64,000 nucleotides of DNA from Tagaea sp. GTDB lineage: Bacteria > Pseudomonadota > Alphaproteobacteria > CACIAM-22H2. Positions 1 to 64,000 of this stretch are shown here, piece after piece. The stretch spans positions 1,803,037-1,867,036 of the forward strand of contig OZ245798.1 of assembly GCA_965228135.1 (NCBI GenBank), read 5' to 3'. Position 1 is the stretch's first letter; every line of letters starts with the position of its first letter. The position numbers and the translations under genes were made by a program. The notes beneath the pieces are model-generated. The model did no database searches, was not told the origin of the DNA, and worked only from the letters and a program-made list of their open reading frames with translations.

Positions 1-830
1 GTCGACACGCGAAACGGATCCAGCGCCGCTTGCGTGACGATCCACGGGCTGACCGTCGTGGCGAAGACTTTCGCCTGGAACGGGCCCAAGGGCTGATATT
101 CCCAAGCCTGAATATCGCGTGCCGACCAATCGTTGAGCAGCACGTAGCCGAAGATGAGTTCGTCGGCTTGCGCCACAGACACGGGCGTCCCCATCTCGGT
201 CGAAGTGCCGATGATGGCTCCCATCTCGAGTTCGAAGTCGAGCCGCCGGCAGGGGCCAAAAATCGGAAGATCCGCGTCGGCCGGCTTCATCTGGCCGAGC
301 GGACGGCGAAACGGCGTCCCGCTTACGACGACGGTCGATGCGCGACCGTTATAGCCGATCGGAATGCTGAGCCAATTTGGCGGCAAGGCGTTCTCCGGCC
401 CTCTGAACAGCGTGCCGACATTCACCGCATGGTTCTTGCCGGCATAAAAATCAGTGTATCCGGCGACCTTGATCGGCAAATGCATCCGCACCGAATTCAT
501 CGGCCGAAGCGCTTCGCGCCGCAATGCCGTGTTGCCCGACAAGGCCGTGTCGCCGCCGTCCGTCAGAAGGTCGATAAGGCGCGCGCGGGTCTGCGCCCAT
601 TTGGCGCGCCCCAACGTCATGAAGGCGTTGAGCATCGGCTTGTCGAAGACCGGCCGGTCACCGGGCTTGAGCACACCGGCTTCCTCCAAGCGCGCGAGAT
701 CGACGACCCTATCGCCGATCGCGACACCGCAGCGCGGACGGTCGTCGCCGTCGCTGAACACGCCGTAAGGGAGATTGCGCGGCGAGAACTCGCAATCCGG
801 CGCGTTCGCCGATTGAATCCAGCTTTTCAC
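1..830 (-). CDS. fahA: fumarylacetoacetate hydrolase (fumarylacetoacetase); 3' end truncated by the window edge
   Basis: Minus-strand translation from a GTG at 830..828 (absent from the ORF track because it runs off the window) gives [26 protein letters not shown] ... [31 protein letters not shown] ... [20 protein letters not shown]. This is collinear with known fumarylacetoacetases; the GTG overlaps the hmgA stop (GTGA). Confidence 0.85.
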
Positions 831-2143
831 GATGAAGACCCCGAATGGACGGCGGCGTCGAAATGCTTGGTCAAGCTCGACCAGCAATCGGCATAACCGC
901 GTTGAAGGCTGGGCGATCGCGCCGCGAACGCCGTCGGCTGCTGCGGCAACCGCGTCTCGAACATGAAGGCGAGCGTGTTTTCGAGCTTGTACGGCGCCAG
1001 ATTCGAGTTGGTCGCCTTCAAGAACGCGTCATTGTCGGGCCCGTGCGGCAACATGCTGTTGTGCAGGCTGAAGCCGCCGGGCACGAAGCCTTCCTCCTTG
1101 GCGTCATAGCGGCCGTAAATCAGCCCCATGAATTCCGACATGATGTTCGAATGGAACCAGGGCGGCCGGAACGAGTGCTCGGCGACCATCCAGCGTTCCG
1201 GGAAGATCACGAAATCGACATTCGCCGTGCCCGGCTCGCCCGACGGCGACGTCAATACGGTGAAGATCGACGGATCGGCATGGTCGAACAGGATCGGCCC
1301 CATCGGGCAGAATTTCCGAAGATCGTATTTGTAGGGCGCGTAGTTTCCGTGCCAGCCGACGACGTCGAGCGGCGAGCGCGCGATATCAGCCGCATTGAAC
1401 GTACCGCACCATTTGACGATCATCCGCGACGGCGTCTCGCGATCCTCGAACGCGGCGACCGGCGTTTCGAAGTCGCGCGGATTGGCAAGGCCGTTGGCGC
1501 CGATCGGACCCAATTCGGGCAACGCGAAGCGCTGGCCGAAATTCTCGCAGACATAGCCGCGGGCCGGGCCGTCGATAAGCTCGACCTTGAATTTTACGCC
1601 GCGCGGCAGCACGGCGATCTCGCCCGGCCCGACCGAAAGCCGCCCCATCTCGGTGAAGAGCAGCAGACGCCCCATCTCCGGAACGACGAGCAGTTCGCCA
1701 TCCGCATTCATGAAGTAATCGTCGCGCATCGACGCCGTCGCCGTGAAGATATGAATCGCCGTCCCGACCTGATCGGCGACGCTGCCGCTGATCGTGATCG
1801 TCGCCATTCCTTCGACGAACGTGACGGGCCGATCGGGCAAAGCGATCGGGCCCCAGCGATGCTGCCCGAGTGCCAGATCGGGATCGATCGATTGGGGCGG
1901 CGACTTCCAGTTCGGCAGATCGATGCGCTGCAATCGCCCGATATGCCGGACGGAAGGCAAAATCCGATAGAGCCAGGACCGCGCATTCGTAGCGCGCGGC
2001 GCCGTGAACGCGGTGCCGGAAAGCTGCTCGGCGTAAAGCCCGTACGCGCAACGCTGCGGCGAATTCTGCCCGTCCGGCAGCGTTCCCGGGATGGCTTCGG
2101 TCGCGAATTCGTTCCCGAAGCCGGACATATAACGCAAGGTCAC
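827..2143 (-). CDS. hmgA: homogentisate 1,2-dioxygenase
   Basis: [13 protein letters not shown]...[24 protein letters not shown]...WLYRI...[14 protein letters not shown]...[13 protein letters not shown]...HGPD is a near-collinear match to HGD. The track ORF (827..2314) is N-terminally over-extended. The likely start is the GTG at 2143, 10 nt after GAGGAGG; an ATG at 2128 is the alternative. Confidence 0.93.
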
Positions 2144-2337
2144 GATCGTTTCGCCTCCTCCGCCGCCCCCGCGCGGGTCCGCCCAAAGACGCGCCGCCAG
2201 CAAGGATAACCACATTGATAGGGCCGCCTTGCGGTCCGACAAAGTCCCCTGCGGAGGTGACAAGCGCCGCCGGCATCGATTGAACGCGGTCTCCGGACAA
2301 TGGTAAAATCGCACTCAACAAAGCTCCGGAGGGCGCC

Positions 2338-3084
2338 ATGCTCGAGAACATCATCCTGGATATCGGTACCGAGCGCTTCGCCAAGACGCTGTTCGCCGAA
2401 ACCGTCGACGCGCTCGCCCCCCGTCATCTCGTCGTCTATCGCCATCGTCCCGACGCGCAAGTCGAATTGCTGTTCGCCGAAAGCGACGGCGACGATCCGG
2501 CGATGCGGCGCGCGATCCACGCCTATTCGACCGTTCTCCACGCGCGCGATCCCTTGCGCTCCCATACGCGCCCGCTCGCCAAACGGCGGCTGGATGTCCG
2601 GCATATCGAAGCGCGGGGTATCCGGGACGTGGCGTTCCGCAACGATCTTTACCGGCATCAGCAGATGCGCAGCAAAACGGCGATCGTCGTCCGCCGGCCG
2701 GAGGACGCGATCACGATCGGCATCTTCCGCGGCGAGGAGAAAGGCGCGCTGTCGGATGCGCAATGGAATTTCATCCATGGCGCCGCCGGTGTGATCGCCG
2801 CCGCGGTCGAACGCCACGCGTCCCTGACCGCCCGCCCGGCCGACATCGATTGGCGCGAGAAGCTCGCCGCGATCGAAACGGCACGAAAACTGTCGGCGCG
2901 CGAAATCGACGTTTGCGCACGGATACTCGACGGTCATTTCACGGAATCGATCGCGCTCAATATGGGCATCTCCGCGCATTCGGTGGTGACCTATCGGCGG
3001 CGCGCTTTCGCGAAGCTCGGCGTCGGAACGCGAAGCGAGCTTTTCAATCTCGTCGCCCGCGGCCCGCGGCGATTCGCGCGATAG
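2338..3084 (+). CDS. LuxR-family transcriptional regulator with a C-terminal HTH
   Basis: The C-terminus LSAREIDVCARILDGHFTESIALNMGISAHSVVTYRRRAFAKLGV is a LuxR/GerE-type HTH. It is divergent from hmgA-fahA, so it is the probable pathway regulator. Confidence 0.75.
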   Translation: MLENIILDIGTERFAKTLFAETVDALAPRHLVVYRHRPDAQVELLFAESDGDDPAMRRAIHAYSTVLHARDPLRSHTRPLAKRRLDVRHIEARGIRDVAFRNDLYRHQQMRSKTAIVVRRPEDAITIGIFRGEEKGALSDAQWNFIHGAAGVIAAAVERHASLTARPADIDWREKLAAIETARKLSAREIDVCARILDGHFTESIALNMGISAHSVVTYRRRAFAKLGVGTRSELFNLVARGPRRFAR

Positions 3085-3086
3085 GC

Positions 3087-4058
3087 TCAAATATCGAGCG
3101 TCAGCGACGGCGAGTTCGCGCGCGAAACACAAAGGCACATCCGGTCGTTCCGCGCCTTCTCGTCATCCGTCAGGTACATGTCGCGATGATCGGGAACGCC
3201 GTCGAGCACGGGCGTCAGACACGTGCCGCACACGCCCTGCTCGCACGAGACCGGCACGTCGATTCCTTGACGCGCCAAGGCGGCGACGATCGTTTCCGAC
3301 GCGTCAACATCGACCACGATGCCGCTGCGCTTGGCTTCGACCCGAAACCGACCGCCCGTTAAGGGCACGGCGTCGGCGGGCGCCGAGAAATATTCCTTGT
3401 GGAGCAGGTGTTCCGCCAAACCCGCCGCGCGCGCAAGGCTTAGCGCCACGTCCATGAAGGGCGCCGGCCCGCAAGTATAGACATGCGCCGACGGGCCCGC
3501 CGCCGCGATCGTCCGGACAAGCGCTGCTTGCGTCGCGTCGGCGTCCAGACCGGCAAGGATCGTCGCCGACGCGCGCAATTCGCCGCTTTCGAGAATTTCG
3601 CGAAAGGCGGCCGACGCCGGCGCGCGCACGAAGTAATACAAATGGAACTTCGCCCCGCGCGCCACGAGATGACGCGCCATCGCCAAGAGCGGCGTGATCC
3701 CGATTCCGCCGCCGAGCAACAGATGGAACCCGTCGCTTTGCGCGAGCGGAAAATTGTTGCGCGGGGCGCCGATCTCCAGAAGATCGCCCGGCTTCAGCCC
3801 GTCATGCACGAAGGCCGAACCGCCGCGCGACGCCGGCTCGCGCTTGACCGCGATGCGGTAGAAGCCGGTTTCGGCCGGCCCGTTGCACAACGAATATTGG
3901 CGCACGAGGCCGTTGGGCAGATGCAGATCGATATGCCCGCCCGGCGCGCCCGCGACGAAAGCGCCGCCGTCCTGCGGCGTCAGCTCCAGGGCGCGAATCC
4001 CCTCGGCCGCATCCCAGGCCTTGGTCACAAGCACCGCGATACGCCCGGCCATCGTCAC
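3087..4058 (-). CDS. VanB/phthalate-dioxygenase-reductase-like oxidoreductase (FMN/NAD-binding plus plant-type 2Fe-2S ferredoxin)
   Basis: RQYSLCN...FYRIAVKRE...GGS, GGGIGITPLLAMARHL, and a C-terminal CEQGVCGTCLTPVLDGVPDHRD 2Fe-2S motif. The start overlaps the P450 stop (ATGA at 4055-4058). It is a paralog of the reductase domain of the adjacent P450. Confidence 0.85.
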   Translation of the reverse strand: MTMAGRIAVLVTKAWDAAEGIRALELTPQDGGAFVAGAPGGHIDLHLPNGLVRQYSLCNGPAETGFYRIAVKREPASRGGSAFVHDGLKPGDLLEIGAPRNNFPLAQSDGFHLLLGGGIGITPLLAMARHLVARGAKFHLYYFVRAPASAAFREILESGELRASATILAGLDADATQAALVRTIAAAGPSAHVYTCGPAPFMDVALSLARAAGLAEHLLHKEYFSAPADAVPLTGGRFRVEAKRSGIVVDVDASETIVAALARQGIDVPVSCEQGVCGTCLTPVLDGVPDHRDMYLTDDEKARNDRMCLCVSRANSPSLTLDI

Positions 4059-6391
4059 TTCGCGATCTTCAACCGCGCGCCGCGCGCGCGCGAGCAGCAG
4101 CTCATCATCCGGCGCTGACCCGCGCGTTCGGCCGCCGTCAGCACCCGGTCGCGATGCTCGATCTCGCCCTCAAGCACTTCGACCTCGCACGTGCCGCACA
4201 GCCCTTCCTCGCAATCGCTAGGCACGTCGATTCCGACCGCGCGCAAGGATTGCAGCAGCGTGCCCTCCGGCGGCACGATCACCGTCAGATTGGAGTCCGC
4301 GAGTTCGACTTCGAAAGCGCTGTCTTGCGCGCCCGGCGCCGCCGCCGACGCCGCGGCGAAATATTCGAAGCGCAGGATCTCGTCCGGCAAATCGCGGGTC
4401 AAACCCTGCAACGCCTCGATCATCCGATCCGGTCCGCAGGCGTAGAACTGCGTGCCAGGCTTGCGCGCGGCGATCAACGCCGCGAGATCGGCGCGCTGGC
4501 CCTCGGCGCCGATATACAGCGATAGCCGTTCGCCGTGATCCGCCGCCAGCCGATCAACGAACGCCATGCCGGCGCGTCGGCGGCCGGCGTAATGGATCTC
4601 GTATTCCGCGCCGTCGCGTTTCAACCGATCGGCCATCGCCAGGATCGGCGTGATGCCGATCCCGCCGGCGATCAGCACGTGACGGGCGGCGGCGTCGTTG
4701 ATCCGGAAATGGGTGCGCGGCCCGCGAATCAGAATTTCGTCACCCACGCGGATGGCGTCGTGGAAATGCTTCGACCCGCCGCGCCCATCCGCCTCGCGCA
4801 GAATCGCGACGCGGTAATCGCGATCTTCGGGAAGGCCGCACAGCGAGTATTTACGCTCGAATCCGCCATGGATGAGTTCGATATGCGCGCCCGCCGCCCA
4901 ATTCGGCAAAGCGCGTCCCTTCGCGTCGGCCAGTGTCAGGCCGACGATCCCGTCGGCCTCGCGCGTCACCGTCCTCACGCGCACCGCGCGCGCGATCTCG
5001 CGCTTCGACGGCGCGCCAACCGTATAGGACGCGCGCGGCGCATGGACCGACTTGTCCGCACGCTCGGGATTGCGCGCGGGATCCCATTCGACCCAGAGAT
5101 GGTCGGGGCCGCGGAAGGAGGTGTTCGGCAGATAGCTGAAGACCTGGCCGTCGACCAAGCGCATATGCGGCAGACGGCGCGTGAACTCTTCCAGGAAGAT
5201 CCGCATCTCCATCCGCGCCAGGTTCTTGCCCATGCATTGATGGCTGCCATAGCCGAACGTCAGATGATCGACCGCGTTATCGCGATAGATGTCGAAAAAA
5301 TCGCCGTCCTCGAAATGGCGCGAATCGTGATTGCCCGACGCGGTCGCGATCAGCAGCTTGGCACCCGCCGGCAAATCGATGCCGCCCACCGTCACCGCGC
5401 GCGTCGTCTTGCGCCGCCACGCGACGACCGAGCCCGCGTAGCGCAGGCATTCCTCGACCGCGTTGGGAATGAGCTTGGGATCGGCGCAGATATCGTCCCA
5501 CGCCTGACGATGGGTCAGCAGCAGCTTGATCGCATTGGCGGAGGCATGGGCGGTCGTCTCGTGCGCCGCGACGATGATCGCCATCATCATCGAATGCAGA
5601 TAATTGTCGGTAACGACCTCCGGAATCACCTTGTTCTTGCGGATGGCGAAATGCATCCAGCCTTCGCCATCGGGGTCGGTGCGCATCTTGTCGAGGATAC
5701 GGCCCGCCAATTGCCAGAACTTGCCGACCGAATGCGCGACCTCGACCTGCTTTTCGGGCGACGGTCGGCCCCAAGTATTGACCGTATGCGCGATCGAAAA
5801 GCGCCGCAGCGTGTCCATGTCCTCCTCGGGCACGCCCAGGAAATCCAGCGCCACCGTCAGCGGGATCTCCCACAGCATTTCCTCGACCAAATCGGCCTTG
5901 CCGCGGTCGATGAAGGCATCGACCTTCGCGCGCGCATGGCCGCGGATCGCGCCCTCCAGCTTGGCGAGATTTTCCGGCAGGAAATGGTCGAGCAACGCGC
6001 GCCGGCGCTCCATATGGACGGGCTCGTCCTCGTTCACCAGCGTGCGCTTCATGCCGTAATCGTAGCTTTGCAACACGCGCGTCGCTTCGTCGGAGAAGGG
6101 CGTGATTTTCTCGAGCACGTTCTCGGGCGAGAAGGTGATGTTGTCGCGGAAGATCGCCTTGATGTCCTCGAAGCGGCTGACGACCCAGTAGTCGAGCTTC
6201 GGGCTGTAGAACACCGGCTCGCGCTCGCGCGACCAGCGCAACGCGTCCGCCGGATCGACCTGATAGGGACCCTGGAACGGATCGAACGCGGCCGCGTCGT
6301 GCGATACCGGGCACGCGCCCGCCGGTTTCGCGGCCGCAGCACCGTGGAACGGGCAGCCCGCGGCGTTTGAATCCTGTCGCTGGGTTGACAT
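4055..6391 (-). CDS. self-sufficient cytochrome P450 (CYP116B-like): P450 haem domain fused to a PDR-like FMN/2Fe-2S reductase domain
   Basis: The N-terminal ~440 aa carries the haem-thiolate loop FGYGSHQCMGKNLARMEMRIFLEEF and AHETTAHA (I-helix). The C-terminal ~320 aa carries RKYSLCG, GGIGITPILAMADRL and CEEGLCGTCEVEVLEGEIEHRD. This is the architecture of P450RhF/CYP116B enzymes. Confidence 0.9.
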   Translation of the reverse strand: MSTQRQDSNAAGCPFHGAAAAKPAGACPVSHDAAAFDPFQGPYQVDPADALRWSREREPVFYSPKLDYWVVSRFEDIKAIFRDNITFSPENVLEKITPFSDEATRVLQSYDYGMKRTLVNEDEPVHMERRRALLDHFLPENLAKLEGAIRGHARAKVDAFIDRGKADLVEEMLWEIPLTVALDFLGVPEEDMDTLRRFSIAHTVNTWGRPSPEKQVEVAHSVGKFWQLAGRILDKMRTDPDGEGWMHFAIRKNKVIPEVVTDNYLHSMMMAIIVAAHETTAHASANAIKLLLTHRQAWDDICADPKLIPNAVEECLRYAGSVVAWRRKTTRAVTVGGIDLPAGAKLLIATASGNHDSRHFEDGDFFDIYRDNAVDHLTFGYGSHQCMGKNLARMEMRIFLEEFTRRLPHMRLVDGQVFSYLPNTSFRGPDHLWVEWDPARNPERADKSVHAPRASYTVGAPSKREIARAVRVRTVTREADGIVGLTLADAKGRALPNWAAGAHIELIHGGFERKYSLCGLPEDRDYRVAILREADGRGGSKHFHDAIRVGDEILIRGPRTHFRINDAAARHVLIAGGIGITPILAMADRLKRDGAEYEIHYAGRRRAGMAFVDRLAADHGERLSLYIGAEGQRADLAALIAARKPGTQFYACGPDRMIEALQGLTRDLPDEILRFEYFAAASAAAPGAQDSAFEVELADSNLTVIVPPEGTLLQSLRAVGIDVPSDCEEGLCGTCEVEVLEGEIEHRDRVLTAAERAGQRRMMSCCSRARGARLKIAK

Positions 6392-6410
6392 CGAATTACC
6401 TCTTCGCTCG

Positions 6411-7112
6411 CTAATGCCCCAGGAACGCGTGACGGACCCTGGGATCGTCGATCAGATCGCGCGCGCACCCATCGAGCAGCACCTTGCCCGCGGACATGAC
6501 GTAGGCGCGGTCCGCGATGCCGAGAGCGGCCTTCGCGTTTTGCTCGACCAGGAGAATGGAAGTGCCGCGCTTGCCGAGCTGGGCGACGACCTGCATGACT
6601 TGCGCGACGATCATCGGCGCCAATCCCATGCTCGGTTCGTCGAGCAGCAGGCAGCGCGGCCGCCCCATCAACGCGCGCGCGATCGCCAGCATCTGCTGCT
6701 GGCCGCCCGATAGCGTGCCCGCCGGTTGCGTCAAACGCTGATGCAACACCGGGAAGTATCCGAACACTTCGTCGAGAAGCGCCTTGTCCAGCGCGCCGCC
6801 ATGCGCGTAGCCGCCCAGGCGCAGATTGTCCTCGACGGACAGGTTGGTGAAAACCTGCCGTCCTTCGGGCGATTGGACGAGGCCGCGCGCGACGCGCCGA
6901 TGCGCGGGGCACCGGCGCAAATCCTCGCCGTCGAATCGGATGGCGCCGCTTTTGATCGGCATCAAACCGGATACGCAACGCATCAGCGTCGTCTTGCCCG
7001 CACCGTTGGCGCCGATCAGCGCCACGATTTCACCCGCGTCGACCCGCAGGTCGACGCCGTGAAGAACTTCGATCCGGCCATAGGCGGCGGCGACGGCGGT
7101 GATCTCAAGCAT
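6411..7112 (-). CDS. ABC transporter ATP-binding protein, LivF type (branched-chain amino acid / HAAT family)
   Basis: GANGAGKTT Walker A, LSGGQQQMLAIARAL signature, LLLDEPSMGLAP. The track ORF extends to 7214; the true start is MLEITAV at 7112, overlapping the LivG-type stop. Confidence 0.88.
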   Translation of the reverse strand: MLEITAVAAAYGRIEVLHGVDLRVDAGEIVALIGANGAGKTTLMRCVSGLMPIKSGAIRFDGEDLRRCPAHRRVARGLVQSPEGRQVFTNLSVEDNLRLGGYAHGGALDKALLDEVFGYFPVLHQRLTQPAGTLSGGQQQMLAIARALMGRPRCLLLDEPSMGLAPMIVAQVMQVVAQLGKRGTSILLVEQNAKAALGIADRAYVMSAGKVLLDGCARDLIDDPRVRHAFLGH

Positions 7113-7881
7113 GGGAATCCGCCTCCACGCCCAGATACGCTTCGATGACCAGCGGATCGGCTGCCACTTCCCGCGGCATGCCCTGCGCGATCTTTCGCCC
7201 GCCGTCCAACACATAGACGTAGTCGGACACGGACATCACCATTTCCATGTCGTGTTCCACCAGCACCATCGAAAGCCCGTCGGCACGCAGTTGCTCGATC
7301 AGTGCCCTGATTTCCGCCGTCTCGACGGCGTTGCAGCCGGCCGCCGGCTCGTCGAGCAACAGAAGCTTGGGCGAGGTCGCCAAGCTGCGCGCGATCTCCA
7401 GCCGTTTCATCTGGCCGTAGCTGAGACTCGTCGCCGGCCATTCCGCCTTGTCGGCGAGATCGACCCGGCGTAGCAATTCGACCGCGCGTTCGGCCATGTA
7501 TTTGCGTTCGCGATGCATGCCGGGCGCGCCGAGCAGATTGGCGAGCAGCGAGGCCTGGCGATGCTGATGGAAGCCGACCATCACGTTCTCGACCGCCGAA
7601 AGCTGGTCGAAGATGCGCAGATTTTGGAAGGTCCGCGACAACCCCATCCGCGCCAGTTCGTGCAAGGATTTGCGCGCGATATCCATGCCCTCCAGCACGA
7701 GCCGCCCGGCGCTGGGCTGGTAGACGCCGGAAATCAGATTGAACAATGTCGTCTTGCCCGCCCCGTTGGGGCCGATCACCGCGGTCACGCGTCCGCGTTT
7801 GGCCGACATGCCCACCGATTGCAGGGCCGCGATGCCGCCGAATTCGACCGACAGATTCTCGACGTTCAGCACGTCATCCAT
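7105..7881 (-). CDS. ABC transporter ATP-binding protein, LivG type
   Basis: GPNGAGKTTLFNLISG, LSYGQMKRLEIARSLA, LLLLDEPAAG. Confidence 0.88.
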   Translation of the reverse strand: MDDVLNVENLSVEFGGIAALQSVGMSAKRGRVTAVIGPNGAGKTTLFNLISGVYQPSAGRLVLEGMDIARKSLHELARMGLSRTFQNLRIFDQLSAVENVMVGFHQHRQASLLANLLGAPGMHRERKYMAERAVELLRRVDLADKAEWPATSLSYGQMKRLEIARSLATSPKLLLLDEPAAGCNAVETAEIRALIEQLRADGLSMVLVEHDMEMVMSVSDYVYVLDGGRKIAQGMPREVAADPLVIEAYLGVEADSHA

Positions 7882-8839
7882 GGCGGTTGCCCTTGCGTAA
7901 AGCGAGTAGCGAAGGCACCAGGCCGCGGCCCAGGAAGACCATCGTCGCCATCATGATCAAACCGATGAAGGTCTGTTCGTACTCGCGCACGAAGGTCAGC
8001 ACCTGGGGCAGCAGCGTCAGCATCGCCGCACCGACCATCGCCCCGGATACCGACGTGGCACCGCCGAGCACGGCCATGGTCAGGAATTCGACCGAATGCA
8101 GCAGGTGCGCAGCCGACGGATCGACGAACTCGTTGAACTGGGCGAACAACGCGCCCGCCAGCCCCGCATAGGCCGACGCGATCGTGAACGCGGCAAGCTT
8201 TTCCTTCGCCACGTCTACGCCCAGCGTGCCGGCGGCGACGTCCGATCCGTGCAGCGCCACCAAGGCGCGGCCCGATGCGCTATGACGCAGATTGATCGCG
8301 ACATACATGCCGATCAGCGCGATCGGCGCGATCAGCCAATACCAGGCGGCGGGCGTCGAAAGCCGCAAACCCAGCACCTGGAAAATCTGACGTACCGCCG
8401 GCACCTGCACGGCCATTCCGTCCGATCCACCGGTCAGCCAGCGTTCATTGCCCGCGACCAGCGTCACCAGCACGCCGAAGGCGAGCGTGACGATGGCCAG
8501 ATACGGGCCTTTGAGACGCAGGATCGGCCGGCCGATCGCCCAGCCGGCGATCGTGGCCGCGAAGGTTCCCGCCGCCAGCGCCAACACGGGATGGATGCCG
8601 AATCGATCGGGCAGAATCGCGCAGACATAGGCGCCGATGCCGAAGAAGCCGGCATGCCCCAAGCTCGCGAGCCCCGCATAACCCAGCAGGACGACGAGCC
8701 CCAACACCGCCAGGCCGTTGATCATCACCAGCGTGGCGACACGGTAGTGATAGTTCGTCTGGAAGAAGAACGGCAGGACGATGATCGCCGCCAGCGCGAT
8801 CAGGACAGGCAGATAGATGTTCGAGCCGAGCTTGCGCAT
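7874..8839 (-). CDS. ABC transporter permease, LivM type
   Basis: Polytopic hydrophobic protein of typical LivM length and layout; it overlaps the neighbouring genes by a few nucleotides. Confidence 0.8.
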   Translation of the reverse strand: MRKLGSNIYLPVLIALAAIIVLPFFFQTNYHYRVATLVMINGLAVLGLVVLLGYAGLASLGHAGFFGIGAYVCAILPDRFGIHPVLALAAGTFAATIAGWAIGRPILRLKGPYLAIVTLAFGVLVTLVAGNERWLTGGSDGMAVQVPAVRQIFQVLGLRLSTPAAWYWLIAPIALIGMYVAINLRHSASGRALVALHGSDVAAGTLGVDVAKEKLAAFTIASAYAGLAGALFAQFNEFVDPSAAHLLHSVEFLTMAVLGGATSVSGAMVGAAMLTLLPQVLTFVREYEQTFIGLIMMATMVFLGRGLVPSLLALRKGNRHG

Positions 8840-8840
8840 G

Positions 8841-9713
8841 TCAGACGCGCTCCTGCAACGCGCGGCCGAACAGACCGTTGGGCATGAAGATCAGCACCAG
8901 GATGATGACCAGGAAGGGGCTCGCTTCCTTATAGGCGGAGGAGATCCAACCCGCCGTGATCGCTTCGATCAGGCCGATCGCCAAACCACCCACGACGGCG
9001 CCCAAAGGCGAACCCAGCCCGCCGAGCATCGCGCCCGCAAAGCCCTTAAGGGCGAGCGGAATGCCGATCTCCGCATTGGTTAGCGTGATCGGCGTCACCA
9101 GAATGCCGCCCAGCGCCCCGACCGCCGCCGAAAGGCCGAAGCTCAACGACACGACGAAATTCGTGTCGATGCCCACGAGCCTTGCCGCGTCGCGATTATT
9201 GGCCGCCGCCAGCACCGCCTTGCCGATCAGCGTGCGGGTGAAGAAGACGAACAGTGCCGCCAGGATCGCAGCGGTCGAACCCATGACGACCAGGCTTTGG
9301 ATCTGAACGGTGGCGCCGGCGATGCGCAGCGGCGCGTCGCTAAAAAGCGGTGGCAGACTGTGCGACTGCTTGTCGAAGACGATCTGCGCGATCCCGCGTA
9401 CGAAGATCGACGCGCCGATCGTGATGACGATGAGGGAGACGGTCGAACTGCTCTGCGCCGGTTCGATCGCCAGTTTCTGCAGCGCCAAGCCGCAGGCGAT
9501 CGCCACGACAATGGCCGCGGCGGCGGCGGCCGGCAAAGGCAAACCCCAATAGGCGAGGAAGACCGTCCCCATGCCGCCAAGCATCACAAACTCGCCCTGC
9601 GCGAAGTTCACGACGCTGGATGCGTTGAAGATGATGATCAGGCCCAGCGCAATCAGCGCGTAGATGGCGCCGACCGTCAGGCCCGAAAAGAGAATCTGGA
9701 GGATATCGGCCAT
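8841..9713 (-). CDS. ABC transporter permease, LivH type
   Basis: Hydrophobic BPD permease; the likely start is MADILQILFSGL at 9713 (track ORF starts at 9767). Confidence 0.8.
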   Translation of the reverse strand: MADILQILFSGLTVGAIYALIALGLIIIFNASSVVNFAQGEFVMLGGMGTVFLAYWGLPLPAAAAAAIVVAIACGLALQKLAIEPAQSSSTVSLIVITIGASIFVRGIAQIVFDKQSHSLPPLFSDAPLRIAGATVQIQSLVVMGSTAAILAALFVFFTRTLIGKAVLAAANNRDAARLVGIDTNFVVSLSFGLSAAVGALGGILVTPITLTNAEIGIPLALKGFAGAMLGGLGSPLGAVVGGLAIGLIEAITAGWISSAYKEASPFLVIILVLIFMPNGLFGRALQERV

Positions 9714-9809
9714 TGTCCTGGGGGGGAGTGGGTGTCGGGAGACGGGAAGCGCGTCCGGCGCCGGCATCGCCGTCTTGCGGCGGAAATGCCGGCGCGGTCG
9801 CGGCTATGC

Positions 9810-10967
9810 TCAATCGTCGAGCAGCGCCCAGCGGCCGTTCTTCACCTGGATCATGCGGAACGACGTATCGCCCAGTCCCATGTGATCGGCCGGCGTCATC
9901 GTCACGATGCCAGTCGTCGCCACCAATCCCTTGGTCGCTTCGATCTGATCACGAATCTTTACGGGCGATGCGGATTTTCCTGCGCGTTCGATCGCCCCGA
10001 CCAGGATCGCAAAGGCGTCGCGCGCGTAACCGGCGTAGGATGACACGGGTTCGTTGTGCTTGCCTTCGTAGGCGCGCTTGAACTCGACCGCGACCACCTT
10101 CTGCGGATCGTTCGCCGGCAGCAATTCGGCGACCAGCAGCACTGATGCCGGCAGGCGAATACCTTCCGCCGCCGCACCGCTCAGCTTCAGGAAATCGTCC
10201 GAAGCAACGCCGTGCGATTGATAGAACGGCGTCTTCATGCCGAGCTGGGCGTAGCCCCGCGTGACCACCGCCGAGCTGTGGCCGAAACCCGGATTGATGA
10301 TGGCACCGACCCCCGCAGCGGCGCGGATGCGGGTCAATTGCGGAGTCATGTCGGCGTCGCTGTCCTCATAGGTCTCGTCGGCGACCACGCGCACTTTCGC
10401 CTCTTCGGCGGCGATCTTGCACTGCTGACGCATCGAAGCGCCTGTACCGCCGTTGCTGGAGATCAGCGCCACACCATCGATTCTGCGGCGGACGATATCC
10501 GCGAAGATCTTGCGGCAAGCCATCAAGTCGGTTTCAGGCGTCTTGAAGACGAATTTTTTCACCGGCTCGACGATCGTGATCGCGCTAGCGAGCGAGATCA
10601 GCGGAATCTCCGCCGATTCGAAGACCGGGATCATCGCCATCGTCGCAGGCGTCGTCGATCCAGCGATCGCAGCGACGATCTTGTCTTCTTCGACCAGACG
10701 CGTCGCGAATGTTTTGGCGCGGTTGGGATTTCCGGCGTCGTCATAGACGACCAGGCGCACGCGCTCGCCGTTGATACCGCCCTTGGCGTTCACCTCGTCG
10801 ACCAGCATGCGCAGCGTCTTGGCTTCCGGATCTCCCAGGAACGAAGCGCCCCCGGTGATCGCCAGCGACGCGCCGATCACGATTTCGGCACGCACCGCGG
10901 AAACGCCCGCCAGCAGCGTCGCACCGACCGCGAATGCACAAATTCCGCCCAAAAATCTGGATTTCAT
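9810..10967 (-). CDS. periplasmic substrate-binding protein, LivK/Leu-Ile-Val-binding family (ligand possibly aromatic)
   Basis: Signal peptide MKSRFLGGICAFAVGATLLAGVSAVRA followed by a type-I periplasmic binding fold. It is the first gene of the minus-strand operon that ends with the P450 and reductase. Confidence 0.8.
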   Translation of the reverse strand: MKSRFLGGICAFAVGATLLAGVSAVRAEIVIGASLAITGGASFLGDPEAKTLRMLVDEVNAKGGINGERVRLVVYDDAGNPNRAKTFATRLVEEDKIVAAIAGSTTPATMAMIPVFESAEIPLISLASAITIVEPVKKFVFKTPETDLMACRKIFADIVRRRIDGVALISSNGGTGASMRQQCKIAAEEAKVRVVADETYEDSDADMTPQLTRIRAAAGVGAIINPGFGHSSAVVTRGYAQLGMKTPFYQSHGVASDDFLKLSGAAAEGIRLPASVLLVAELLPANDPQKVVAVEFKRAYEGKHNEPVSSYAGYARDAFAILVGAIERAGKSASPVKIRDQIEATKGLVATTGIVTMTPADHMGLGDTSFRMIQVKNGRWALLDD

Positions 10968-10989
10968 GATGCTTCCTCCCTTGGCGACG

Positions 10990-11060
10990 ATGCGCCGTGA
11001 TTGACTTTTGTCGAGCCGTTATTTACGTATTGTAAAAATCGTTTACGACGTTTTCATACA
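10990..11060. promoter_or_regulatory. divergent promoter region with TTTACG-type direct and inverted repeats (candidate IclR/LuxR operator)
   Basis: AT-rich cgttatttacgtattgtaaaaatcgtttacgacgttttcatacatcac between the transporter operon and the VanA-like gene. Confidence 0.3.
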
Positions 11061-11118
11061 TCACGATCTCGGGCACGGTCAAGCGCCGGAAGCGAACGAA
11101 AGAACGAAAGGGAAGGAA

Positions 11119-12186
11119 ATGCCGTATTTGCAGAACGCTTGGTACGTCGCGTTGTGGGGCGACGATCTGCCGCCCGGCGCGATCCAATCGCGCCGCATTC
11201 TCGATGTGCCGTTGGCGATCTATCGCGGTCATGACGGACGTTTGTCCGCGCTGACCAACGCATGCCCGCATCGCTTCGCGCCGCTGTCGGAAGGCAAGGT
11301 GCTGGCCGACGGCACGCTGCAATGCCCCTATCACGGCCTGCAATTCGATGGCACGGGCCAATGCGTGCGCAATCCGCACGGTGCGGGCCTGATCCCGCGC
11401 GCAGCGCAGGTGCGCGCCTTCACGGTGCATGAAAAGGATGGCATCGTGTGGATATGGATGGGTGCGCAAACGCCCGACATCGCCAAGATCCCCGCCTATC
11501 CGATGCTCGGCGAGCCCGGCCGCCCGCGCTCGAAGAAGGATTGGCTGCGCATCAATTCGAGCTATGAGCTGATCATCGAGAATCTTCTCGATCTCAGCCA
11601 TGTCAGCTTTCTGCATGACGGCATTCTGGGGAATTCGGAAACCGTCACCGCCAAGATCAAGGTCCATCACGAAGGCGACGTAATCCGCGTCGATCGCGAA
11701 ATGACCGACGTGACGAGCCCCGGCCTGTTCGACCTGCTTTACCGGCGCGACGCCGGCAAGGTCGATATGTGGACCAACATCACCTGGACGGCACCCGCGA
11801 CTTTGGTCAACGACGCGGGCGTAGTCGACGTGGGCAAGCCGAAATCCGACGGAACCGGCATTTTCGGCCATCACTTCCTGACGCCCGAGACCGCGCACAC
11901 GACGCTCTATCATTTCTGCGCCGTAATGCAGAATCCCCTGCCCCACGCGGCGGACGACGACGTGCGCCGCCAATTGACGGATCTGCGCCGCAAGGCCTTC
12001 GACGAACAGGACAAGATGATCATCGACGCGCAGCAGCGCGCCCTTCTCGATCCCGCGATCGATACGCAAAAGCCGGTGATGCTGGAGATCGACGCAGGCC
12101 CGATGCGCTTTCGCCGCCATCTTGAAAAACTGATCGCGGATGAAGCCGCGCGCGCGCGCCTGGCCGACCAGGCCGTCGGCGGATGA
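11119..12186 (+). CDS. Rieske non-haem iron oxygenase, VanA-like (class IA, phthalate family; O-demethylase or hydroxylase oxygenase component)
   Basis: Rieske CPHRFAPLSEG...CPYHGLQFD; the start is ATG at 11119 after AAGGGAAGGAA (the track ORF at 11008 is over-extended). Confidence 0.85.
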   Translation: MPYLQNAWYVALWGDDLPPGAIQSRRILDVPLAIYRGHDGRLSALTNACPHRFAPLSEGKVLADGTLQCPYHGLQFDGTGQCVRNPHGAGLIPRAAQVRAFTVHEKDGIVWIWMGAQTPDIAKIPAYPMLGEPGRPRSKKDWLRINSSYELIIENLLDLSHVSFLHDGILGNSETVTAKIKVHHEGDVIRVDREMTDVTSPGLFDLLYRRDAGKVDMWTNITWTAPATLVNDAGVVDVGKPKSDGTGIFGHHFLTPETAHTTLYHFCAVMQNPLPHAADDDVRRQLTDLRRKAFDEQDKMIIDAQQRALLDPAIDTQKPVMLEIDAGPMRFRRHLEKLIADEAARARLADQAVGG

Positions 12187-12575
12187 GCGGCAACGTTACC
12201 CGGCTGCGGCGCGCGGACGCCGGCGAGATTCGTCCGATCGGTACGCGCGACCTCGCGGCGCGCGCGGGCCGGCCGGACGCGGACGAATCCGCGATCGTCG
12301 CCGACGCATGGCGTCTCTTGCGCGGACAGGTGCCGCTCCGGATCGCCGAACAATTCCCGCGCGGCGGATTCCTCGATGCGACACACGAGTTGTGCGAGGC
12401 GGTTTTCGGCGGGGCGCTATGCGCCTTGACGCTGGAATATACCTCGCGCGGCGGCCCCTATCGCGCCACGCTGCGTCTCGCGGCGCCCGACCGGATCGCA
12501 ACGGGCGAAAGCGCCCGCTCCGCCGCGATGGCGCTGATCGTCGCCTTGTTGGACGGCAATCACAACCGCCCGTAA
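12183..12575 (+). CDS. hypothetical 130-aa protein translationally coupled to the VanA-like gene
   Basis: The ATG overlaps the oxygenase stop (ATGA at 12183-12186) and ends 23 bp before the iclR start. There is no recognisable motif, and it could be spurious. Confidence 0.3.
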   Translation: MSGNVTRLRRADAGEIRPIGTRDLAARAGRPDADESAIVADAWRLLRGQVPLRIAEQFPRGGFLDATHELCEAVFGGALCALTLEYTSRGGPYRATLRLAAPDRIATGESARSAAMALIVALLDGNHNRP

Positions 12576-12597
12576 CGTCGGGCCGAAGGCAAGTCAC

Positions 12598-13353
12598 GTG
12601 TCGAAGGAAGATAAAGACATCGCGGGCATCCAGTCGATCGAAGTCGGCGCCGCGATCCTGTTTGCGCTCGCCCAGATCGGCCGCCGCGCCACGCTCAACG
12701 AAATCGCCAGCGCCACCGGCATGGTGCCGGCCAAGCTGCATCGCTATCTGGCCAGCATGATGAAATCCGGGCTCGTGGTGCAGCCGAAGAAGGCGGGCGT
12801 CTACGCGCTGGGGCCCGGCGCCATCCGCATCGGCCTCGCCGCCCTTCAGCAGAACGATTTCTGCACCATCGCGACCCAGCATTTGGGCGAGATTCGCGAC
12901 GCGCTCGACGTCACCTGCTTCGGCGCGGTGCTCGGCAAGCAAGGTCCGACGATTTTCGCCCAGGAAGTGGCCGCCAACAACGTGGCGGTCTTCGTGCGTG
13001 TGGGTTCGGTTCTGCCGATGGAAAATTCCTCAACTGGCTGGGCTTTCGGCGCGTTCATGAGCGACAGCCAATACCGCGCCGTCTGCGGCATCGAGCGCGC
13101 CCGCGCGCCGGAAGCTACGCTCAAACGGCACCGGGAAGTGAAAAAGCATGGTTGCGCGCGCATTACGGACGAATATGTGCGGGGCATCAGCGCGATCTCC
13201 TATCCGGTATTCGGGCTGAACAACGCGATCGAGGGCGTGATCACGGCGCTGGGCGCGACCGGCAATTTCGATAACGCGGTCGACGGCCTGATTTCGAAGA
13301 AATTGCGCGAGGTCGCCAGCCAAATCGGCCGATCGCTGGGCGCGAACGTCTAA
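12598..13353 (+). CDS. IclR-family transcriptional regulator
   Basis: N-terminal wHTH (RATLNEIASATGMVPAKLHRYLASMMKSGLV) plus a C-terminal IclR effector domain. IclR regulators commonly control aromatic catabolic operons. Confidence 0.85.
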   Translation: MSKEDKDIAGIQSIEVGAAILFALAQIGRRATLNEIASATGMVPAKLHRYLASMMKSGLVVQPKKAGVYALGPGAIRIGLAALQQNDFCTIATQHLGEIRDALDVTCFGAVLGKQGPTIFAQEVAANNVAVFVRVGSVLPMENSSTGWAFGAFMSDSQYRAVCGIERARAPEATLKRHREVKKHGCARITDEYVRGISAISYPVFGLNNAIEGVITALGATGNFDNAVDGLISKKLREVASQIGRSLGANV

Positions 13354-13418
13354 AGCGATTTTGGTTCGATTTGCCACTATCCGGCGGCGATGCAGCGTGC
13401 GGATGCTCCAACGAAAAA

Positions 13419-13448
13419 GGGCCCGGACATGCGGTCCAGGCCCTTATT
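13419..13448 (+). terminator. intrinsic terminator-like hairpin after iclR
   Basis: GGGCCCGGAC-atgcg-GTCCAGGCCC followed by TTATT, with an A-run upstream. Confidence 0.5.
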
Positions 13449-13461
13449 CACTTCAAACCAA

Positions 13462-13531
13462 TGATGGGCGATGTAGGGCTCGAACCGACGACAAGCTGAT
13501 TAAGAGTCAGCGGGTAGGTCGAACTAATCCC
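13462..13531 (-). pseudogene. tRNA-Lys(CTT)-like fragment; the 3' half is intact and the 5' half is degenerate
   Basis: On the minus strand, an anticodon arm GCTGA-CTCTTAA-TCAGC (anticodon CTT), a T-arm GTCGG-TTCGAGC-CCTAC and an acceptor 3' strand ATCGCCC-A. The upstream GGGATTAG... cannot form a D-arm or pair with the acceptor. It sits exactly at the left GC-content break. Confidence 0.4.
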
Positions 13532-13958
13532 AAAGCTCAAGCGCGTCCCTCAACGAGGACGATATTGCTTATGCTTTGACCGAAAAGTCATTTCGAAGGA
13601 CTCTCAGTCCTACGTGATGATCGCTAAATCAATTGGTAAACGGCATTAAGTGGCATGCCCCAGGATTGTTGGATACCAATATAGGTATCTGGCTTGATGG
13701 GGTCGATGGCCCCTGCATCTAGCCTTACGGTGCCGTAGGCTAGTGGCCTTTAACCAGCCAGGGGAGACAGTCCACCCCATCAGGCCAGTAGTGACGTTAC
13801 CTTTGCCCGATAACGATTACGGCCTCCTTCAGGCATTAGAAGTTCTGACCGTTGAGCAACTATTGCGAAGCTTGCCACTAAAGCTTTCGCAGTATCCCTT
13901 CTCCCAAGGGCATTCAGAGCCGATAAACAGCGACTTCGAACAAATCTGCGCGAGCTAG

Positions 13959-14204
13959 TCACTTACCTGAGGCAGGCTTGGCACGACGAAAGCGCTGGGC
14001 AGGTGTCAAAAGGCCGTGCGAGGTCGATCTGAGCGCGACAGCAAGCTTGTCGAGCATATCCAATGACGCTGCGTAACGCTCGGTCTCCAGAAGCGAAACA
14101 TAGCTGCGGTCAATACCCGCAGCCATCGCCAGGGCTTCCTGGGACATCGCCCGCTCCCGCCGGATACGGCGCAAATTGATTGCCAAAACCCGTCTCGACC
14201 GCAT
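13959..14204 (-). CDS. XRE-family (Cro/CI-type) HTH transcriptional regulator
   Basis: LRRIRRERAMSQEALAMAAGIDRSYVSLLETERYAASLDMLDKLAVAL. A 60-aa ORF (13780..13962) is coupled downstream by a GTGA overlap. Confidence 0.75.
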   Translation of the reverse strand: MRSRRVLAINLRRIRRERAMSQEALAMAAGIDRSYVSLLETERYAASLDMLDKLAVALRSTSHGLLTPAQRFRRAKPASGK

Positions 14205-14313
14205 TCCCGGAGGGGACCAAGTTGCGGCCGAACGATCCACAGAGTATATTCAACAAATTATACTCATAGCCTGTACCCATCAGCAGGCAGGAATCCGCCT
14301 CGCGGCAACCAAG

Positions 14314-14961
14314 CGAATGGCTATCGAGGAGGAGCAATTCAAAGTGCTCGGACGACGGGACGCCCCCGCAGCCCCTGATATACGAAAGCGCCGTCGCTGG
14401 CCGTTTTGGCTCGCTGTCGCGGTCATCACCTGGCTAACGACCGAGAGCGTTTATGACCATCTTCGCCAAGCGCGTCTTGCCAAAGAAGATTCAGTAGAGG
14501 GCCGCGCATTTCGCGCGGAACAGGAGATAGCGGCAGCGGCCAAGGAACAAGCGGCGGCCAGCCGTTACAATGCAGAAAAAGCACGTGCCGCATTCCGAGC
14601 TCTTCCAGAAAAAGATCGAGTTACTCAGGCTGCCATGGATGAGGCCTTCCGCAATCCTGGAAAGAAGCCAAGACTCGCAGATGGTTACTTCATTACCATC
14701 GGCGACTACGGGATCGGTACCTCGGGATGGTATGGAAATATCTGGGTAGCCCGCGATGAGACTACCAAGCCATCGACTTGGTGCGAGTGGGCTGAAAGCT
14801 GGTTTTCATGGGTATGGCGCTGTACCAGCGTCCGCATATGCAGGGACTTCTGGCGCGGTTTTCGTTCTGGCCTTTTATTCATTGTCGTCGATCGCAAACA
14901 GCCGCCCATTCGAGCCTGCCGCGATCCTATTACCGGACTATGGAACAATTATAAGTTCTAG
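14314..14961 (+). CDS. hypothetical membrane-anchored protein (island cargo)
   Basis: Divergent from the XRE gene; it has one TM (WPFWLAVAVITWLTT), a charged A/E/K/R-rich middle and a Trp-rich C-terminus. The start is taken at MAIEEEQ; the track ORF begins at 14176. Confidence 0.4.
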   Translation, partial: RMAIEEEQFKVLGRRDAPAAPDIRKRRRWPFWLAVAVITWLTTESVYDHLRQARLAKEDSVEGRAFRAEQEIAAAAKEQAAASRYNAEKARAAFRALPEKDRVTQAAMDEAFRNPGKKPRLADGYFITIGDYGIGTSGWYGNIWVARDETTKPSTWCEWAESWFSWVWRCTSVRICRDFWRGFRSGLLFIVVDRKQPPIRACRDPITGLWNNYKF

Positions 14962-15042
14962 AAAAATAATTCCATCATCCTCTAATATAAGTCCAATATC
15001 ACCAATCACTGCCCAATCGGCAATGTTTCATAGGCGGCTAAA

Positions 15043-15477
15043 ATGGATCGAAGCGACGCAGCCCGGGAGCTCATGGCGATTTTTCTTGAAACGAAGAGTG
15101 TCCCGACGCCCGATCAACTGATCGCGCGAATTGAGAAAGTTGGAGCTCTTCAAAATCGAGCTCATCCCCTACTTCGCCCCATTACTCGTCAAGAAGCTGT
15201 CGAACTTGCGCAAGGCTCAATGCCGCAAGGGCTGGCCTTACATCGTTTCCGGCGCGCAGAGACGATGTGCGTTTGGATATCTGCCCATCGACGACTATAT
15301 CCTGACGCCTCGACTGACTGGCTCGAAGAGCTTTTCACTATTTTCGAATGGTCGCGATCGGGCTGCGAGGAAGGCGGCGAACTCGGATGCGACTGGATTT
15401 TCGCCGTGGAACACTTTGAAGGTCGCCCGAAGCTTATTCGAGATCCGATCGAAATTTCTCGCTCGAATTTCTTTTGA
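15043..15477 (+). CDS. hypothetical protein (island cargo)
   Basis: 144-aa ORF in a low-GC stretch with no recognisable motif. Confidence 0.35.
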   Translation: MDRSDAARELMAIFLETKSVPTPDQLIARIEKVGALQNRAHPLLRPITRQEAVELAQGSMPQGLALHRFRRAETMCVWISAHRRLYPDASTDWLEELFTIFEWSRSGCEEGGELGCDWIFAVEHFEGRPKLIRDPIEISRSNFF

Positions 15478-15783
15478 CGACTCTATGTCTCAGAACATCT
15501 CCCAATCCGCATTCACTCAACAACGTGATCGGCAGACGCAAGTGCCCACTCAACGTTCTCCCATCCGTTTCCTTCCAGAAAAGGCAGGCTTCCAATGGAA
15601 CCCGATGAAAACGAACAAAAGGAAGTCGGCGCGACCGAAACATCGCTACCGCCCTTATCACCAGATGAGCGGCGTTATATGCCCATGATGGGTTTTTTTC
15701 ATTGCTTCAAGCCCGTCGTTTGGCTGCGAAACTTGGAAGGCCACGGGCCGACGCCGCCTAAGGCAGACAAAGCCGATACCTAA

Positions 15784-16152
15784 CGCGCTTTGAATGCCGG
15801 CAGATCGGCTTTGGCGCTCATTGCCAAGTTTGGCTCAGCTATCGCACTCTCGCACTGGGCCGGGCTGACCCGCTTCGCCGGCGACGGGCGTATCGAGATC
15901 GACAACAACGCGGTCGAACGAGCGATCCGGCCGCAGGCGCTGACCCACAAGAACGCGCTGTTCGCGGGCAGCGACGGCGGCGCGCAACATTGGGCGTGCC
16001 TCGCCTCGCTGATCGAGACCGCAAAGCTCAACGCGCTCGATCCGCTCGCCTAACTGACCGCCACTCTCGAAGCCCTCGCCGCCGGACATCCCATCAACCG
16101 CGCCGGCAAACTCCTCCCTTGGCGATGGGCACACACGCCGTCAACCGTGTGA
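15784..16152 (+). pseudogene. IS66-family transposase (TnpC) C-terminal remnant, 5'-truncated and with an in-frame nonsense codon
   Basis: GDGRIEIDNNAVERAIRPQALTHKNALFAGSDGGAQHWACLASLIETAKLNALDPLA-TAA-LTATLEALAAGHPINRAGKLLPWRW is the diagnostic IS66 C-terminus. The TAA at 16051-16053 replaces a conserved Tyr codon. Confidence 0.8.
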
Positions 16153-16262
16153 GCCAGGCGATGCATACGATGGAACGGCTCGACAAAAACTGCGCGTCTA
16201 GCATCCGGGTAAAGGCAAACGGCTAAGCCGACGGCATGGACAAAAAACCGACTTCGCGGTTG

Positions 16263-17222
16263 CTAAGGAGTCTCGTGATTTCTCAAGAGCGTGCTTAGCG
16301 ATTTGAAGTCCATCCCATACCGCCCCAAATCCAGGATGAATTCGATCAAGTTCTGAGGCGTGTAGCCAAGTGCTCGATGCTTCTCACTCGATATACTGCG
16401 AATCAGCACTATGAGCATTTCAAAATCGATCTTGTTGCGCCCCGCCTCGATCAGAATTACTCCCAGCTTAGGAACAGTGTATCCCAGCTCGCGAATTTCT
16501 TCAGTGAAGGCCCCGTTGACCTCAACTCCGTCAGCGATCATTTCGGACGTGAATGACTTCTCGGTAAGCTTCCGCAAATTCGCACGCCGCTTTCGAATCT
16601 CTGCGGCATAATTCTCGGTCCATCCACTGTACCGCACCGCATGATTCTGATCACGCATTGCCCGCTCACGATAGACCTTTGCACGGTACCCTGGCGATTG
16701 GGCTAGACCTTGCGGAGCGTCAGGGAGAAGCGAGTTACTCGCTGTGAGATCCGGCGCAGCATCCCCGGCCACCACCTTATCTCCGCCGGACCGCAATTTT
16801 GAATCGGTATCAGATCTTGCGATCATCTCTGGCGCCGCTTGGCACGAGGCAATGCCTGCGCCTGAGGCAATAGCATCGGGTTTGATTACTGCAGGATCCG
16901 GCGTAGCTTCACCGACAACCACCCGATCTTCGCTGGGCGGGAGGTTCGCAGTGGCCCCAGGTTTTGCAGTCGCCTCTCGAGAGGTTTGGTTCAGGTCGAT
17001 GTCCACCTCCGTAGACTGGGCACGAGATTTGATCGCGATGGTCAACGCCTTATGCGTTTCGGCGCGGCGTCGGGCGTCCTCGGCATCTCGCTGCGCCTGC
17101 ATCCCCTTTCGCCCGAAATGCGACGACGTATTGGGCGGCGACGCGGCAACTATGTGAGTTGCTCCAGTATCGGCGGGTGTTGCCGTTACAGACGATTGAT
17201 CCAATTTGGTTTTCTCGGACAT
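16263..17222 (-). CDS. hypothetical protein upstream of, and divergent from, the relaxase gene (possible mobilisation accessory protein)
   Basis: 319 aa with an A/P/S/T-rich low-complexity N-terminal half and a structured C-terminal third; no identifiable domain. Confidence 0.4.
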   Translation of the reverse strand: MSEKTKLDQSSVTATPADTGATHIVAASPPNTSSHFGRKGMQAQRDAEDARRRAETHKALTIAIKSRAQSTEVDIDLNQTSREATAKPGATANLPPSEDRVVVGEATPDPAVIKPDAIASGAGIASCQAAPEMIARSDTDSKLRSGGDKVVAGDAAPDLTASNSLLPDAPQGLAQSPGYRAKVYRERAMRDQNHAVRYSGWTENYAAEIRKRRANLRKLTEKSFTSEMIADGVEVNGAFTEEIRELGYTVPKLGVILIEAGRNKIDFEMLIVLIRSISSEKHRALGYTPQNLIEFILDLGRYGMDFKSLSTLLRNHETP

Positions 17223-17288
17223 GAAGCATGCTCCTCAGTTTGCGTGCGCGCTTTCGAGTGCGCCCTAACAAACCGATTATCCACGACC

Positions 17289-17424
17289 GCTCTTAAAAAC
17301 CGCTGCGCGGCGACGTGCCTCCGCCCCTAGATGCCCAGCCATTTTCGACACAGTCAGCAAGGCTTCGTCGAAAACGACGCTCTGCCAAGAATCCGTCTGT
17401 TCGGGCGTAGGCGTTTTTAAGACG
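17289..17424. repeat. inverted-repeat pair CTCTTAAAAACCGC ... GCGTTTTTAAGAC (site A), arms about 105 bp apart
   Basis: Left arm 17289-17304 and right arm 17410-17424. The same motif recurs upstream of the recombinase gene at 21296-21346. Confidence 0.6.
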
Positions 17425-17450
17425 ACTGCCCCTACACTTGCCCTTGTCCG

Positions 17451-17481
17451 CACCGGGCGCTCCCGATGGGAGCGCCCGGTG
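17451..17481. repeat. perfect 14-bp inverted repeat with a 3-nt spacer
   Basis: CACCGGGCGCTCCC-gat-GGGAGCGCCCGGTG in the relaxase upstream region. Confidence 0.8.
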
Positions 17482-17521
17482 CCAAGAGATTACGAGCGGC
17501 CGCAACAGCGGCCGCCCTATT

Positions 17522-17555
17522 CCCTAGTCGGGGACGGCCACGTCCCCGACTAGGG
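17522..17555. repeat. perfect 15-bp inverted repeat with a 4-nt spacer (candidate oriT hairpin or terminator)
   Basis: CCCTAGTCGGGGACG-gcca-CGTCCCCGACTAGGG, about 50 bp before the annotated relaxase start codon. Confidence 0.8.
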
Positions 17556-17612
17556 CGCAATTACGCATTCGCTGCTTCAGGGCAACACGAATGCAGGCTG
17601 TTGGAGGTCTAA

Positions 17613-20600
17613 ATGGCGCGCGACGAACTCGAAGACGACCTTCTACGAACTCGCGCTGGACGCCTCGACGAGTCCGCCGAGCTTTCAAATATAAGGCGAC
17701 TATTAAGCACGCCGCGCAGCCGAAGCGTCTATCTGCCTTCCTTCCGGCATCAACCGCGGCAAACTCGCCCATTCCGGGAGCTCGAGCACCGGTTTCCCAC
17801 AGCGTACCGCGTCGCCGCCACCAACGGCGCCGTCGTATCGACGTTTCATTTCCAGCAAACGTTCCTGTCGAGACGCCCGCTGCCGTCGTTACCGCGATCA
17901 GTGCAGACGGGTAAGCGGACAATAATTTGGCCGACTCGCGGCCAAGCAAAGTTCGTGAGATCTTCTGTCGCCGGTGCGCGGTATCACCGCGATCAACGCG
18001 TCTGGACAGTCCCAAGTGACCATCGATTTCTGAGAACGGCCCTAGGCAAGGCTCTCTCCTCGCCGCTCGCGAGGGCTACAGCAACTTTAAGACGCACGAG
18101 AACCAGCCGCGATGGGATAAAGCGCCAAGCAATCTGGTTTGCGCACTATCTCACAAGAACCGGCCCCCTCGCCGATCGTGCCGACGAACTCGTTCACGAT
18201 AGGGCGGGCCCGATCGTCGAAGGCACAATCGGCAAATCCGCTGCCGAGCTATCGAGCTTTTGGAGTGCTGCAGACGCGGCGGAACCTCGGGTCGATGGCA
18301 GGATTCAAGAGCGTCTCATTATTGAGATTCCTCACTGGCTGCCGCCCGAGGAGATGCGAAAAGCCCTTCAGCGGTTCGGCGCCGAACTGACCGCGCGTGG
18401 CGTGCCCTGGGTCGGTGCTGTGCACAGGCCCGACCCCCATGGGGATCCACGTAATTATCACGTTCATATCGTTCTCGGAACACGGGGGCTAATCGGATGG
18501 GAGATGCGCGCCGTTGACAACGATCCAGGCACCCTTCGCCGCGAACCGATCTTCGCCGATAAGAAAGATCGCGCAATGCAAGGGGAGAAGTGGATCTCAC
18601 ACTTGCGCAAGATCTACGCTGAAATCGTCAATCAAATCTCGATCGAATGGTCGCAGCGCGAAGGAACATTGGTGCCGCGCATTTTCCACGCCGGCAGCAA
18701 TGCCGAACTCGGCATCGAGGCTATACCATCCCGGCATCGAGGCCCTCGGCAAAGCGCGATCGATCGACGTATCGTCGCGCGCGGCGATGAACCTCGCCAC
18801 GTTCCAATTTACGAAGTCCAAGATGAACCCCGCATGGCGCAGATTCTGCGTGGCTTCAATGCCGATGAGGCGGCTTTTCTCGCGCTCTGCGACCGCATAG
18901 AACGCCTCGTCGTCGACGCAGATGCGACTGAATCCATTAGAAGCAGCCGCGCATCGCTGATCACAGCCGCCGACACAACTGCAGCGGCGATTGAGCTGTG
19001 CGAAGAGAAAATCGAAGCGGTCTTGGTCGAATTTCAGGTGGATCGTGACGATGAAAGCCCGATCACCGATCATGATCGAATGTCATCCGACAGCATCCGC
19101 GAACTCGTCGATGCGGTCCGTGTAACCGTTTCTCGTTCCCACGATATCGAAAAGGAACTGATCGCGGTGCTCGCGCATAGCGAGACCATTCGTGACATTT
19201 CGCCGATCACCGAAAGCGCGGCCGCAGAGACAAAATCAGCGAAAGAATTGGAGCAAGCGGAAGCGACGATTGATCACCTGCCTGCCATAAATAAGTCGGT
19301 CATTCATCCGATCGAAGAACAGCACCTTTATGCCAATCCTTCTTCTGGTGAGCGTCCTGAAACTGAACGGTCTGAGCCATCGCACCACGTGCTGGTTACG
19401 TCGCCGCCCGAGCAGCCACAAAGTATCATCGCCGTTAAAGATACTCTTACACGGAGGCTCCAAGACCATCATAGAGCTATTATGCTCATCAAAGAACGAG
19501 GCTGGCGTCACGGGGCTACGGCGACCCGGCACGCCGAAGCTCGAGAAGCTCAGTTCGAGGCATTCAAAAGACGCCTCGCCGCGGAGGAAGCGGCCGAACG
19601 CTGTGAACGTCTCGTCAAATCAATCTCTGAAAGTTCATTCGAGAGTATCGGGCCAAATGACGCGTCACCACACGGCGCGAGCCACCACAACAATCAGTGC
19701 GACTTTGAACAACTCTTAAAAGAATTGGAATTAGCTGATCATCGTATATCGGAAACGCAGCAGGCGCTCGAACATTGGGAAGATATCGAGCGGAAGCTAC
19801 AGGACGTCCCCTTCATCGACGAACGTTTGCATGACCCAAAAAACTTGGTACCGCGGATACTCGAAGAATCTGACCCAGACTGGGTCATCGCAGAAATTCA
19901 AAGACAATTGAAAAAGTGCCGCTGGGTTCCGCGACACCGTGGTCAAAGAATTGTGAAGCCGATGCTTCGCGATGCCGACATCACTCTCGGCGACGTGGTT
20001 GAAGCACGAGTCCGTTACTCGCAAGAGAATGGTTGGACGATTGAATTTCCGCGCTTCTCCAGCGAGAGCGCGCGCCGTGACGCTACGGATCAACAGTGCC
20101 TTTGGATGGCGTTGATTACTCAGATGTTCATGACCACCACGCAAAGTGTCGGTAGCAAAGAGATTGCCGGTATTCTCAAGTGTTATGGCTTCACAAAAAT
20201 CGAGCCCGATAAGAACGGCATCATTGAGATTCGTAGATCTGACGGCTTGCTGCGCGTCGCACGTGATGGTCGCTTTGCAAGCGTCTACGGGTCCAATGTG
20301 GACCTGCATGCGGCGTTCGACGCGTTTGCCCACGCACGCCATGACAGTAGCAGCGACATTGCATTACAGAAAATCCTTGAAAGCAAGAAAGAGCCTCCGC
20401 TCGTTTTTTATCCTAACGATGCCGATCGCAAAGTCGATCTGATTAAGATCGCTAACGATATTCTTCACTTACATGAACTCCAGCCAATCGATCGTCAGCG
20501 CGTTCAGCACGTCGGTCATGCGTTGAAGAAGCACGAGAAGGCGCTAGAGACCTTTCATCCGACATTGAAGCCGGCCGAGAAGCAAGTCGCAGTAGATGAC

Positions 20601-21074
20601 TCGAGTTCGCGGCCTCCATTAATAGAGGCCAAGAATCAGACCGAAGCGGATTTGGAACACGCCCGAGAGCCAAGGCGCCATCTCGCGCGTCAAGAAGATG
20701 ACAGCGGGATATTTGGCCGCCTGACGCGTGGCATCGTGCAATGGTGGCGCGATACGACTGAAGTCCAGGGAGGCGAATCTCGGTCCACAATGAAGCCGTC
20801 AAAGCGCTCGCCTATGAGTTTTGATGCGCGGGCTTTCGAGCATCATGTATCGCGAAATGCGTCTTCGACGAACGCGGCATCCAGCGCGACGCGGATCAAA
20901 CAGGTAGATACGACGCCCGTCACCCAAGCCACGGGGCCAACAATCGCAGCGCGCCCGGCGACGCCTCCGCGGTCGCCAAACATTGGAAACGCCGCAGGCA
21001 GCGGCGGCAGCAGCGTTCACGACGTTATCCAGTCGGTGCGGTCGCGCGGTCGCGACCGTGATCGCGAACGATAA
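17613..21074 (+). CDS. MobA/MobL-family (TraA-like, MOBQ-type) conjugative relaxase with an ~800-aa C-terminal extension of unknown function
   Basis: The 3-His motif VHRPDPHGDPRNYHVHIVL, FW...IIEIPHWLPPEE, a HYLTRTG block and a candidate catalytic Tyr in SSVAGARYHRD are collinear with Ti-plasmid TraA. The first ~96 codons of the track ORF look non-coding; a GTG at 17901 (SVQTGKRTIIW) is the probable start. No Walker A or helicase motif follows. Confidence 0.8.
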   Translation: MARDELEDDLLRTRAGRLDESAELSNIRRLLSTPRSRSVYLPSFRHQPRQTRPFRELEHRFPTAYRVAATNGAVVSTFHFQQTFLSRRPLPSLPRSVQTGKRTIIWPTRGQAKFVRSSVAGARYHRDQRVWTVPSDHRFLRTALGKALSSPLARATATLRRTRTSRDGIKRQAIWFAHYLTRTGPLADRADELVHDRAGPIVEGTIGKSAAELSSFWSAADAAEPRVDGRIQERLIIEIPHWLPPEEMRKALQRFGAELTARGVPWVGAVHRPDPHGDPRNYHVHIVLGTRGLIGWEMRAVDNDPGTLRREPIFADKKDRAMQGEKWISHLRKIYAEIVNQISIEWSQREGTLVPRIFHAGSNAELGIEAIPSRHRGPRQSAIDRRIVARGDEPRHVPIYEVQDEPRMAQILRGFNADEAAFLALCDRIERLVVDADATESIRSSRASLITAADTTAAAIELCEEKIEAVLVEFQVDRDDESPITDHDRMSSDSIRELVDAVRVTVSRSHDIEKELIAVLAHSETIRDISPITESAAAETKSAKELEQAEATIDHLPAINKSVIHPIEEQHLYANPSSGERPETERSEPSHHVLVTSPPEQPQSIIAVKDTLTRRLQDHHRAIMLIKERGWRHGATATRHAEAREAQFEAFKRRLAAEEAAERCERLVKSISESSFESIGPNDASPHGASHHNNQCDFEQLLKELELADHRISETQQALEHWEDIERKLQDVPFIDERLHDPKNLVPRILEESDPDWVIAEIQRQLKKCRWVPRHRGQRIVKPMLRDADITLGDVVEARVRYSQENGWTIEFPRFSSESARRDATDQQCLWMALITQMFMTTTQSVGSKEIAGILKCYGFTKIEPDKNGIIEIRRSDGLLRVARDGRFASVYGSNVDLHAAFDAFAHARHDSSSDIALQKILESKKEPPLVFYPNDADRKVDLIKIANDILHLHELQPIDRQRVQHVGHALKKHEKALETFHPTLKPAEKQVAVDDSSSRPPLIEAKNQTEADLEHAREPRRHLARQEDDSGIFGRLTRGIVQWWRDTTEVQGGESRSTMKPSKRSPMSFDARAFEHHVSRNASSTNAASSATRIKQVDTTPVTQATGPTIAARPATPPRSPNIGNAAGSGGSSVHDVIQSVRSRGRDRDRER

Positions 21075-21295
21075 AGAGCCCCTCACTGACCATGGCCGAC
21101 CTAGCAAGCTACGGGGCGAAGCAATTCGCTGGGGAGATCTACCAAGCAGCTCGGTCAATGCGCGATGAGAGCCAAGCTTTGGATAGCCTCGCGCCCGACG
21201 CGGAGCACGGAGGCAAGACAGCCGCCACGACACCGCCCAAGACGGCTCGACGGATATCCATCTAAGTTATTGTAAATAATATACTATTTAGATTT

Positions 21296-21346
21296 CTCTT
21301 AAAACCGCTCGAAAGAGCCAAGCCGCGACGCGGCCGTTTTTAAGAC
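21296..21346. repeat. inverted repeat CTCTTAAAACCGCT-(22 bp)-GGCCGTTTTTAAGAC (site B) after an AT-rich stretch; candidate recombinase/att or oriT-like site
   Basis: Same arms as site A at 17289/17410. Preceded by ctaagttattgtaaataatatactatttagattt, about 240 bp upstream of the recombinase start. Confidence 0.55.
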
Positions 21347-21581
21347 CCCAGCTTGACAATGTCCGCATGGATAGGACGAGCAAATCCAGCGGCCGGGGCG
21401 GCATCTACGCCCCTGAGCCGGCGCCCAGCGAGGGCGCCGGCGGCCGATCAGATTCGTCCTCGACCCTCCATGCCCAAGCGAACGAACTTCTACGTACCCT
21501 TGCACGTCTGCTTGTGCACGACAGCGAATTGCAGCAGCCTCAAGCGCCGATGGATAAGACCTCAGATCAGCCGAAGGACGA

Positions 21582-23243
21582 ATGCAAATGATCAGGGCTG
21601 CGATCTACGCACGCTATTCCAGCGACTTGCAGCGCGAATCCTCGATCGACGATCAGGTCAGAATTTGCCGGGAGCGGATCGAACGCGACGGCGGCGCCGT
21701 TACGGAAACCTACGCCGACGCAGCGATCAGTGGATCGCGTGCAGCAAACCGCCCTTCACTTCAACGACTGGTAAGCGACGCTCGCCTTCGTCGGTTCACT
21801 CACGTCTATATGGAGGCGCTGGACCGACTGAGTCGCGACCAGGAAGACGTTGCCGGACTGTTCAAGCGGTTACGTCATGCGGACGTGACCGTCATCACGT
21901 TGAGCGAGGGCGAAATCAGCGAACTGCACGTCGGGCTAAAGGGCACGATGAACGCCCTCTACCTAAAAGACCTTGCTGACAAGGTACGACGCGGCCAGCG
22001 CGGCCGTGTGGCCCAACAACGAGCGGCAGGAGGACTCGGATACGGATACGATGTCGTTCGGAACATCGACAGCGATGGCGAGATCGATCGTGGCGTCCGC
22101 GCGGTCAACGAGACCGAGGCAGGCGTGATCCGGCGTATTTTTGGCGAGTATGTGGCTGGTAGATCACCCCGCACCATCGCACGAAACTTGAATGCAGATG
22201 GCGTTCCTGCGCCGCGCGGGGGCGCCTGGAATGCGTCAACAATAAATGGGCATCCCGTGCGCCTGCACGGTATCCTGACAAATCCCTTATTCAATGGCGT
22301 GATGATCTACAACCGTGTCGGTTATCGCAGGGATCCAGAAACGGGAAAGCGTCAACTCCGCTCGGTACCATCGGACCAATGGGTCCATGTTGAGATGCCG
22401 CATTTACGTATCGTCGACCCTGATACTTGGAACAAAGCACAATCGATTCGAGGCCAACTCGGTCAGACAAAGCGCCTAAACCATACTCATAGGCCCAAGC
22501 ACCTGCTGTCGGGGCTCATACGTTGCGGCATTTGTGGCGGAGCATACACGGTGGTCGCCTCAGGCCGACTTGGCTGTGTTGCACGCCGCGAAAAAGGGAC
22601 ATGCACCAACGCGCGGTCGGTAAAAACCGAGGAACTAACCACACGCGTGCTATCGGGAATCAAACAGCGCCTTCTGTCTCCTGCGATGTTCGCCGAATTT
22701 ATGGAAGAATTTCAGGCGACGCAGTCCGCCCGCGATAAGGCCGAGATCGACAACATGGCCGCACTCCGTCGAGAAGAGCGGGAACTCAATCAGCGAATCG
22801 AACGTTACGTGACCGCTATTGGGGATGGAACAGACAGCCCTGCAGTTCGGAAAGCCCTAATCGAGGCAGAGAATCGGATCGCCGCGATTCGCGCCGAAAT
22901 GTGCAAATCCAAACCGCCGTCGGCCCCCGAACTGCATCCGGCGTTACCTGAGCTATACCGTCGGCGCGTCGAGCAGCTTGAACACGCGTTCGCCAATGAC
23001 CCGACAAACAGAGCGCGAGCTGCCCAGATCATCCGGTCCCTCGTGGAGCAGATTCGGGTATTTCCCCAGGACGCGCGCGGTGCTGTCGAAATTGAGGTCG
23101 CAGGCGCCATCGCCCAGATACTGGCGTTGGCACAACAAAAAGACGTCGAAGATCAAATGGATGGAATGATGGTCTCGATGGTGCCCGGGGCCGGAATCGA
23201 ACCAGCGACACTGCGATTTTCAATCGCATGCTCTACCAACTGA
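21582..23243 (+). CDS. large serine recombinase (resolvase/invertase N-terminal domain, recombinase domain, zinc ribbon, coiled-coil)
   Basis: AAIYARYSSDLQ (catalytic Ser), LDRLSRD, and CGICGGAY...C..C zinc ribbon. The last ~22 codons read through the tRNA-Phe gene on the opposite strand. Confidence 0.9.
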   Translation: MQMIRAAIYARYSSDLQRESSIDDQVRICRERIERDGGAVTETYADAAISGSRAANRPSLQRLVSDARLRRFTHVYMEALDRLSRDQEDVAGLFKRLRHADVTVITLSEGEISELHVGLKGTMNALYLKDLADKVRRGQRGRVAQQRAAGGLGYGYDVVRNIDSDGEIDRGVRAVNETEAGVIRRIFGEYVAGRSPRTIARNLNADGVPAPRGGAWNASTINGHPVRLHGILTNPLFNGVMIYNRVGYRRDPETGKRQLRSVPSDQWVHVEMPHLRIVDPDTWNKAQSIRGQLGQTKRLNHTHRPKHLLSGLIRCGICGGAYTVVASGRLGCVARREKGTCTNARSVKTEELTTRVLSGIKQRLLSPAMFAEFMEEFQATQSARDKAEIDNMAALRREERELNQRIERYVTAIGDGTDSPAVRKALIEAENRIAAIRAEMCKSKPPSAPELHPALPELYRRRVEQLEHAFANDPTNRARAAQIIRSLVEQIRVFPQDARGAVEIEVAGAIAQILALAQQKDVEDQMDGMMVSMVPGAGIEPATLRFSIACSTN

Positions 23244-23254
23244 GCTACCCGGGC
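23179..23254 (-). tRNA. tRNA-Phe (anticodon GAA)
   Basis: Minus strand reads GCCCGGGTAGCTCAGTTGGTAGAGCATGCGATTGAAAATCGCAGTGTCGCTGGTTCGATTCCGGCCCCGGGCACCA. This is a canonical 76-nt cloverleaf, near-identical to E. coli tRNA-Phe, with CCA encoded. Confidence 0.95.
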
Positions 23255-23298
23255 ACCGGGCTCGTGGGAGGCGTGTATAGGGCCTGCCCGGAAACCTG

Positions 23299-23955
23299 TC
23301 AACGCCTGGAAGCCGCCGATTTCTTCTGACTTTTCGGCGGCTTAAGCGCCGCCTCGGCCTCCGCGTCCAGACGGCGTTTTTCCGCCGCCGGAACCTTCGT
23401 CCAATGGAGCCCGCGCAACGCCGCATACAGCCCGTAAAGCAGGTTGCGCGTCGCCTCGCGCGGACGCCGCCGTTTGACGGCGATATAGGCGCCGACGGCA
23501 CCGGCGCGCTTCAGATCGTCGATGCCGACGATCCCCGCGTCGCCCAGCCACGCCTGCGATTTGGGGCCAAGGCTGGCGAGATCGGCAATGCGCTTGGGGG
23601 CGGCTTTCGACTTTTTCTCCGGCATGCGCATCGCGGCGTCGACGGCACCGCGCGCCCAGTCCCGCATTTCGCCCGCGTCGTCGAGCGCTTCGGGCGGGGG
23701 CTCGTAATAACCAAGCGACACCCGTTTCTTCGACTTGGCCATGTAGGTGAAGGGCTCGAGCCCCGCCGCCTCGAATTGCGGGCGGTTCGCGGCGTCGGTC
23801 TTGAGATAGAGCCGATCGTCGACGATCAGCCCGAACATCCGCCCGTCGCGAAATAAGCCCCAACCCGAGAACATCCGCTTAGCCGAAACGCGCCCCACCG
23901 CCTCGCCCAGCAATTCGACGCACATGTCGACGAAGCCGCCGGGCGCGCCGCTCAT
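23299..23955 (-). CDS. tfoX: TfoX/Sxy-family protein (N- and C-terminal TfoX domains)
   Basis: RMFSGWGLFRDGRMFGLIVDDRLYLKTD (TfoX_N) and a C-terminal DLASLGPKSQAWLGDAGIVGIDDLKRAGAVGAYIAVK (TfoX_C-like). Confidence 0.7.
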   Translation of the reverse strand: MSGAPGGFVDMCVELLGEAVGRVSAKRMFSGWGLFRDGRMFGLIVDDRLYLKTDAANRPQFEAAGLEPFTYMAKSKKRVSLGYYEPPPEALDDAGEMRDWARGAVDAAMRMPEKKSKAAPKRIADLASLGPKSQAWLGDAGIVGIDDLKRAGAVGAYIAVKRRRPREATRNLLYGLYAALRGLHWTKVPAAEKRRLDAEAEAALKPPKSQKKSAASRR

Positions 23956-24134
23956 TGGGGTTCGTCCGGCGTTTCGTCGGTCGGGATGCGATAGGTACCG
24001 CCAAGCCAGCGGCGCATATCCTCGTCCTTGCAGCGTGCCGAACAGAAGGGCCGGAAATCGGCATGCGCCGGCCGCTTGCAGATCGGGCAGCCCGATTTCT
24101 TCGGCTTTTTCGGCAAGGGAACGACCTGGCTCAT
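23952..24134 (-). CDS. yacG: DNA gyrase inhibitor YacG (zinc-ribbon protein)
   Basis: CPICKRPAHADFRPFCSARCKDEDMRRWLGGTYRIP; the track ORF (to 24443) is over-extended, and the real start is MSQVVPLPKK. Confidence 0.85.
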   Translation of the reverse strand: MSQVVPLPKKPKKSGCPICKRPAHADFRPFCSARCKDEDMRRWLGGTYRIPTDETPDEPQ

Positions 24135-25177
24135 TCGCCCGCCCGTCCTTGCGACCTCGCGCGCGTCATCTCGACCAAGCCGCCGGCGGTGATGCCCAGC
24201 ACGTCGACGCGGCGACGGTCGTGGCGCGTGGCGTGCTTGAACGCGTCGAGCAAGCGCGCACGCTCGCCCGGCTTCACCACGCGCAAGATATCGATCGCGA
24301 TCAAACCGGCCAGATCGCGCAAGCGGATCTGGCGCGCGATCTCGCGTGCGGCTTCCAGATCGATGGTCAGCGCGTCGTCCTTCGACGCCCCCGAATTCAC
24401 GTCGATCGCGACGAGGGCGGCCGTGCGCTCGACGGAGAGCCAAGCGCCCGACGGCAGATCGACGCGCGGACGCTCGAGCTGTTCGAGCAAGCTCGCCGCG
24501 TCGTGCCGGTCGAAGGCGAATTTATCGTGCGTGATGCCCGCGAACTTGGCGAGTTCGGCATCGGGGGTCAGCACCCGCGCATCCGGTGCCCCCAGCGTGC
24601 GCACCAAAGCGGGCACCGCACCGTCGGACGACAGCATTTCCGGCGCACCATCGCGCACGAACGCGGCCGCCTTCGCACGCAACGCATCGATTTCGGCACC
24701 CAACGTCGCGTCGTCGATTTCGAGCGCACCGCCGCGCAGGATCAAACCTTCGCCTTCGCGCAAGAAGGCATGCGCGCGGCCTTGCAACGTTTCGCGCTTG
24801 GCGGCGGAGATGCGCTTGGAAACCGACGCGCCCTTGCCGCCCGGCAGCAGCACGGCGTTCGCCCCTTCCAGCGCCAGGCGCGTGGAAATCCGCGCGCGTT
24901 TGTCGGCGGCGGGCGGTTCGATAACCTGCACCAGCAGCGTGCGGCCGGGTTGCGGCGGGTTGGGCGTGTCGAGCAACGCGACCAGCCCGCCCGGCAGATC
25001 GACGAACACGCCGCCATGCACCGTCCTGGCGACGCGCACGCGATGGATCGTGCCCACGGCGACACGCCGATCGGCGGGTTCGCGCGCGATATCGACCAAT
25101 TGGCGCTGCGAAAATCCGACGGCGCGGATCATATCGCCGTCGCGGTCGATCAGGATTTCGTCGATGTTGCCGCTCAT
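24131..25177 (-). CDS. ribonuclease E/G-family protein (short RNase G-like)
   Basis: S1-like N-terminus, AIDVNSG, ARQIRLRDLAGLIAIDIL and GITAGGLVEMTRAR blocks are collinear with RNase G. It overlaps yacG by ATGA. Confidence 0.85.
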   Translation of the reverse strand: MSGNIDEILIDRDGDMIRAVGFSQRQLVDIAREPADRRVAVGTIHRVRVARTVHGGVFVDLPGGLVALLDTPNPPQPGRTLLVQVIEPPAADKRARISTRLALEGANAVLLPGGKGASVSKRISAAKRETLQGRAHAFLREGEGLILRGGALEIDDATLGAEIDALRAKAAAFVRDGAPEMLSSDGAVPALVRTLGAPDARVLTPDAELAKFAGITHDKFAFDRHDAASLLEQLERPRVDLPSGAWLSVERTAALVAIDVNSGASKDDALTIDLEAAREIARQIRLRDLAGLIAIDILRVVKPGERARLLDAFKHATRHDRRRVDVLGITAGGLVEMTRARSQGRAGE

Positions 25178-25743
25178 GCGCCCGCCCCTTCGAGCAGCCG
25201 CGCCGTCTCGTAAAGATCGAGGCCGACGACGTTGGAATAGGAACCGGACAGGAAGCGCACGAACTCGGCCGCCTTACCTTGGATCGCGTAGCCGCCGGCC
25301 TTGCCGCGCCATTCGCCGCCCGCGATATAAGCGTCGATCTCGATCCGCGTCAGGCGCTTGAACGTAAGGATCGTTTCGCTCAAGCGCGCGCGCGGCGCTT
25401 TGCCCGGCACGATCAGGCAAATCCCGCCCAGCACACGATGGCGCCGACCGGACAGCAGCGCCAAGCAATCGCGCGCTTGGGCCTCGGTCTCGGCTTTGGG
25501 AAGAATGCGCCGCCCACAGGCGACGACCGTATCCGCCCCCAGCACGAGCGCGGCGGGACGCAATCCTGCCACCGCCTGCGCCTTCAACAGCGCGAGGCGG
25601 GCCGCAAGTTCGCGCGGGCGTTCACCAGGACGTTCGGTTTCGTCGGCGTCGGCGGGAAGGATTTCGGCCGGGATACGGCCGATCTGCGCCAGCAACTCGC
25701 GCCGGCGCGGACTCGCGGAGGCGAGGACGAGCGGCGGCGCCAA
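25174..25743 (-). CDS. maf: Maf-family nucleoside triphosphate pyrophosphatase
   Basis: LVLASASPRRRELL...GADTVV...GGYAIQG...GSYSNVVGL. The track ORF (to 26052) runs through infA, so the start was placed at TTG 25743. The start codon is uncertain. Confidence 0.8.
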   Translation of the reverse strand: MAPPLVLASASPRRRELLAQIGRIPAEILPADADETERPGERPRELAARLALLKAQAVAGLRPAALVLGADTVVACGRRILPKAETEAQARDCLALLSGRRHRVLGGICLIVPGKAPRARLSETILTFKRLTRIEIDAYIAGGEWRGKAGGYAIQGKAAEFVRFLSGSYSNVVGLDLYETARLLEGAGA

Positions 25744-25754
25744 AACGGCCCCGC

Positions 25755-25973
25755 TTACTTGAAGCGGAACGTGATCCGACCCTTGGTCAGATCGTAGGGC
25801 GTCATCTCGACGTTGACGCGGTCGCCCGCGAGCACGCGGATGCGGTTCTTGCGCATCTTGCCCGAGGTGTGGGCGAGCACTTCGTGATTGTTGTCGAGCT
25901 TCACGCGGAACATCGCGTTGGGCAGGAGTTCCTGCACCACGCCCGAGAACTCGATCAGACCTTCTTTCGCCAT
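25755..25973 (-). CDS. infA: translation initiation factor IF-1
   Basis: [72 protein letters not shown] is canonical IF-1. Confidence 0.97.
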
Positions 25974-26048
25974 GGATCTCCGGTTGGTTCTGGACTCCGC
26001 CCCTGGGGCGGGATCGGGGCCGCAACATGGCCCCGAAGCGGGGCAAGG

Positions 26049-26510
26049 TCAAGCCTCGCCCGCCTTGCCGAAATCGGCCGCCACGCCTTCAAAACGCTTG
26101 AGAATCCGCGTTTTCAGCCCGTCGCGCAGCGTGCGGTAGCCTTCCATGCGCGCCTCGCGGCTGCCCTCCTCGATCAAATTCGGGTCGAAAGTGGGCCAAT
26201 ACTCGACCTCGCAGGCCATGATCCGGGTGAGTTCCAGGGCCTTGTGATGCGCCTCGGGGCTCAAGGTCACGATCAGATCGAAGGAGCTGTCGTGAAGTTC
26301 ATCCAGGGTTTTGGCTTTGTGGCGCTGGATGTCCACGCCCAGCTCCGACAGCGCCGCGATCACGAACGGATCGACGTCCTGGCGCTTCACGCCCGCGGAA
26401 TCGACATAGATTTTGGTGCCGAGCAGCTTCTTCGCAAGCCCCTCCGCCATCGGCGAGCGGACCGAGTTATGCGTGCAACAGAACAGGACGCTGCCGATCT
26501 TGTCGGTCAC
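26049..26510 (-). CDS. low-molecular-weight phosphotyrosine phosphatase / ArsC-like (LMW-PTP family)
   Basis: CTHNSVRSPMAE (CX5R P-loop). Confidence 0.8.
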   Translation of the reverse strand: MTDKIGSVLFCCTHNSVRSPMAEGLAKKLLGTKIYVDSAGVKRQDVDPFVIAALSELGVDIQRHKAKTLDELHDSSFDLIVTLSPEAHHKALELTRIMACEVEYWPTFDPNLIEEGSREARMEGYRTLRDGLKTRILKRFEGVAADFGKAGEA

Positions 26511-26512
26511 AC

Positions 26513-26998
26513 CTAGCCCCGGATATGCAGCACGCAGATCAGCGTGAACAAGCGGCGCGCGGTGTTGTGGTCCATCACCATCCTGCCCTCCAGCCGGTCG
26601 CGCAAAAGCTGGGAGCCTTCGTTGTGGACGGCGCGCCGCCCCATATCGAGCGCTTCGATCTGCGAAGGCGAAAGCCGCTTGATCGCGTCGTAATAGCTTT
26701 CGCAGACGGTGAAGTAGTCCTTGATCGTGGTGCGAAACGGCGAGAGCGGCAGCGGATGCTTGTCGATCGCCGCCCCCGCTTCGGTCTTCAGGTCGAAGAT
26801 CAGGCGGTTTTCTTCGATCGACAAGGCGAGTTGATACGGGCCCGGCGGACCGCCGACCAATTCGAACTCGTTCTCGTCGAGCAGATCGAAAATCGCGACC
26901 GTGCGCTCGTGCTCGATATCCGCGTTGCGGCGCACGCGCAGATTCTCGGCCAGGTCGATCTTGCAGATGCGATTGCGCTTCTCGCCCGACCCGTCCAT
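26513..26998 (-). CDS. UPF0262-family protein (conserved alphaproteobacterial)
   Basis: HERTVAIFDLLDENEFELVG...FDLKTE pattern typical of UPF0262. Confidence 0.6.
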   Translation of the reverse strand: MDGSGEKRNRICKIDLAENLRVRRNADIEHERTVAIFDLLDENEFELVGGPPGPYQLALSIEENRLIFDLKTEAGAAIDKHPLPLSPFRTTIKDYFTVCESYYDAIKRLSPSQIEALDMGRRAVHNEGSQLLRDRLEGRMVMDHNTARRLFTLICVLHIRG

Positions 26999-27002
26999 CG
27001 CG

Positions 27003-28304
27003 TTATCTCCGTTTGGCGCGCGCCCTTATGGAAAGCGACCGCGCATGCGAGGCGAGACCCTCGGCCAGCGCCAAGATCGTCCCGTCGCCCGCAAGCCGCG
27101 CGAGGCCCTTTTCGTCGGCGCCGATCAGCGTCGTGCGCTTCATGAAGTCGGACGTGCCGAGGCCCGAGGAGAACCGCGCCGTACGACTGGTCGGCAGTAC
27201 GTGGTTCGGCCCCGCGAGATAATCGCCCAAAGCCTCGGGCGTGTGCACGCCCAGGAAAATCGCCCCGGCGTGGCGGATCTTGCGCGACAAGGCTTCCGCG
27301 TTTTTGCACGCGAGCTGCAAATGCTCGGGCGCCAAGCGATCGACCAGATCGACCGCATCGGCGAGTTTGCGCACCACGACGATCGCGCCGTGATCGCGCC
27401 ACGAAGCATCCGCGATTTCGCGGCGCGGATGGGTGGCGAGTTCGCCGTCCACCGCATCGGACACGGCGGCGGCGAATTTCGCGTCGTCGGTGATCAACAC
27501 CGACTGTGCGGCGGCGTCGTGTTCGGCTTGGGCCAGCAGATCGACCGCGATCCAGCGCGGATCGGCGGATTTATCGGCGACGATGCAGACTTCCGACGGG
27601 CCTGCGATCAGATCGATGCCGACTGTGCCGAACACCATGCGCTTGGCGGCGGCGACATAGGCATTGCCGGGCCCGGTGATCTTGTCGACGGGTGCGATGG
27701 TCTTGGTGCCGAACGCCAAAGCGGCGACCGCTTGCGCCCCGCCCACGCGATAGATCTCGTCCACGCCCGCGATATCGCACGCCGCGAGCACCAAAGGTTC
27801 GATATGGCCGCCGGGGGCCGGCACGGTCACGACCAAGCGCTTCACGCCCGCGACCTTCGCCGGGATCGCGTTCATCAGCACCGAGGACGGATACGCCGCC
27901 TTGCCGCCGGGCACGTAAAGCCCCGCCGCATCCAGGGCGGTCCAGCGCCAACCCAGCGACACGCCGGTCTTGTCGGTCCAGCGCGCCCCTTCGGGCTTCA
28001 TGCGCTTATGGAACGCGGCGATGCGCGCGGCCGCGACTTCCAATGCTTTCAACGCGGGCTTCGAACAGGCTTTGCGCGCGCGCGCGATTTCGGCGGCCGA
28101 TACGCGCATCGTTTTGGGCGTCAGCGTCAGCCGGTCGAAACGCTTTGTGTAGTCGATCAACGCCGCGTCGCCGCGCTTGCGCACATCGGCGACGATCTTC
28201 GCCGCCGCCGTATCGGCATCGCTGGCGGAGTCCTCGCGCGACGCCAGCAACGAAGCGAAGCCACGCGCGAAACCGGGTTTCGACGCGTCGAGCTTACGCG
28301 GCAC
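27003..28304 (-). CDS. hisD: histidinol dehydrogenase
   Basis: Full-length HisD-like sequence, e.g. [16 protein letters not shown] and [14 protein letters not shown]. Confidence 0.95.
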
Positions 28305-28956
28305 GGACGACCTCCGCGATGCGATCGACCAGCGGGGCGATCTGCGCGTGGCGAGTTTTCAGCGCCGCGCGGTTGACGATCAGGCGCGACGTGACGTCGG
28401 CGATACGCTCGATCTCGACCAAGCCGTTGGCTTTTAGCGTGGCGCCGGTCGACACCAGATCGACGATGCGGCGCGCGACACCCAAGGCCGGGGCGAGTTC
28501 GATGGCGCCGTTCAGCTTGATGCATTCGGCATGCACGCCGCGGCGCGCGAAATGCTTGCGCGCGACGTTGGGATATTTCGTCGCGACGCGCACATGCGAC
28601 CAGCGGCGCGGATCGTCGCTGCCCGCGAGTTCCACGGGCTCGGCGACCGCGAGATGGCATTTGCCGATGCGCAGATCGAGCGGCGCGTAGATTTCGGGAT
28701 AGTCGAATTCCACGATCACGTCGTCGCCCGCCACGCCGATATGCGCCGCGCCGAACGCCACGAAGGTCGCGACGTCGAACGCGCGCGCGCGCACGATGTC
28801 GAGACCGGGATCGTCGGTCTTGAAGCGCAGCAGGCGCGTATTCGGATCGTCGAATTCGGGCTCAGGCGTGATCCCGGCGCGGCGCAGCAGCGGCATCACC
28901 TCTTTGAGGATGCGGCCATTGGGCAGGGCCAGGACGAGTTTTTCGTTGGGATTCAA
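28294..28956 (-). CDS. hisG: ATP phosphoribosyltransferase (short form)
   Basis: [13 protein letters not shown]...[13 protein letters not shown]...[14 protein letters not shown]. Confidence 0.9.
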
Positions 28957-29041
28957 GGTTCACAACACTCCGGATTGCGGCGGTTATAACCGCCGGCGGC
29001 CGGGCTGTCATGGCACGGAAAAAGGCGGTCAGTTCAAATGG

Positions 29042-29530
29042 TTAGGCGACCGAATGTCGCGGGCGCCATTGCGTGGGCCAGGGTTCGCCCAGATCGCGCA
29101 TCAGGCAGGCGATCGCCTTGCCTTCCAAACGCAGCTTCGCGTCGCCCGCGAACACGATCGTGACGGCGCCGTCCTGCGCATCGATCGTCAGCAATTCGAG
29201 CACCTTGCCGCGATCCTTCTGATCGAGGCCCTTGCAGCGCACGGCCTCGACGCCCTGGAAATGGATCGCGCAATTGACGCGCTCGTAATTGGCGCACGGC
29301 AGGAAGGCGATATCGGGCACGTCGTCGGGCGTGGGCGTTTGGGCGTCCGGCGCGCTTTCCCACGTCTTGTCGCAATTTTCCCAGCGGAAGCGATTGGCGA
29401 CGAGCACGAATTCCTTCTGACCCGCTTCGAACTTCATGTCGGCGAGCGGGATCAGCGCATCCTGAAGACAGGCGGCGACGATGCGAAAATCCTCCGCATC
29501 CGTCGCCTTCAGCTTCAGGCACTCGCCCAT
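29042..29530 (-). CDS. conserved hypothetical protein (DUF2948-like, alphaproteobacterial murA neighbour)
   Basis: The real CDS is the 162-aa C-terminal part ([35 protein letters not shown]...) of a 469-aa track ORF. Its start overlaps the murA stop (ATGA). Confidence 0.5.
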   Translation of the reverse strand: MGECLKLKATDAEDFRIVAACLQDALIPLADMKFEAGQKEFVLVANRFRWENCDKTWESAPDAQTPTPDDVPDIAFLPCANYERVNCAIHFQGVEAVRCKGLDQKDRGKVLELLTIDAQDGAVTIVFAGDAKLRLEGKAIACLMRDLGEPWPTQWRPRHSVA

Positions 29531-30819
29531 CACGCGGCTTCCTTGACCCGTTCGATATCCGCCCCGCACGCGGCGAGCTTGGCTTCCAAACGCTCGTAGC
29601 CGCGATCGAGGTGATAGACGCGATTGACGATCGTTTCGCCCTGCGCGACCAGGCCGGCGATGACCAGCGATACCGAGGCGCGCAGATCGGTCGCCATCAC
29701 CGGCGCACCGGTGAGCTTCGGCACGCCGCGCACCATGGCCGAGCCGCCATGGAGATTGATATTGGCGCCCATGCGGCGCAATTCGGGAACGTGCATGAAG
29801 CGGTTCTCGAAGATCGTTTCGGTGATCATCGAAGCGCCTTCGGCCGTGGTCAACAGCGCCATCATCTGCGCTTGAAGATCGGTCGGGAAGCCGGGGAACG
29901 GCTCGGTCATCACATCCACGCCGACCAGCGGCGCGTTGGTCCGGCGCACCCGGATCCCGCGCGGCGTATCCTCGATCGTCACACCCGCTTGGGTCAGCAC
30001 CGTCGCGGCCGAGGCGATCAGATCGCTGCGCCCGCCGATCAACTCGACGTCGCCGCCGGTCGCCGCCGCCGCCATCGCATAGGTGCCGAGTTCGATCCGG
30101 TCGGGCAGGATCGAATGCGTCGTGCCCGACAATTTCGTGCCGCCATGGATCGTCAGCGTATCGGTATCCACACCTTCGATCTTGGCGCCCATCGCGATCA
30201 GGCAGCGGGCAAGATCGCCGATCTCCGGCTCGCGCGCCGCGTTCGACAGCACGGTCGTACCCTTGGCGAGGGTCGCGGCCATCATCAAATTTTCGGTCGC
30301 CCCCACCGAGATGAACGGGAACACGAAACGCGCGCCTTTCAACCCGCCGGGGGCGAGCGCTTCGACATAGCCTTCGCGCAGTTCGATCTTGGCGCCGAGC
30401 GCTTCGAGTCCTTTGAGATGCAGATCGACCGGGCGCGCACCGATGGCGCAACCGCCGGGCAGCGAGACCTTCGCCTTGCCTTCGCGCGCGACCAGCGGCC
30501 CCAGCACCAGGATCGAGGCGCGCATCTTGCGCACCAGATCGTATTCGGCCGTGGTGCTCGCAATATTGCGCGCGGTCAGCGCCAGCACGCGACCTTGATG
30601 GCCGCCTTCGGCATGGCCGTCCAAGGCGATCTCAACGCCCAGCGTGCCGAGCAGATTGGCGAGGGTAGTGATGTCGGCGAGATGGGGAATATTGGCCAGA
30701 CGCAACGTCTCGTCCGTCAACAGGCTCGCCGCCATCAAAGGCAGGGCCGCATTCTTCGCCCCACCGACCGGGATGCTGCCGACGAGGGCCTTGCCCCCGC
30801 GAATACGAATTCTGTCCAT
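29530..30819 (-). CDS. murA: UDP-N-acetylglucosamine 1-carboxyvinyltransferase
   Basis: Canonical MurA throughout ([14 protein letters not shown], active-site region [15 protein letters not shown]). Confidence 0.95.
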
Positions 30820-30893
30820 GAGCCTCGTCGCCAACCGCGTTTGAAATCTCTTACCCCGCGGTTGTGGCGAAATCCAGGCCGCTTTGGGGAATC

Positions 30894-31583
30894 CTAGAAA
30901 CCGGCGCCCGGCTTGGACAAATAGGCCTTTTCGGCCTCGGTGCTCGCCCGCCCCAGGATCGCATTTCGATGCGGGAATCGGCCGAATTCGGCGATCACGG
31001 CGCGATGCTTATGGGCGTAATCGACGACGTTCGCGCGCCACGGCGTTTCGGGCAAAGCTTCCATCAGGACGCAGGCTTCGTCCTGCGCGGCGCGGTCCTC
31101 GGCATGCTCGAACGGCAGATAGACGAACATCCGCGCGACCGGATCGAGCGTGCGGTCGAAACCCTTGGCGACCGTCGCGCGCGCGGCCGCCAGCGCCATC
31201 GCGTCGCTCGCGAAGGCTTGCGGCGTGCCGCGATGGAGATTGCGCGGCGCCTGGTCGAGCAGAAGGATGAGGGCGAGCGAGCCCTCCTCCGTATCGAGCC
31301 ACGCTTTGAGCTCGTCCTTCGCCGCACGCTCGGCCAAGGCCCCGAGCTTCGCGCGGCATTCGGCGTCGAACGCATCGTCCTTCGCGAACCACGCTTTGCG
31401 GAATTCGCCGGGCTCGCCCGCGAACCAGAAATCGAGAACGCCGCGGATCGCCGCTTCGGTTTCGGCCGCTTCGCGCCCGCGCGCCTGGGCTTTGCGTTTG
31501 CGCAAATTCATGCGCAACGCTTCGGCCTCGCGCGTCTTGCGCCGCGCCTCTTCGAGCTGGGCGTGCAGGTTCTTCGCGGTCAT
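30894..31583 (-). CDS. DUF924-family protein
   Basis: [11 protein letters not shown]...YLPFEHAED...[23 protein letters not shown]. It is the C-terminal 229 aa of an over-extended track ORF, and its start overlaps the MFS stop (ATGA). Confidence 0.7.
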
Positions 31584-32788
31584 GGGCGGGGCGCCAATCG
31601 GTTCGCCAGGAACGCGAGCGTCGAGCAGCCCGCCATCACCGCGCACATCGGCAAGGCGGTGCCGTTGTCGAACAGCCCGGCGAGCACGCTGGTGAGCGCG
31701 CCCACGCCGAATTGCAACGCGCCCGCCAAGGCCGAAGCGGCACCGGCGATATGCGGGAACGGCGACATGGCGCCGGCCATCGAATTCGCGCCGATCATGC
31801 CCATCGTCGCCATCAGCAGGAAGATCGTCACGACCAGCCCGGCGAGACCGCCGAAGCCCGTGACACCGACGGCAAGGATCGCCAATCCCACGAACAACGC
31901 CACCGTATGGCCGAAGCGCAAGGTGCGATCGAGCCCGAAGCGCGGCATGAAGCGGCCGTTGAGCGTGCTCGACAGCATCATCGCGATCACGTTCAGCCCG
32001 AACAGGAAGCCGTAATATTGCGGCGGCACGCCGAAGATCTCGATGTAAACGAAAGGCGTGCCGGCGATATAGGCGAACATGGCGCCGAAGAAGAACGCGC
32101 CGCCGAACGCGTAGGACAGGAATCGGCGGTTGAACGCGAGTTCCGTATAGGCCGCCAGGATCGAGCGCCAATGCGCCGAGCGGCGTTTGTCGTCGCCATG
32201 CGTTTCCGGGATCTTGAACAGCACCGACAGCACGATCAGGGTGGCGATCACCAGCACGACGAAAATCGCGCGCCAGCCCAGCCACAACTCGATCATGCCG
32301 CCGATCATCGGGGCCAGCATCGGGGCCGCCCCCATCACCAGCATCATCATCGACATCATCACGCCCGCGCGCTCGCGATCGAACACGTCGCGCACCATCG
32401 CGCGTACCATGACCGGCGTCACGCACGCCCCCACCGCCTGCAGGAAGCGCGCGGCGATCAGAAAATCGTTGTTGGGCGCCAGGGCCGCCGCGATCGACCC
32501 GGCGGCGAAGATCAGCAATCCCGCGACCGCGGGCCAACGGCGGCCGAACCGATCGCCGATCGGGCCCCAAACGAGTTGCCCCACCCCGAAGCCGGCGAAG
32601 AAAACGCCAAGGGTCAGCTGCACCTCGTGCTGGCTGGCCCCGAATTCGCGCCCGATCGCCGGCAAGGCCGGCAGATACATGTCGACCGAGAGCGGGGTCA
32701 GGCCCATCAACCCGCCCAGAACGGCCACGAAAACCCTGTCGCCCGGCCAGGGACTCGGCCGAGGCCCACCTTCCAACGCCTTGAACAT
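31580..32788 (-). CDS. MFS transporter, Bcr/CflA drug-efflux family
   Basis: 12-TM protein with GxLaDrfGRR-like motif (GPIGDRFGRRW). Confidence 0.85.
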   Translation of the reverse strand: MFKALEGGPRPSPWPGDRVFVAVLGGLMGLTPLSVDMYLPALPAIGREFGASQHEVQLTLGVFFAGFGVGQLVWGPIGDRFGRRWPAVAGLLIFAAGSIAAALAPNNDFLIAARFLQAVGACVTPVMVRAMVRDVFDRERAGVMMSMMMLVMGAAPMLAPMIGGMIELWLGWRAIFVVLVIATLIVLSVLFKIPETHGDDKRRSAHWRSILAAYTELAFNRRFLSYAFGGAFFFGAMFAYIAGTPFVYIEIFGVPPQYYGFLFGLNVIAMMLSSTLNGRFMPRFGLDRTLRFGHTVALFVGLAILAVGVTGFGGLAGLVVTIFLLMATMGMIGANSMAGAMSPFPHIAGAASALAGALQFGVGALTSVLAGLFDNGTALPMCAVMAGCSTLAFLANRLAPRP

Positions 32789-32811
32789 GGTGTGCGTTGT
32801 AGGCCGCGCGA

Positions 32812-33687
32812 TTAGATCGCGTCGAGCGGGATTTTCAGATAGCGCGTGCCGTTGGCCTCGGGCGGCGGCAATTCGCCCGCCCGAATATTGACCTGGATCG
32901 AGGGCAGCAGCAGCACGGGGGCCGCCAGCGTCTTGTCGCGGGTTTCCCGCAGTTTCACGAAGGAATCCTCGTCGATCCCGTCGCGGACATGGATATTCCC
33001 CGCGCGCTGTTCGGCCACGGTCGTGGACATGCGCGGCCCTCGCGTTTCCGGGGGATAGTCATGGCAGACATGCAGGATCGTATCGCCCGGCAACGCCAAA
33101 ACACGCCGGATCGAGCGATACAGCGTGCGCGCGTCGCCGCCGGGAAAGTCGCAGCGTGCCGTGCCCAGATCGGGCATGAACATCGTGTCGCCCAGGAAGA
33201 TTTGCGCCGGCCCTTCGCCCGTTTCCAGCGCCAGCATGGTGCAGGACGGCGTATGGCCGGGCGTGCTCCATACCGTGAATTTCGCGGCGCCCAATTCGAT
33301 CGTATCGCCTTCCGCGAGCAGGCGATCGAATTGCCGCCCGTCGACCGGGAAATCGGGGCCGAAATTGAAAATCCGTGCCCAGGTCACCTGCACTTTGCCG
33401 ACCCGCGTTCCCGTCGCGATCTTGGCGCCGTAGCGATGCTTGAACCAGGATGCCGCCGACAGATGATCGGCATGGGCGTGGGTTTCGATTGCCCAGTCCA
33501 ACGTGCAATCGCCGATTAAGGCGGCGAGTTTTTCCGCCGTCGCGGTCGAAATTCGACCCGATTTGGGATCGAAATCGAGAACCGGATCGATTACCGCCGC
33601 ACGGCGCGCCTTGCGATCGGCGACGACATAGCCGACCGTCCCCGTGACGGGATCGAAAATCGCATCGACGGTGATCGCGTGCGCCAT
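32812..33687 (-). CDS. MBL-fold metallo-hydrolase, persulfide dioxygenase (ETHE1)-like
   Basis: ETHAHADH metal motif; GDTMFMPDLGTARCDFPGGDARTLYRSIRRVLALPGDTILHVCHDY parallels ETHE1 GDTLF..GRTDF...TLY.S....LPGD..LYPGHDY. Confidence 0.65.
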   Translation of the reverse strand: MAHAITVDAIFDPVTGTVGYVVADRKARRAAVIDPVLDFDPKSGRISTATAEKLAALIGDCTLDWAIETHAHADHLSAASWFKHRYGAKIATGTRVGKVQVTWARIFNFGPDFPVDGRQFDRLLAEGDTIELGAAKFTVWSTPGHTPSCTMLALETGEGPAQIFLGDTMFMPDLGTARCDFPGGDARTLYRSIRRVLALPGDTILHVCHDYPPETRGPRMSTTVAEQRAGNIHVRDGIDEDSFVKLRETRDKTLAAPVLLLPSIQVNIRAGELPPPEANGTRYLKIPLDAI

Positions 33688-33747
33688 GGCGGGGCCCCTT
33701 GAACTTTAGAATTCTCTAATATATATCTCAGCCCGAGGAGAGAAACA

Positions 33748-34278
33748 ATGTCCGATCCCGTCCGCGAAGTCGACGCCCCCACCCTCAAATCCTGGCTGGA
33801 GCGCGGCGAGGCCGTGCTGGTCGACGTGCGCGAGGAAAACGAGTTCGCGCGCGAAAGCATTCCGGGCGCCACGTTGGTGCCGTTGTCGAAATTCGATCCG
33901 GCGCAAGTTCCCGCCGCGAACGGCAAGAAGCTGGTCGTGCATTGCCTCTCCGGCAAACGCTCGGCCAATGCGCAAGCCCAGCTCGCCAAAGCCGGCATCG
34001 ACGCGATCAACTTCGCCGGCGGCATCATGGGCTGGAAAGCGGCGGGCTATCCGATCCGCGAAAACAAGTCGGCTCCCCTGCCGATCATGCGCCAAGTGCA
34101 GATCGCGGCGGGTTCGCTGGTGCTGATCGGCGCGGTGCTCGGCACCTTCGCGCATCCGGGCTTCTACGGATTGTCCGCCTTCGTCGGCGCGGGTCTCGTT
34201 TTCGCGGGCGCCACCGGCTGGTGCGGCATGGCCAGCGTGCTGGGCCTTTTGCCGTATAACCGCGCTTCCAAGGGCTGA
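33748..34278 (+). CDS. rhodanese-domain sulfurtransferase fused to a DUF2892 (YgaP-like) membrane domain
   Basis: Active-site CLSGKRS; two C-terminal TM helices. Confidence 0.8.
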   Translation: MSDPVREVDAPTLKSWLERGEAVLVDVREENEFARESIPGATLVPLSKFDPAQVPAANGKKLVVHCLSGKRSANAQAQLAKAGIDAINFAGGIMGWKAAGYPIRENKSAPLPIMRQVQIAAGSLVLIGAVLGTFAHPGFYGLSAFVGAGLVFAGATGWCGMASVLGLLPYNRASKG

Positions 34279-34333
34279 CACGGGCTGTTAGGCTTGTCCG
34301 CAATGAAACGCGTTTCTTGCGGAAGTTGTTGAA

Positions 34334-35248
34334 ATGCCCTTCACCTTAAGCGGCGGCGAAATCGTTCTGATCGCGCTGGCGATCTTCTTCCTCGGCTTCG
34401 CGGCGACGGCGATCAAGATCGTCCCGCAATCCGAGGAATATATCGTCGAGCAATTCGGCAAATATGTCGGCACGCTGAAAGCGGGTCTGCATTTCGTGCT
34501 GCCGATCGTCAACCATGTCGCGCACAAGGTCAGCGTCCTCGAGCGTCAGCTCGAACCGCAGCAGATCAGCGTCATCACCAAGGACAATGTCGAGATCAGC
34601 CTGACGACGGCAGTGTTCTTCCGCATCGTCGACGCGTCCAAATCCGTCTATCGCATCTCGAACGTCGATCAGGCGGTCAAGACGACGGTGACCAGCATCG
34701 TGCGCTCGACCTGCGGCCAGCTGGAATTCGACGAAATCCAATCGCGCCGCGACCATATCAACGAACAGATCAAAGCGTCGCTCGGCGAAGCCTGCGGCGT
34801 GTGGGGCATCGAGATCACACGCACCGAAGTGCTCGACGTGTCGGTCGACAGCGCCACGCGCACCGCCATGCAGCAGCAATTGAACGCCGAGCGCGAACGC
34901 CGGGCGGCCGTCACCAAAGCCGAAGGCGACCGCCAAGCGCAGCAATTGAAGGCGGACGGCGAGCTTTACACCGCGCAAAAACACGCCGAGGGGCGCCGCG
35001 TTCTGGCCGATGCCGAAGCCTATGCCACGCGCACGGTGGGCGATTCGATCCGCGACAACGGCCAAGCCGCGATCGATTTCGAAATCCGCAAGAAGCAGAT
35101 CGAAGGCCTGACCGAACTCGGCCGCTCGCCCAACACCAAGCTGCTGGTCTTGCCGACCGACGTGACCCAAACCTTGGGCACGGTCGCGGCGGTCGTCGAA
35201 GCGCTGAAAGACGGCCCCGCCGGAAAGGCCTCGCCGTGGAAATCTTAG
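34334..35248 (+). CDS. SPFH/band-7 (stomatin-like) protein
   Basis: N-terminal TM plus SPFH domain (IVPQSEEYIVEQFGKY...VITKDNVEISLTTAVFFRI). Confidence 0.85.
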   Translation: MPFTLSGGEIVLIALAIFFLGFAATAIKIVPQSEEYIVEQFGKYVGTLKAGLHFVLPIVNHVAHKVSVLERQLEPQQISVITKDNVEISLTTAVFFRIVDASKSVYRISNVDQAVKTTVTSIVRSTCGQLEFDEIQSRRDHINEQIKASLGEACGVWGIEITRTEVLDVSVDSATRTAMQQQLNAERERRAAVTKAEGDRQAQQLKADGELYTAQKHAEGRRVLADAEAYATRTVGDSIRDNGQAAIDFEIRKKQIEGLTELGRSPNTKLLVLPTDVTQTLGTVAAVVEALKDGPAGKASPWKS

Positions 35249-35511
35249 GCTGGGCGACCGGCAATCCCACGATCCTCTGGGCGCTGGTCGGGATCGGTTT
35301 TCTGCTGGTCGAACTCGCCGTGCCCGGCGGGTTCTTCCTATCCTTCGCCCTCGCCGGATTTCTGACCGCGCTGGCCGCTTACGCCGGCTGGATCGGTGGC
35401 GGCGTGATGCCGCTGCTGGTGTTCGCGATTTTGGGGGCGGCAACGATCATCCCGCTGCGCCGCCTGCTCGCGCGGCTGCGCCCGCAGGCGAAAGACATCA
35501 ACGATTACTAA
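35236..35511 (+). CDS. NfeD-like small membrane protein (stomatin operon partner)
   Basis: A GTG start overlaps the SPFH 3' end; two TM segments. It is shorter than typical NfeD proteins. Confidence 0.5.
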   Translation: MEILGWATGNPTILWALVGIGFLLVELAVPGGFFLSFALAGFLTALAAYAGWIGGGVMPLLVFAILGAATIIPLRRLLARLRPQAKDINDY

Positions 35512-35894
35512 TCGGGGCTGCGGCCCAAGGCGCGCAGCGCTTCGCGCGTGCGCTCGATCTCGTCCTGGATGACGCGGCGATAGGCTTCGTAGAGCCCGGG
35601 CGGAATATTGTCGAACGTGCCGGTCTGGCTCGCGCGCAATTGCGCCAAGCGGCGCTCGAGGCGGAACACTTGCGCGGCGTTGTCGTCCGCGCGCCCCGCT
35701 TCCAATCGCGTGACGATCGACGCCAAGCGCTCGCGCAACGCCTTTCGCATGTCTTCGTCCAGCGGCCGGTCGAGCAGGACTTCCATCTGCGCCGCGAGTT
35801 TCTCGAATTCGAAACGCACATCGACCGGCGGGCGCTGCTCCTGCGCAAGCGCCGGCATCGCAATTAGCGCAAGAAGGAGGGCCAGCGCCCTCAT
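35508..35894 (-). CDS. hypothetical secreted/periplasmic protein
   Basis: Signal peptide MRALALLLALIAMPALA; the real CDS is the C-terminal 128 aa of an over-extended track ORF. Confidence 0.5.
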   Translation of the reverse strand: MRALALLLALIAMPALAQEQRPPVDVRFEFEKLAAQMEVLLDRPLDEDMRKALRERLASIVTRLEAGRADDNAAQVFRLERRLAQLRASQTGTFDNIPPGLYEAYRRVIQDEIERTREALRALGRSPD

Positions 35895-36538
35895 GTGCCT
35901 TTGGCGTGATGGTAGACGTGCCACAGAAACAAGGCGCCGGCCGAACGATGCGGGCGCCAGGCCTCGCCCAATTTGCGCAAGCGCTTCTCGTCGGGGCGGC
36001 TGCGCAGATTCTTCAAAATGCGCATCGCTTCCTGCAAGGCGAGATCGTTGCCCGGCCAGATATCGGGCCGGCGCATCGCGAACAGCAGATAGATCTCCGC
36101 ACTCCAGCGGCCGAGGCCCTTCAACTGCGTGATCGTCGCGATCGCTTCTTCGTCCTCCGCCACATGCAGATCGTCGAAATTCAGCGTGCCCGACACGACC
36201 GCTTCGGCAAGGCCCCGGATATACGAGGCCTTCTGCCGCGACAGGCCCATCGTCCGCAGCCCTTCGTCGGGCGTTTCGATGACGCGGATCGGTTCCATCG
36301 CACCGAGCCCCGCTTCGAGCTTGTTCCAAATGCCCGTCGCGGCCGCGACCGAAACCTGCTGCGCCACGATGGCGCGCGCGAAACCGACGAAGCCGATCGG
36401 CCGCGCGCGCGGCTTGGGATAGCCGATGCGCGGCAGCCATTCGGCGACATGCGGATCGAGCGCGGCAAGCTGATCGATGCCCCGGCGCAGATCGCGCCGC
36501 GCCTTCGCTTCCGAGACGGTTTGGAGCTGCGGGGGCAT
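35891..36538 (-). CDS. DNA-3-methyladenine glycosylase II-like (HhH-GPD family)
   Basis: HhH-GPD motif region LKGLGRWSAEIYLLFAM....D. Confidence 0.75.
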   Translation of the reverse strand: MPPQLQTVSEAKARRDLRRGIDQLAALDPHVAEWLPRIGYPKPRARPIGFVGFARAIVAQQVSVAAATGIWNKLEAGLGAMEPIRVIETPDEGLRTMGLSRQKASYIRGLAEAVVSGTLNFDDLHVAEDEEAIATITQLKGLGRWSAEIYLLFAMRRPDIWPGNDLALQEAMRILKNLRSRPDEKRLRKLGEAWRPHRSAGALFLWHVYHHAKGT

Positions 36539-36550
36539 AGCGGCCGGGCG

Positions 36551-37666
36551 TCAGGCGTGCGTGTGGCTCAACGTGTCGGTCAGCGTCGTCAAGCGCGCGA
36601 GCAGATAATCCGCCGTATCCGGATCGGCGTCGTCGACCTTGGTCAACACGCGCTCGATCATCTTGCGCCGGAAGCGTTCGCGATCGGCGGGGCCGCCGTC
36701 ATATTGCGTTTCCAGCGCGACTTCGAGGGCTGCCTTCACCGCCGGATACAAAGCGGGCGGCATATAGGCGCGCTCGTAGATGTATTTGAGGCCGCCGGCC
36801 GGATCGTAGATTAGCTGGCGCGCGCGCTCGATCGGGAAATCGGCGCGCAAGGCAAGGCCGCGCTCGAACAAGAACAGATCGCCCATGCACAACGCGCGAA
36901 TGACGATGCCGGGATCGAGACGGCCGGTCGAGTGAAGCTGGGCGGCCAAGGCCGCGACATCCTGCTCGCCCGATTCCAATGATGTGCCGACGGTCGCGAT
37001 TTCGCGCGCACTGGCGGCGAGGCTGGCGGCGAGATCGGGCGACACGTCGTCGCGCGCGATCAGCTTTTCCTTGATCGATTCCGAGGCGAGCGCGTAGAGC
37101 TTTTCGAGGGCGCGCACCGGCAGCTTGCGCCGCAGGGCGAGTTTTTCCTGCACCAGCGACGCCTTGCCGTGCTTGTCGACCAGACGTTCGGCCGTCGCTT
37201 CCGACAAAGCCGCCCCGTCATTGCCGGCGAGCGTGGCGGCGACGCGCGTCGTGCCTTCGTCGACCAGCGTGCGCGCGACCGCGTCGGACACCGTCTTACG
37301 GCCGGCGATGGCGACCTGCTTTTCCTCGGACTGCGACTTCACGATCTCGACGAGTTCGGCGTCGGAGAAGGCGAGCGATTCGCGCAGCAGCGGCAATGCG
37401 ACGTCGTCGATATCCTTGGCGAGGGCGAGGCCCAAACCTTGCGGCAATTGCGGCGCGCTGCGCAGATGCTGGGCGAGCGCTTGGCGCACGGTCGCCATCG
37501 CGTCCTGCGCCATCAGCATCAGCACGTTTTCGGCTTCCGCGCGTTCCTTCGCCGACAAGCCGGTGTCGGAATAGACGGCGGCGACTTTCGCCGCCATCTC
37601 GGCGCGCGTCGCGGCGGATTGATCGTCCGCCAGTCGCGCGATGTCGGCTGGGGTGAGCTTGGCCAT
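36551..37666 (-). CDS. DUF2336-family protein
   Basis: About 370-aa helical-repeat protein; the start is taken at MAKLTPADIARL. Confidence 0.45.
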   Translation of the reverse strand: MAKLTPADIARLADDQSAATRAEMAAKVAAVYSDTGLSAKERAEAENVLMLMAQDAMATVRQALAQHLRSAPQLPQGLGLALAKDIDDVALPLLRESLAFSDAELVEIVKSQSEEKQVAIAGRKTVSDAVARTLVDEGTTRVAATLAGNDGAALSEATAERLVDKHGKASLVQEKLALRRKLPVRALEKLYALASESIKEKLIARDDVSPDLAASLAASAREIATVGTSLESGEQDVAALAAQLHSTGRLDPGIVIRALCMGDLFLFERGLALRADFPIERARQLIYDPAGGLKYIYERAYMPPALYPAVKAALEVALETQYDGGPADRERFRRKMIERVLTKVDDADPDTADYLLARLTTLTDTLSHTHA

Positions 37667-37834
37667 GCCGTTATTCTCCGCTCGCCGACGGGGTACCGGC
37701 AAGGCGCGAATGCGCCGCGCCGGCCGATCCCGTCACATGAACATTCTGCATCGTTACCCCGATCTTTCGCAACCGTTTGACGGCCCTACCCCCCGCCCGT
37801 ACAACGATCCCAGGCATACGGGGAGAATCGCGCG

Positions 37835-40675
37835 ATGGATGGGGGCGAACGGGTCGAACTGTCGAGGCCCGTGGGCGACACGGTCAAAGCGACCACCTGC
37901 TATATGTGCGCCTGTCGTTGCGGGATCAAAGTTCATCTCCAAAACGGCCAAATCCGTTACATCGAGGGCAACAAGGATCACCCGGTGAACCGCGGCGTGT
38001 TGTGCGCCAAGGGTTCGGCCGGGATCATGAACCATTACAGCCCCGCAAGGCTGAGGAAGCCCTTAAAGCGCGTCGGCGAACGCGGCACGGGCGATTTCGT
38101 CGAAATCGAGTGGGACGAAGCGCTGGGAATGCTGACCGATCGCCTGGCCCATATCCGTGCCACCGATCCCAAGAAGCTCGCCTTCTTCACCGGCCGCGAC
38201 CAAAGCCAGTCTTTGACCGGCTGGTGGGCCAATCAATTCGGCACCCCCAATTTTGCGGCGCATGGCGGCTTCTGCTCGGTCAACATGGCCGCCGCCGGGC
38301 TTTACACGATCGGCGGTTCGTTCTGGGAGTTCGGCGAGCCCGATTGGGACCATGCCGAGTACTTCCTTATGTTCGGCGTGGCCGAAGATCACGATTCCAA
38401 TCCGATCAAGGCCGGTATCGCCAAGCTGAAGGCGCGCGGCGCCAAGTTCGTGTCGGTCAACCCGATCAAGACCGGCTACCAAGCCGTGGCCGACGAATGG
38501 ATCGGCATCGCCCCCGGCACTGACGGGCTGCTCGTGATGGCGCTGATCCACGAGCTGCTCAAAGCCGACAAGATCGATCTCGATTTTCTGGTGAAATACA
38601 CCAACGCGCCGTGGCTGGTGCGCGCGGATGACGGCTTGTTCGCACGCGACGCGAGCGGCAACCCGCTGTGCTGGGATTCGCGCACGAAAGCGCCGGCGAA
38701 CGCGCTCTCGGTCGATGTGCAGCCCGCCCTGGTCGGCGAATTCACGTTGCCCGACGGCACCAAGGCGACACCTTCGTTCGAGTTGATGGCGCGGCGCTAT
38801 CTGTCGCCCGACTACGCGCCCGAAGCGGTCGAAGCGCAATGCGGCGTTCCCGCCGAAACGATCAAGCGCATCGCCGCCGAGTTGGCGCATGCCGCGTTCG
38901 AGAAGCAAATCACGCTCGACCAGCCTTGGACAGATTGGGCCGGCCGCCGACACGAGAAGACCGTGGGACGGCCGGTGTCGATGCATGCGATGCGCGGCAT
39001 CTCGGCGCATTCGAACGGCTTCCAAACCTGCCGCGCGATCCATGTGCTGCAAATCCTGCTCGGCGCCATCGATGGGCCGGGCGCGTGGCGTTATAAATCG
39101 CCCTTCCCGCGCCCCTGCCCGCCGGGCCCCAAACCCACCGGCAAGCCCGAGCAAGTCGCCCCCAACAAGCCGCTGGGCGGCATGCCGCTCGGCTTCACGC
39201 TGGGGCCGGAAGATCTGCTGCTCGACCATGGCGGCAAGCCGATGCGCATCGACAAGGCGTATTCGTGGGAATCGCCGATCGCGGCCCACGGCCTGATGCA
39301 TATGGTGATCGCCAATGCCTGGGCCGGCGATCCCTACGAGATCGACACGCTGTTCATGTACATGGCGAACATGGCGTGGAACTCGTCGATGAATTCGTCG
39401 GGCACGATGCGCATGCTGACCGACAAGAAGGCGGATGGCAGCTATCGCATACCCTTCATCGTCTATGCCGATGCCTATGCCAGCGAGACGGTCGCCTATG
39501 CCGATCTCGTTTTGCCCGACACGACGTATCTGGAACGTTGGGACTGCATCTCGCTGCTCGACCGGCCGATCGGCTCGCCCGAAGGTCCGGGCGACGCGAT
39601 CCGCCAGCCGGTGGTGAAACCCGATCGCGACGTGCGCCCCTTCCAGGACGTGCTGATCGATTTGGGTGCACGCCTCAAACTGCCGGGCTTCACCGAAGCC
39701 GACGGCAAGGCGAAATTCCCCGGCGGCTACGCCGATTACATCGTCAACCATCAACGCAAGCCCGGCGTGGGGCCGCTTGCGGGCTTCCGGGGTGCGGATG
39801 GCAGCAAGTCGGGCGTGGGCGAGCCCAATCCCGATCAGCTCCAGCGCTATATCGACAATGGTGCTTTCTGGCGCCATCACCTCGAACCCGATCAGCTCTA
39901 TTACAAGCATGCGAATAAGGGCTATCTCGACGCGGCCGTGAAACTGGGCCTCATCGACAAGCCCGATCAGATCGTCATGCAGATCTATTCGGAGCCGTTG
40001 CAGCGCTTCCGCAACGCCGCACGCGGGATCGGGCCTGTGCCCTGCCCGCCCGAGCATCGCGCGCGCATCGAAGCCTATTGCGATCCGCTGCCCTTCTGGT
40101 ACGCGCCCTTCGAAGGCGAGCGCATCGCGAAAGATCAATTCCCGCTGCACGCGATCACGCAGCGCCCGATGCCGATGTATCATTCTTGGGGCTCGCAGAA
40201 CGCGTGGCTGCGCCAGATCATCAGCGAGAACCGGTTGTACGTGCATCGCGAAACGGCGAAGGCGCACGGTCTCGCCGACGACGATTGGGTATGGATCGTG
40301 TCGCATCACGGCCGCGTGAAAGGGCAGATCAAGACGATGGAGGGCGTGAACCCGCTCACCGTCTGGACCTGGAACGCGATCGGCAAGCGCAAGGGGGCGT
40401 GGAACCTTTCCGAAGATTCGCGCGAGGCGAACCGGGGCTTCCTGCTCAACCACGCGATCTCGGAACTTCTGCCGGCCAAGGACGGCGAAGGCCGCGTGTC
40501 GAATTCCGATCCGATCACCGGCCAAGCCGCCTGGTTCGATCTGCGCGTGCGGCTCGAGAAAGCCGATCCGGTCGAGGCGGGCGTTACGTCGCCCTTGCAT
40601 CCCGCGCTGGGATTGCCGCCCAACATGCCCGCCCGCCCCGACATTTTGCGCTACGGCAAGGAATTCCGCCGATGA
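37835..40675 (+). CDS. molybdopterin-dependent oxidoreductase catalytic subunit (DMSO reductase family), no Tat signal; SoeA-like
   Basis: N-terminal 4Fe-4S Cys cluster CYMCACRCG...C and a 946-aa molybdopterin-binding fold. There is no twin-arginine leader, so it is predicted to face the cytoplasm. Confidence 0.8.
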   Translation: MDGGERVELSRPVGDTVKATTCYMCACRCGIKVHLQNGQIRYIEGNKDHPVNRGVLCAKGSAGIMNHYSPARLRKPLKRVGERGTGDFVEIEWDEALGMLTDRLAHIRATDPKKLAFFTGRDQSQSLTGWWANQFGTPNFAAHGGFCSVNMAAAGLYTIGGSFWEFGEPDWDHAEYFLMFGVAEDHDSNPIKAGIAKLKARGAKFVSVNPIKTGYQAVADEWIGIAPGTDGLLVMALIHELLKADKIDLDFLVKYTNAPWLVRADDGLFARDASGNPLCWDSRTKAPANALSVDVQPALVGEFTLPDGTKATPSFELMARRYLSPDYAPEAVEAQCGVPAETIKRIAAELAHAAFEKQITLDQPWTDWAGRRHEKTVGRPVSMHAMRGISAHSNGFQTCRAIHVLQILLGAIDGPGAWRYKSPFPRPCPPGPKPTGKPEQVAPNKPLGGMPLGFTLGPEDLLLDHGGKPMRIDKAYSWESPIAAHGLMHMVIANAWAGDPYEIDTLFMYMANMAWNSSMNSSGTMRMLTDKKADGSYRIPFIVYADAYASETVAYADLVLPDTTYLERWDCISLLDRPIGSPEGPGDAIRQPVVKPDRDVRPFQDVLIDLGARLKLPGFTEADGKAKFPGGYADYIVNHQRKPGVGPLAGFRGADGSKSGVGEPNPDQLQRYIDNGAFWRHHLEPDQLYYKHANKGYLDAAVKLGLIDKPDQIVMQIYSEPLQRFRNAARGIGPVPCPPEHRARIEAYCDPLPFWYAPFEGERIAKDQFPLHAITQRPMPMYHSWGSQNAWLRQIISENRLYVHRETAKAHGLADDDWVWIVSHHGRVKGQIKTMEGVNPLTVWTWNAIGKRKGAWNLSEDSREANRGFLLNHAISELLPAKDGEGRVSNSDPITGQAAWFDLRVRLEKADPVEAGVTSPLHPALGLPPNMPARPDILRYGKEFRR

Positions 40676-41403
40676 CGGCTTATACGCAAAGCTCGAAGCG
40701 CTTAGGCTTGGTCATCGACCTCGATACCTGCGTGGGCTGTCATGCCTGCGCGGTGAACTGCAAGGAATGGAACACCGGCGGCCATTCGGCCCCGTTGCCC
40801 GATCGCGAGCCTTACGGCGCCGATCCGGCGGGCGTGTGGTTCAACCGCATCCACACGTTCGAAGCGGGCGAAGGCTCGACCAGCCGCACCGTCCATTTCC
40901 CGAAATCCTGCCTGCATTGCGCCGAGCCGTTGTGCGTCACCGTCTGCCCGACGGGCGCTTCGTACAAGCGCACCGAAGACGGCATCGTGCTGGTCAACGC
41001 CGATTCCTGCATCGGCTGCAAGCTGTGCTCCTGGGCCTGCCCCTATGGCGCGCGCGAGTTCGACGACGACGACGGCGTGATGAAGAAATGCACGTTGTGC
41101 GTCGACAAGATCTATAACGAGACCTTGCCCGAGGCCGAGCGCGTGCCGGCTTGCGTTTCGACCTGCCCCGCTTCGGCGCGGCATTTCGGCGATCTGGGCG
41201 ATCCGGACTCGGCCGTGTCTCAGCTTGTCGCTGAGCGGGGTGGATACGCGCTGATGCCCGAAATGGGCTACGCGCCGACCAATCGCTATCTGCCGCCGCG
41301 CGGCGCGAAGACCGCGAAAACCTGCGCGTCCCTCGAAACCAAGGTCGATCCCAACGCGCTGCATCCCGTGCTGCGCTGGGTCGACAAATTCCTGTCGCGT
41401 TGA
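40672..41403 (+). CDS. 4Fe-4S ferredoxin-type electron-transfer subunit; SoeB-like
   Basis: Four Cys clusters (CVGCHACAVNC, CLHCAEPLCVTVCP, CIGCKLCSWACP, CTLC...C..C). Translationally coupled to the catalytic subunit (ATGA). Confidence 0.8.
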   Translation: MTAYTQSSKRLGLVIDLDTCVGCHACAVNCKEWNTGGHSAPLPDREPYGADPAGVWFNRIHTFEAGEGSTSRTVHFPKSCLHCAEPLCVTVCPTGASYKRTEDGIVLVNADSCIGCKLCSWACPYGAREFDDDDGVMKKCTLCVDKIYNETLPEAERVPACVSTCPASARHFGDLGDPDSAVSQLVAERGGYALMPEMGYAPTNRYLPPRGAKTAKTCASLETKVDPNALHPVLRWVDKFLSR

Positions 41404-41410
41404 ACAATCC

Positions 41411-42358
41411 ATGCATCCCGCCCTTTCCGTTATCGTTTTCACGACCGCCTCGGGTGCCGGCTACGGCCTGCTGGCGCTGATCGGTTTGTTCAACGCGCTG
41501 GGCTTGATCCCGGCCGCGTCGTGGTTCGGCTTTTGGGCGCTGGGCCTGGCGCTGATCCTGATCGCGGGCGGTCTGCTGACCTCGACCGCGCATCTGGGCC
41601 ATCCGGAACGCGCGTGGCGCGCGGTCACACAAGTGCGTACATCGTGGCTCAGCCGCGAAGGTGTGGCATCGCTGCTGACCTTCCTGCCCTTCGGCGCGTT
41701 CGGGATCGGCTGGGTGTTCTTCGCCAAGACCGAAGGTGTGTGGGCGCTATCGGGCCTGATCGCGGCGTTGGGATCGGCGATCACCGTGTTCACCACGGCG
41801 ATGATCTACCGCTCGCTGAAGCCGATCCACCAATGGCACAACACGCACACCGTGCCGGTCTATCTGGCGCTGGCGCTGGCGACCGGCGCCGTGCTGCTCA
41901 ACGCCCTCACGCTGCTGTGGGGTCATCCGCAGAAAGCCGTCGGCGTCGTCGCGCTGATCGCGTTGCTGCTGGGCTATGGGGCCAAGCGCCGCTATTGGCA
42001 TTTCATCGACACAACGAAATCGGCCTCGACGCCCGAAAGCGCCACCGGCTTGGGCGCGCGCGGCAAGGTGCGCTTGTTCGAGGCCCCACATCAGGCCGAT
42101 AATTATCTGATGCGCGAAATGGGCTTCCAAGTCGCGCGCAAGCACGCGGCGAAATTGCGCAACATCGCGGTGCAGACGCTGTTCGTCGGCCCGCTGATCC
42201 TAACGCTGTTGGCTTTGGTGCTGCCCGGCCCCGCCGCCGCCTTCGCCGCCGTGTTGGCGGCGGCGAGCGCGACATTGGGGGTCGGCGTCGAGCGCTGGCT
42301 GTTCTTCGCCCAAGCCAAGCACAGCGTGACGCTCTATTACGGCGCCACCGAAGTTTAG
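41411..42358 (+). CDS. DmsC-family membrane anchor subunit; SoeC-like
   Basis: 8-TM hydrophobic protein of DmsC/NrfD-like length directly downstream. Confidence 0.7.
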   Translation: MHPALSVIVFTTASGAGYGLLALIGLFNALGLIPAASWFGFWALGLALILIAGGLLTSTAHLGHPERAWRAVTQVRTSWLSREGVASLLTFLPFGAFGIGWVFFAKTEGVWALSGLIAALGSAITVFTTAMIYRSLKPIHQWHNTHTVPVYLALALATGAVLLNALTLLWGHPQKAVGVVALIALLLGYGAKRRYWHFIDTTKSASTPESATGLGARGKVRLFEAPHQADNYLMREMGFQVARKHAAKLRNIAVQTLFVGPLILTLLALVLPGPAAAFAAVLAAASATLGVGVERWLFFAQAKHSVTLYYGATEV

Positions 42359-43089
42359 CGGCGCTTCTTCTTTTTCTGCTCGGCGGCGAAGGCCGCACTC
42401 ATTTCCGCTTCCGGCGGATAGAGGCCGAAGATCGACTGGCCCTTCATCACGCGCTTCTCGACGAAGTTCTCGAACTCCGTCATGCGCGTCGCTTCCTCGG
42501 CGATTTCGTCGGCGAGATGTGCTGGGATCACCGCCACCGCTTCGCCGTCGCCCACGATCACGTCGCGCGGATAAACGGCCACATCGCCGCAACCGATCGG
42601 GTTGTCGATGTCGAGCGCGTGATGGCGCGTCAAGTTCGTCGGCGAGGACGGACGATTGGCATAGGCCGGGAAGCCCAATTCGACGATCGCCGGCGTATCG
42701 CGGAAGCCGCCGTCGGTAACGACACCGGCGACGCCGCGCTTCATCAGGCGCGTGACCAGAATATTACCGGCCGATGCGGCCAGCGGATCCTTGCGCGAGT
42801 CGATCACGAACACGCAGCCCGGCGGGCATTGTTCGACCGCGACGCGCTGGGGATGCTTGCGCCCCGCGAAGCCGGAGATCACGTCGAGATCTTCGCGCGC
42901 GGGGATGTAGCGCAGCGTGAACGCCTCGCCCACCATGTTGGCGCGGCGCTTGCCCACGGGCGCGACCGGGAACACGCCCTGCATCACGACGTTACGGAAG
43001 CCCTTCTTCATCAGGGCGGTCGACAGGGTCGCAACGCTGACCTTCGACAGGGCGGCGCGCGTTTTCGCGGAAAGCGGTTTGTTGGCCAT
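42355..43089 (-). CDS. RraA-family protein (RNase E regulator / 4-hydroxy-4-methyl-2-oxoglutarate aldolase-like)
   Basis: GDVAVYPRDVIVGDGEAV...GVVTDGGFRD. Confidence 0.7.
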   Translation of the reverse strand: MANKPLSAKTRAALSKVSVATLSTALMKKGFRNVVMQGVFPVAPVGKRRANMVGEAFTLRYIPAREDLDVISGFAGRKHPQRVAVEQCPPGCVFVIDSRKDPLAASAGNILVTRLMKRGVAGVVTDGGFRDTPAIVELGFPAYANRPSSPTNLTRHHALDIDNPIGCGDVAVYPRDVIVGDGEAVAVIPAHLADEIAEEATRMTEFENFVEKRVMKGQSIFGLYPPEAEMSAAFAAEQKKKKRR

Positions 43090-43225
43090 GTTCCTCACGC
43101 TACCGCCGCAACAGCGCGGCGGCGTTTTTGATGTTGTGCGTCAGTCAGTAGCATAAGGCCGCGCAAACGACTAGCGCGGGCAATCTTTTCGCACTGGAAA
43201 CAGTGCAACCGTTTGTCTTGGGTCG

Positions 43226-44722
43226 TTACGGCGCGTCCCGCATCCGGCGATGCACGGGGCAAGGTGCCGATCCATGCGCGAGGCAGAACGTGCCGACGAA
43301 TTTCGACATCTCGGCGGCGGCACTCGCCGCCCCCGCGTTGACGGCATCGAGGCGTGCGGCGGCCGCCTCCGCCTTGCGGCGCAACGACGCCTCGTCGATC
43401 GTCAGCAACTTGCCGTCCGCCAGCACAATGCGGCCCGCGATCATCACCTTGTCGATCGACGCGCCGGACTCGCCGAAAACGGTCTGCGTCATCGGGTTCC
43501 GGAACGGCACGAAATTCGGCGCGTCGAGGCGCAGGAACACGATATCGGCGGCGTAGCCGGCGGCGAGTTTGCCGATCTTGTCGAAGCCCAGCAGTGCCGC
43601 CGAGCCTTCAGTCGCCAACGCAAAGGCTTCGTCGGCCGACAGCCAGCGTTCGAAATCGGGCCCGCGCAGCCGCGACAGGAACGAGGCAAGCCGCGTCGCC
43701 TCGAACATATTCTGCCCGTCCGACGTATTCGTCGCATCGGTGCCGATGCCGACGCGCAAACCCGCGTCGAGCATTTCGCGCGCGGCGGCCACACCCGAAC
43801 CCAAGCGCAGATTGCTGGGCGGGTTATGCGCAACGGATGCGCCCTTGGCGGCGAGGCGCTTGATGTCGTCCGGCTCCAGCCAAATGCCGTGCGCGCCGCT
43901 GAACTCCGGCCCGAGCACGCCGAGCTTGTCGAGATGCTCGACCATCGTGCAGCCGTAACGCGCGCGCGCGGCGATGGCTTGGGGCTTGGACTCGCAAAGA
44001 TGGGTTTGAAAGCGCAAACCGGTCTCGCGCGCGAGGCGCGAAGAAGCGATCAGGAATTCGTCGCTGGCATGCAACGGAATGGTCGGCGCCACGCCGGGGC
44101 GCACCATCGTCCGGTCATGCGGCCATGTCTCGATCGTTTTGCGCAACGTCGCGAGGCTGACCTCGAAACCCTGCATCGCCATCGCGGCGGCTTTGGATTT
44201 ATGCGGCTCCGGGATCGCGTCGAGCAACGCCGGGAAGGCTTGGAACAGCGTGCGATCGGCGAGCATCGGGGCGACGACCGCGCGCATGCCCGCATCGGCA
44301 TAGGCTTGCCCCACCGCGTGCGCGCCTTCGACCGACGGCGTGGGAATCTCGACGAACAGATCGAACGCCGCCGTGCAGCCGCGCCGGATCGATTCCACCG
44401 CCGACAAGGCGGCCGAGATGTATTTGTCCTCCAGCGTGCGCGATCCGTTGATCGCCCCGTTGCCGTTGAGGAACAATTCCAGCGGCACACGGTCGGCGAC
44501 CGCCCCGCGCCCCAACCCGCCATGGGCATGGGTGTGCGAATTGATTAGGCCGGGGATCAGCAGCCGGTCGGACGCGTCCAGCGTTTCGGCTGCGGGCGCA
44601 TCGATCTTGCCGATTTCGGCGATAGCCCCATCGACGACCAGAATGTCGGCGTGCGGCGCTTGTCCGGTTTTGGAATCGAGAACGCGCCCGCCGGTGATTT
44701 TCAGCGGGCGCGTTCCGGTCAT
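43226..44722 (-). CDS. amidohydrolase-family deaminase (guanine/cytosine/8-oxoguanine deaminase-like)
   Basis: LIPGLINSHTHAHG metal motif, HLCES, GIGTDATNTSD. Confidence 0.75.
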   Translation of the reverse strand: MTGTRPLKITGGRVLDSKTGQAPHADILVVDGAIAEIGKIDAPAAETLDASDRLLIPGLINSHTHAHGGLGRGAVADRVPLELFLNGNGAINGSRTLEDKYISAALSAVESIRRGCTAAFDLFVEIPTPSVEGAHAVGQAYADAGMRAVVAPMLADRTLFQAFPALLDAIPEPHKSKAAAMAMQGFEVSLATLRKTIETWPHDRTMVRPGVAPTIPLHASDEFLIASSRLARETGLRFQTHLCESKPQAIAARARYGCTMVEHLDKLGVLGPEFSGAHGIWLEPDDIKRLAAKGASVAHNPPSNLRLGSGVAAAREMLDAGLRVGIGTDATNTSDGQNMFEATRLASFLSRLRGPDFERWLSADEAFALATEGSAALLGFDKIGKLAAGYAADIVFLRLDAPNFVPFRNPMTQTVFGESGASIDKVMIAGRIVLADGKLLTIDEASLRRKAEAAAARLDAVNAGAASAAAEMSKFVGTFCLAHGSAPCPVHRRMRDAP

Positions 44723-44732
44723 GGGCTTGTCC

Positions 44733-45767
44733 TCAGTTCGTGAGATAGACCAACTCGCGCTCGGCGCGCGGCGGCAGGAAGGAGCGGTTGAAAATCTCCG
44801 ACGGCACCGGCGTGCGGGTCAAGCCATAACCCTGCACGACCATGTCGATCGAGCGCGCCAACCGGTCGTCCTTCACGTCGCCCGCCCCGATCTCCTTCGC
44901 TTCGGCCGAGATCATCAGCTTTTCATAGGCGAAGCGCAGGCGGCGCTGCTCGACCGGAATATCGACCAGCTGGTCGAACTTCTTCACGGACTCCATGGCG
45001 CCGCCGATATCCTTGCCGACGTCGATCGTGGCTTGGCTGACGGCGCGCACGAGGCCCTGCACCGCGCGGGGATTTTCCTTCAGCAGCTTCTGCGAGACCA
45101 TCAACCCGTTCGAGTAGAGGTCCATACCGAAATCGCCGAACGAGAACCACGTATAGTCCTTGTCCGGATCTTGGCCGAGACCGACCAAGTTGAAGTAGCT
45201 GGTGATGTTGAACACCATCGCCGCATCCATATGACCCTGGATCAGCATCGGCTCCTGCAGATTGGGCGCCATGGTGGTGAACTTGATCTTGGCGAGGTCG
45301 AGATTGTTGACCTTGGCGAAGACCGGCATCAGCCGCGTGGTCGGCGTGCCTTGCGCACCGCCCAGCGTCTTGCCTTCGAAATCCTTGATCGTCTTGATGC
45401 CGCTGGCGTTGCGCGCCACCACGGCGAAGGGCGGCTGCGTCCACATCTGGAACACCATCACCGGCGCCATGCCGGGCGAGGCCGACGCGTTCTGAATGAT
45501 CGCGTTGATGTCGCCGAAGCCCGCATCATAGGCCCCGCCCATGATGCGCGTGATCGTGGCGCCCGAGCCTTCGCCCTGGTCGATGACCACGTTCAAGCCT
45601 TCGCGCGCGAAATAGCCCTTGTCGCGCGCCACGAAGAACGCGGCGTCCGAACCCTGGGTTTTCCAGCCCAGGGTGAAGCGGATCGTGGTCGGTTGCTGGG
45701 CAAGTGCGCTGCCCGCCGCCAAGGCAAAAGCGCCGGCGAAGGCCAGGGTTTTGAGCAGATTCCGCAT
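44733..45767 (-). CDS. ABC transporter substrate-binding protein, NMT1/THI5-like (SsuA/TauA/HMP family)
   Basis: Signal peptide MRNLLKTLAFAGAFALAAGSALA plus a periplasmic binding fold. Confidence 0.7.
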   Translation of the reverse strand: MRNLLKTLAFAGAFALAAGSALAQQPTTIRFTLGWKTQGSDAAFFVARDKGYFAREGLNVVIDQGEGSGATITRIMGGAYDAGFGDINAIIQNASASPGMAPVMVFQMWTQPPFAVVARNASGIKTIKDFEGKTLGGAQGTPTTRLMPVFAKVNNLDLAKIKFTTMAPNLQEPMLIQGHMDAAMVFNITSYFNLVGLGQDPDKDYTWFSFGDFGMDLYSNGLMVSQKLLKENPRAVQGLVRAVSQATIDVGKDIGGAMESVKKFDQLVDIPVEQRRLRFAYEKLMISAEAKEIGAGDVKDDRLARSIDMVVQGYGLTRTPVPSEIFNRSFLPPRAERELVYLTN

Positions 45768-46049
45768 CGGGGGGCTCCTGTGAAAGGTGAAACCAATGCG
45801 AATTCAGCAGTTTCTATGCCAGGAAACGGCCGCTTGACCGGCGGCCCACGCCTGGGTTACGCATGGATTATGGAATTCCGACTTACGGCGCTTCGACTTA
45901 TTTGATCCCGCCCCGTCCGGCCAGGACGGGCGCCAAGCGGGTCTTTCGCCGTTTCGTCTCGTCACCACCGGAAATTCCATCGTCCCATGATCCCCGACCG
46001 TTCTCAGCTAGCCCCCGTGGCTTTGGCATTGGCGCGACTTACGCGCTGA

Positions 46050-47768
<1,719 letters not shown>

Positions 47769-47796
47769 GACGCGGACACTTCACGGCAACGCAAAC

Positions 47797-47835
47797 CCCG
47801 GTGCGGGCATTTCCCGCATCGGGGTTTTCTTTTTG
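47797..47835 (+). terminator. rho-independent terminator after leuA
   Basis: CCCCGGTGCGGG-cattt-CCCGCATCGGGG followed by TTTTCTTTTT. Confidence 0.65.
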
Positions 47836-47883
47836 CGGGTGCCGGATTGACCAAGTTGCATTTCCTGCGCGAAACTCGCGCGT

Positions 47884-48828
47884 ATGAAAAAAGCCTGGTT
47901 CGCCCTTGCCGCTTTGGCCGGTATCGCCGTCGCAGGCGTCATCGTCGATCGGCTACCGCAGCCATCCTTCGACAAACCGCTTTATGTAGCGATCGAACCT
48001 CCGTCTTCGGCCGAAGCTTGCGCCGAATGGCATGCGCGCGCCATGCGCCGCGCCATGCATTGGCGAGCCTCGCTCGAAGCCTTTGAAGGCTTTTCCCGAT
48101 ATCAGGGCGCCTGCCACCCCAAGGACCAAGCCACAGGCCGGATGATGATCGAATCCGCCATCGCCAAGGGCGCGGGTGAAACGCTGTTTATCGAGTATTT
48201 CTTGGCGCTCGCCACGCATGGCGACAGTGACCGCGCCGACCGCGAGTTTCCGATCGTCGCCGAAATTCTGGTGACCTATCCCGGCAACCATCGGAAGCTG
48301 ATCGCCGATTGGGAAAGGATGCTGCCTTTCGTCCTGCAGGAACGCGCCCAGTTCCGCAATCTCGACCAATGGGCGCCGATCGTCGAACGGATCGAGTATG
48401 TCCTATCTCGCCCCACAATCGCGGCGCGCCCCGAACGCGCCTATCTCGACCTGCTGCTGTTTCAGCTTATCAAGGTCGATAACATCGCCGGGAATCTGAT
48501 GATGGACAAGGTCGGCCGGCTGGGGCGCGTCGACCTGCCGAAAGGCTGGCATCGCGACATGTATCTAAATGCCGCAGCTAATTGCGGCAATGCGGAGGCG
48601 ATACTCCGCCGCGCCCAACTCTACATCGCCGGGGAGCTCTCGCAACCAAGTGCGGAAGGGATCGCAACGTCATTGATCTGGCTCGAAGAACAAGAAGGTA
48701 AGCAAAACGATCTATTGGCGAAGGTCACCGAAATGGGGAAGTTCCGCCCCTTCGACGATGATCGCTGGCGCGCCGTCGAAAGCTACGAATACGTCAAAGC
48801 CAGAAACTGCGACACTCGCACAAATTAA
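47884..48828 (+). CDS. hypothetical secreted protein (possibly Sel1/TPR-like helical repeats) in a low-GC islet
   Basis: Signal peptide MKKAWFALAALAGIAVAGVIV; GC content drops to about 55%. Confidence 0.5.
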   Translation: MKKAWFALAALAGIAVAGVIVDRLPQPSFDKPLYVAIEPPSSAEACAEWHARAMRRAMHWRASLEAFEGFSRYQGACHPKDQATGRMMIESAIAKGAGETLFIEYFLALATHGDSDRADREFPIVAEILVTYPGNHRKLIADWERMLPFVLQERAQFRNLDQWAPIVERIEYVLSRPTIAARPERAYLDLLLFQLIKVDNIAGNLMMDKVGRLGRVDLPKGWHRDMYLNAAANCGNAEAILRRAQLYIAGELSQPSAEGIATSLIWLEEQEGKQNDLLAKVTEMGKFRPFDDDRWRAVESYEYVKARNCDTRTN

Positions 48829-48834
48829 CGTTTT

Positions 48835-50292
48835 CTACGCTCCGCGCGAGATCGCGTCGCGAACGATTTCGTTACGCTTGGCAAGCTCGCGCTGAATTTC
48901 TTTCAGCCAATTATCATAAGCCTCCCGCTCGCTGCTCAATCGGCGGAGTTCGGATTTCGCGCGATTCTCCTCCACCATTGATAAAGATACATCTCTTTCA
49001 CGCAGGACATTCCCGCTGACGGCGGCAGCGCCAGCCGCCGCGGCCGCACCGACAGCCACGCCCGGCACGGTCATCGCGGCGCCACTGACCGGACCACCGA
49101 TGATCTGAGCAGCAATGGCGTGTGCCGCCGGCGTCCGCACCGCGTTGGCTGTCGCGAATGTCGCCGCCCGCGCCGCATCGGTTGGCAAACGCCCAAAGAA
49201 ACGATCGTTGATCGCTTTCGTTTCGGTCTCGGCGGCCCCTTGACGCGCCTGCGCTTCTTCGATTTTCGTGTCGATCTCCTTCAGATCGCGATCCGATTGC
49301 TGGAGGATCGCCTGAAGATCTTCGTCCGCGAGTTTGGTGAAATCGGGGAAGGGCGGGATTGGCGCATCGGGCTCCCGAACGGTTCCGGGGCCCATAGCGA
49401 TTTGAGTGGGCGGTTCGGTTGGCGACACCTCCGGCGTTTGCGCCACTTGCTGGGCGTCGGTTGCGTGCTCCGCCCGCCCTTCCTCGACCATCGCCGCGTA
49501 TCGCTGCGCGGCGTCCGCGCGCGGCGTGCCGATCGGCGGGCCTTGGGGGATTTCGCTCGCGAGATAGGCGCTCTGGTATTCGGGCTTGTCGCCGAGCGCT
49601 TGGAGCATCGCGCGGGCGAATTTATTGCCCTCGCCGGGGCGGAGCGCTTCCCAGCGCTGGGTCATGTCGCGCGCTTGCATGATCCCGCGCACCGGGTCCT
49701 GATCGACGTATTTCTTGAGCTCCGCCGGAATGCCGTCGAACGAGCCGTTGGCCGAGGCGGCGTGCTTCGCCCAGCTTTCGTTCCATTCGTCGAACCCGGC
49801 CTTCGCCGCCAGTGGGTCCAGGCGGGGATGCGGGTTGACCTTCAATTCCGGCCAGCGATCGATCAGCAACCCGTCCTCGCCCTGGTCGCGAAGTGCGTGA
49901 TGCGCATCGGCCATCGCCGGCGTGGGGGCTGGGAAGCTGGCGAACATGTCGCCGTAATCCTGGCGGAAACGGTTGATCGTCTCGCCATCCGGGCGCAAGA
50001 ACCCGTCGATCTTCAGGCCGTTGCGCTTCTGGTATTCCTTGATCGGCGCATCCAAACGCTCGTTGGCGTAACCCCACGGCCCGTCCAGCCGCTCCAAATC
50101 GAACAAGCCCGCTTGGTTCAACAGGCTTTCGACCTTGATCACGTCGCGGCGGTGATTGGTGCGACCGCGCCCGACCTCGTCGGACAGCGCGAACCAATCG
50201 CTCGATCCCGGCCGGTCGCCGAGCATCAGATCGTCGTCTTGTTTGAGCCAAGTGGGGATGGAAAAGGACATCGAAACGCTCCTGAGCGACAC
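48835..50292 (-). CDS. hypothetical protein with an N-terminal peptidoglycan-binding (PG_binding_1-like) domain and a Gly/Ala-rich glycine-zipper segment
   Basis: VIKVESLLNQAGLFDLERLDGPWGYANERLDAPIKEYQKRNGLKIDGFLRPDGETINRF; later AAHAIAAQIIGGPVSGAAMTVPGVAVGAAAAAGAAAVSGNV followed by coiled coil. Confidence 0.5.
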   Translation of the reverse strand: MSLRSVSMSFSIPTWLKQDDDLMLGDRPGSSDWFALSDEVGRGRTNHRRDVIKVESLLNQAGLFDLERLDGPWGYANERLDAPIKEYQKRNGLKIDGFLRPDGETINRFRQDYGDMFASFPAPTPAMADAHHALRDQGEDGLLIDRWPELKVNPHPRLDPLAAKAGFDEWNESWAKHAASANGSFDGIPAELKKYVDQDPVRGIMQARDMTQRWEALRPGEGNKFARAMLQALGDKPEYQSAYLASEIPQGPPIGTPRADAAQRYAAMVEEGRAEHATDAQQVAQTPEVSPTEPPTQIAMGPGTVREPDAPIPPFPDFTKLADEDLQAILQQSDRDLKEIDTKIEEAQARQGAAETETKAINDRFFGRLPTDAARAATFATANAVRTPAAHAIAAQIIGGPVSGAAMTVPGVAVGAAAAAGAAAVSGNVLRERDVSLSMVEENRAKSELRRLSSEREAYDNWLKEIQRELAKRNEIVRDAISRGA

Positions 50293-50350
50293 GCGGTACG
50301 CTCAGGATCGGCGCATCCAAAAACACGAACAACTTATTTTATTTTAGGAT

Positions 50351-50368
50351 TGAATTCCTAATTTCGCG
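50351..50368. promoter_or_regulatory. inverted repeat TTAGGA-ttgaat-TCCTAA in an AT-rich intergenic region (candidate operator)
   Basis: Seen directly in aacttattttattttaggattgaattcctaatttcgcg. Confidence 0.3.
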
Positions 50369-50649
50369 CCGATGGGAATTTAATCCTCGCCCCCGCCACC
50401 CCGGCGCCGTCGAAGATTTGCGCAAGGCCATGCAGGCACGGAAACGACGGATCGTTTTCGGCGGCACCCAGCAAACGGCCGCGTAAGATCGGGGCGACGA
50501 AAACAAGTCGCGATGCCGCGAACGACACGCTTCAACCTTGCCGATCGCTTCTCGGCAAAACGCCACGACGCGCGAAATTCCAGTGCTTCGGCGCGGCCTC
50601 GAAAACGATTCGATCCCACAAGCCGATGAAAGCGAAGCTAGATTCGCGC

Positions 50650-51093
50650 TCAGCGCCCGCGCGGGGCGATCTTCGACGTTTTGAGACGCGCGAGGAAGGC
50701 GGCTTTATGCGTCGTGCGCCATTCCTCGAAATCCCATGGCGTATCGGAGGCGCGCAGCGCCCCGCTGCCGTCGGGCACATAGACCAGCGCTTGCAGGCGC
50801 TTGCCGTCGGCGCGTTCGACGACCCAGGATTCCGCGCGATAGCCCTTGCCTTCATAGGCGTCGAGCAACGCCTTGGCTTCGGGCGACACGTCCAGCGCCA
50901 GCACGCCCGGCGTCTTCGCGCGGCCGTCGGCGACGACGACCGGGAAGGTCGCGCGTTCGGCCTTGCGCCGGCGCCAGCCGAGCAGCGTGGCGTCCTCCAC
51001 GCGCTTGGGCGCCTTGCCGCCCAGCACCGCGCGGCGCACGGCGGGATCGATCAGCGTGCCGTAGAAGAAAAACTTGAGAGGTGTAACGGCCAT
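50650..51093 (-). CDS. gamma-glutamylcyclotransferase (AIG2-like) family protein
   Basis: FFFYGTLIDPAVRRAVLG; the start is taken at MAVTPLKF. Confidence 0.7.
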   Translation of the reverse strand: MAVTPLKFFFYGTLIDPAVRRAVLGGKAPKRVEDATLLGWRRRKAERATFPVVVADGRAKTPGVLALDVSPEAKALLDAYEGKGYRAESWVVERADGKRLQALVYVPDGSGALRASDTPWDFEEWRTTHKAAFLARLKTSKIAPRGR

Positions 51094-51094
51094 A

Positions 51095-52495
51095 TCAATG
51101 TCCCGCCGCGGCATCTTGCGGCAGGTCAACGCCGGATTTCGCGAGTTGCGCTTCGAGGGCGGCCGTCAAACGCGCCAGCCCCGCTTCGGTTTTCGACTCG
51201 CAGCGCGCGACCAGCACGTCCTGCGTGTTCGACGCGCGCAGCAGCCACCAGCCGTCGGGGCCGTTGACGCGCACGCCGTCGACCGGGTTCACGTCCGCCC
51301 CTTCGGCGGCGAGGCGCTTGCGCACTTCCTCGACCACTTCGCGCTTGCGCGTTTCCGAGCAGGGGAAGCGCAGCTCCGGCGTGTTGATCACGGTCGGCAA
51401 ACGGTCGCGGATATCGGCGAGGCTTTCCGGACGCTTGGCGAGGATCGAGAGCAAGCGAAGCCCCGCATACATCGCGTCGTCGAAACCGTACCAGCCATCG
51501 GCGAAGAAGATATGGCCCGACATTTCGCCCGCGAGCGGTGCCGCCGTTTCGGCCATCTTGGTCTTGATGATCGAATGGCCGGTCTTCCACATCAGCGGCT
51601 TGCCGCCCATGCGCGCGATTTCGTCGAACAGGACCTGGCTCGCCTTCACGTCGGCGATGATGGTCGAGCCCGGCAGACGCGCGAGAATTTCCGAGGCCAG
51701 CACGGCGACGAGCTGGTCGCCCCACAGGATCCGGCCCTTGCCGTCGACCACGCCGATGCGGTCGCCGTCGCCATCGAAGGCGATGCCGAGATCGGCTTTC
51801 TTCGCCGCGACCGCGTCCTGCAATTGGACGAGATTCTTGGCGACCGTCGGATCGGGATGGTGGGCGGGGAAGCGCCCGTCGATTTCGGCGTTCAGCAGCG
51901 TATGCGTGCCGGGCAGCTTGGCGCAGACATCGACCATCACCTGGCCCATGGCGCCGTTGCCCGCATCCCACACGACGTTGAGCTTCTTCCCGTCCTTCGG
52001 GAAATCGCGCAGCAGCCGCGCGACATAGGCCGCGCGCACGTCCACGTCGCTGGCCTTGCCCTTGCCGTCGGCGACTTTGCCTTCGGCGCAGGCCTTGCCC
52101 ATCGCCTGAATGTCGGCGCCCCAGAACGAGGCTTTGCCGATCGTCATCTTGAAGCCGTTGTAATCGGCCGGGTTGTGGCTGCCGGTGATCATCACGCCGC
52201 CGTCGAGGCCCAGATCGCGCGCGGCGAAATAGAGCATCGGCGTGGGGCCGAGCCCCACCTTGCGCACGTCGAGGCCGCAATCGATCAAGCCTTCGATCAC
52301 CTTGCCCGACAATTCGGGCGACGACAGCCGCCCATCCCAGCCGACGGCGACGGTCTTGCCGCCCTTGGCGACGATCGCCGAGCCGAAGCCGCGACCGACC
52401 GCATAGGCATCGGCCGCCGACAAGGTTTTGCCGACGATCCCGCGCACGTCGTATTCGCGAAGAACCGTCGCTTCGAACGCGTGGCGGAACGCCAT
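51095..52495 (-). CDS. phosphomannomutase/phosphoglucomutase (alpha-D-phosphohexomutase)
   Basis: [10 protein letters not shown], active-site [23 protein letters not shown]. The real CDS is [12 protein letters not shown]..., the C-terminal 466 aa of the track ORF. Its 3' coordinate is approximate (1-nt TGATG overlap with ugd). Confidence 0.9.
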
Positions 52496-53826
52496 CAGCC
52501 GGCCTCCGCGCCCGTGGCGGTCGCGGGGCGGCCGATCGACGTGTACTCGAACCCGGCGGCCTTCATGTCGGCCGGCGCGTAGCAATTGCGCAGATCGACG
52601 ATCACCGGCTTCTTCAAGAGCTTCTTCACGCGGTCGAGCTGCAGCGCGCGGAACTCGTTCCATTCGGTAATGATGAGGGCGCAATCCGCCCCCTCCATCG
52701 CCGAATAGGCGTCCTTGGCGAGTTCGACGCCCGGCAGCATCGCCTTGGCTTCGTGCATGCCTTCGGGATCGTAGGCGACGACCTTCGCACCCGCTTCCTG
52801 CAACGCGGGCAGAATGTCGAGCGAGGGGCTATCGCGCATATCGTCGGTGTTCGGCTTGAAGGTGAGGCCGAGGACCGCGACCGTCTTGCCCTTGACCGAC
52901 CCGCCGCACGCGGCGACGACGCGCTGGGCCATCGCCTTCTTGCGCTTGTCGTTGATGTCGACGACCGTTTCGATGATGCGCAGCGGACTGCCGTAATCCT
53001 GCGCGGTCTTGACCAGGGCCAGCGTATCCTTCGGGAAGCACGAGCCGCCGTAACCGGGGCCGGGATGCAGGAACTTCTTCCCGATGCGCCCGTCGAGGCC
53101 GATCCCCTTGGCGACGTCGTGAACGTCGGCGCCGACCTTCTCGCACAGATCGGCGACTTCGTTGATGAAGGTGATCTTGGCGGCGAGGAACGTGTTCGCC
53201 GCGTATTTGATCAGCTCCGACGTTTCGAGCGACGTGAATACGATCGGCGTTTCGATCAGATACAACGGGCGATAAAGCTGGCGCATCACTTCGCGCGCGC
53301 GCTCGCTTTCCGCCCCGATCACCACGCGGTCGGGGCGCATGAAATCGCCGATCGCGGCACCCTCGCGCAGGAATTCCGGGTTCGACGCGACGTCGAATTG
53401 CGCGTCGGGGCGCACGGCCTTGATGCGGCGCTGGACTTCGCGGCCCGTACCCACCGGCACGGTCGACTTCGTCACGATGACGGCATAGCCGGTCAACGCG
53501 CGGCCGATTTCCTCGGCGGCGGCGTAAACGTAGGAGAGATCCGCATGCCCATCGCCACGGCGCGACGGCGTGCCCACCGCGATGAAGATCGCGTCCGCAC
53601 CCGGCACGGCCTTGGCGAGATCGGTCGTGAAATGCAGGCGGCCCGCCTTCACGTTCGTCTCGACCAGCTTGTCGAGGCCCGGTTCGAAGATCGGAATGCC
53701 GCCCTTGTTCAGGCGTTCGATCTTGCCGGAATCCTTATCGACGCAGGTGACGTCGACGCCGAATTCGGAAAAGCACGCCCCGGTCACCAGGCCCACATAG
53801 CCGGTACCGACCATCACGATGCGCAT
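52495..53826 (-). CDS. ugd: UDP-glucose 6-dehydrogenase
   Basis: [27 protein letters not shown]. Confidence 0.95.
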
Positions 53827-53914
53827 AGGAAGAATCTCCAGGAGGAAGCGGAGGCCCGGCGCTTCTACAAGCCGGGCCGGATCAAGTCGAGAGGGGTATT
53901 AACCCTTTGTCATA

Positions 53915-54781
53915 TCAGGAGTAACGCTTGACGACCTCGCGCGCGGCGGGGCCCAGATCGGCGCGTTCCAGGGCGAAGGCGATCTGCGCTTCGAAGAATC
54001 CGATCTTGTCGCCGCAATCGAAGCGCTGGCCTTCGAAGCGATAGCCGTGGAACGGCGATTGGCCGATCAGCGGAATCAGCGAGTCCGTCAGCTGGATTTC
54101 GCCGCCCGCACCCTTCTTCTTCTTGTCGAGATGGTCGAAGACGGCGGGCTCCAGGATGTAGCGCCCGATGACCGCGAGATTGGACGGCGCGTCTTCCGGC
54201 TTGGGCTTTTCGACCAGCCCGCGCACTTGCACCAAGCGGCCGTCGTCGCGGCCCGGCGACAAAATGCCGTAGCGGCTGGTATGCGCCTTAGGCACTTCCA
54301 TCGCCGCGACGATATTGCCGCGCACTTCGGGATAGATGTCGATCATCTGTTTCAAGCACGGCGTCTTGGACAGGATCAGATCGTCGGCGAGCAGCACGGC
54401 GAAGGGTTCGTTGCCCACCAGATCGCGCGCGCACCACACGGCGTGGCCCAGGCCCAGCGGCGCTTGCTGGCGCGTATACGCCACATCGCCCGGCGGCGGC
54501 AGCCATTCGCGCAACGCCGCCAATTCGGCGGTCTTGCCGCGCGTCTCCAGCGTGTTCTCCAGCTCGAACGAGTGATCGAAATGATCTTCGATCGTCGTCT
54601 TGTCGCGGCCGGTGACGAAGATCAGCTGTTCGATCCCGGCGGCGCGCGCCTCTTCGACCGCGTATTGGATCAGCGGCTTGTCGACGACCGGCAGCATTTC
54701 TTTCGGCATCGCCTTGGTCGCGGGCAAGAACCGCGTGCCCAAACCGCCGACCGGAAAAATCGCCTTGCGTACGCGCGCCAT
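53915..54781 (-). CDS. galU: UTP--glucose-1-phosphate uridylyltransferase
   Basis: RKAIFPVGGLGTRFLPATKAMPKEMLPVVDKPLIQY; the real start is MARVRKAIF. Confidence 0.9.
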   Translation of the reverse strand: MARVRKAIFPVGGLGTRFLPATKAMPKEMLPVVDKPLIQYAVEEARAAGIEQLIFVTGRDKTTIEDHFDHSFELENTLETRGKTAELAALREWLPPPGDVAYTRQQAPLGLGHAVWCARDLVGNEPFAVLLADDLILSKTPCLKQMIDIYPEVRGNIVAAMEVPKAHTSRYGILSPGRDDGRLVQVRGLVEKPKPEDAPSNLAVIGRYILEPAVFDHLDKKKKGAGGEIQLTDSLIPLIGQSPFHGYRFEGQRFDCGDKIGFFEAQIAFALERADLGPAAREVVKRYS

Positions 54782-54884
54782 CGTCACTCGTCCCGTTGGA
54801 AATAAAGGGGTTCGCGCCGCAATAACGCGCGAACCGGGCCGGTCATGCCATAGGCGGCCGCGTGTCGCAAGTTCCGGTCTTGTT

Positions 54885-55586
54885 CTAGTCCGGCAGCAAC
54901 GTGGCTTTCGCCTGATTGATCTTGGCGGCGAGGTAGTCCGACCCGCCATGGTCGGGATGGACCTTCAGCATCAAGCGGCGATGGGCGGCTTTGATCTCCT
55001 CGGCCGAGGCGGTCTCGGCGACGCCCAGCAGGCGTGCGGCTTCGGCGCGGGACATCGGCCCTTCGCTGGACGATGCGGGCGCCTGCGCTTCCTGGCCGCC
55101 CCGCCATTCGGGGTGGACGCGGTCGAGATAGGCTTCGAGCAATTGTGCCCCCTCGCCGTCTTCGATGCGCAGCGTGCCCAGCAAATCGGCGAGCGCATTG
55201 GGCTCAAGCTCCGACAGGCGCTTGCCGCGATAACGGCCTTGCAGCACCAGCCCGTCGAGCGCGCCGGTCGCGTGATCGAGCTCCATGCGCAGCCATGTGC
55301 TCTCCACGCCCGAGCTTGCCTCGGGATCGGGGGCGCCGGCATTGCGGCCGATCTTCCACGACGTGAACCAACGCGCGAGTTGCGGCCCGTACATCGAGCC
55401 GATCGCCAGCGCCGACCACAAGCGTCCGGTCAGCAGCAGCCACAGACCGGCGATGCCGCCCAGCACGGCGCCGCCGATCTTCGCACCCTTCACCACGTTC
55501 GCGGGCTTGGCGTCGATGAAGCCTTTGACGATCTGCCAAAGCGCAAACGCCAAGATCGTGCCGATGATGAGATAGACGAGAAACAT
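54885..55586 (-). CDS. DjlA-like membrane co-chaperone with a C-terminal J-domain
   Basis: N-terminal TM helices; C-terminal EAARLLGVAETASAEEIKAAHRRLMLKVHPDHGGS (HPD motif). Confidence 0.7.
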   Translation of the reverse strand: MFLVYLIIGTILAFALWQIVKGFIDAKPANVVKGAKIGGAVLGGIAGLWLLLTGRLWSALAIGSMYGPQLARWFTSWKIGRNAGAPDPEASSGVESTWLRMELDHATGALDGLVLQGRYRGKRLSELEPNALADLLGTLRIEDGEGAQLLEAYLDRVHPEWRGGQEAQAPASSSEGPMSRAEAARLLGVAETASAEEIKAAHRRLMLKVHPDHGGSDYLAAKINQAKATLLPD

Positions 55587-55590
55587 CGCC

Positions 55591-56298
55591 CTATCTTACC
55601 TGACGCGCGAGCAAGGCAACCGCCCCGCCTTTGCGCGCCGACATATCGGCCAGCGCCTTGCGCCCGCCCGCCGCGAACGCGGCGACGGCGGCGAGCAGAT
55701 CGCGCAACGCGTCGGCCGCGTTGGCGTCGAACGGGCAATAGGCGCCGCCCGACAGACGCGCGATGGCTTCCAGGGCGCCACGCGCCAACGCGTCGCCGCC
55801 TTCGTGGAACACGAAAACCGGCGTGCCGAGCAAACCCAACTCGCCCGCGTACTTCGCCAGCGCATCGGGATTTTCCTCGACCGCGTCGCCGACGAACACC
55901 AACGCGGCGACCTTCGCGCGCCGGGTCTCGGCGATCCCGTGGCGAAGCACATTGCCGATCTGGGTTTCGCCGGGCGCGCAACGCACCGCGCGCATGCGCG
56001 CGACCAAGGCGGCGGCATCCGCGACGAAGGGTCCGGCCTGAAAATCCGCGAGCCCGCCGTAATGGACGAGTTGCACGTCCAGCCCGCCCAGATCCTTGGC
56101 GGCGAGGAACATCTCGCTTTGCAGCTTGGCAGCACGCTCCCACATCGGCTCGCGGCTGGCCGTCGCATCCAGCGCGAAGATCAGCCGCCCGCGCCGCGCG
56201 GGCGATGCGCCGGGCGCGACGGGCAGCGATTTCACCTTGTCGAGAAAGGCCGCGATATCCTTGCGGTTCGACTTGGCGGGGAGGTTCGGGCCGGACAT
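55591..56298 (-). CDS. von Willebrand factor A-like (VWA) domain protein
   Basis: LIFALDATASREPMWE... shows a MIDAS-like DxTxS; the real CDS is the C-terminal 235 aa of the track ORF. Confidence 0.55.
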   Translation of the reverse strand: MSGPNLPAKSNRKDIAAFLDKVKSLPVAPGASPARRGRLIFALDATASREPMWERAAKLQSEMFLAAKDLGGLDVQLVHYGGLADFQAGPFVADAAALVARMRAVRCAPGETQIGNVLRHGIAETRRAKVAALVFVGDAVEENPDALAKYAGELGLLGTPVFVFHEGGDALARGALEAIARLSGGAYCPFDANAADALRDLLAAVAAFAAGGRKALADMSARKGGAVALLARQVR

Positions 56299-56330
56299 GA
56301 CCCGATTGAAATAGGTTTGTCGGGCGCCGT

Positions 56331-57281
56331 CTACAACGCCGTCGGCAAGGGAGCGGGTTCGGGCGCTTCGCGCACGCCGACGGCGTGGAGAATGGCGCGG
56401 ATTTCCTGGCGCCCGGCGATATGGCTCATCGTCAGCGGCGTGACGATGCCGCGCTCGCGCAGATCGAGCAGCGTAAGGCCCATCAGGAACAATTCGCGGA
56501 ACACGACGCGGTCGCCCAGCCCCGCCGCTTGGCGGAAGCCGAAGCGCTTGGAGAGTGCCTCCAGCGCCTGGGTCATGTTCTTCTTGTTGCGCGCCTCGAC
56601 CGACGCGACGCGGTTGCGCAGCACGAGCCAGTCGATCGACTTCCCGTCGCGCTTGGCGCGGACTTTCTTCTGGTCCCACACCATCGCCGAATAGGCGGAG
56701 GGGCATATGATCTTCAAGCTGACCGGCTCGACCTTCGCGATCAAATCGAGATCGACGAAGCTGTCGTTCATCGGCGTGACCAGCGTGTCGGCGTAGCTAT
56801 GCGCCACGCGGCTGAGCGTTTGGTCGGAGCCGGGCGTGTCGATCACGACCACGTCGTGGCTCGCCACCAACTCGCCCAACGCCGCTTCGAAGCGCTGCGT
56901 TTCGTCCGCCACCGCTTCCGACGGCGCCAGCTTGGAGCGTGCGACCAAGCGGTGATCGGGCAGCGGCAAAGGCAGTTTGAGGCGCTCCATCGTCTGGGCG
57001 CGGTTTTCGAGATAGCGGGTCAGCGTCGCCTGGCGGGAATCGACGTCGATCGTGCCGACCTTCAGGCCTTCGCGCAGCAGGCCGACGACCAGATGCATCG
57101 CCACGGTCGACTTGCCCGACCCGCCTTTTTCGTTGCCCAGCACGATGATTCGCGCCCGTTGCTGCATTGCGGGGGCGGTGTCAAAATTCGCGGCCGACGC
57201 GCCGTGCGGGCCCAAATCGGGGTCCGCAGCGCCGAACAAGCCCGTTTGGCCGGTCGAATCGCCCAGGGAATCGGAAGTCAT
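56331..57281 (-). CDS. mipZ: division-plane positioning ATPase MipZ (ParA/MinD superfamily)
   Basis: RIIVLGNEKGGSGKSTVAMHLVVGLL, IDTPGSDQTLSRVAHSYADTLVTPMNDSFVDLDLI, and WLVLRNRVASVEARNKKN are collinear with Caulobacter MipZ. The ORF has a ~40-aa low-complexity N-terminal extension; the alternative start is MQQRARIIV at 57167. Confidence 0.85.
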   Translation of the reverse strand: MTSDSLGDSTGQTGLFGAADPDLGPHGASAANFDTAPAMQQRARIIVLGNEKGGSGKSTVAMHLVVGLLREGLKVGTIDVDSRQATLTRYLENRAQTMERLKLPLPLPDHRLVARSKLAPSEAVADETQRFEAALGELVASHDVVVIDTPGSDQTLSRVAHSYADTLVTPMNDSFVDLDLIAKVEPVSLKIICPSAYSAMVWDQKKVRAKRDGKSIDWLVLRNRVASVEARNKKNMTQALEALSKRFGFRQAAGLGDRVVFRELFLMGLTLLDLRERGIVTPLTMSHIAGRQEIRAILHAVGVREAPEPAPLPTAL

Positions 57282-57382
57282 GCTCTATTTTACCTCGAAT
57301 GCCCCACGCCGCCCGGCTTGAAAATTTTGCGGCGAGGCGTGCGCGATTCCCGGACCCCTGCTAAACATATGCGTCTAAACAA

Positions 57383-58639
57383 ATGACACAGCCTCAAACA
57401 TCCGGCTCCGCCGCCGCCGCCACGTTCCGCCTGCGCCAGGTCGCGGAACGCCATTGGGCCTATATCTTCGGTAAATCCGGCGGCCAGCGCGCCGATAGCC
57501 GCAAGCAGAACTTCGCCTTCGCGACATTGTCGGGGGGCAATCTCTCCTCGGCCATCCTGTCGAGTTCGAACTTCGCGAACTGCACGCTGACCGATTGCGA
57601 TTTCTCGATGGCCGATCTGTTCGCCTGCGATTTCTCGGGCGCCGATCTCACCCGCAGCGTGTTCCGCAAGGCCGATCTGCGCGCCGCATCCTTCGTGCGC
57701 GCCAAACTGCGCGGCGCGGATCTGTCGGGCTGCGATCTGCGCCCGGGCCAAATCGTCGATTGGGCCGGCCTGCAATCCGACACCAAGGAACGCGCCGCAA
57801 GCTTCGAGAACGCGGACATGGAAACCGCCGCGCTGGATTCCACCGACATGTCCTTCGCCAATATGGCGGGGGCGTCGCTGAAAAGCGCGTCGCTGGCCGG
57901 CGCCACGTTGTTCTGCGCCAATCTGCGCGGTGCGGATCTGACCGGCGTGAAGCTCGACGGCGCCAAGCTGAAAGGCGCCATGCTGACCGGCGCCAAGCTC
58001 AACGGCGCCTCGTTGCGCAACACCGATCTGTCGGGCGTGGACTTACGCAACGTCGAAATGAACAACGTGCAGATGGCCGGCGCCAAGCTGGAAGGCACGA
58101 TCTACGCCGATCCGCCGGCGGGCGCCAATCTGCCCGCGCGCTACAAGGAACAGATCGAGCAGCACGCGCTGTGGGTCACGACGAACGGCAAGCAGGGTGC
58201 GCGCGCGGAATTCGGCGGCCAAGATTTGTCGGATGTCGATTTCGGCGGCTGCGAATTGTCGGGCGCCAAATTCGACGGCGCGATTTTAAGCCGCAGCCGC
58301 TTCGTCGCCGCCACGCTGAAGCTCGCCACGTTCCTGTCGGTGCGCGCGGAGAAGTCGGATTTCTCCGACGCGAATATCTCCGGCGCGCAGCTGCTGGGCG
58401 CGCGTCTGGAAGGGGCGATGTTCGGCGGCGCCGTCGGCCACCCGATGGAAATCATCGCCCCCGACGGCACGTCCACCGGACGGCGTTTGACCACCAATCT
58501 CAGCAAGGCGTCGCTGATCGGCGCCGATCTGCGCGGGGCCGATCTGCGCGAAGCGGATTTCCGCGGTGCCGATCTGCGCGGCGCCAACCTCGCCGGCGCC
58601 TATGTCGACGGCGCGCTGTTCGAGGGCACGCAGCGCTGA
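57383..58639 (+). CDS. pentapeptide-repeat protein
   Basis: Dozens of A(D/N)LxG/A-type pentapeptide repeats (ADLSGCDL, ANLRGADLTG, ADLRGADLREADFRGADLRGANLAGA). Confidence 0.85.
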   Translation: MTQPQTSGSAAAATFRLRQVAERHWAYIFGKSGGQRADSRKQNFAFATLSGGNLSSAILSSSNFANCTLTDCDFSMADLFACDFSGADLTRSVFRKADLRAASFVRAKLRGADLSGCDLRPGQIVDWAGLQSDTKERAASFENADMETAALDSTDMSFANMAGASLKSASLAGATLFCANLRGADLTGVKLDGAKLKGAMLTGAKLNGASLRNTDLSGVDLRNVEMNNVQMAGAKLEGTIYADPPAGANLPARYKEQIEQHALWVTTNGKQGARAEFGGQDLSDVDFGGCELSGAKFDGAILSRSRFVAATLKLATFLSVRAEKSDFSDANISGAQLLGARLEGAMFGGAVGHPMEIIAPDGTSTGRRLTTNLSKASLIGADLRGADLREADFRGADLRGANLAGAYVDGALFEGTQR

Positions 58640-60273
58640 TGTTGCCCCCGGCCGACAGCTACGAACAGCTGCTGGCCAAGTTCCGCTGGGCGATCCCCGA
58701 CCGCTTCAATATCGGCGTCGATGTCTGCGACAGGCAGGACGCGACCAAGCCCGCGATCCTGTTCGACGACGATGCGGGTGCGGTCCGCGTCATCAAATTC
58801 GGCGAGTTGCGGGCCCTCACCAACCGTTTCGCCAACGCGCTGGGCGCCTTGGGCCTCGCGCGCGGCGATCGTGTGGGCATCCTGCTGCAACAAAGCCCGG
58901 AAACGGCGGTGGCGCATATCGCTTCGTATAAAGCGGGCCTGATCGCCGTGCCGTTGTTCGTGCTGTTCGGCGAGGACGCGCTTGAGTATCGGCTGGGCGA
59001 TTGCGGGGCGGCCTGCGTCGTCACCGATCTTGCGCAATTGCCCAAGCTGCTGGCGATCCGCGCCAGCCTGCCCGCTTTGCGCGCCATCGTCGTCGTCGAC
59101 GGCAAGGGCATCGACGGCACCCACGATTTCCAAGCGCTGCTCGACAAAGCGTCGGATGCGTTCACGCCGGTCGATACGGCGGCGGACGATCCGGCCCTCA
59201 TCATCTACACCTCCGGCACCACGGGAAATCCCAAGGGCGCCTTGCACGCGCATCGCGTGTTGCTCGGCCATTTGCCGGGCGTGGAGATGCCGCAGGATCT
59301 GTTCCCGCAGCCGGGCGATCTGTTCTGGACCCCCGCCGATTGGGCGTGGATCGGCGGCTTGCTCGACGTCCTGCTGCCGTCGTTGCATCACGGCGTGCCG
59401 GTGCTGGCCAAGCGCCTGCGCAAATTCGAGCCCGACGCCGCCTACGCGCTGATGGCGCGCCACAAGGTGCGAAACGTGTTTTTCCCGCCGACCGCGTTGA
59501 AGTTGATGCGCGGTGCCCCCGTTCCCGCCGGCCATGGCGCTGCTTTGCGCTCCATCGGCTCGGGCGGCGAAACGCTGGGCGAAGAACTGCTCGATTGGGG
59601 CCGCGGCACCTTCGGCGTCACGATCAACGAATTCTACGGCCAGACCGAATGCAATCTGGTCGTCGCCAATTGCGGCAAGCTTTATCCGGTGCGGGCGGGT
59701 TCCATGGGCCGTGCGGCCGCCGGGCATCGCGTGGCGATCATCGACGAGGACGGCAACGAACTGCCCGACGGCGAGACCGGCGAGATCGCGGTGCGCCGCC
59801 CGGACCCGGTGATGTTCCTCGGCTATTGGAACAACGAGCGCGCGACGCGCGAGAAATTCGCCGGCGATTGGCTGAAGACCGGCGATCGCGGCCGGCGCGA
59901 CGGCCAAGGCTATTTCAAATATGTCGGCCGGGCGGACGACGTGATTACGTCGGCCGGTTATCGCATCGGCCCGGCGGAGATCGAGGATTGCCTGATCCGG
60001 CACCCAGCCGTCGCCATGGCCGCCGTGATCGGCGTGCCCGACCCGATCCGCACCGAAGCGATCAAAGCCTTTATCGTCGCCAAACCGGGGATAACGCCGG
60101 GCGACGATCTGGTGCGCGACCTGCAGGCGCATGTGCGCACGCGCCTGGCCGCGCACGAATACCCGCGCGAAATCGAATTCGTGTCCGAATTGCCGATGAC
60201 GGCGACGGGCAAGATCGTGCGCCGGGAACTGAAACGCCGCGAAGCTCAAAAACGCGAAGGGAAGACGCCATGA
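58639..60273 (+). CDS. AMP-forming acyl-CoA synthetase/ligase
   Basis: IYTSGTTGNPKG, YGQTE, and a GYRIGPAEIE...K C-terminal domain; 1-nt overlap (TGATG) with the pentapeptide gene. Confidence 0.9.
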   Translation: MLPPADSYEQLLAKFRWAIPDRFNIGVDVCDRQDATKPAILFDDDAGAVRVIKFGELRALTNRFANALGALGLARGDRVGILLQQSPETAVAHIASYKAGLIAVPLFVLFGEDALEYRLGDCGAACVVTDLAQLPKLLAIRASLPALRAIVVVDGKGIDGTHDFQALLDKASDAFTPVDTAADDPALIIYTSGTTGNPKGALHAHRVLLGHLPGVEMPQDLFPQPGDLFWTPADWAWIGGLLDVLLPSLHHGVPVLAKRLRKFEPDAAYALMARHKVRNVFFPPTALKLMRGAPVPAGHGAALRSIGSGGETLGEELLDWGRGTFGVTINEFYGQTECNLVVANCGKLYPVRAGSMGRAAAGHRVAIIDEDGNELPDGETGEIAVRRPDPVMFLGYWNNERATREKFAGDWLKTGDRGRRDGQGYFKYVGRADDVITSAGYRIGPAEIEDCLIRHPAVAMAAVIGVPDPIRTEAIKAFIVAKPGITPGDDLVRDLQAHVRTRLAAHEYPREIEFVSELPMTATGKIVRRELKRREAQKREGKTP

Positions 60274-60872
60274 CAGCGAAGACGATCGACTACTACTTCA
60301 CCCCGATGTCGCCCTGGGCCTATCTGGGGCATGAACGCTTCGTCGCCATCGCCAAACGGCACAACGCCCATATCGAAGTGAAGCCGGTCGATTACGGCCG
60401 CATCTTCCCCGTGTCGGGCGGCTTGCCGCTCGCCCAACGCCCCAAGCAGCGCCAAGCCTATCGCTTGATGGAATTGAAGCGTTGGCGCGAATTCCTGGGC
60501 ATGCCGCTGAACCTGCCGCCCAAGCATGCCCCCGTCCCGCCCGAACTCGCCGCACGCCTCATCATCGCCGCCGACATGAAGGAACTGAACGCGATGGCGC
60601 TATCGCTCGCCATCCATCGCGCGGCCTGGGTCGAGGAACGGGATATCTCCGATCCCGAAACGCTGAAGGCGATCTGCGCCGAAAACGGCCGCAAGCCCGA
60701 CTTCCTGTGGGAAGCCGAGCAGAACGAGGAAACCAAGCGCCGCTACGACGCCTATACCCAGGAAGCGATCGACCGCCAGGTCTTCGGCGCGCCGACTTAT
60801 ATCTATAAGGACGAGCTGTTCTGGGGCCAGGACCGGCTCGACTTCCTCGACCGCGCCCTCGCCAAGGGATGA
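60270..60872 (+). CDS. 2-hydroxychromene-2-carboxylate isomerase-family / DsbA-like thioredoxin-fold protein
   Basis: IDYYFTPMSPWAYLG...VFGAPTYIYKDELFWGQDRLDFL; overlaps the ligase stop (ATGA). Confidence 0.75.
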   Translation: MTAKTIDYYFTPMSPWAYLGHERFVAIAKRHNAHIEVKPVDYGRIFPVSGGLPLAQRPKQRQAYRLMELKRWREFLGMPLNLPPKHAPVPPELAARLIIAADMKELNAMALSLAIHRAAWVEERDISDPETLKAICAENGRKPDFLWEAEQNEETKRRYDAYTQEAIDRQVFGAPTYIYKDELFWGQDRLDFLDRALAKG

Positions 60873-60884
60873 CGGGGCGCGCGA

Positions 60885-61628
60885 TTAGAGGAACCCGAGC
60901 GTCGCCAGCGCTTTCGCCGCGATCCACAATCCGGCGGCGCCGATCAACGCGGCCGAAACGGTCGGCGCCCAGCGCGCGAACGCGTCGAACTTCCCGTCGA
61001 GACGCGCGGCCCCCCAGGCGGCCGCGAGTCCGACGGCGACCAGCGTCGCCGCGATACCGACGCTGAACGCGCCGACGAACGCCACCCCCAGCGCCAGCGC
61101 CTTGATCTGAAGGCACAGCAACAGCACGGCGATGGCCGACGGGCAGGGCGTCAAGCCGCCGGTCAAGCCGAACCAGATGACGGCGCCGCGCCCGACGCGG
61201 CCATCGGGCAGCGCGCCGCCGCCGTGATGATGGTGGCCGCGCCCATGGTGATGGTGATGGCCGTGATGCGGCGCATGCGCCGAGTTGATCCGCAGCAGCA
61301 GATAGGCCGCCAGCGCCAGCGCGATCAAACCCGAGGCAAGAGCGAGCCACGGCGCGAGGCGCTCTTCGATCAGATCGTCGCCCAGCGTCAGCGCCGCGAT
61401 CGCGATGCCCCAGACGATCAGCGTATGGCTCAACGCCGCCGACACGCCGAGCAGCACGGCGTCGACGCCGTCGCCGCGCGTCGCCACCATGAAGCTCGCC
61501 ATCAACGATTTCGAATGCCCGGGCTCCATCGCGTGCAAAGCGCCCAGCAACGCGGCGACCGGCAGCAGCAGCCATGGATGGGCGGCACCCGAAACGATCG
61601 CCTGTTCGATATCGGGCAAGCCGGTCAT
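60885..61628 (-). CDS. rcnA: nickel/cobalt efflux transporter RcnA
   Basis: NicO-family membrane protein with a His-rich loop HAPHHGHHHHHGRGHHHHGGG; it is the C-terminal 247 aa of the track ORF. Confidence 0.85.
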   Translation of the reverse strand: MTGLPDIEQAIVSGAAHPWLLLPVAALLGALHAMEPGHSKSLMASFMVATRGDGVDAVLLGVSAALSHTLIVWGIAIAALTLGDDLIEERLAPWLALASGLIALALAAYLLLRINSAHAPHHGHHHHHGRGHHHHGGGALPDGRVGRGAVIWFGLTGGLTPCPSAIAVLLLCLQIKALALGVAFVGAFSVGIAATLVAVGLAAAWGAARLDGKFDAFARWAPTVSAALIGAAGLWIAAKALATLGFL

Positions 61629-61900
61629 AGATACTTCGCCAAAACCTTCAACTCGCCCGAAGCCGCGCGGGCGGCGGCCCCGCCCTGCGCCACCGCATCG
61701 TCCAAACAATGCGCGATATGGTCGCCGATCAGCGATTTCTTGGCGCGTGCCACGGCCTGTTCGACCGCGTGCAGCTGCTGCGCGATGTCGACGCAAGGCC
61801 GGCCGCTTTCGATCATCGCGATCACGGTGCGCAAATGGCCTTCGGCGCGCTTCAGGCGCTTGGCGGTTTCCGGATGAGATTCGTGTTTGCCCATACCCAT
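61625..61900 (-). CDS. rcnR: RcnR/CsoR-family metal-sensing repressor
   Basis: RLKRAEGHLRTVIAMIESGRPCVDIAQQLHAVEQA (DUF156 fold); overlaps rcnA by ATGA. Confidence 0.8.
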   Translation of the reverse strand: MGMGKHESHPETAKRLKRAEGHLRTVIAMIESGRPCVDIAQQLHAVEQAVARAKKSLIGDHIAHCLDDAVAQGGAAARAASGELKVLAKYL

Positions 61901-61970
61901 ATCCTATCCTGGGGGTAGGGATACGGCAATCCGGCAAGGAATCCGCTTTCGGGCCGCGAAATCCGGGCCT

Positions 61971-62822
61971 TCAGACGGGAGCTGCGGCGAAACGCCAGGT
62001 CGGTTCGACGAATTCCTGCTGCGCCGCGACGGTCTGGATTTCGCGCGTTCCCGCTTCTTCGGTGCGTTTGAGCAGGCCGTAGATCGACGCGGTGGCGTTT
62101 TCCAGCGCCAGTTTCGGATCGCGCGTGCGCCCGAAATGGACGAAGAACAGCGCCGCGATCGCGTCGCCCGCCCCGTTGACGCTGACCTTCAGCATCGGCG
62201 TTTCGACCACGAAACGCTTGCCTTCGTGGGAGACCAGCATCGCGATCTTGTCGGCCGCCAAACCGTCGTGATGCAGGCTGGTCAGCAGGATCGTCTTGGG
62301 CCCGAGCTTATGGACGGCGTCGGCGGCCTTGCACGCGTCGGCCAGCGTCTTGACCGGCATGCCGGCGAGATATTCGAGCTCGAACTGATTGGGCGTGACG
62401 ATATCGGCCGCAGGCACGGCGCGGTCACGCATGAATTCGGGGATGCCGGGGCGCACGAACACGCCGCGCCCCACATCGCCGATCACCGGATCGCAGCAAT
62501 AAAGTGCCGCCGGGTTCGCGACCTTCACGCGGCGCGCGGCGTCGAGGATCGCTTCGCCGATCGCCGCATCGCCCATATAGCCCGAGACGACGCCATCGCA
62601 CGTCCCCAGCACGCCGCGATCGGCGATGCCTTCGAAGACTTCGCGCACCTGATCGGCCGGGAAGACCGGCCCGCGCCATTTGCCGTAGCCGGTGTGGTTC
62701 GAGAACATCACCGTATTGATCGCCCACACTTCGACGCCCAAACGCTGCATCGGGAACACGGCCGACGCGTTACCGACATGGCCATAGGCGACCCAGGATT
62801 GGATCGAGAGGACGTTGCGCAT
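61971..62822 (-). CDS. pdxY: pyridoxal/pyridoxamine kinase
   Basis: [28 protein letters not shown]...CDPVIGD...[11 protein letters not shown]. Confidence 0.85.
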
Positions 62823-62838
62823 ATCGGCGTTTTCCTTC

Positions 62839-63282
62839 CTAGACCAAGCCCAACGCCCGAAGCTCTTCGAGCATCGCGGGCGGCAAATTGGAACTGTGCT
62901 TGGCTTCCGCTTGCGTCAGGTCGGGCGGGGCCGCGTCGGCTTCGAAATAGCGCCAGCCCTGGAAGGCGCGCATCGGCTTCGGGCGCGTGCGCACCAGCTT
63001 GGGGGCCAGCAGAATGTCGCAATAGGGTTTGCCCTCGCGATCCTTGCCCGTCTTGAAGCCGGTGATCTTCTGGCGGCAGCGGATCACGCCCTTGATGACC
63101 CAATAGAGCGAGCCTTCGCCCGCAATCTCGTCGCCGCGTTTTGGCGCGTTGCGCGTCGTGTGCTTGAGCTGGGGCTTGGCCACGCCGCGCTTGCGCTGAT
63201 CGGCCAGACGCTTCTTCTGCCAGCCGGCCAGATCCTCGATGGAATCGCAGCCGACGCACAACTTCACCAAATGCAGGCTCAT
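62839..63282 (-). CDS. DUF1489-family protein
   Basis: MSLHLVKLCVGCDSIEDLAGWQ...GSLYWVIKG; the real CDS is the C-terminal 147 aa of the track ORF. Confidence 0.6.
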   Translation of the reverse strand: MSLHLVKLCVGCDSIEDLAGWQKKRLADQRKRGVAKPQLKHTTRNAPKRGDEIAGEGSLYWVIKGVIRCRQKITGFKTGKDREGKPYCDILLAPKLVRTRPKPMRAFQGWRYFEADAAPPDLTQAEAKHSSNLPPAMLEELRALGLV

Positions 63283-63779
63283 GCCTCGCCCTTCACCTGG
63301 GCGACCACCTTGTCGAGCATCGCCACCAGCTGACGTCCGATATCGCCGCCGTCGCCGGCCACGCCGTTGTTGATCACCACGACGATCGCATCGGCCGCCG
63401 CCTTCACCACCACCAGCGCCTTGGCGTCGAGGAAATCGGCCGCGTCGAGATAGCGGCACAGCTGATCGCCGAAACGCGTGATCAGCGGATAGCCATAGGT
63501 GCCGCCCTGGCCGCGCAGCTCGTGCGCCAGCATGTAAACGGTCTGGCGCTTTTCGATGTGATTGGGTTCGCGCAGCAACTCGGCGGCGGCGGCGGCGAGT
63601 TGGACGGATGCCGCCTTCGCCTGCTCTTCGAACTCGCCGCGCAAACCTTGCACGGCCGTTTCCATGCGTTTGACCGCACCGGCGTCCACGCCGCCATTGC
63701 CGACTTTCGCCTTCAACTGATTGGGCGGGTTCAGCACCTGGAATTTCTTCCCCGATGCGCCCGCGGCACCTTGCGACAT
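63279..63779 (-). CDS. putative Hpt-domain phosphotransfer protein
   Basis: VYMLAHELRGQGGTYGYPLITRFGDQL resembles an Hpt H-x-x-K/R-G motif. It is coupled (ATGA) downstream of a response-regulator gene. Confidence 0.4.
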   Translation of the reverse strand: MSQGAAGASGKKFQVLNPPNQLKAKVGNGGVDAGAVKRMETAVQGLRGEFEEQAKAASVQLAAAAAELLREPNHIEKRQTVYMLAHELRGQGGTYGYPLITRFGDQLCRYLDAADFLDAKALVVVKAAADAIVVVINNGVAGDGGDIGRQLVAMLDKVVAQVKGEA

Positions 63780-63782
63780 GAA

Positions 63783-64000
63783 CTAGGCTCCCTGCTGCTC
63801 GCGGCGCTCGGGGCCGATATAGCCGGCGGCCTTGCGCCCGCGCCGGCGGTCGGGGCCGAAGAACTCGCGCGTGCGGATATAGGGGCGCGGCCGTTCGATC
63901 AATTCCTCGATCCGCTGCGACAGCGATTGCGCCGACACGGGCTTGGCCAGGAATTCGGTCACGCCCAGATCGCGCGCCTTCAGCACGCGCGAGCGCTCGG
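63783..64000 (-). CDS. response-regulator receiver domain protein; 5' end lies beyond the window
   Basis: The C-terminal receiver-like tail LKARDLGVTEFLAKPVSAQSLSQRIEELIE has no upstream stop before the window edge. Confidence 0.5.
   Translation of the reverse strand, partial: ERSRVLKARDLGVTEFLAKPVSAQSLSQRIEELIERPRPYIRTREFFGPDRRRGRKAAGYIGPERREQQGA

Follow-up and report, generated by a model that had tools for sequence, protein, structure and literature searches.

The locus is organized around a relaxase gene of 1153 codons, which has a large serine recombinase gene downstream of it, a divergently oriented gene for a 319-aa protein upstream of it, and a predicted origin of transfer (oriT) between the two divergent genes (Table 1). 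These features fall within a low-GC block covering approximately 13.4-23.2 kb of the window, that is, of the whole 64,000-nt stretch of Tagaea sp. DNA that was analyzed.

Borders and gene content of the island

The GC content falls from 0.64 to approximately 0.55 at about 13200-13600 and rises again from approximately 0.59 to 0.66 at the tRNA-Phe border. The left end was placed approximately at a 60-nt segment; to the left of the mobilization module, the window and the related island at locus L001 have no other stretch in common. No direct repeats were found, and the island borders were set by composition and comparison only. The last approximately 65 nt of the serine recombinase gene overlap the tRNA-Phe gene on the opposite strand, and a 74-aa ORF (21367-21591) overlaps the start of the recombinase gene. 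The same gene order is repeated at three other loci (L001, L002, and L005) and in the P0007 contig, and serine or tyrosine integrases adjoin the relatives of the relaxase.

The relaxase and the recombinase are the only ORFs of the island longer than 320 aa. No ORF between 13.4 and 23.2 kb matched a T4SS component or a coupling protein (T4CP), and no helper T4SS or coupling protein was visible in the whole window. Because it carries its own recombinase and relaxase with neither a coupling protein nor a T4SS, the island, approximately 9.6-10 kb in length and situated beside tRNA-Phe, is by its gene content an integrative mobilizable element (IME), and its excision and mobilization by a helper are predicted. 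The 319-aa gene occupies the same position beside every relative of the relaxase, and its homologs in the window and at loci L001, L003, L005, L006, and L007 have in common the N-terminal sequence MSEKxKLxQS and the motif [RH][EA]LGYT.., which is repeated. Its product had no Pfam or PADLOC match and is a candidate relaxosome accessory protein.

Table 1. Positions of the island features, counted from the first nucleotide of the window
Feature	Position	Strand	Basis or remarks
Approximate left island end	13585..13644		60-nt match to L001 7564-7623, 80% identical
Divergent 319-aa gene, no known family	16263..17222	-	Homologous across loci
Second conserved 15-bp hairpin, predicted leading region	17450..17482		Pairing conservation
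Predicted oriT	17522..17594	-	MOBQ consensus, conservation, hairpin
Relaxase gene	17613..21074	+	1153 aa; start ATG 17613; Shine-Dalgarno GGAGG 17603-17607
N-terminal extension, aa 1-154	17613..18074	+	Basic, family-wide conservation
MOBQ-type HUH relaxase core, aa ~155-395	18075..18797	+	Pfam, profile alignment, Foldseek
Acidic linker, aa 396-734	18798..19814	+	Poorly conserved
Family-specific folded α/β C-terminal domain, aa 735-987	19815..20573	+	AF2, conservation
Tail, aa 988-1153	20574..21071	+	Alignment of 18 relatives
Large serine recombinase, island integrase	21582..23243	+	Resolvase + Recombinase + Zn_ribbon_recom
tRNA-Phe(GAA), right island border	23179..23254	-	GC shift

Catalytic core, translation start, and predicted oriT of the relaxase

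Pfam MobA_MobL (PF03389) matched aa 208-386 of the relaxase and scored 36.9 bits (gathering cut-off, 26.7), and the family profile placed aa 170-340 on residues 16-178 of MobA of R1162 (2ns6), aligning Y179 with MobA Y25 and H271, H283, and H285 with H112, H120, and H122. The catalytic Tyr179 (codon at 18147-18149) is invariant in 16 relatives, and the three-histidine metal-binding motif HRPDPHGDPRNYHVH, which is of the HxDx(n)HxH type and contains H271/H283/H285, spans aa 271-285 (nt 18423-18467). In a Foldseek search with an AF2 model containing the N-terminus and the core, whose mean pLDDT of only 63 corresponds to low to moderate confidence, 2ns6 was matched with an E value of 2.6e-8 (TM on target, 0.67) and NES (4ht4) with an E value of 1.5e-4. 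The NCBIfam MobQ model (NF041496) scored 44.2 bits against a cut-off of 200, and the core shows approximately 30-36% identity both with MobQ relaxases that lack a helicase and with Ti-type TraA. By sequence, the relaxase is a divergent MOBQ-type member and not a MobQ equivalog. The MobA/MobL assignment and the three-histidine motif of an earlier note on this DNA were thus borne out, but the core, which it had put at residues 100-350, has to be moved to aa ~155/170-390.

The same note had treated the start of the protein as uncertain, reading the first ~96 codons as non-coding translation and naming the GTG at 17901 as the candidate start. The 1153-aa ORF is real, with an in-frame TAA at 17610 immediately 5' of ATG 17613, and the GTG is present as codon 97. 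Initiation at this GTG, with the preceding codons untranslated, would be in keeping with the unusual, Arg/Pro/Ser-rich N-terminal sequence and with the AF2 confidence, which is below 50 over aa 1-71. However, no Shine-Dalgarno sequence lies in front of GTG 17901, whereas GGAGG precedes ATG 17613 with a spacing of 5 nt, and this is the sole ATG within codons 1-247 of the ORF. M1 and approximately 35 further N-terminal positions are invariant in an alignment of 8 relatives, and M1 and many N-terminal positions are retained in relatives down to 26% identity, although synonymous divergence is saturated among the relatives that keep these amino acids from M1 on. Codons 1-96 are conserved in all 16 full-length relatives and are constrained like the catalytic core (dN/dS 0.12-0.14 versus 0.13-0.14). 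In addition, the distance from oriT to the ATG and the GGAG box are kept in six loci. Translation of the relaxase begins at ATG 17613; the start codon is not in doubt, and a GTG start is extremely improbable.

Just upstream of the gene, the relaxase has a MOBQ-like oriT of its own, at which nicking is predicted. The nic core on the minus strand, 5'-TAATTGCG^CCCT-3' (17563->17552; the caret marks the nick), lies 52 nt upstream of ATG 17613, and the nick is predicted between 17556 and 17555, a position taken from the consensus. The published MOBQ nic consensus contains TAAGTGCGCCCT (PMC3832669), and the sequence TAATTGCGCCCT (minus strand, 17563-17552) agrees with the consensus TAAGTGCG^CCCT at 11 of its 12 positions. 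On the nicked strand, nic is preceded on its 5' side by the inverted repeat GCATTCG/CGAATGC (17565-17571 / 17588-17594), and a 15-bp hairpin (17522-17536 / 17541-17555) starts at the predicted nick. The nic core is exact at loci L001, L002, and L005, and the core CGCAAT[TA]ACGCAT with its flanking repeats is also found at the distant loci L003, L006, and L007. Pairing is 100% in the hairpin at the predicted nick, where both sides have changed in 4 pairs, and 97.8% in the second conserved hairpin, where both sides have changed in 3; the latter hairpin is adjoined by GCGGCCGC-N4-GCGGCCGC at 17496-17515. Compensatory changes therefore maintain both hairpins, and the 7 pairs changed on both sides were matched in none of 500 shuffles.

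Conserved regions flanking the relaxase core

The region of ~800 aa beyond the core had been described in the earlier note as lacking a known function and any Walker A, helicase, or primase motif, with only acidic coiled-coil-like segments. It has indeed no known function and no helicase or primase, and aa 396-745 are acidic (pI 5.0, net charge -30), but aa 735-987 form a folded α/β domain and the C-terminus bears a conserved basic motif. Family-wide conservation of the linker is limited to its first ~80 aa, and its alignment is gappy in distant relatives; the linker had no Pfam match at E<=0.01 and evolves with a dN/dS of 0.35-0.39. The C-terminal domain of ~250 aa was predicted with a pLDDT of 89.8 and a pTM of 0.85, and its dN/dS is 0.17. 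Its invariant residues are W771, W831, D885, G893, and R909; because this set consists of Trp, Gly, one Asp, and one Arg, the domain has no catalytic set, and it has no invariant acidic or His/Cys cluster. None of 17 members of the domain had a Pfam match at E<=10, and no PDB sequence match was obtained at E<=10. No fold match was significant: weak RnlA/TBP-like matches (best E 0.029 and 0.003, TM ~0.2) recurred to TBP, RnlA/RNase LS, the RNase HIII N-domain, and the PGM C-domain, and these would suit nucleic-acid binding equally well. The TraI TSA structure was not matched in the PDB fold search. The pI of the domain is 8.4-9.9 in most family members and 5.4-6.8 in several.

The tail is predicted to be disordered and has a dN/dS of 0.42 overall. 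It contains a short amphipathic segment at aa 1032-1047 (GIFGRLTRGIVQWWRD; nt 20706-20753), a spacer rich in Pro/Ala/Ser/Thr, and the terminal motif VRSRGRDRDRER (aa 1142-1153, nt 21036-21071), whose Arg-rich sequence (RGRDRDRER; RGRDRDRGR-type) is conserved family-wide as R.R[DE].[DG][RW][GE]R. Arg accounts for 6 of the final 12 residues. The C-terminal tail is positively charged, but the alternation of Arg with acidic residues (Asp and Glu) limits the net charge of these 12 residues to +3.

The relaxase family is very rare: of 1.8 billion protein clusters, about 20 belong to it. It was seen in chromosomal islands only, with no plasmid copies found. A search with the C-terminal domain gave just 14 matches in 1.84 billion representatives, every full-length one having a MobA_MobL core, and the domain is found solely fused to relaxases of the present type.

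A partial match to NCBIfam TraA_Ti might suggest that a helicase or primase has degenerated in the C-terminal region, in which case the relaxase would be of the ordinary TraA-like or MobA(RSF1010)-like kind. The match, however, covers the core only (profile positions 62-234 of 751) and scored 48.2 bits against a cut-off of 590. No helicase or primase was found in Pfam or NCBIfam; Pfam gave no P-loop, helicase, Toprim, or primase family for the whole protein at E<=1 or for the 17 C-terminal domains at E<=10. When the family profile was searched against 177,635 PDB sequences, no chain of either enzyme was matched at E<=10. A Foldseek-PDB search returned no RecD/TraI or RepB' match, and no Walker A is conserved in the family, although one was detected at aa 413 of P0010, the positive control. 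We therefore consider a degenerate helicase or primase very unlikely. The view that the architecture is atypical, which had been based on TraA, holds in part: because the core is equally close to helicase-less MobQ and Ti-type TraA, the lack of a helicase is normal for MOBQ, and the atypical features are the conserved, basic extension at the N-terminus and the C-terminal domain that has no match.

The N-terminal extension (pI 11.8, net charge +17) is kept in 16 relatives, including the distant P0019-P0021, with a dN/dS of 0.12-0.23; across the family, its pI is 10.4-12.0 (at least 11.3 for all but one of the 12 members computed) and its net charge +11 to +19. It contains the family-specific motifs R.GRLDE (aa 14-20) and RVWT..GHRFL (aa 129-140), and F78-H79, followed by SRR, is invariant in all 16 relatives (position 78 being F or Y). 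Relatives of the extension outside the relaxase family were sought and none was found. The extra conserved domains at both ends of the relaxase match no described protein family.

Canonical MobA/NES relaxases have their first β-strand at the very N-terminus (MAIYH../MAIFH..), and part of the extension might be integral to the HUH fold, with TFHFQQTFLSRR (aa 77-88) as this first strand and aa ~89-150 as an insertion before the Tyr-bearing helix. MAFFT places FHFQ on the N-terminal FHCQ/FHFA of the canonical relaxases P0010 and P0009, and the same strand is the best local hhalign match of the extension to canonical N-termini. The invariance of F78-H79, the AF2 strands at aa 74-76 and 80-84, and the long AF2 helix at aa 151-181, a place in which collinearity would predict the first strand, are also consistent with this arrangement. 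By contrast, the hhalign probability is just 2% over 10 columns, and the pLDDT, which is 71-85 over aa 110-150, is low (46-57) over aa 70-100. When aa 72-88 or 72-90 were fused directly to aa 166-400 or 170-400, the Pfam MobA_MobL match to these chimeras was not extended past profile position 45, nor did its score rise. On balance, we regard a first strand within the extension as unlikely.

Proposed mobilization and comparison with known systems

Our best explanation of the whole, to which we assign a slightly better than even probability, is that the relaxase of an approximately 9.6-kb IME, translated from ATG 17613, nicks the minus strand and recruits a helper through its C-terminal half. 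The core would cut at TAATTGCG^CCCT in DNA carrying CGAATGCGTAATTGCGCCCTAGTC, the predicted cleavage substrate, and would remain covalently attached to the 5' end; strand transfer would proceed in the direction that brings the relaxase gene last into the recipient. The upstream 319-aa gene probably provides the relaxosome accessory protein, and the basic N-terminal extension probably binds additional DNA within the hairpin-rich oriT; the extension may also complete the fold of the relaxase. Like other MOBQ systems without a helicase, the element would depend on the host or the helper for unwinding and priming. Because the island encodes neither a T4SS nor a coupling protein, the nucleoprotein complex would have to pass to the machinery of a co-resident conjugative element. 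In the C-terminal half, the flexible acidic linker would present the non-enzymatic α/β domain, followed by the disordered tail with its Arg-rich end; together, the domain and tail may act as a bipartite type IV secretion signal through which the coupling protein of a helper is recruited, a role proposed from architecture and analogy only.

The analogy is with the BID domain and positive tail of other alphaproteobacterial relaxases and of Beps. A bipartite signal in alphaproteobacterial relaxases consists of a folded domain and a positively charged tail (PMC6509941). Secretion of MobA through the VirB system relies on a positive cluster at the C-terminus, and large folded signals are likewise present in relaxases (PMC3297438; PMC3912908). 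The present relaxase has the same layout, a folded non-catalytic domain and then a short positive terminus, but with an unrelated domain: BID is a four-helix bundle of ~100 aa, whereas the present domain is α/β and had no match to BID or any other Pfam family, a difference that counts against the putative recruitment role, as do the net charge of only +3 at the terminus, the lack of a match to the TraI TSA structure, and the lack of a visible helper T4SS or coupling protein in the window.

The C-terminal α/β domain could instead be a nucleic-acid-binding module with a TBP-like saddle, acting on DNA and not on a coupling protein; possible roles include extra oriT or hairpin recognition, holding of the 3' end for recircularization, and recipient-side protection or positioning of the incoming strand. 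The recurring weak fold matches are all TBP-like, and several of these proteins bind nucleic acids; the order E-H-E-E-E-E-H of aa 748-843 fits the topology of one TBP repeat; the domain is mildly basic in most members; and the several conserved hairpins of the oriT region need readers. However, these fold matches are not significant, the domain is acidic in several members, the invariant columns (W, W, D, G, and R) include no standout conserved basic surface residues, and any extra DNA binding is better ascribed to the N-terminal extension, which is strongly basic. We consider DNA binding by the C-terminal domain improbable, though not markedly so, and retain helper recruitment as the preferred reading.

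MobA of RSF1010/R1162 (2ns6), the MOBQ prototype, shares the HUH fold and the catalytic residues with the present relaxase at ~22% identity in the structural alignment, has an inverted repeat 5' of its TAA(G/T)TGCG^CCCT nic core, as does the present oriT, and likewise has an Arg-containing C-terminus, which in MobA is implicated in T4SS recognition. In RSF1010, mobC lies opposite mobA as a divergent accessory gene across oriT, the position held here by the 319-aa gene. MobA begins at its first β-strand, whereas the present relaxase is prefixed by the 154-aa extension. The C-terminal half of MobA is the RepB' primase; the present relaxase has the unmatched α/β domain instead, with no primase or Toprim detected by Pfam, NCBIfam, PDB-sequence profile, or Foldseek-PDB searches. 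MobA is also plasmid-borne, unlike the island-borne present family. Ti-type TraA (TIGR02768), likewise from alphaproteobacterial hosts, is ~30-33% identical in the core but has the RecD-like helicase that the present relaxase lacks together with Walker A. The TraI_2 relaxases (HD/alternative 3H), with their C-terminal domain TraI_2_C, differ in both class and domain, and Pfam detected no sequence relationship between them and the present relaxase.

Like canonical IMEs, the island combines an integrase, a relaxase, an oriT, and an accessory gene with no mating-pore or coupling-protein genes. According to a 2017 review, none of the Proteobacteria IMEs then described was of the canonical type, and serine-recombinase IMEs came mainly from Firmicutes and were inserted inside genes (PMC5704250). 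The present island differs from these in its high-GC, alphaproteobacterium-like host and in abutting a tRNA gene.

A bolder proposal, which we put forward tentatively and which is in our estimate doubtful, is that aa 735-987 with the terminal motif constitute an undescribed class of T4S recruitment signal and that the 154-aa extension is a new DNA-recognition module lying partly within the HUH fold. If the former were true, a minimal chromosomal island would pirate helper conjugation systems via a new signal; the latter would mean a rewiring of a relaxase architecture in which the N-terminus is normally critical. If both were true, the family would represent a new MOBQ subclade specialized for alphaproteobacterial integrative mobilizable elements.

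Reading frame, N-terminal extension and catalytic core

An earlier note on this DNA had outlined the 1153-aa relaxase ORF at 17613-21074 and a GTG at 17901 (codon 97), both of which exist, and had doubted where translation starts. We found a GGAGG at 17603-17607, separated from ATG 17613 by a spacer of 5 nt; no purine-rich box precedes the GTG, and the next ATG occurs only at codon 248. The equivalent Met is the start in eight of eight homologues (26-83% identity), and the positions within aa 1-165 that are invariant among them include M1, D8, R14, G16-E20, L30, L31, H79, S86-R88, W131, and F139. For codons 1-96, codon alignments with two related loci gave dN/dS values of 0.12 and 0.14, compared with 0.14 and 0.13 for the core, together with a high synonymous divergence (about 1.0-1.3). 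The order and spacing of the oriT core, GGAG, and ATG were common to six loci. A promoter scan detected no sigma-70-like site near the relaxase gene. The Shine-Dalgarno sequence, conservation, and dN/dS led us to reject a start at GTG 17901; with conservation in 8-16 relatives also backing ATG 17613, the doubt over the start is not upheld, and the long ORF from the ATG is the correct annotation.

The N-terminal extension (aa 1-154) was retained in 16 proteins once more distant relatives were included. These share the motifs R.G[RK]L.[DE], [FY]H at aa 78-79, SR[RK], G.R...[WF]P, RVW[TS], and GH.FL, and the extension is very basic, with a pI of 10.4-12.0 (at least 11.3 in 11 of 12 computed members) and a net charge of +11 to +19. 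Relatives outside the relaxase family were not found, including among 72,556 plasmids. Conservation, dN/dS, spacing, and the start evidence together indicate that residues 1-154 are a translated, selected domain specific to this relaxase family, which would plausibly add DNA contacts at the hairpin-rich oriT. A speculative, weakly supported possibility that we kept is that the invariant TFHFQQTFLSRR (aa 77-88) provides strand one of the HUH sheet; neither score nor coverage rose in a Pfam test with chimeric sequences, and hhalign gave a probability of only 2%.

Pfam MobA_MobL matched aa 208-386 with 36.9 bits (cut-off, 26.7), and NCBIfam gave only partial, below-threshold matches to MobQ and Ti-type TraA on the same stretch. 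The 3-His motif reported in the earlier note was present as HRPDPHGDPRNYHVH (aa 271-285, nt 18423-18467). Among PDB sequences, the family profile matched one solved structure, the MobA R1162 minimal relaxase (2ns6; E 2.6e-6), with Y179 aligned on Y25 and H271/H283/H285 on H112/H120/H122. AlphaFold2 modelling of aa 1-400 gave a structure (mean pLDDT 63) that matched 2ns6 (E 2.6e-8) and NES (4ht4; E 1.5e-4) in Foldseek. Y123, which sits in RSSVAGARYHR and resembles the canonical GRSSVAAAAYRSG, was rejected as the catalytic Tyr because it is not conserved, several relatives having R or Q in its place; Y179, in contrast, is present in every relative and aligned to the MobA Tyr. In a search of 72,556 plasmids, MobQ relaxases and the relaxase portion of Ti-type TraA shared 30-36% identity with the core. 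The protein is a divergent MOBQ-class relaxase, and homology strongly supports nicking chemistry by Y179 and the 3-His motif.

Positions of features in the window and in the relaxase
Feature	Position	Strand	Details
Relaxase ORF	17613..21074	+	1153 codons; in-frame TAA at 17610 directly 5' of ATG
nic core	17563->17552	minus	reads TAATTGCGCCCT
Predicted nic-site sequence			5'-TGCATTCGTGTTGCCCTGAAGCAGCGAATGCGTAATTGCGCCCTAGTCGGGG-3'; predicted cleavage after ...TTGCG
Inverted repeat	17565-17571 / 17588-17594		5' of nic core on nicked strand
15-bp hairpin	17522-17555		begins at predicted nick
Second 15-bp hairpin	17450-17482
Large serine recombinase	21582-23243		right end of island; Resolvase + Recombinase + Zn ribbon
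tRNA-Phe	23179-23254	minus	right end of island
Acidic linker	aa 396-734		fast-evolving; pI 5.0 (computed on aa 396-745); dN/dS 0.35-0.39
C-domain	aa 735-987		conserved; dN/dS 0.17
Tail	aa 988-1153		Pro/Ala/Ser/Thr-rich; short amphipathic motif at aa 1032-1047

The C-terminal 760 residues

In Pfam and NCBIfam, the C-terminal 760 residues gave no match to helicase, P-loop, Toprim, or primase families, and a profile search of 177,635 PDB sequences at E<=10 returned no helicase or primase chain. A conserved Walker A was not found in the relaxase family; the TraA-type relaxase P0010, our positive control, has one. With Pfam, NCBIfam, PDB-sequence profiles, motif regexes, and Foldseek all negative, we rejected a hidden helicase or primase. 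The profile and fold searches thus agree with the earlier note that helicase, primase, and Walker A are absent, but its description of the region as only acidic coiled-coil-like segments does not hold, because the region is organized into three distinct parts.

Searching 1.84 billion representative proteins with a profile gave only 14 matches to the C-domain. Every full-length match has a MobA_MobL core starting near aa 200, indicating the same three-part architecture. Searched alone against Pfam, PDB sequences, and fold libraries, the C-domain returned nothing significant. AlphaFold2, supplied with a 17-sequence alignment, predicted an α/β fold (pLDDT 89.8, pTM 0.85) that had no significant Foldseek match in PDB or BFVD. 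The invariant residues W771, W831, D885, G893, and R909 suggest a structural core rather than a group of catalytic residues. The tail ends in ...VRSRGRDRDRER, and the pattern R.R[DE].[DG][RW][GE]R is retained family-wide. In Sphingobium vermicomposti (locus L008, 9443-11941, plus strand), a different MobA/MobL relaxase of 832 aa with the core motif WVAAVHRPD..H.H likewise has an Arg-rich end (...RLGRDTER); its N-terminal extension is unrelated and it is without the C-domain, so the Arg-rich terminus seems more widespread than the C-domain.

The predicted origin of transfer and its island

The 390 bp between the relaxase gene and the divergent upstream gene hold a match to the published MOBQ oriT consensus, 5'-NWACCNNTAAGTGCGCCCTYNN-3' (PMC3832669). 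By analogy, the nick is predicted between 17556 and 17555 on the minus strand, and with this polarity the relaxase gene would reach the recipient last. The nic 12-mer is identical and in the same position in three close loci (L001, L002, and L005), and the core CGCAAT[TA]ACGCAT lies ~50 nt before the start codon in three distant loci (L003, L006, and L007). The inverted repeat is unchanged in all three close loci; in R1162, an inverted repeat likewise lies 5' of the nic core. Compensatory substitutions preserve both 15-bp hairpins: pairing is 98-100%, and in 7 pairs both partners have changed, which 0 of 500 shuffles reached. A cis oriT of MOBQ type is strongly supported by homology, and the clear prediction of oriT and nick site makes the system directly testable in vitro.

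The plus-strand GTGCGCCCT at 17258-17266 was rejected as a nic site, since one such 9-mer match is expected by chance in 64 kb and neither L001 nor L005 conserves it. It lies within a second MOBQ nic-like sequence, GAGTGCGCCCTAAC (17256-17269, plus strand), which shares the intergenic region with the conserved minus-strand site but is compatible with chance. Between the conserved hairpins, a palindromic octamer occurs twice as GCGGCCGC-N4-GCGGCCGC (17496-17515); the pair is conserved in L001 and L005 with a varying spacer and could be a target for protein binding in the leading region. Three terminator-like units consist of a GC-hairpin and TTTTTAAGA: those at 17291-17312 (minus) and 17394-17423 (plus) converge on ~100 nt that are hypervariable among the window, L001, and L005, with conserved flanks, and that at 21322-21345 (plus) is downstream of the relaxase.

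A low-GC block (about 0.55-0.60 vs 0.65) extends from ~13.4 to 23.2 kb, and an Rfam scan of this island found nothing besides tRNA-Phe. The relaxase-serine recombinase order is repeated beside closely related relaxases in other assemblies, and TfoX comes next where the contig is long enough (L001, L002, and the contig of the relative P0007), indicating the same chromosomal site. Distant relaxases, from Tagaea and Azospirillum MAGs, adjoin tyrosine integrases. No island ORF was large enough for, or had any match to, a coupling protein (T4CP) or T4SS component. An integrase, a relaxase, and an oriT without T4CP/T4SS constitute the anatomy of an integrative mobilizable element (IME), which must borrow the coupling protein and pore of a helper; that the relaxase belongs to a mobilizable island is strongly supported by homology. 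Across the oriT, the divergent gene at 16263-17222 (minus), whose product gave no family match, has a homologue in the same position at all loci and would plausibly supply a relaxosome accessory factor. The middle of its protein is long, variable, and probably disordered; a C-terminal ~35-aa motif (..RELGYTVPKLG..L.EAGR.KIDF..LI.L.R..) occurs twice in this protein and once in the shorter L003/L007 homologues.

At the right end, the recombinase ORF runs into tRNA-Phe, which lies on the opposite strand; the overlap takes in the final ~65 nt (about 21 codons) of the ORF, and the island adjoins the tRNA 3' end. The predicted attP/attB junctions are at about 13.6 kb and 23.18 kb. In L001/L002, the recombinase stops ~55 nt before tfoX, leaving room for a putative tRNA gene. 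It would be unusual for a serine integrase to target a tRNA gene and have its C-terminus extend over the junction, and excision might alter the recombinase end. Near the left GC drop, 13463-13512 resembles the 3' half of a tRNA (minus; T-arm-like GGGCTCGAACC, anticodon-stem-like CTGATTAAGAGTCAG), was called as a tRNA by neither ARAGORN nor Rfam, and could be what is left of a different element's attachment site. The left part (13959-15688) contains an XRE/HTH_3 regulator (13959-14240, minus) and ORFs of 144-261 aa that had no Pfam or PADLOC match. Cargo differs among related islands, with GmrSD in L006 and an AAA_13 ATPase in the P0007 contig.

The relaxase family and proposed helper recruitment

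The family is rare, with ~20 clusters at 50% identity in a large protein set. Full-length alignment against 185,579 species genomes found only three loci, two of them architecture-complete and the third (L008) a core match only. Neither the N-terminal extension nor the C-domain had a Pfam, NCBIfam, or PDB-sequence match or a plasmid copy (72,556 plasmids). At the DNA end, the relaxase resembles RSF1010 MobA in how it works, and it agrees with the MOBQ family where this could be assessed; however, it does not qualify as a MobQ equivalog and is without the helicase that defines Ti-type TraA. The enzyme class and lifestyle are familiar, whereas the two added domains are undescribed, and the tRNA-adjacent serine-recombinase island is likewise not familiar. 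According to a 2017 review, the proteobacterial IMEs described up to that time included no canonical one (own relaxase, without T4SS), and Firmicutes were the main known source of serine-recombinase IMEs (PMC5704250). The family thus presents a MOBQ core framed by two conserved, unmatched domains in minimal chromosomal islands with serine or tyrosine integrases.

Recruitment of relaxases relies on internal folded signals, on positive clusters at the C-terminus, or on both (PMC3297438; PMC3912908), and alphaproteobacterial relaxases use a folded domain together with a positively charged tail (PMC6509941). Because the island has no coupling protein, we infer in light of this literature that the C-domain, which appears non-enzymatic, and the Arg-rich terminus are most simply read as a bipartite signal recruiting a helper T4CP/T4SS. 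The flexible acidic linker would hold the C-domain and tail out, and the island would borrow both coupling protein and pore. The main rival, a DNA-binding role for the C-domain, is suggested by its predicted fold, for which the best Foldseek matches, although weak (E 0.003-0.6), were repeatedly to folds of the TBP-like type (RnlA/RNase LS, TBP, the RNase HIII N-domain, and the PGM C-domain). Relaxases determine which DNA is mobilized and by which conjugation machine; if the C-domain and tail are a handle that captures a helper's coupling protein, they would provide a compact, testable model of how hitch-hiking islands are recognized.

Follow-up and report, generated by a model that had tools for sequence, protein, structure and literature searches.

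The genes at 37835-42358 on the plus strand of the window, as we call the whole 64,000-nucleotide stretch of Tagaea (Rhodospirillales) DNA that was analysed, very probably form a soeABC operon that would encode a membrane-bound, cytoplasm-facing sulfite:quinone oxidoreductase. This assignment is supported by the family placement of SoeA, by the SoeA label that JGI gives to proteins of its 90% cluster, by the conserved order of the operon and by neighbouring genes related to sulfite, and on these grounds the SoeABC layout proposed by the first-pass annotation stands.

The three subunits of the operon

The three genes are adjacent and co-oriented in the order A-B-C, and their GC3 of 0.81-0.85 is typical of the true genes of the window. 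The operon and the region ahead of it comprise:

37703..37834, plus strand: intergenic region upstream of soeA, divergent, presumed to contain the promoter
37835-40675, plus strand: soeA, 946 aa, 104.6 kDa, Mo-bisPGD catalytic subunit
40672-41403, plus strand: soeB, 243 aa, 26.3 kDa, electron-transfer subunit with four predicted [4Fe-4S] clusters
41411-42358, plus strand: soeC, 315 aa, 33.5 kDa, pI 10.2, DmsC/NrfD-type anchor, putatively quinone-interacting

SoeA carries the Pfam domains Molybdop_Fe4S4 (PF04879), Molybdopterin (PF00384) and Molydop_binding (PF01568). Its FS0 [4Fe-4S] motif, C22-x2-C25-x3-C29...C57, is preceded by 21 residues only, and in alignments of 12 and 64 sequences each of the four cysteines is either invariant or conserved to 90% or more. 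In the soeA frame a stop is found at 37778, and the stretch from there to the ATG at 37835 holds no ATG, GTG or TTG, which makes a longer N-terminus impossible; no RR motif occurs within residues 1-80. SoeA thus cannot carry a Tat leader, in agreement with the earlier description of a 946-residue catalytic subunit lacking a twin-arginine signal; the cryptic Tat signal that a corrected start might have uncovered was looked for and is impossible. A Shine-Dalgarno sequence, GGGGAG, is found at 37820-37825, 9 nt before the start. A scan of 37703..37834 for the sigma-70 consensus found no promoter, and the soeA promoter is only presumed to lie there; around soeABC as a whole, consensus scans for promoters and terminators gave nothing meaningful, with counts at the level of shuffled sequence.

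The molybdenum ligand of SoeA is predicted to be Cys147, which is aligned to Cys173 of Thermus thermophilus PsrA (2vpw_A). The AF2 model of the protein (pLDDT 84.5, pTM 0.88) shares the fold of ArrA, PcrA and PsrA, and the PDB fold search returned no solved SoeA structure, its hits being generic Mo-bisPGD neighbours at 15-21% identity.

The ATG of soeB overlaps the TGA of soeA by 4 nt (ATGA), indicating that the two genes are translationally coupled. SoeB begins with MTAYTQSSKRLGLVIDLDTC, without a signal peptide, and matches Pfam Fer4_11 and the NCBIfam models DsrO, DmsB (131 bits) and TtrB. Its 16 cysteines in four ferredoxin-type motifs (CxxCxxCxxxC-type groups), to which one extra cysteine is added, suggest four [4Fe-4S] clusters, bearing out the coupled four-cluster ferredoxin of 243 residues that had been noted before. 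The DmsC-like anchor of 315 residues was likewise correctly recognized: soeC starts 7 nt past the end of soeB, and its product matches Pfam DmsC (59 bits, E = 6e-16) and has eight hydrophobic segments and no cysteine. By these sequence features SoeC is classed as an eight-helix DmsC/NrfD-type anchor without heme or other cofactor. The loops on the N-terminal side hold 19 lysines and arginines compared to one on the other side, which by the positive-inside rule, the single basis of this prediction, gives an N-in/C-in topology; SoeC would then be inverted, with its SoeB-docking loops in the cytoplasm. An inverted orientation of SoeC was predicted previously (PMC8076601), and the N-in/C-in topology predicted here agrees with it.

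Family placement of SoeA and comparison with related enzymes

In a neighbour-joining tree (200 bootstraps) SoeA nests in a clade of Tat-less alpha-, beta- and gammaproteobacterial sequences with 100% bootstrap support, at least 59% identity and the common motif TTCYMCACRCGI; the clade also includes beta-type proteins labelled SoeA by JGI. Clade relatives with full N-termini lack the RR motif, whereas the Tat-bearing relatives fall outside the clade at no more than 38% identity, among them the outgroups P0182 (RRRHFLQGAG) and P0307 (SRRDFAKL) at 32-36%. Five full-length outgroups were used (P0164, P0169, P0170, P0182 and P0307), the other representative matches being mostly fragments or frameshifted. 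A search with the beta-type representative P0164 returned Burkholderiales-type SoeA proteins only. P0169 (Tat-less, 898 aa, 44% identity) was considered as a candidate PadB and was rejected: this orphan protein comes closest to beta-type SoeA proteins, at ~46%, and no PadB names occur among its relatives. Cluster look-ups of the outgroup representatives yielded almost no names.

All three proteins are already public with identical sequences, on a 5.34-Mb contig. The 90% cluster of SoeA includes three Tagaea proteins named "sulfite dehydrogenase (quinone) subunit SoeA" by JGI, a name also given to many relatives at 70-88% identity and to betaproteobacterial relatives; the 90% cluster-mates of SoeB and SoeC bear generic names only. 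NCBIfam holds no equivalog for SoeABC, and every curated model stays below its cut-off on SoeA. The assignment of the protein to SoeABC draws on orthology labels given automatically, on its place in the clade and on synteny.

The first proposal of SoeABC concerned Ruegeria pomeroyi (SPO3559-3557, Lehmann et al. 2012), genetic evidence for it was obtained in Allochromatium vinosum (Alvin_2491-2489, Dahl et al. 2013), and the enzyme of Aquifex aeolicus was purified (Boughanemi et al. 2020), according to PMC8076601, PMC6335251 and PMC4334477. The Tagaea operon has in common with these systems the A-B-C order, the FS0 motif, a Mo-bisPGD subunit without a Tat signal, a four-cluster FeS subunit and a heme-less NrfD/DmsC-type eight-helix anchor with a predicted inward orientation; JGI calls near-identical relatives SoeA, and relatives at 66-69% identity show the pta-soeABC and MocR-regulator synteny of the R. 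pomeroyi type. We found no structural differences in this comparison, which was made by features, labels and synteny.

The best curated model for SoeA is PhsA (239.3 bits, cut-off 694, E = 7e-71) and the closest PDB sequence match is PsrA (2vpw_A, E = 3e-40). PsrABC and PhsABC also share the A-B-C architecture and the cysteine at the ligand position (Cys147/Cys173), and PsrA of T. thermophilus (2vpw-2vpz) the fold (TM-score 0.77 normalised to PsrA and 0.61 to the query). These likenesses would fit a reductase of the Psr/Phs/Sre/Ttr type that faces the cytoplasm, or a Mo-bisPGD enzyme for some other sulfur compound or oxyanion, as would the names "sulfur reductase chain A", "formate dehydrogenase" and "DMSO reductase" that relatives carry in UniRef and NCBI and the small number of family members with demonstrated sulfite oxidation. 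We nevertheless regard this alternative as improbable. SoeA scores far under every family cut-off, with 159 of 777.7 bits for DmsA (TIGR02166), 108 of 1750 for TtrA and 133 of 666 for Fdh-alpha in addition to PhsA, and its identity to solved structures is just 15-21%, that to PsrA being 21% with SoeA ~200 residues longer. Moreover, those enzymes are all Tat-exported, PsrA and PhsA being periplasmic reductases, whereas SoeA cannot be exported by this route, and the SoeC anchor is predicted to be inverted relative to theirs.

DmsABC is likewise a heterotrimeric complex iron-sulfur molybdoenzyme, and SoeC and SoeB match Pfam DmsC and DmsB, respectively. The Mo ligand of DmsA is a serine. Unlike DmsA, SoeA has no Tat leader, a cysteine and not a serine aligns at the PsrA ligand position, and its score of 159 bits stays under the DmsA/YnfE subfamily cut-off.

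Gene order and sulfite-related neighbours

Upstream of the operon we distinguish three genes:

32812..33687, minus strand: type II persulfide dioxygenase (PDO), similar to PDB 4ysk/4ysl and ETHE1
33748..34278, plus strand: membrane-anchored rhodanese (Pfam Rhodanese and YgaP-like_TM), divergent from the PDO gene
36551..37702, minus strand: DUF2336/SpbR-family gene (Pfam DUF2336, 218 bits), divergent from soeA

The neighbourhoods were compared in the 80 best contig matches, nearly all labelled Alphaproteobacteria, with a few MAG titles naming other groups and none from a reference organism. soeB directly follows soeA in 73 of the 82 related loci and soeC follows soeB in 68 of them, and the order soeA-B-C is kept in every locus with room for it (~70 alphaproteobacterial loci). 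The first-pass annotation expected the enzyme to be noteworthy for this organism, an expectation that does not hold, as the same locus is present in every Tagaea genome recovered, 596 or more GTDB species representatives carry a relative, and a published survey counts 100 species of Alphaproteobacteria with soeC (PMC8076601).

The PDO matches PDB 4ysk/4ysl over its full length (346 bits), as well as ETHE1 and the dioxygenase part of the NCBIfam Blh model (335 bits). Together with the rhodanese it lies 3.5-5 kb upstream of soeABC in the window, three unrelated genes intervening, and the pair is syntenic in all Tagaea loci, where the PDO homologue is found 2.9-4.1 kb upstream of soeA. In three other loci (L020, L022 and L050) a PDO homologue is directly divergent to soeA, and a rhodanese gene is also near soeABC in L030 and L070. 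The PDO is the probable upstream supplier of sulfite for SoeABC, a link that we infer from this arrangement, and the rhodanese may serve as its sulfurtransferase partner. The DUF2336 gene, which scores 384 bits against NCBIfam SpbR (cut-off 400), adjoins soeA only in the Tagaea loci (L001-L006); the literature on "SpbR" concerns unrelated proteins or a Caulobacter ClpXP substrate, and no link to sulfur metabolism was found in it.

In a Rhodobacterales locus (L036) pta ends 9 nt before soeA, and in Kiloniella (L027) a pta-like gene and a MocR regulator precede soeA. In R. pomeroyi the order is soeC, soeB, soeA, pta (SPO3557-3560), with tauR at SPO3562 (PMC4334477), and the pta-soeA synteny of the two loci mirrors it. 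With neighbour annotation drawn from the 30 most frequent clusters in the 80 related loci, the genes near soeABC include, among the loci listed, divergent MocR-type (TauR-like) regulators in 11, the TauE/SafE sulfite exporter family in 8, alanine dehydrogenase in 7 and PDO in 7. These neighbours point to the production and handling of sulfite, not to anaerobic respiration, which further argues against a reductase. In Tagaea the local setting consists of PDO, rhodanese and the divergent DUF2336 gene, unlike that in purple sulfur bacteria (dsr and sox) or in roseobacters (taurine).

The neighbourhood also bears on the alternative raised by the first-pass annotation, a phenylacetyl-CoA:acceptor oxidoreductase of the PadBCD type (EbA5393, EbA5395 and EbA5396), which would convert phenylacetyl-CoA to phenylglyoxylate in the anaerobic catabolism of phenylalanine and phenylacetate. 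PadBCD of Thauera, Azoarcus and Aromatoleum is a membrane-bound three-subunit Mo-Fe-S enzyme with a similar Mo/FeS/anchor architecture that passes electrons to quinone, and genes for aromatic catabolism are present elsewhere in the window. However, these genes (hmgA, a P450-reductase fusion and a Rieske-type oxygenase) are oxygen-dependent and lie more than 25 kb from soeABC, beyond an inserted low-GC mobile island, around which no flanking direct repeats (att sites) were found. The Thauera enzyme is reported (Rhee and Fuchs 1999) to have subunits of 93, 27 and 26 kDa, compared to 104.6, 26.3 and 33.5 kDa here, so that the anchor is larger here. In pad clusters padBCD is found together with padJ, encoding phenylacetate-CoA ligase, and padEFGHI, encoding phenylglyoxylate oxidoreductase (PMC4453571, PMC5109826), whereas padJ and padEFGHI are absent from the scanned ORFs of the window, pad genes are absent from the annotated recurrent neighbours of the related loci, and no PadB name occurs among ~360 listed close relatives. 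A PadBCD-type function is thus highly improbable for this locus, even more so than the reductase considered above.

Proposed sulfite oxidation by SoeABC in Tagaea

Both sulfite as the substrate and the direction of the reaction are inferred for the operon. We propose that the sulfite is formed in the cytoplasm. The nearby PDO acting with the rhodanese is a likely source of it, and organosulfonate desulfonation and the turnover of cysteine or sulfide are further possible ones. SoeA would oxidise sulfite to sulfate at its Mo-bisPGD centre, with Cys147 as the protein ligand, and the two electrons would travel from FS0 of SoeA through the four [4Fe-4S] clusters of SoeB to a quinone site in SoeC, whose SoeB-docking loops would be cytoplasmic. 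The resulting quinol would then feed the aerobic respiratory chain.

A more far-reaching possibility, which we consider unlikely, is that in Tagaea soeABC is no detoxifier standing alone but the terminal step of a fixed PDO-rhodanese-SoeABC module for the oxidation of sulfide or persulfide by a heterotroph, with the DUF2336/SpbR protein possibly acting as its dedicated regulator or assembly factor. If true, this would be the first metabolic role for DUF2336.

As the operon is widespread among related bacteria and its sequence was public before, soeABC in Tagaea is ordinary and not a surprise, and apart from a correct annotation the finding has little significance. Sulfite from PDO activity, organosulfonate desulfonation and sulfur oxidation is disposed of in the cytoplasm mainly through SoeABC, which delivers the electrons to the quinone pool. 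Its proteins appear under NCBI-style names such as "molybdopterin oxidoreductase family protein", "formate dehydrogenase" and "DMSO reductase anchor subunit", and as no curated SoeABC model is available in that annotation, the capacity of heterotrophic Alphaproteobacteria such as Tagaea to oxidise sulfite is easily missed.

The soeABC genes and their products

The three co-oriented open reading frames that the first-pass annotation had placed at 37835-42358 were found exactly there, with GC3 values of 0.81-0.85, as in real genes of this 65% GC window:

37835-40675, plus strand: soeA, 946 aa
40672-41403, plus strand: soeB, 243 aa
41411-42358, plus strand: soeC, 315 aa

The start codon of soeB and the stop codon of soeA overlap (ATGA), the gap between soeB and soeC is 7 nt, and a Shine-Dalgarno sequence (GGGGAG) lies 9 nt 5' of the soeA ATG. 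As the soeA frame carries a TGA at 37778 and thereafter no ATG, GTG or TTG until the ATG at 37835, the N-terminus of the protein cannot be extended. The cluster motif (C22-x2-C25-x3-C29...C57) begins after only 21 residues, and no RR motif occurs in residues 1-80. The claim that the catalytic subunit has no twin-arginine leader thus holds, and a cryptic Tat leader revealed by a corrected start is excluded.

SoeA contains the three Pfam domains of Mo-bisPGD enzymes. SoeB contains Fer4_11 and related domains, its 16 cysteines forming four ferredoxin-type groups, and SoeC, which matches Pfam DmsC at 59 bits, has eight hydrophobic segments and no cysteine. The predicted masses are 104.6, 26.3 and 33.5 kDa, respectively. 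By phmmer, Cys147 of SoeA aligns with Cys173 of Thermus thermophilus polysulfide reductase (2vpw_A), the Mo ligand of PsrA. The AlphaFold2 model of SoeA (pLDDT 84.5, pTM 0.88) matches ArrA, PcrA and PsrA in the PDB at only 15-21% identity, and the PDB holds no solved SoeA structure.

Family placement

None of the NCBIfam equivalogs came near its cut-off with SoeA (PhsA, 239 bits, cut-off 694; DmsA/YnfE, 159 bits, cut-off 778; TtrA, 108 bits, cut-off 1750), indicating that this family is without a model in the NCBI annotation library; indeed NCBIfam has no model for SoeA, SoeB or SoeC. Among 5.8 billion proteins searched, SoeA has thousands of relatives; the top 120 share 69-96% full-length identity with it, and many of them bear the JGI name "sulfite dehydrogenase (quinone) subunit SoeA". 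An existing public protein collection contains exact matches to all three window proteins, SoeA, SoeB and SoeC. The 90% cluster of SoeA includes Tagaea sp. proteins, three labelled SoeA by JGI; the names given by NCBI in this cluster are either "molybdopterin oxidoreductase family protein" or "formate dehydrogenase". Near-identical Tagaea proteins in NCBI records are also called 'DMSO reductase (anchor subunit)', and an Afipia relative bears the UniRef name 'Sulfur reductase chain A'. Among genomes a Tagaea MAG matched best (97%), which places the window in a Tagaea species, and at least 596 relatives were confirmed among GTDB species representatives, with one genome scanned per species.

In a neighbor-joining tree (200 bootstraps) SoeA falls inside a 100%-bootstrap clade of alpha-, beta- and gammaproteobacterial sequences with at least 59% identity, all sharing the motif TTCYMCACRCGI; the proteins of its beta branch are likewise labelled SoeA by JGI. 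Twin arginines are absent from the database proteins of the clade whose full N-terminus was read, which are beta-type members, the locus-derived sequences beginning at the tBLASTn match. The nearest Tat-bearing relatives, the database proteins P0182 (RRRHFLQGAG) and P0307 (SRRDFAKL), are outgroups at 32-36% identity.

Gene neighbourhoods and the phenylacetyl-CoA alternative

The genes around soeABC are:

31580-32788, minus strand: MFS efflux pump
32812-33687, minus strand: persulfide dioxygenase (PDO; type II structures 4ysk/4ysl, 346 bits over full length)
33748-34278, plus strand: rhodanese with YgaP-type membrane anchor
34334-35248, plus strand: SPFH (Band-7) protein, between the rhodanese and glycosylase genes
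35891-36538, minus strand: HhH-GPD glycosylase
36551-37702, minus strand: DUF2336/SpbR-family protein (SpbR 384 bits, slightly short of the 400-bit NCBIfam cut-off)
37835-42358, plus strand: soeABC
42355-43098, minus strand: RraA-like (aldolase) protein
43226-44722, minus strand: amidohydrolase
44733-45767, minus strand: NMT1-type binding protein
46098-47768, plus strand: leuA

The other full-length Tagaea loci (L001, L003, L005, L006) show synteny with this arrangement. L003 keeps the SPFH gene, but the 96%-identical Tagaea contig L001 lacks it and has a 127-aa ORF on the opposite strand instead. The DUF2336/SpbR gene, divergent from soeA across 132 bp, adjoins soeA in Tagaea loci L001-L006 only. 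The convergent stops of soeC and the RraA-like gene overlap by 4 nt (42355-42358), leaving no space for a terminator between them; in L003 about 4 kb of additional DNA is inserted at this junction.

In the 80 best related loci, soeA, soeB and soeC keep this order wherever the contig extends far enough. The recurrent neighbours are a divergent MocR-type GntR regulator (11 of the 80), a TauE/SafE sulfite exporter family protein (8), and alanine dehydrogenase, a LysR regulator (in Mesorhizobium) and a PDO homologue (7 each), the last directly divergent to soeA in L020, L022 and L050. In Rhodobacterales locus L036, soeA starts 9 nt after the end of a phosphate acetyltransferase gene (337 bits, above cut-off), and in Kiloniella laminariae (L027) soeA comes after both a pta-like gene and a MocR regulator. 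Both SoeA proteins belong to the same clade (66-69% identity to ours), and the pta-soeA arrangement is that of Ruegeria pomeroyi, whose gene order is soeC, soeB, soeA, pta (SPO3557-3560), with tauR as SPO3562 (PMC4334477).

Locus L022, from a Paracoccaceae MAG, carries another Mo-bisPGD oxidoreductase gene (15656-18022, plus strand; 788 aa; best model PhsA, 235 bits) some 1 kb 3' of soeC; with an Fe4S4 motif from about residue 8 onwards, its product also seems to be without a Tat leader. In eight Hyphomicrobiales-type loci (L047, L049, L054, L056, L057, L067, L071, L074), soeC is closely followed by a gene with a homocysteine S-methyltransferase domain (PF02574), often accompanied by a divergent MocR regulator, a hint of a connection with methylated sulfur or betaine-type substrates.

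The suggestion that these genes might instead encode a PadBCD-type phenylacetyl-CoA:acceptor oxidoreductase, made in view of the aromatic cluster of the window, is not supported. Thauera Pad enzyme subunits are of 93, 27 and 26 kDa, which the masses of our subunits do not fit, whereas they fit those of Allochromatium vinosum SoeABC (~109, 27 and 36 kDa). In published clusters padBCD occur together with padJ and padEFGHI (PMC4453571, PMC5109826), and these are absent both among the window ORFs scanned and among the annotated recurrent neighbours of the family. Moreover, the aromatic chemistry of the window depends on oxygen, its genes forming an aerobic aromatic and xenobiotic set (827-12186):

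827-2314, minus strand: homogentisate 1,2-dioxygenase
3087-4058, minus strand: separate reductase
4055-6391, minus strand: P450 fused to a PaaE/BenC-like reductase, 778 aa
6411-10967, minus strand: Liv-type ABC transporter, five genes
11008-12186, plus strand: Rieske-type oxygenase-like gene
12598-13353, plus strand: IclR regulator

The genes up to and including the Rieske-type one lie more than 25 kb from soeABC, with a low-GC mobile island in between. A Tat-less database protein, P0169 (44% identity), could not be identified as PadB; it is an orphan nearest to beta-type SoeA proteins.

The island (13300-23260, ~10 kb at 55-58% GC compared to ~65% elsewhere) has almost no ORFs with host-like GC3 and carries:

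17613-21074, plus strand: MobA/MobL relaxase-domain protein, 1153 aa
21582-23243, plus strand: large serine recombinase
23179-23254, minus strand: tRNA-Phe gene, at the island end

The recombinase ORF and the opposite-strand tRNA-Phe gene overlap by ~65 nt. The island resembles an integrative mobilisable element at tRNA-Phe; no direct repeats flanking it were found.

Predicted orientation, proposed sulfite oxidation and annotation

The SoeABC assignment is supported by gene order, domains, the lack of a Tat leader, the SoeA clade, the JGI labels and synteny. Neither SoeA nor SoeB carries a signal sequence, so piggy-back export is unavailable. The N-terminal-side loops of SoeC, including a 60-residue basic loop (residues 191-250), hold 19 Lys and Arg compared to 1 on the other side, and by the positive-inside rule we infer from sequence an N-in/C-in topology. 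Calisto and Pereira predicted this orientation of SoeC, the inverse of that in PsrC and DmsC (PMC8076601).

We propose, as the most likely mechanism, that the Mo-bisPGD centre of SoeA would oxidise cytoplasmic sulfite to sulfate, electrons passing via FS0 and the four SoeB clusters to a SoeC quinone site at the cytoplasmic face, and that the quinol would be reoxidised by the respiratory chain. As the sulfate/sulfite couple lies at about -516 mV, transfer to ubiquinone would be strongly exergonic. Cytoplasmic sulfite is a known product of persulfide dioxygenases (cf. PMC11507549, PMC6335251), and the PDO and rhodanese pair is the likely local source; in other Alphaproteobacteria gene context suggests organosulfonate desulfonation.

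The expectation that such a system would be noteworthy for this organism was not borne out: the family is widespread, with soeC in 100 alphaproteobacterial species in KEGG (PMC8076601), the exact sequence is publicly available, and the SoeA label is already attached to near-identical proteins. The soeABC genes of the window are an ordinary, already known system. The lack of a SoeABC model in NCBI-type annotation is a systematic gap through which these genes are often mislabelled, and this is the only useful by-product of the analysis.

Follow-up and report, generated by a model that had tools for sequence, protein, structure and literature searches.

The 64-kb window of Tagaea DNA analysed here (the whole stretch, 64,000 nucleotides, to which all positions refer) carries two convergent open reading frames, tail to tail, between leuA and a GGACT gene. 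A preliminary description had read this pair as a low-GC islet resembling an effector/immunity or phage-derived envelope-active module. The locus raises the question of whether the pair is a foreign insertion, a toxin with its immunity protein, or an envelope pair of another kind. Comparison of sequences among relatives leads us to consider it fairly probable that the locus, a resident hypervariable module, belongs to a family of polymorphic toxins and immunity proteins from Rhodospirillales-like Alphaproteobacteria that has not been described before.

Anatomy of the convergent gene pair

ORF and domain calls agreed with the proposed placement between leuA and sugar-nucleotide genes and with the convergent arrangement, both ORFs being real. 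The features of the locus are as follows.

46098-47768, plus strand: leuA, with HMGL-like, IPMS_D2 and LeuA_dimer domains (Pfam)
47793-47837, plus strand: intrinsic terminator of leuA, a 15-bp stem (47793-47827) followed by the T-run tail TCTTTTTGCG
47841-47930, plus strand: left conserved handle, i.e. the partner upstream region and codons 1-16
47884-48828, plus strand: partner gene, 314 aa
47931-49431, no strand: variable cassette of 1.5 kb, comprising partner codons 17-314, the 6-bp spacer and large-gene codons 281-478
48829-48834, no strand: spacer of 6 bp between both stop codons
48835-50271, minus strand: large-protein gene, 478 aa
48835-49431, minus strand: variable C-terminal region, aa 281-478, class A; candidate toxin domain
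49003-49119, minus strand: Gly/Ala-rich hydrophobic segment, aa 385-423
49432-50271, minus strand: conserved N-terminal region, aa 1-280; putative right recombination handle, defining the wider family
49474-49884, minus strand: conserved helical middle domain, aa ~130-266
49999-50148, minus strand: PG_binding_1-like domain, aa 42-91 of the 478-aa protein (aa 49-98 of the 485-aa ORF)
50272-50649, minus strand: intergenic region 5' of the large gene, AT-rich (GC 0.571), ~97% conserved in the relative L001
50650-51129, minus strand: GGACT gene
Past the GGACT gene: PGM/PMM, UDP-glucose dehydrogenase and GalU-like genes

The leuA terminator forms the left border of the module and was the sole element to stand out, as a sigma-70 promoter scan of the locus returned nothing convincing and an Rfam scan of positions 47000-51500 gave zero matches. 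The stop-to-stop spacer spans 6-22 bp in relatives. At 6 bp, it is too short for a terminator at this locus and the convergent transcripts therefore probably overlap.

With a GTG start, the large ORF had been given a length of 485 aa. The gene stands, with a revised length: the true start is likely the ATG at 50271, giving 478 aa, since AGGAG lies at 50283-50279, 7 nt 5' of this codon, and the database proteins of the family begin at the same position. The conserved N-terminal part comprises an acidic tip, PG_binding_1, an FPAPTP..DAHH linker and the helical middle domain, which ends just past a conserved IPQGPPIGT motif (aa 241-249). For this protein alone, the match to PG_binding_1 (PF01471) was borderline (E=1.4e-4, 22.4 bits for a cut-off of 23). 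Across the family, 68 of the 81 relatives matched at E<=0.001 (best E=3.2e-16), and on these matches the proposed N-terminal peptidoglycan-binding domain is accepted for the family as a whole. Scans of the single sequence against Pfam, NCBIfam, PHROGs and PADLOC returned just this borderline match, SleB-type peptidoglycan-binding matches and a weak tape-measure match. As had been proposed, the protein is devoid of a signal peptide, no N-terminal hydrophobic leader being present.

The class A C-terminus consists, in order, of a Pro-rich linker, a long helix, a Gly/Ala hydrophobic core, a second long helix and a basic tail. The Gly/Ala zipper-like segment noticed previously was recovered at aa 385-423, with one strict glycine-zipper match (GPVSGAAMT at aa 393) and an additional GxxxG at aa 404; three consecutive matches each are present in the sister allele P0002, an apparent paralogue not located in the 64-kb window, and in the distant P0024. 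The maximum Kyte-Doolittle value of the segment is 1.65 (KD19) versus 0.84 or lower in other classes; four of the five classes lack such a segment, which is limited to class A alleles. The AlphaFold model of the protein is shallow and of low confidence (pLDDT 45.7). Long helices are nevertheless predicted around the segment (aa 316-359 and 404-475, block pLDDT ~54-85), in agreement with the coiled-coil tail suggested earlier. Searches of PDB sequences with profiles of both proteins found nothing meaningful, and Foldseek comparison of both models with the PDB gave generic helical-repeat or coiled-coil matches (E>=0.03).

The 314-aa partner begins with MKKAWFALAALAGIAVAGVIV, a stretch that resembles, on visual reading, a leader or anchor of the Sec type, in keeping with the signal peptide ascribed to it. 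It has four invariant cysteines (C46, C77, C234 and C309), and its homologues amount to just 4 clusters in 5.8 billion proteins. Scans with Pfam, NCBIfam, PHROGs and PADLOC gave no match. The description of the partner as Sel1/TPR-like is weakly supported, by a resemblance of fold: its AlphaFold model is an all-alpha repeat of low confidence (pLDDT 57.8; 77-93 for the C-terminal 90 aa), whose top Foldseek matches were AlgK, LpnE and Sel1 proteins at E 0.06-2. The sequence models did not follow, as five variants of the partner gave no Sel1/TPR match in Pfam at E<=10. We regard the partner as a candidate periplasmic immunity protein.

Exchange of a cassette between close relatives

All Tagaea-like relatives recovered have the pair at this position, with leuA on one side and the GGACT/sugar-nucleotide genes on the other. 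Flanking proteins are 95-99% identical in these relatives and cassette alleles are ~25% identical. In L001, for example, LeuA, GGACT and PGM display 98.7-98.9% protein identity and aa 1-292 of the large protein 94.9%, versus just ~28% for its C-terminus and for the partner. The edges of the divergent part are sharp: in blastn comparisons (L001-L004, L006 and L008), homology ends at 47930 and resumes at 49432/3. The cassette delimited by these breakpoints, which encodes the last ~200 aa of the large protein and the partner minus its invariant 16-aa signal sequence, is exchanged as a unit between strains. The partner codons left outside it (codons 1-16, MKKAWFALAALAGIAV) are near-invariant across alleles, with one I/V change.

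At least five C-terminal classes were distinguished among 12 protein clusters, and classes A, B and C each occur at this locus. Aa 1-280 of the large protein share 80-97% identity, and C-termini of different classes 21-35%; for the partner, identity is 85% among class A alleles and falls to 23-33% from one class to another. For 21 locus pairs, C-terminal identity correlated with partner identity with a Pearson coefficient of 0.89, driven by a few same-class pairs, and a weak Spearman coefficient of 0.30 (p=0.18); N-terminal identity did not follow partner identity (r=-0.12). Physical linkage by itself would already lead one to expect such co-variation of C-terminus and partner. The classes and their partners resemble divergent homologues, with the same lengths, conserved cysteines and ~25% identity, and a central Gly motif is conserved across the C-terminal classes. 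The Tagaea C-termini are helical, of low complexity and non-enzymatic.

Additional copies of the module exist as orphans. In L006 and L021, a tandem second copy is truncated at the N-terminus (starting from ~aa 134-154) and combines a C-terminus of class A with a partner of its own. The leuA terminator accompanies the orphan in L006, where positions 47771-47930 of the window are duplicated at 12294-12454. In L005, a truncated copy and its partner lie in an unrelated genomic context, with 91% DNA identity in the left handle (match 47841-47930) and 89% in the middle domain (match 49473-49889). The middle domain is kept in the N-truncated orphan copies P0009 and P0011. Among distant relatives, short pieces of the C-terminus lie downstream in L014 and L015, with a second candidate immunity gene behind them, and the orphan fragment of L010 precedes a convergent gene with a leader.

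These comparisons correct the impression of a foreign low-GC islet. The GC content had been said to fall by more than 10 points; at 0.618 for positions 47880-50340, it is 1.8 points under the mean of 0.636 (sd 0.032 for windows of the same size). Only two 400-bp dips were detected (0.535 at 48600-48999 and 0.573 at 50000-50399). The variable cassette has a GC content of 0.602 and the conserved part of the large gene 0.655. The depression of third-position GC is confined to the variable core (0.70 in the partner and 0.66 in the variable 3' part of the large gene, for 0.83 in its conserved 5' part and 0.82-0.87 in the flanks). Among the observations that the preliminary description had set against its own reading were presence of the pair at this locus throughout the family and housekeeping-like GC in relatives; the former was made in every relative recovered (L001, L006-L008 and L019-L021), which argues for a resident hypervariable locus rather than a recent insertion. 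The genuinely low-GC stretch of the window lies at ~13.3-21 kb, away from the locus.

The wider family and its neighbours

A profile search recovered 705 distant relatives, most of them matching positions ~20-260. They have the N-terminal ~260 aa in common and differ in their C-termini. Among 81 relatives analysed with Pfam and NCBIfam, the C-terminal domains detected in some members were Peptidase_M23, Glucosaminidase, GH108/PG_binding_3, a holin-associated muramidase model, the BPSL0067 family (7 members) and DUF6973. The C-termini of two distant members, P0018 and P0041, look alike by eye and had been judged GH108-like in the same way, which Pfam did not bear out; a common partner family for these two proteins was discarded as their partners (in L012 and L017) are unrelated. 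Neighbours of family members usually bear Sec-type leaders, and one of them is a protein of the Rap1a (PF18602) T6SS-immunity family. Convergent neighbours, as at this locus, were observed in L012 (DUF4893), L015 (175 aa) and L017 (203 aa). The ~12 loci examined contain, within 10 kb, no phage genes, lysis genes or genes of a secretion system. In public data, the family amounts to ~700 clusters at 50% identity, the named matches seen being all "hypothetical" or "peptidoglycan-binding protein". Literature searches on the family, on Tagaea, or on combinations of DUF4893, BPSL0067 and Rap1a found no description of such a system.

Candidate function and competing explanations

The effector/immunity reading of the preliminary description gains from the sharp-edged swapping of cassettes, the co-inheritance of C-terminus and partner, the orphan modules, and the hydrolase-bearing relatives with signal-peptide neighbours. 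From these features we infer toxicity, immunity, a periplasmic site of action and pore formation, as follows. The conserved N-terminal ~280 aa would serve for export, targeting or cell-wall anchoring, and the exchangeable C-terminal ~200 aa would be the active part. The class A allele is probably membrane-active: its C-terminus would fold into a long hairpin of helices, with a hydrophobic Gly/Ala tip of glycine-zipper type, which may insert into and permeabilise the inner membrane from the periplasmic side. A toxic mechanism common to all classes is not evident since the hydrophobic segment is present in class A alone. The partner, which probably carries two disulfides, would be transcribed on the opposite strand from a promoter of its own, exported via its invariant leader, and would bind and neutralise the matching C-terminus in the periplasm. 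New specificities would arise when the 1.5-kb cassette is swapped by homologous recombination in two conserved handles, the partner leader with its upstream region and the N-terminal coding region of the toxin, the orphan modules acting as a possible reservoir for exchange.

The locus shares with polymorphic toxins (CDI CdiA-CT/CdiI, Rhs-CT/RhsI and LXG; Zhang, Aravind et al. 2012, PMC3482391) a conserved N-terminus followed by a sharply bounded, recombining C-terminus, an adjacent, tightly linked partner that changes along with it, orphan modules of C-terminus and partner beside the main gene or elsewhere, and many alleles among very close strains. Hydrophobic non-catalytic C-terminal toxin domains are recognised in these systems (PMC3482391, section 36). 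The locus differs from them in that its N-terminus matches no described trafficking domain, the only domain found being PG_binding_1 (Pfam and NCBIfam), with no associated secretion gene within 10 kb; in that its partner is convergent, which is atypical, rather than co-directional; in that the leader peptide of the partner is the second recombination handle; and in that its C-termini are homologues that have diverged, not toxin folds unrelated to one another.

An alternative based on a type of secretion system, namely that the large protein is cargo of a T6SS encoded elsewhere and acts in the periplasm of neighbours, the partner being the periplasmic immunity protein, appears rather unlikely. 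As in the periplasm-acting pairs (Tae/Tai, Tge/Tgi, Ssp1/Rap1a and the membrane-active Tse4 and Ssp6, both glycine-zipper effectors), the candidate effector is leaderless and the candidate immunity protein bears a leader. Some C-termini of the family are amidase-, muramidase- or M23-type cell-wall enzymes, which are typical of effectors acting in the periplasm, and a Rap1a-family gene adjoins one relative. Orphan effector-immunity pairs distant from tss clusters exist, which also counts for this possibility. However, the protein and the 10-kb surroundings of ~12 loci gave no PAAR, VgrG, Hcp, MIX, FIX, DUF4123, DUF1795 or DUF2169 gene or domain, no adaptor or structural gene is nearby, and T6SS pairs do not usually have a convergent immunity gene. 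Recent acquisition, as a low-GC islet or as what is left of a prophage (a lysis module of endolysin, tape-measure or spanin-like type), is extremely unlikely and already largely refuted. The weak PHROG matches (tape-measure protein, E=0.0058; endolysin, E=0.093) are restricted to the peptidoglycan-binding and coiled-coil parts, and the other points in its favour are the reduced third-position GC of the cassette and the combination of a peptidoglycan-binding domain with a missing signal peptide. Against these stand a regional GC close to the mean and the unchanged site of the pair throughout the relatives. The pair has no integrase, tRNA, direct repeats or phage genes beside it. Searches gave no tblastn match in 50,697 phage records or PLSDB plasmids and no match in IMG/VR, and the phage derivation proposed earlier is not supported.

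A modular bacteriocin of the colicin or S-pyocin type, released and imported by relatives through an N-terminus for receptor binding and translocation and killing through its C-terminus, is very unlikely. Its appeal lies in the likeness to pore-forming colicins and colicin M (PMC8469651; PMC5358913; for colicin M as polymorphic toxins, PMC5821083), which combine a conserved N-terminus and a swappable C-terminal killing module with a linked downstream immunity gene on the opposite strand under its own promoter, as in colicins B and M (PMC8469651); at our locus, the opposite-strand gene follows after 6 bp. Colicin M likewise has no lysis gene, and its immunity protein Cmi is periplasmic, membrane-anchored and disulfide-dependent (PMC8469651; PMC5358913). 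Foldseek also aligned the helical hairpin with the receptor-binding hairpins of colicins E3 and E9 and with the alpha-pore-former AhlB; these matches were non-significant (all E>=0.03) and involve a low-confidence model. By contrast with colicins, the locus is chromosomal, in a housekeeping context of an alphaproteobacterium, and its proteins show no sequence similarity to colicin or pyocin domains in Pfam, NCBIfam and the PDB and no significant similarity of fold. A TonB/TolB box was not recognisable by eye; PG_binding_1, found in its place, is not a known translocation or receptor element of colicins. Neither a lysis gene nor SOS-type regulation was evident, and the partner is a 300-aa helical repeat rather than a 117-aa protein of the Cmi/YebF fold or an integral membrane protein. 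Quite unlikely in our view is a non-weapon function, in which a peptidoglycan-associated coiled-coil protein and a periplasmic helical-repeat partner co-evolve as an envelope pair, their interface being under diversifying selection, e.g. for kin recognition or escape from phages or predators. The divergent-homologue pattern of C-termini and partners, of constant length and with conserved cysteines and Gly motif, also fits such a non-toxic binding pair, as do the absence of an enzymatic domain, the four classes without a hydrophobic segment and the conserved position of the locus in all relatives. Distant relatives that join the same N-terminus to various lytic C-termini beside leader-bearing neighbours, including an immunity family, and orphan modules of C-terminus and partner are both hallmarks of toxin systems, for which a purely structural role accounts poorly. 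Since the large protein has no export signal, its exposure to phages at the surface is also unlikely.

Returning to the polymorphic toxin/immunity reading, the class A segment recalls the glycine-zipper C-termini of the membrane-depolarising Staphylococcus aureus toxin EsxX (PMC12744356) and of CDI ionophore toxins (PMC11630599), which combine a small-residue or glycine-zipper hydrophobic segment with no enzymatic domain. The segment of our locus differs by its single strict zipper match, its richness in Ala and its marginal hydrophobicity. Immunity proteins of CDI ionophore toxins are membrane proteins. Those of EsxX-type toxins form, according to PMC12744356, distinct compartment-specific families, and our candidate is a helical-repeat protein, either soluble or anchored.

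If the proposed function is correct, the family would be an unannotated group of competition toxins, and its co-evolving pairs of helical toxin and helical-repeat immunity protein would suit studies of specificity. The locus would constitute a compact natural system of cassette exchange, 1.5 kb between handles of 90 bp and 840 bp, and would offer a handle on how leaderless proteins targeting the cell wall or membrane exit these alphaproteobacteria. PAAR, VgrG, MIX, TPS, LXG and XVIPCD trafficking domains gave no match in the large protein at the Pfam thresholds used. We tentatively suggest, as a possibility, that its N-terminal ~260-aa module is a new export or targeting domain of an unrecognised class of interbacterial toxins of Rhodospirillales-like Alphaproteobacteria, following a route outside the described polymorphic-toxin pathways or a new mode of recognition by a known machine, with opposite-strand immunity genes whose leader doubles as a recombination handle. 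In 22 of the 24 members, the final 25 aa carry a positive net charge; an Arg-rich C-terminal tail as a T4SS-type signal was set aside since positive charge is unspecific.

Organization of the convergent gene pair

The genes encoding the large protein and its partner converge between leuA and a GGACT-family gene, in the following arrangement.

46098-47768, + strand: leuA, ending in a strong intrinsic terminator
47793-47827: 15-bp stem of this terminator, followed by a T-run
47884-48828, + strand: partner ORF, 314 aa
48829-48834: 6-bp spacer between the stop codons of the two convergent ORFs
48835-50292, - strand: large-protein ORF, as mechanically called
Upstream from the large gene: AT-richer intergenic stretch of 378 bp, past which lie the GGACT-family gene, PGM/PMM, a UDP-glucose dehydrogenase gene, and a GalU-like gene
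50650-51129, - strand: GGACT ORF
51095-52684, - strand: PGM/PMM ORF as mechanically called, 529 aa, TTG start

For the large protein, the ATG at 50271 is the most likely start codon and corresponds to a product of 478 aa. An AGGAG motif is located 7 nt upstream from this codon, and the database relatives start at the matching position. The gap between the stop codons of the convergent genes is 6 to 22 bp in all alleles (the window and database loci L001 and L005 to L008). No terminator was found between these stop codons in the window or in the equivalent spacers of the same loci. The two transcripts probably overlap at their 3' ends, and such an overlap could provide antisense or collision control. 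No Shine-Dalgarno sequence was evident ahead of the partner ATG (47847-47886), and the partner mRNA might be leaderless. A TTGACC hexamer is present about 31 nt upstream from this ATG (47847-47852); no promoter was called at this site by a consensus promoter scan. The PGM/PMM gene called in relatives is shorter (466 aa), and the true start is therefore probably internal to the mechanical ORF. The 3' end of this ORF extends 35 bases into the start of the GGACT ORF.

Replacement of a cassette at a conserved position

Searches among 5.8 billion protein clusters retrieved 12 relatives of the large protein and 4 of the partner. Only three carriers, two Tagaea MAGs and one alphaproteobacterial MAG, were present among 185,579 species genomes. 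In all three genomes, and in metagenome contigs, the pair was located between leuA and the GGACT and PGM genes. Occupancy of the same site in all of these genomes and contigs indicates that the pair is not a strain-specific insertion. In comparison to L001, identity is 98.7-98.9% for the leuA, GGACT, and PGM proteins and 94.9% for residues 1 to 292 of the large protein, versus only about 28% for the partner and the remainder of the large protein. In every allelic locus, DNA homology breaks at 47930 and resumes at 49432/3. The former position corresponds to partner codon 16, the end of the leader, which is invariant in all alleles, and the latter falls in the large gene at about codon 280. The resulting 1.5-kb cassette (47931-49431) encodes nearly all of the mature partner together with the C-terminal ~200 residues of the large protein. 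The C-termini of the large protein fall into at least five classes, and classes A (the window allele), B, and C are all found at the leuA-GGACT locus. Identity of the C-terminus was correlated with that of the partner (Pearson r = 0.89 for 21 pairs; Spearman only 0.30), a correlation that stems from a few same-class pairs and that physical linkage alone would yield. The corresponding value for the N-terminus and the partner was r = -0.12.

Additional copies were detected in several relatives. In L006 (Tagaea sp. CACIAM 22H2) and L021, a second unit comes after the full-length class C gene with its partner. This unit contains a copy of the leuA-terminator and partner-upstream stretch (window 47771-47930), an N-truncated gene (from residue ~134-154 to the end, with a C-terminus of class A), and a partner of class A that is 86% identical to that of the window. 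In L005, a truncated copy and a partner are located in an unrelated context, adjoining recX and an acetyltransferase gene. The latter locus has only two handles in common with the window, 47841-47930 (91% DNA identity) and 49473-49889 (89%). Such shared handles would be obvious substrates for exchange of the cassette by homologous recombination. The second units of L006 and L021 and the copy of L005 are of the kind termed orphan modules in CDI and Rhs loci.

Unrelated family members in L005 (12100-13844) and L014 (1-1272) are both close to one conserved group of genes (Lon-substrate-binding, Trm112p, GBBH-like_N, and GNAT acetyltransferase), which hints at a second preferred site for the modules. 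One metagenome assembly harbors a full class B locus at leuA (L020, JAESFZ010000005.1) and, on another contig (JAESFZ010000007.1), an isolated fragment (L022, 4001-4330). This fragment encodes only residues 97 to 206 of the N-terminal region (P0021 cluster, ORFs of 98-166 aa) and may represent either a degenerate copy or one more substrate for recombination. P0002, a full-length protein that resembles a paralogue (81% identity) and has a related C-terminus of class A, is not encoded within the window, and the genome may hold this second complete copy elsewhere.

Protein features, wider family, and comparison with known toxin systems

The partner N-terminus, MKKAWFALAALAGIAVAGVIV, reads by eye as a candidate Sec-type leader or anchor. 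Pfam, NCBIfam, PHROG, and PADLOC gave no match for the partner. An all-helical repeat was modeled for this protein (pLDDT 57.8 overall, 77-93 across the last 90 residues), and the top Foldseek matches, none significant, were AlgK, LpnE, and Sel1 proteins. Partners of different classes are of equal length and share four invariant cysteines, which suggests two periplasmic disulfides.

The large protein has no N-terminal hydrophobic leader. Its own PG_binding_1 match is borderline (22.4 bits for a cut-off of 23). The domain is settled at the family level since it was matched by 68 of the 81 scanned members (best 3.2e-16). A Gly/Ala-rich segment (residues 385-423, maximum KD 1.65) contains one strict glycine-zipper match (residue 393) and a GxxxG motif at residue 404; among the classes compared, only class A has a hydrophobic segment in the C-terminus. 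In the AlphaFold model (overall pLDDT 45.7), only the two long helices flanking this segment are reasonably confident. Foldseek returned generic helical hairpins only, without significant match (RipA N-terminal domain, Tc-toxin, colicin E3/E9 receptor domain, and AhlB).

A profile built from the 12 proteins was searched against 1.84 billion cluster representatives, yielding 705 matches at E<=1e-3 and 245 at E<=1e-10. Most matches cover positions ~20-260 of proteins of 400-750 aa with unrelated C-termini. Most C-termini of the 81 scanned members had no domain match; the others matched Peptidase_M23, Glucosaminidase, GH108/PG_binding_3, DUF6973, the BPSL0067 family (7 members), and a holin-associated muramidase model. 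The only annotations carried by named members are "hypothetical" and "peptidoglycan-binding protein"; the sources of these members are Tagaea, Rhodospirillales bacterium, Magnetovibrio blakemorei, and Alphaproteobacteria bacterium. The family has no name in the family libraries, and no description was found in the literature searched. In 22 of the 24 members checked, the 25 C-terminal residues carry a net positive charge despite unrelated C-terminal domains, and the tails are often Arg-rich (e.g. RRRESRRRPR, RPSRARR). Six distant loci combine housekeeping surroundings with small neighbor genes, most with Sec-type leaders and several convergent as in the window, including genes for a Rap1a (PF18602) immunity-family protein and a DUF4893 protein. 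Downstream C-terminal fragments are present at three of these loci, followed by a second candidate immunity gene in L014 and L015 and by a convergent leader-bearing gene in L010.

The anatomy of the locus fits the comparative-genomic definition of polymorphic toxin systems (PMC3482391) in three respects. The N-terminus is conserved and the C-terminus sharply variable, the linked partner changes along with the C-terminus, and orphan modules are present. The locus fails in a fourth respect, as it has no recognized trafficking domain or secretion linkage. The swapped cassette, the linked partner, and the orphan modules support the effector/immunity reading of the preliminary description. The phage origin proposed there was not supported: no relative was found in phage, plasmid, or IMG/VR collections at the sensitivity used, and no phage genes were found within 10 kb at any examined locus. 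T6SS, T4SS, T1SS, and lysis genes were likewise not found within this distance. The data are compatible with export as T6SS cargo and with release by a colicin-like route. Colicins B and M offer a clear precedent for a convergent partner with its own promoter, since their membrane-anchored, disulfide-dependent periplasmic immunity protein is encoded in this manner, and colicin M has no lysis gene (PMC8469651; PMC5358913).

The class A C-terminus would be non-enzymatic and membrane-permeabilizing, forming a helical hairpin with a hydrophobic, glycine-zipper-like tip that the helical-repeat partner would neutralize in the periplasm. Such an activity would match the toxin domains without catalytic function described in PMC3482391, as well as glycine-zipper toxins that depolarize membranes, e.g. 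EsxX (PMC12744356). This putative activity is the weakest step of our interpretation. A non-toxic, co-evolving binding pair is a possible alternative because the hydrophobic segment is confined to class A and because the Tagaea C-termini resemble diverged homologues more than separate toxins. For the effector/immunity reading, interest comes mainly from the putative delivery module and from the unusually clean cassette architecture.

Base composition

The preliminary description was partly confirmed: the two convergent genes and the features of their products were correct, and the reported GC drop of more than 10 points was wrong. The GC content of the pair region is 0.618 versus 0.636 for the window (standard deviation of 0.032 among windows of the same size). 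With this value and the conserved site, the region does not qualify as a low-GC islet. Only two 400-bp dips were detected in the region (0.535 and 0.573), and the large gene is at 0.655 in its conserved part. A drop in third-position GC is confined to two parts, the partner gene at 0.70 and the 3'-terminal third of the large gene at 0.66, versus 0.82-0.87 in the flanks.

The real low-GC stretch of the window is located at ~13300-23250, with a minimum of 0.52-0.54 in 1.5-2.5-kb windows whose starts lie at about 13.3-19.6 kb. This stretch, which probably represents an integrative mobilizable element, encodes the first two proteins listed below and lies next to the third gene.

17613-21074, + strand: MobA/MobL relaxase-domain protein, 1153 aa
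21582-23243, + strand: large serine recombinase
23299-23955, - strand: TfoX gene, adjoining the serine recombinase gene
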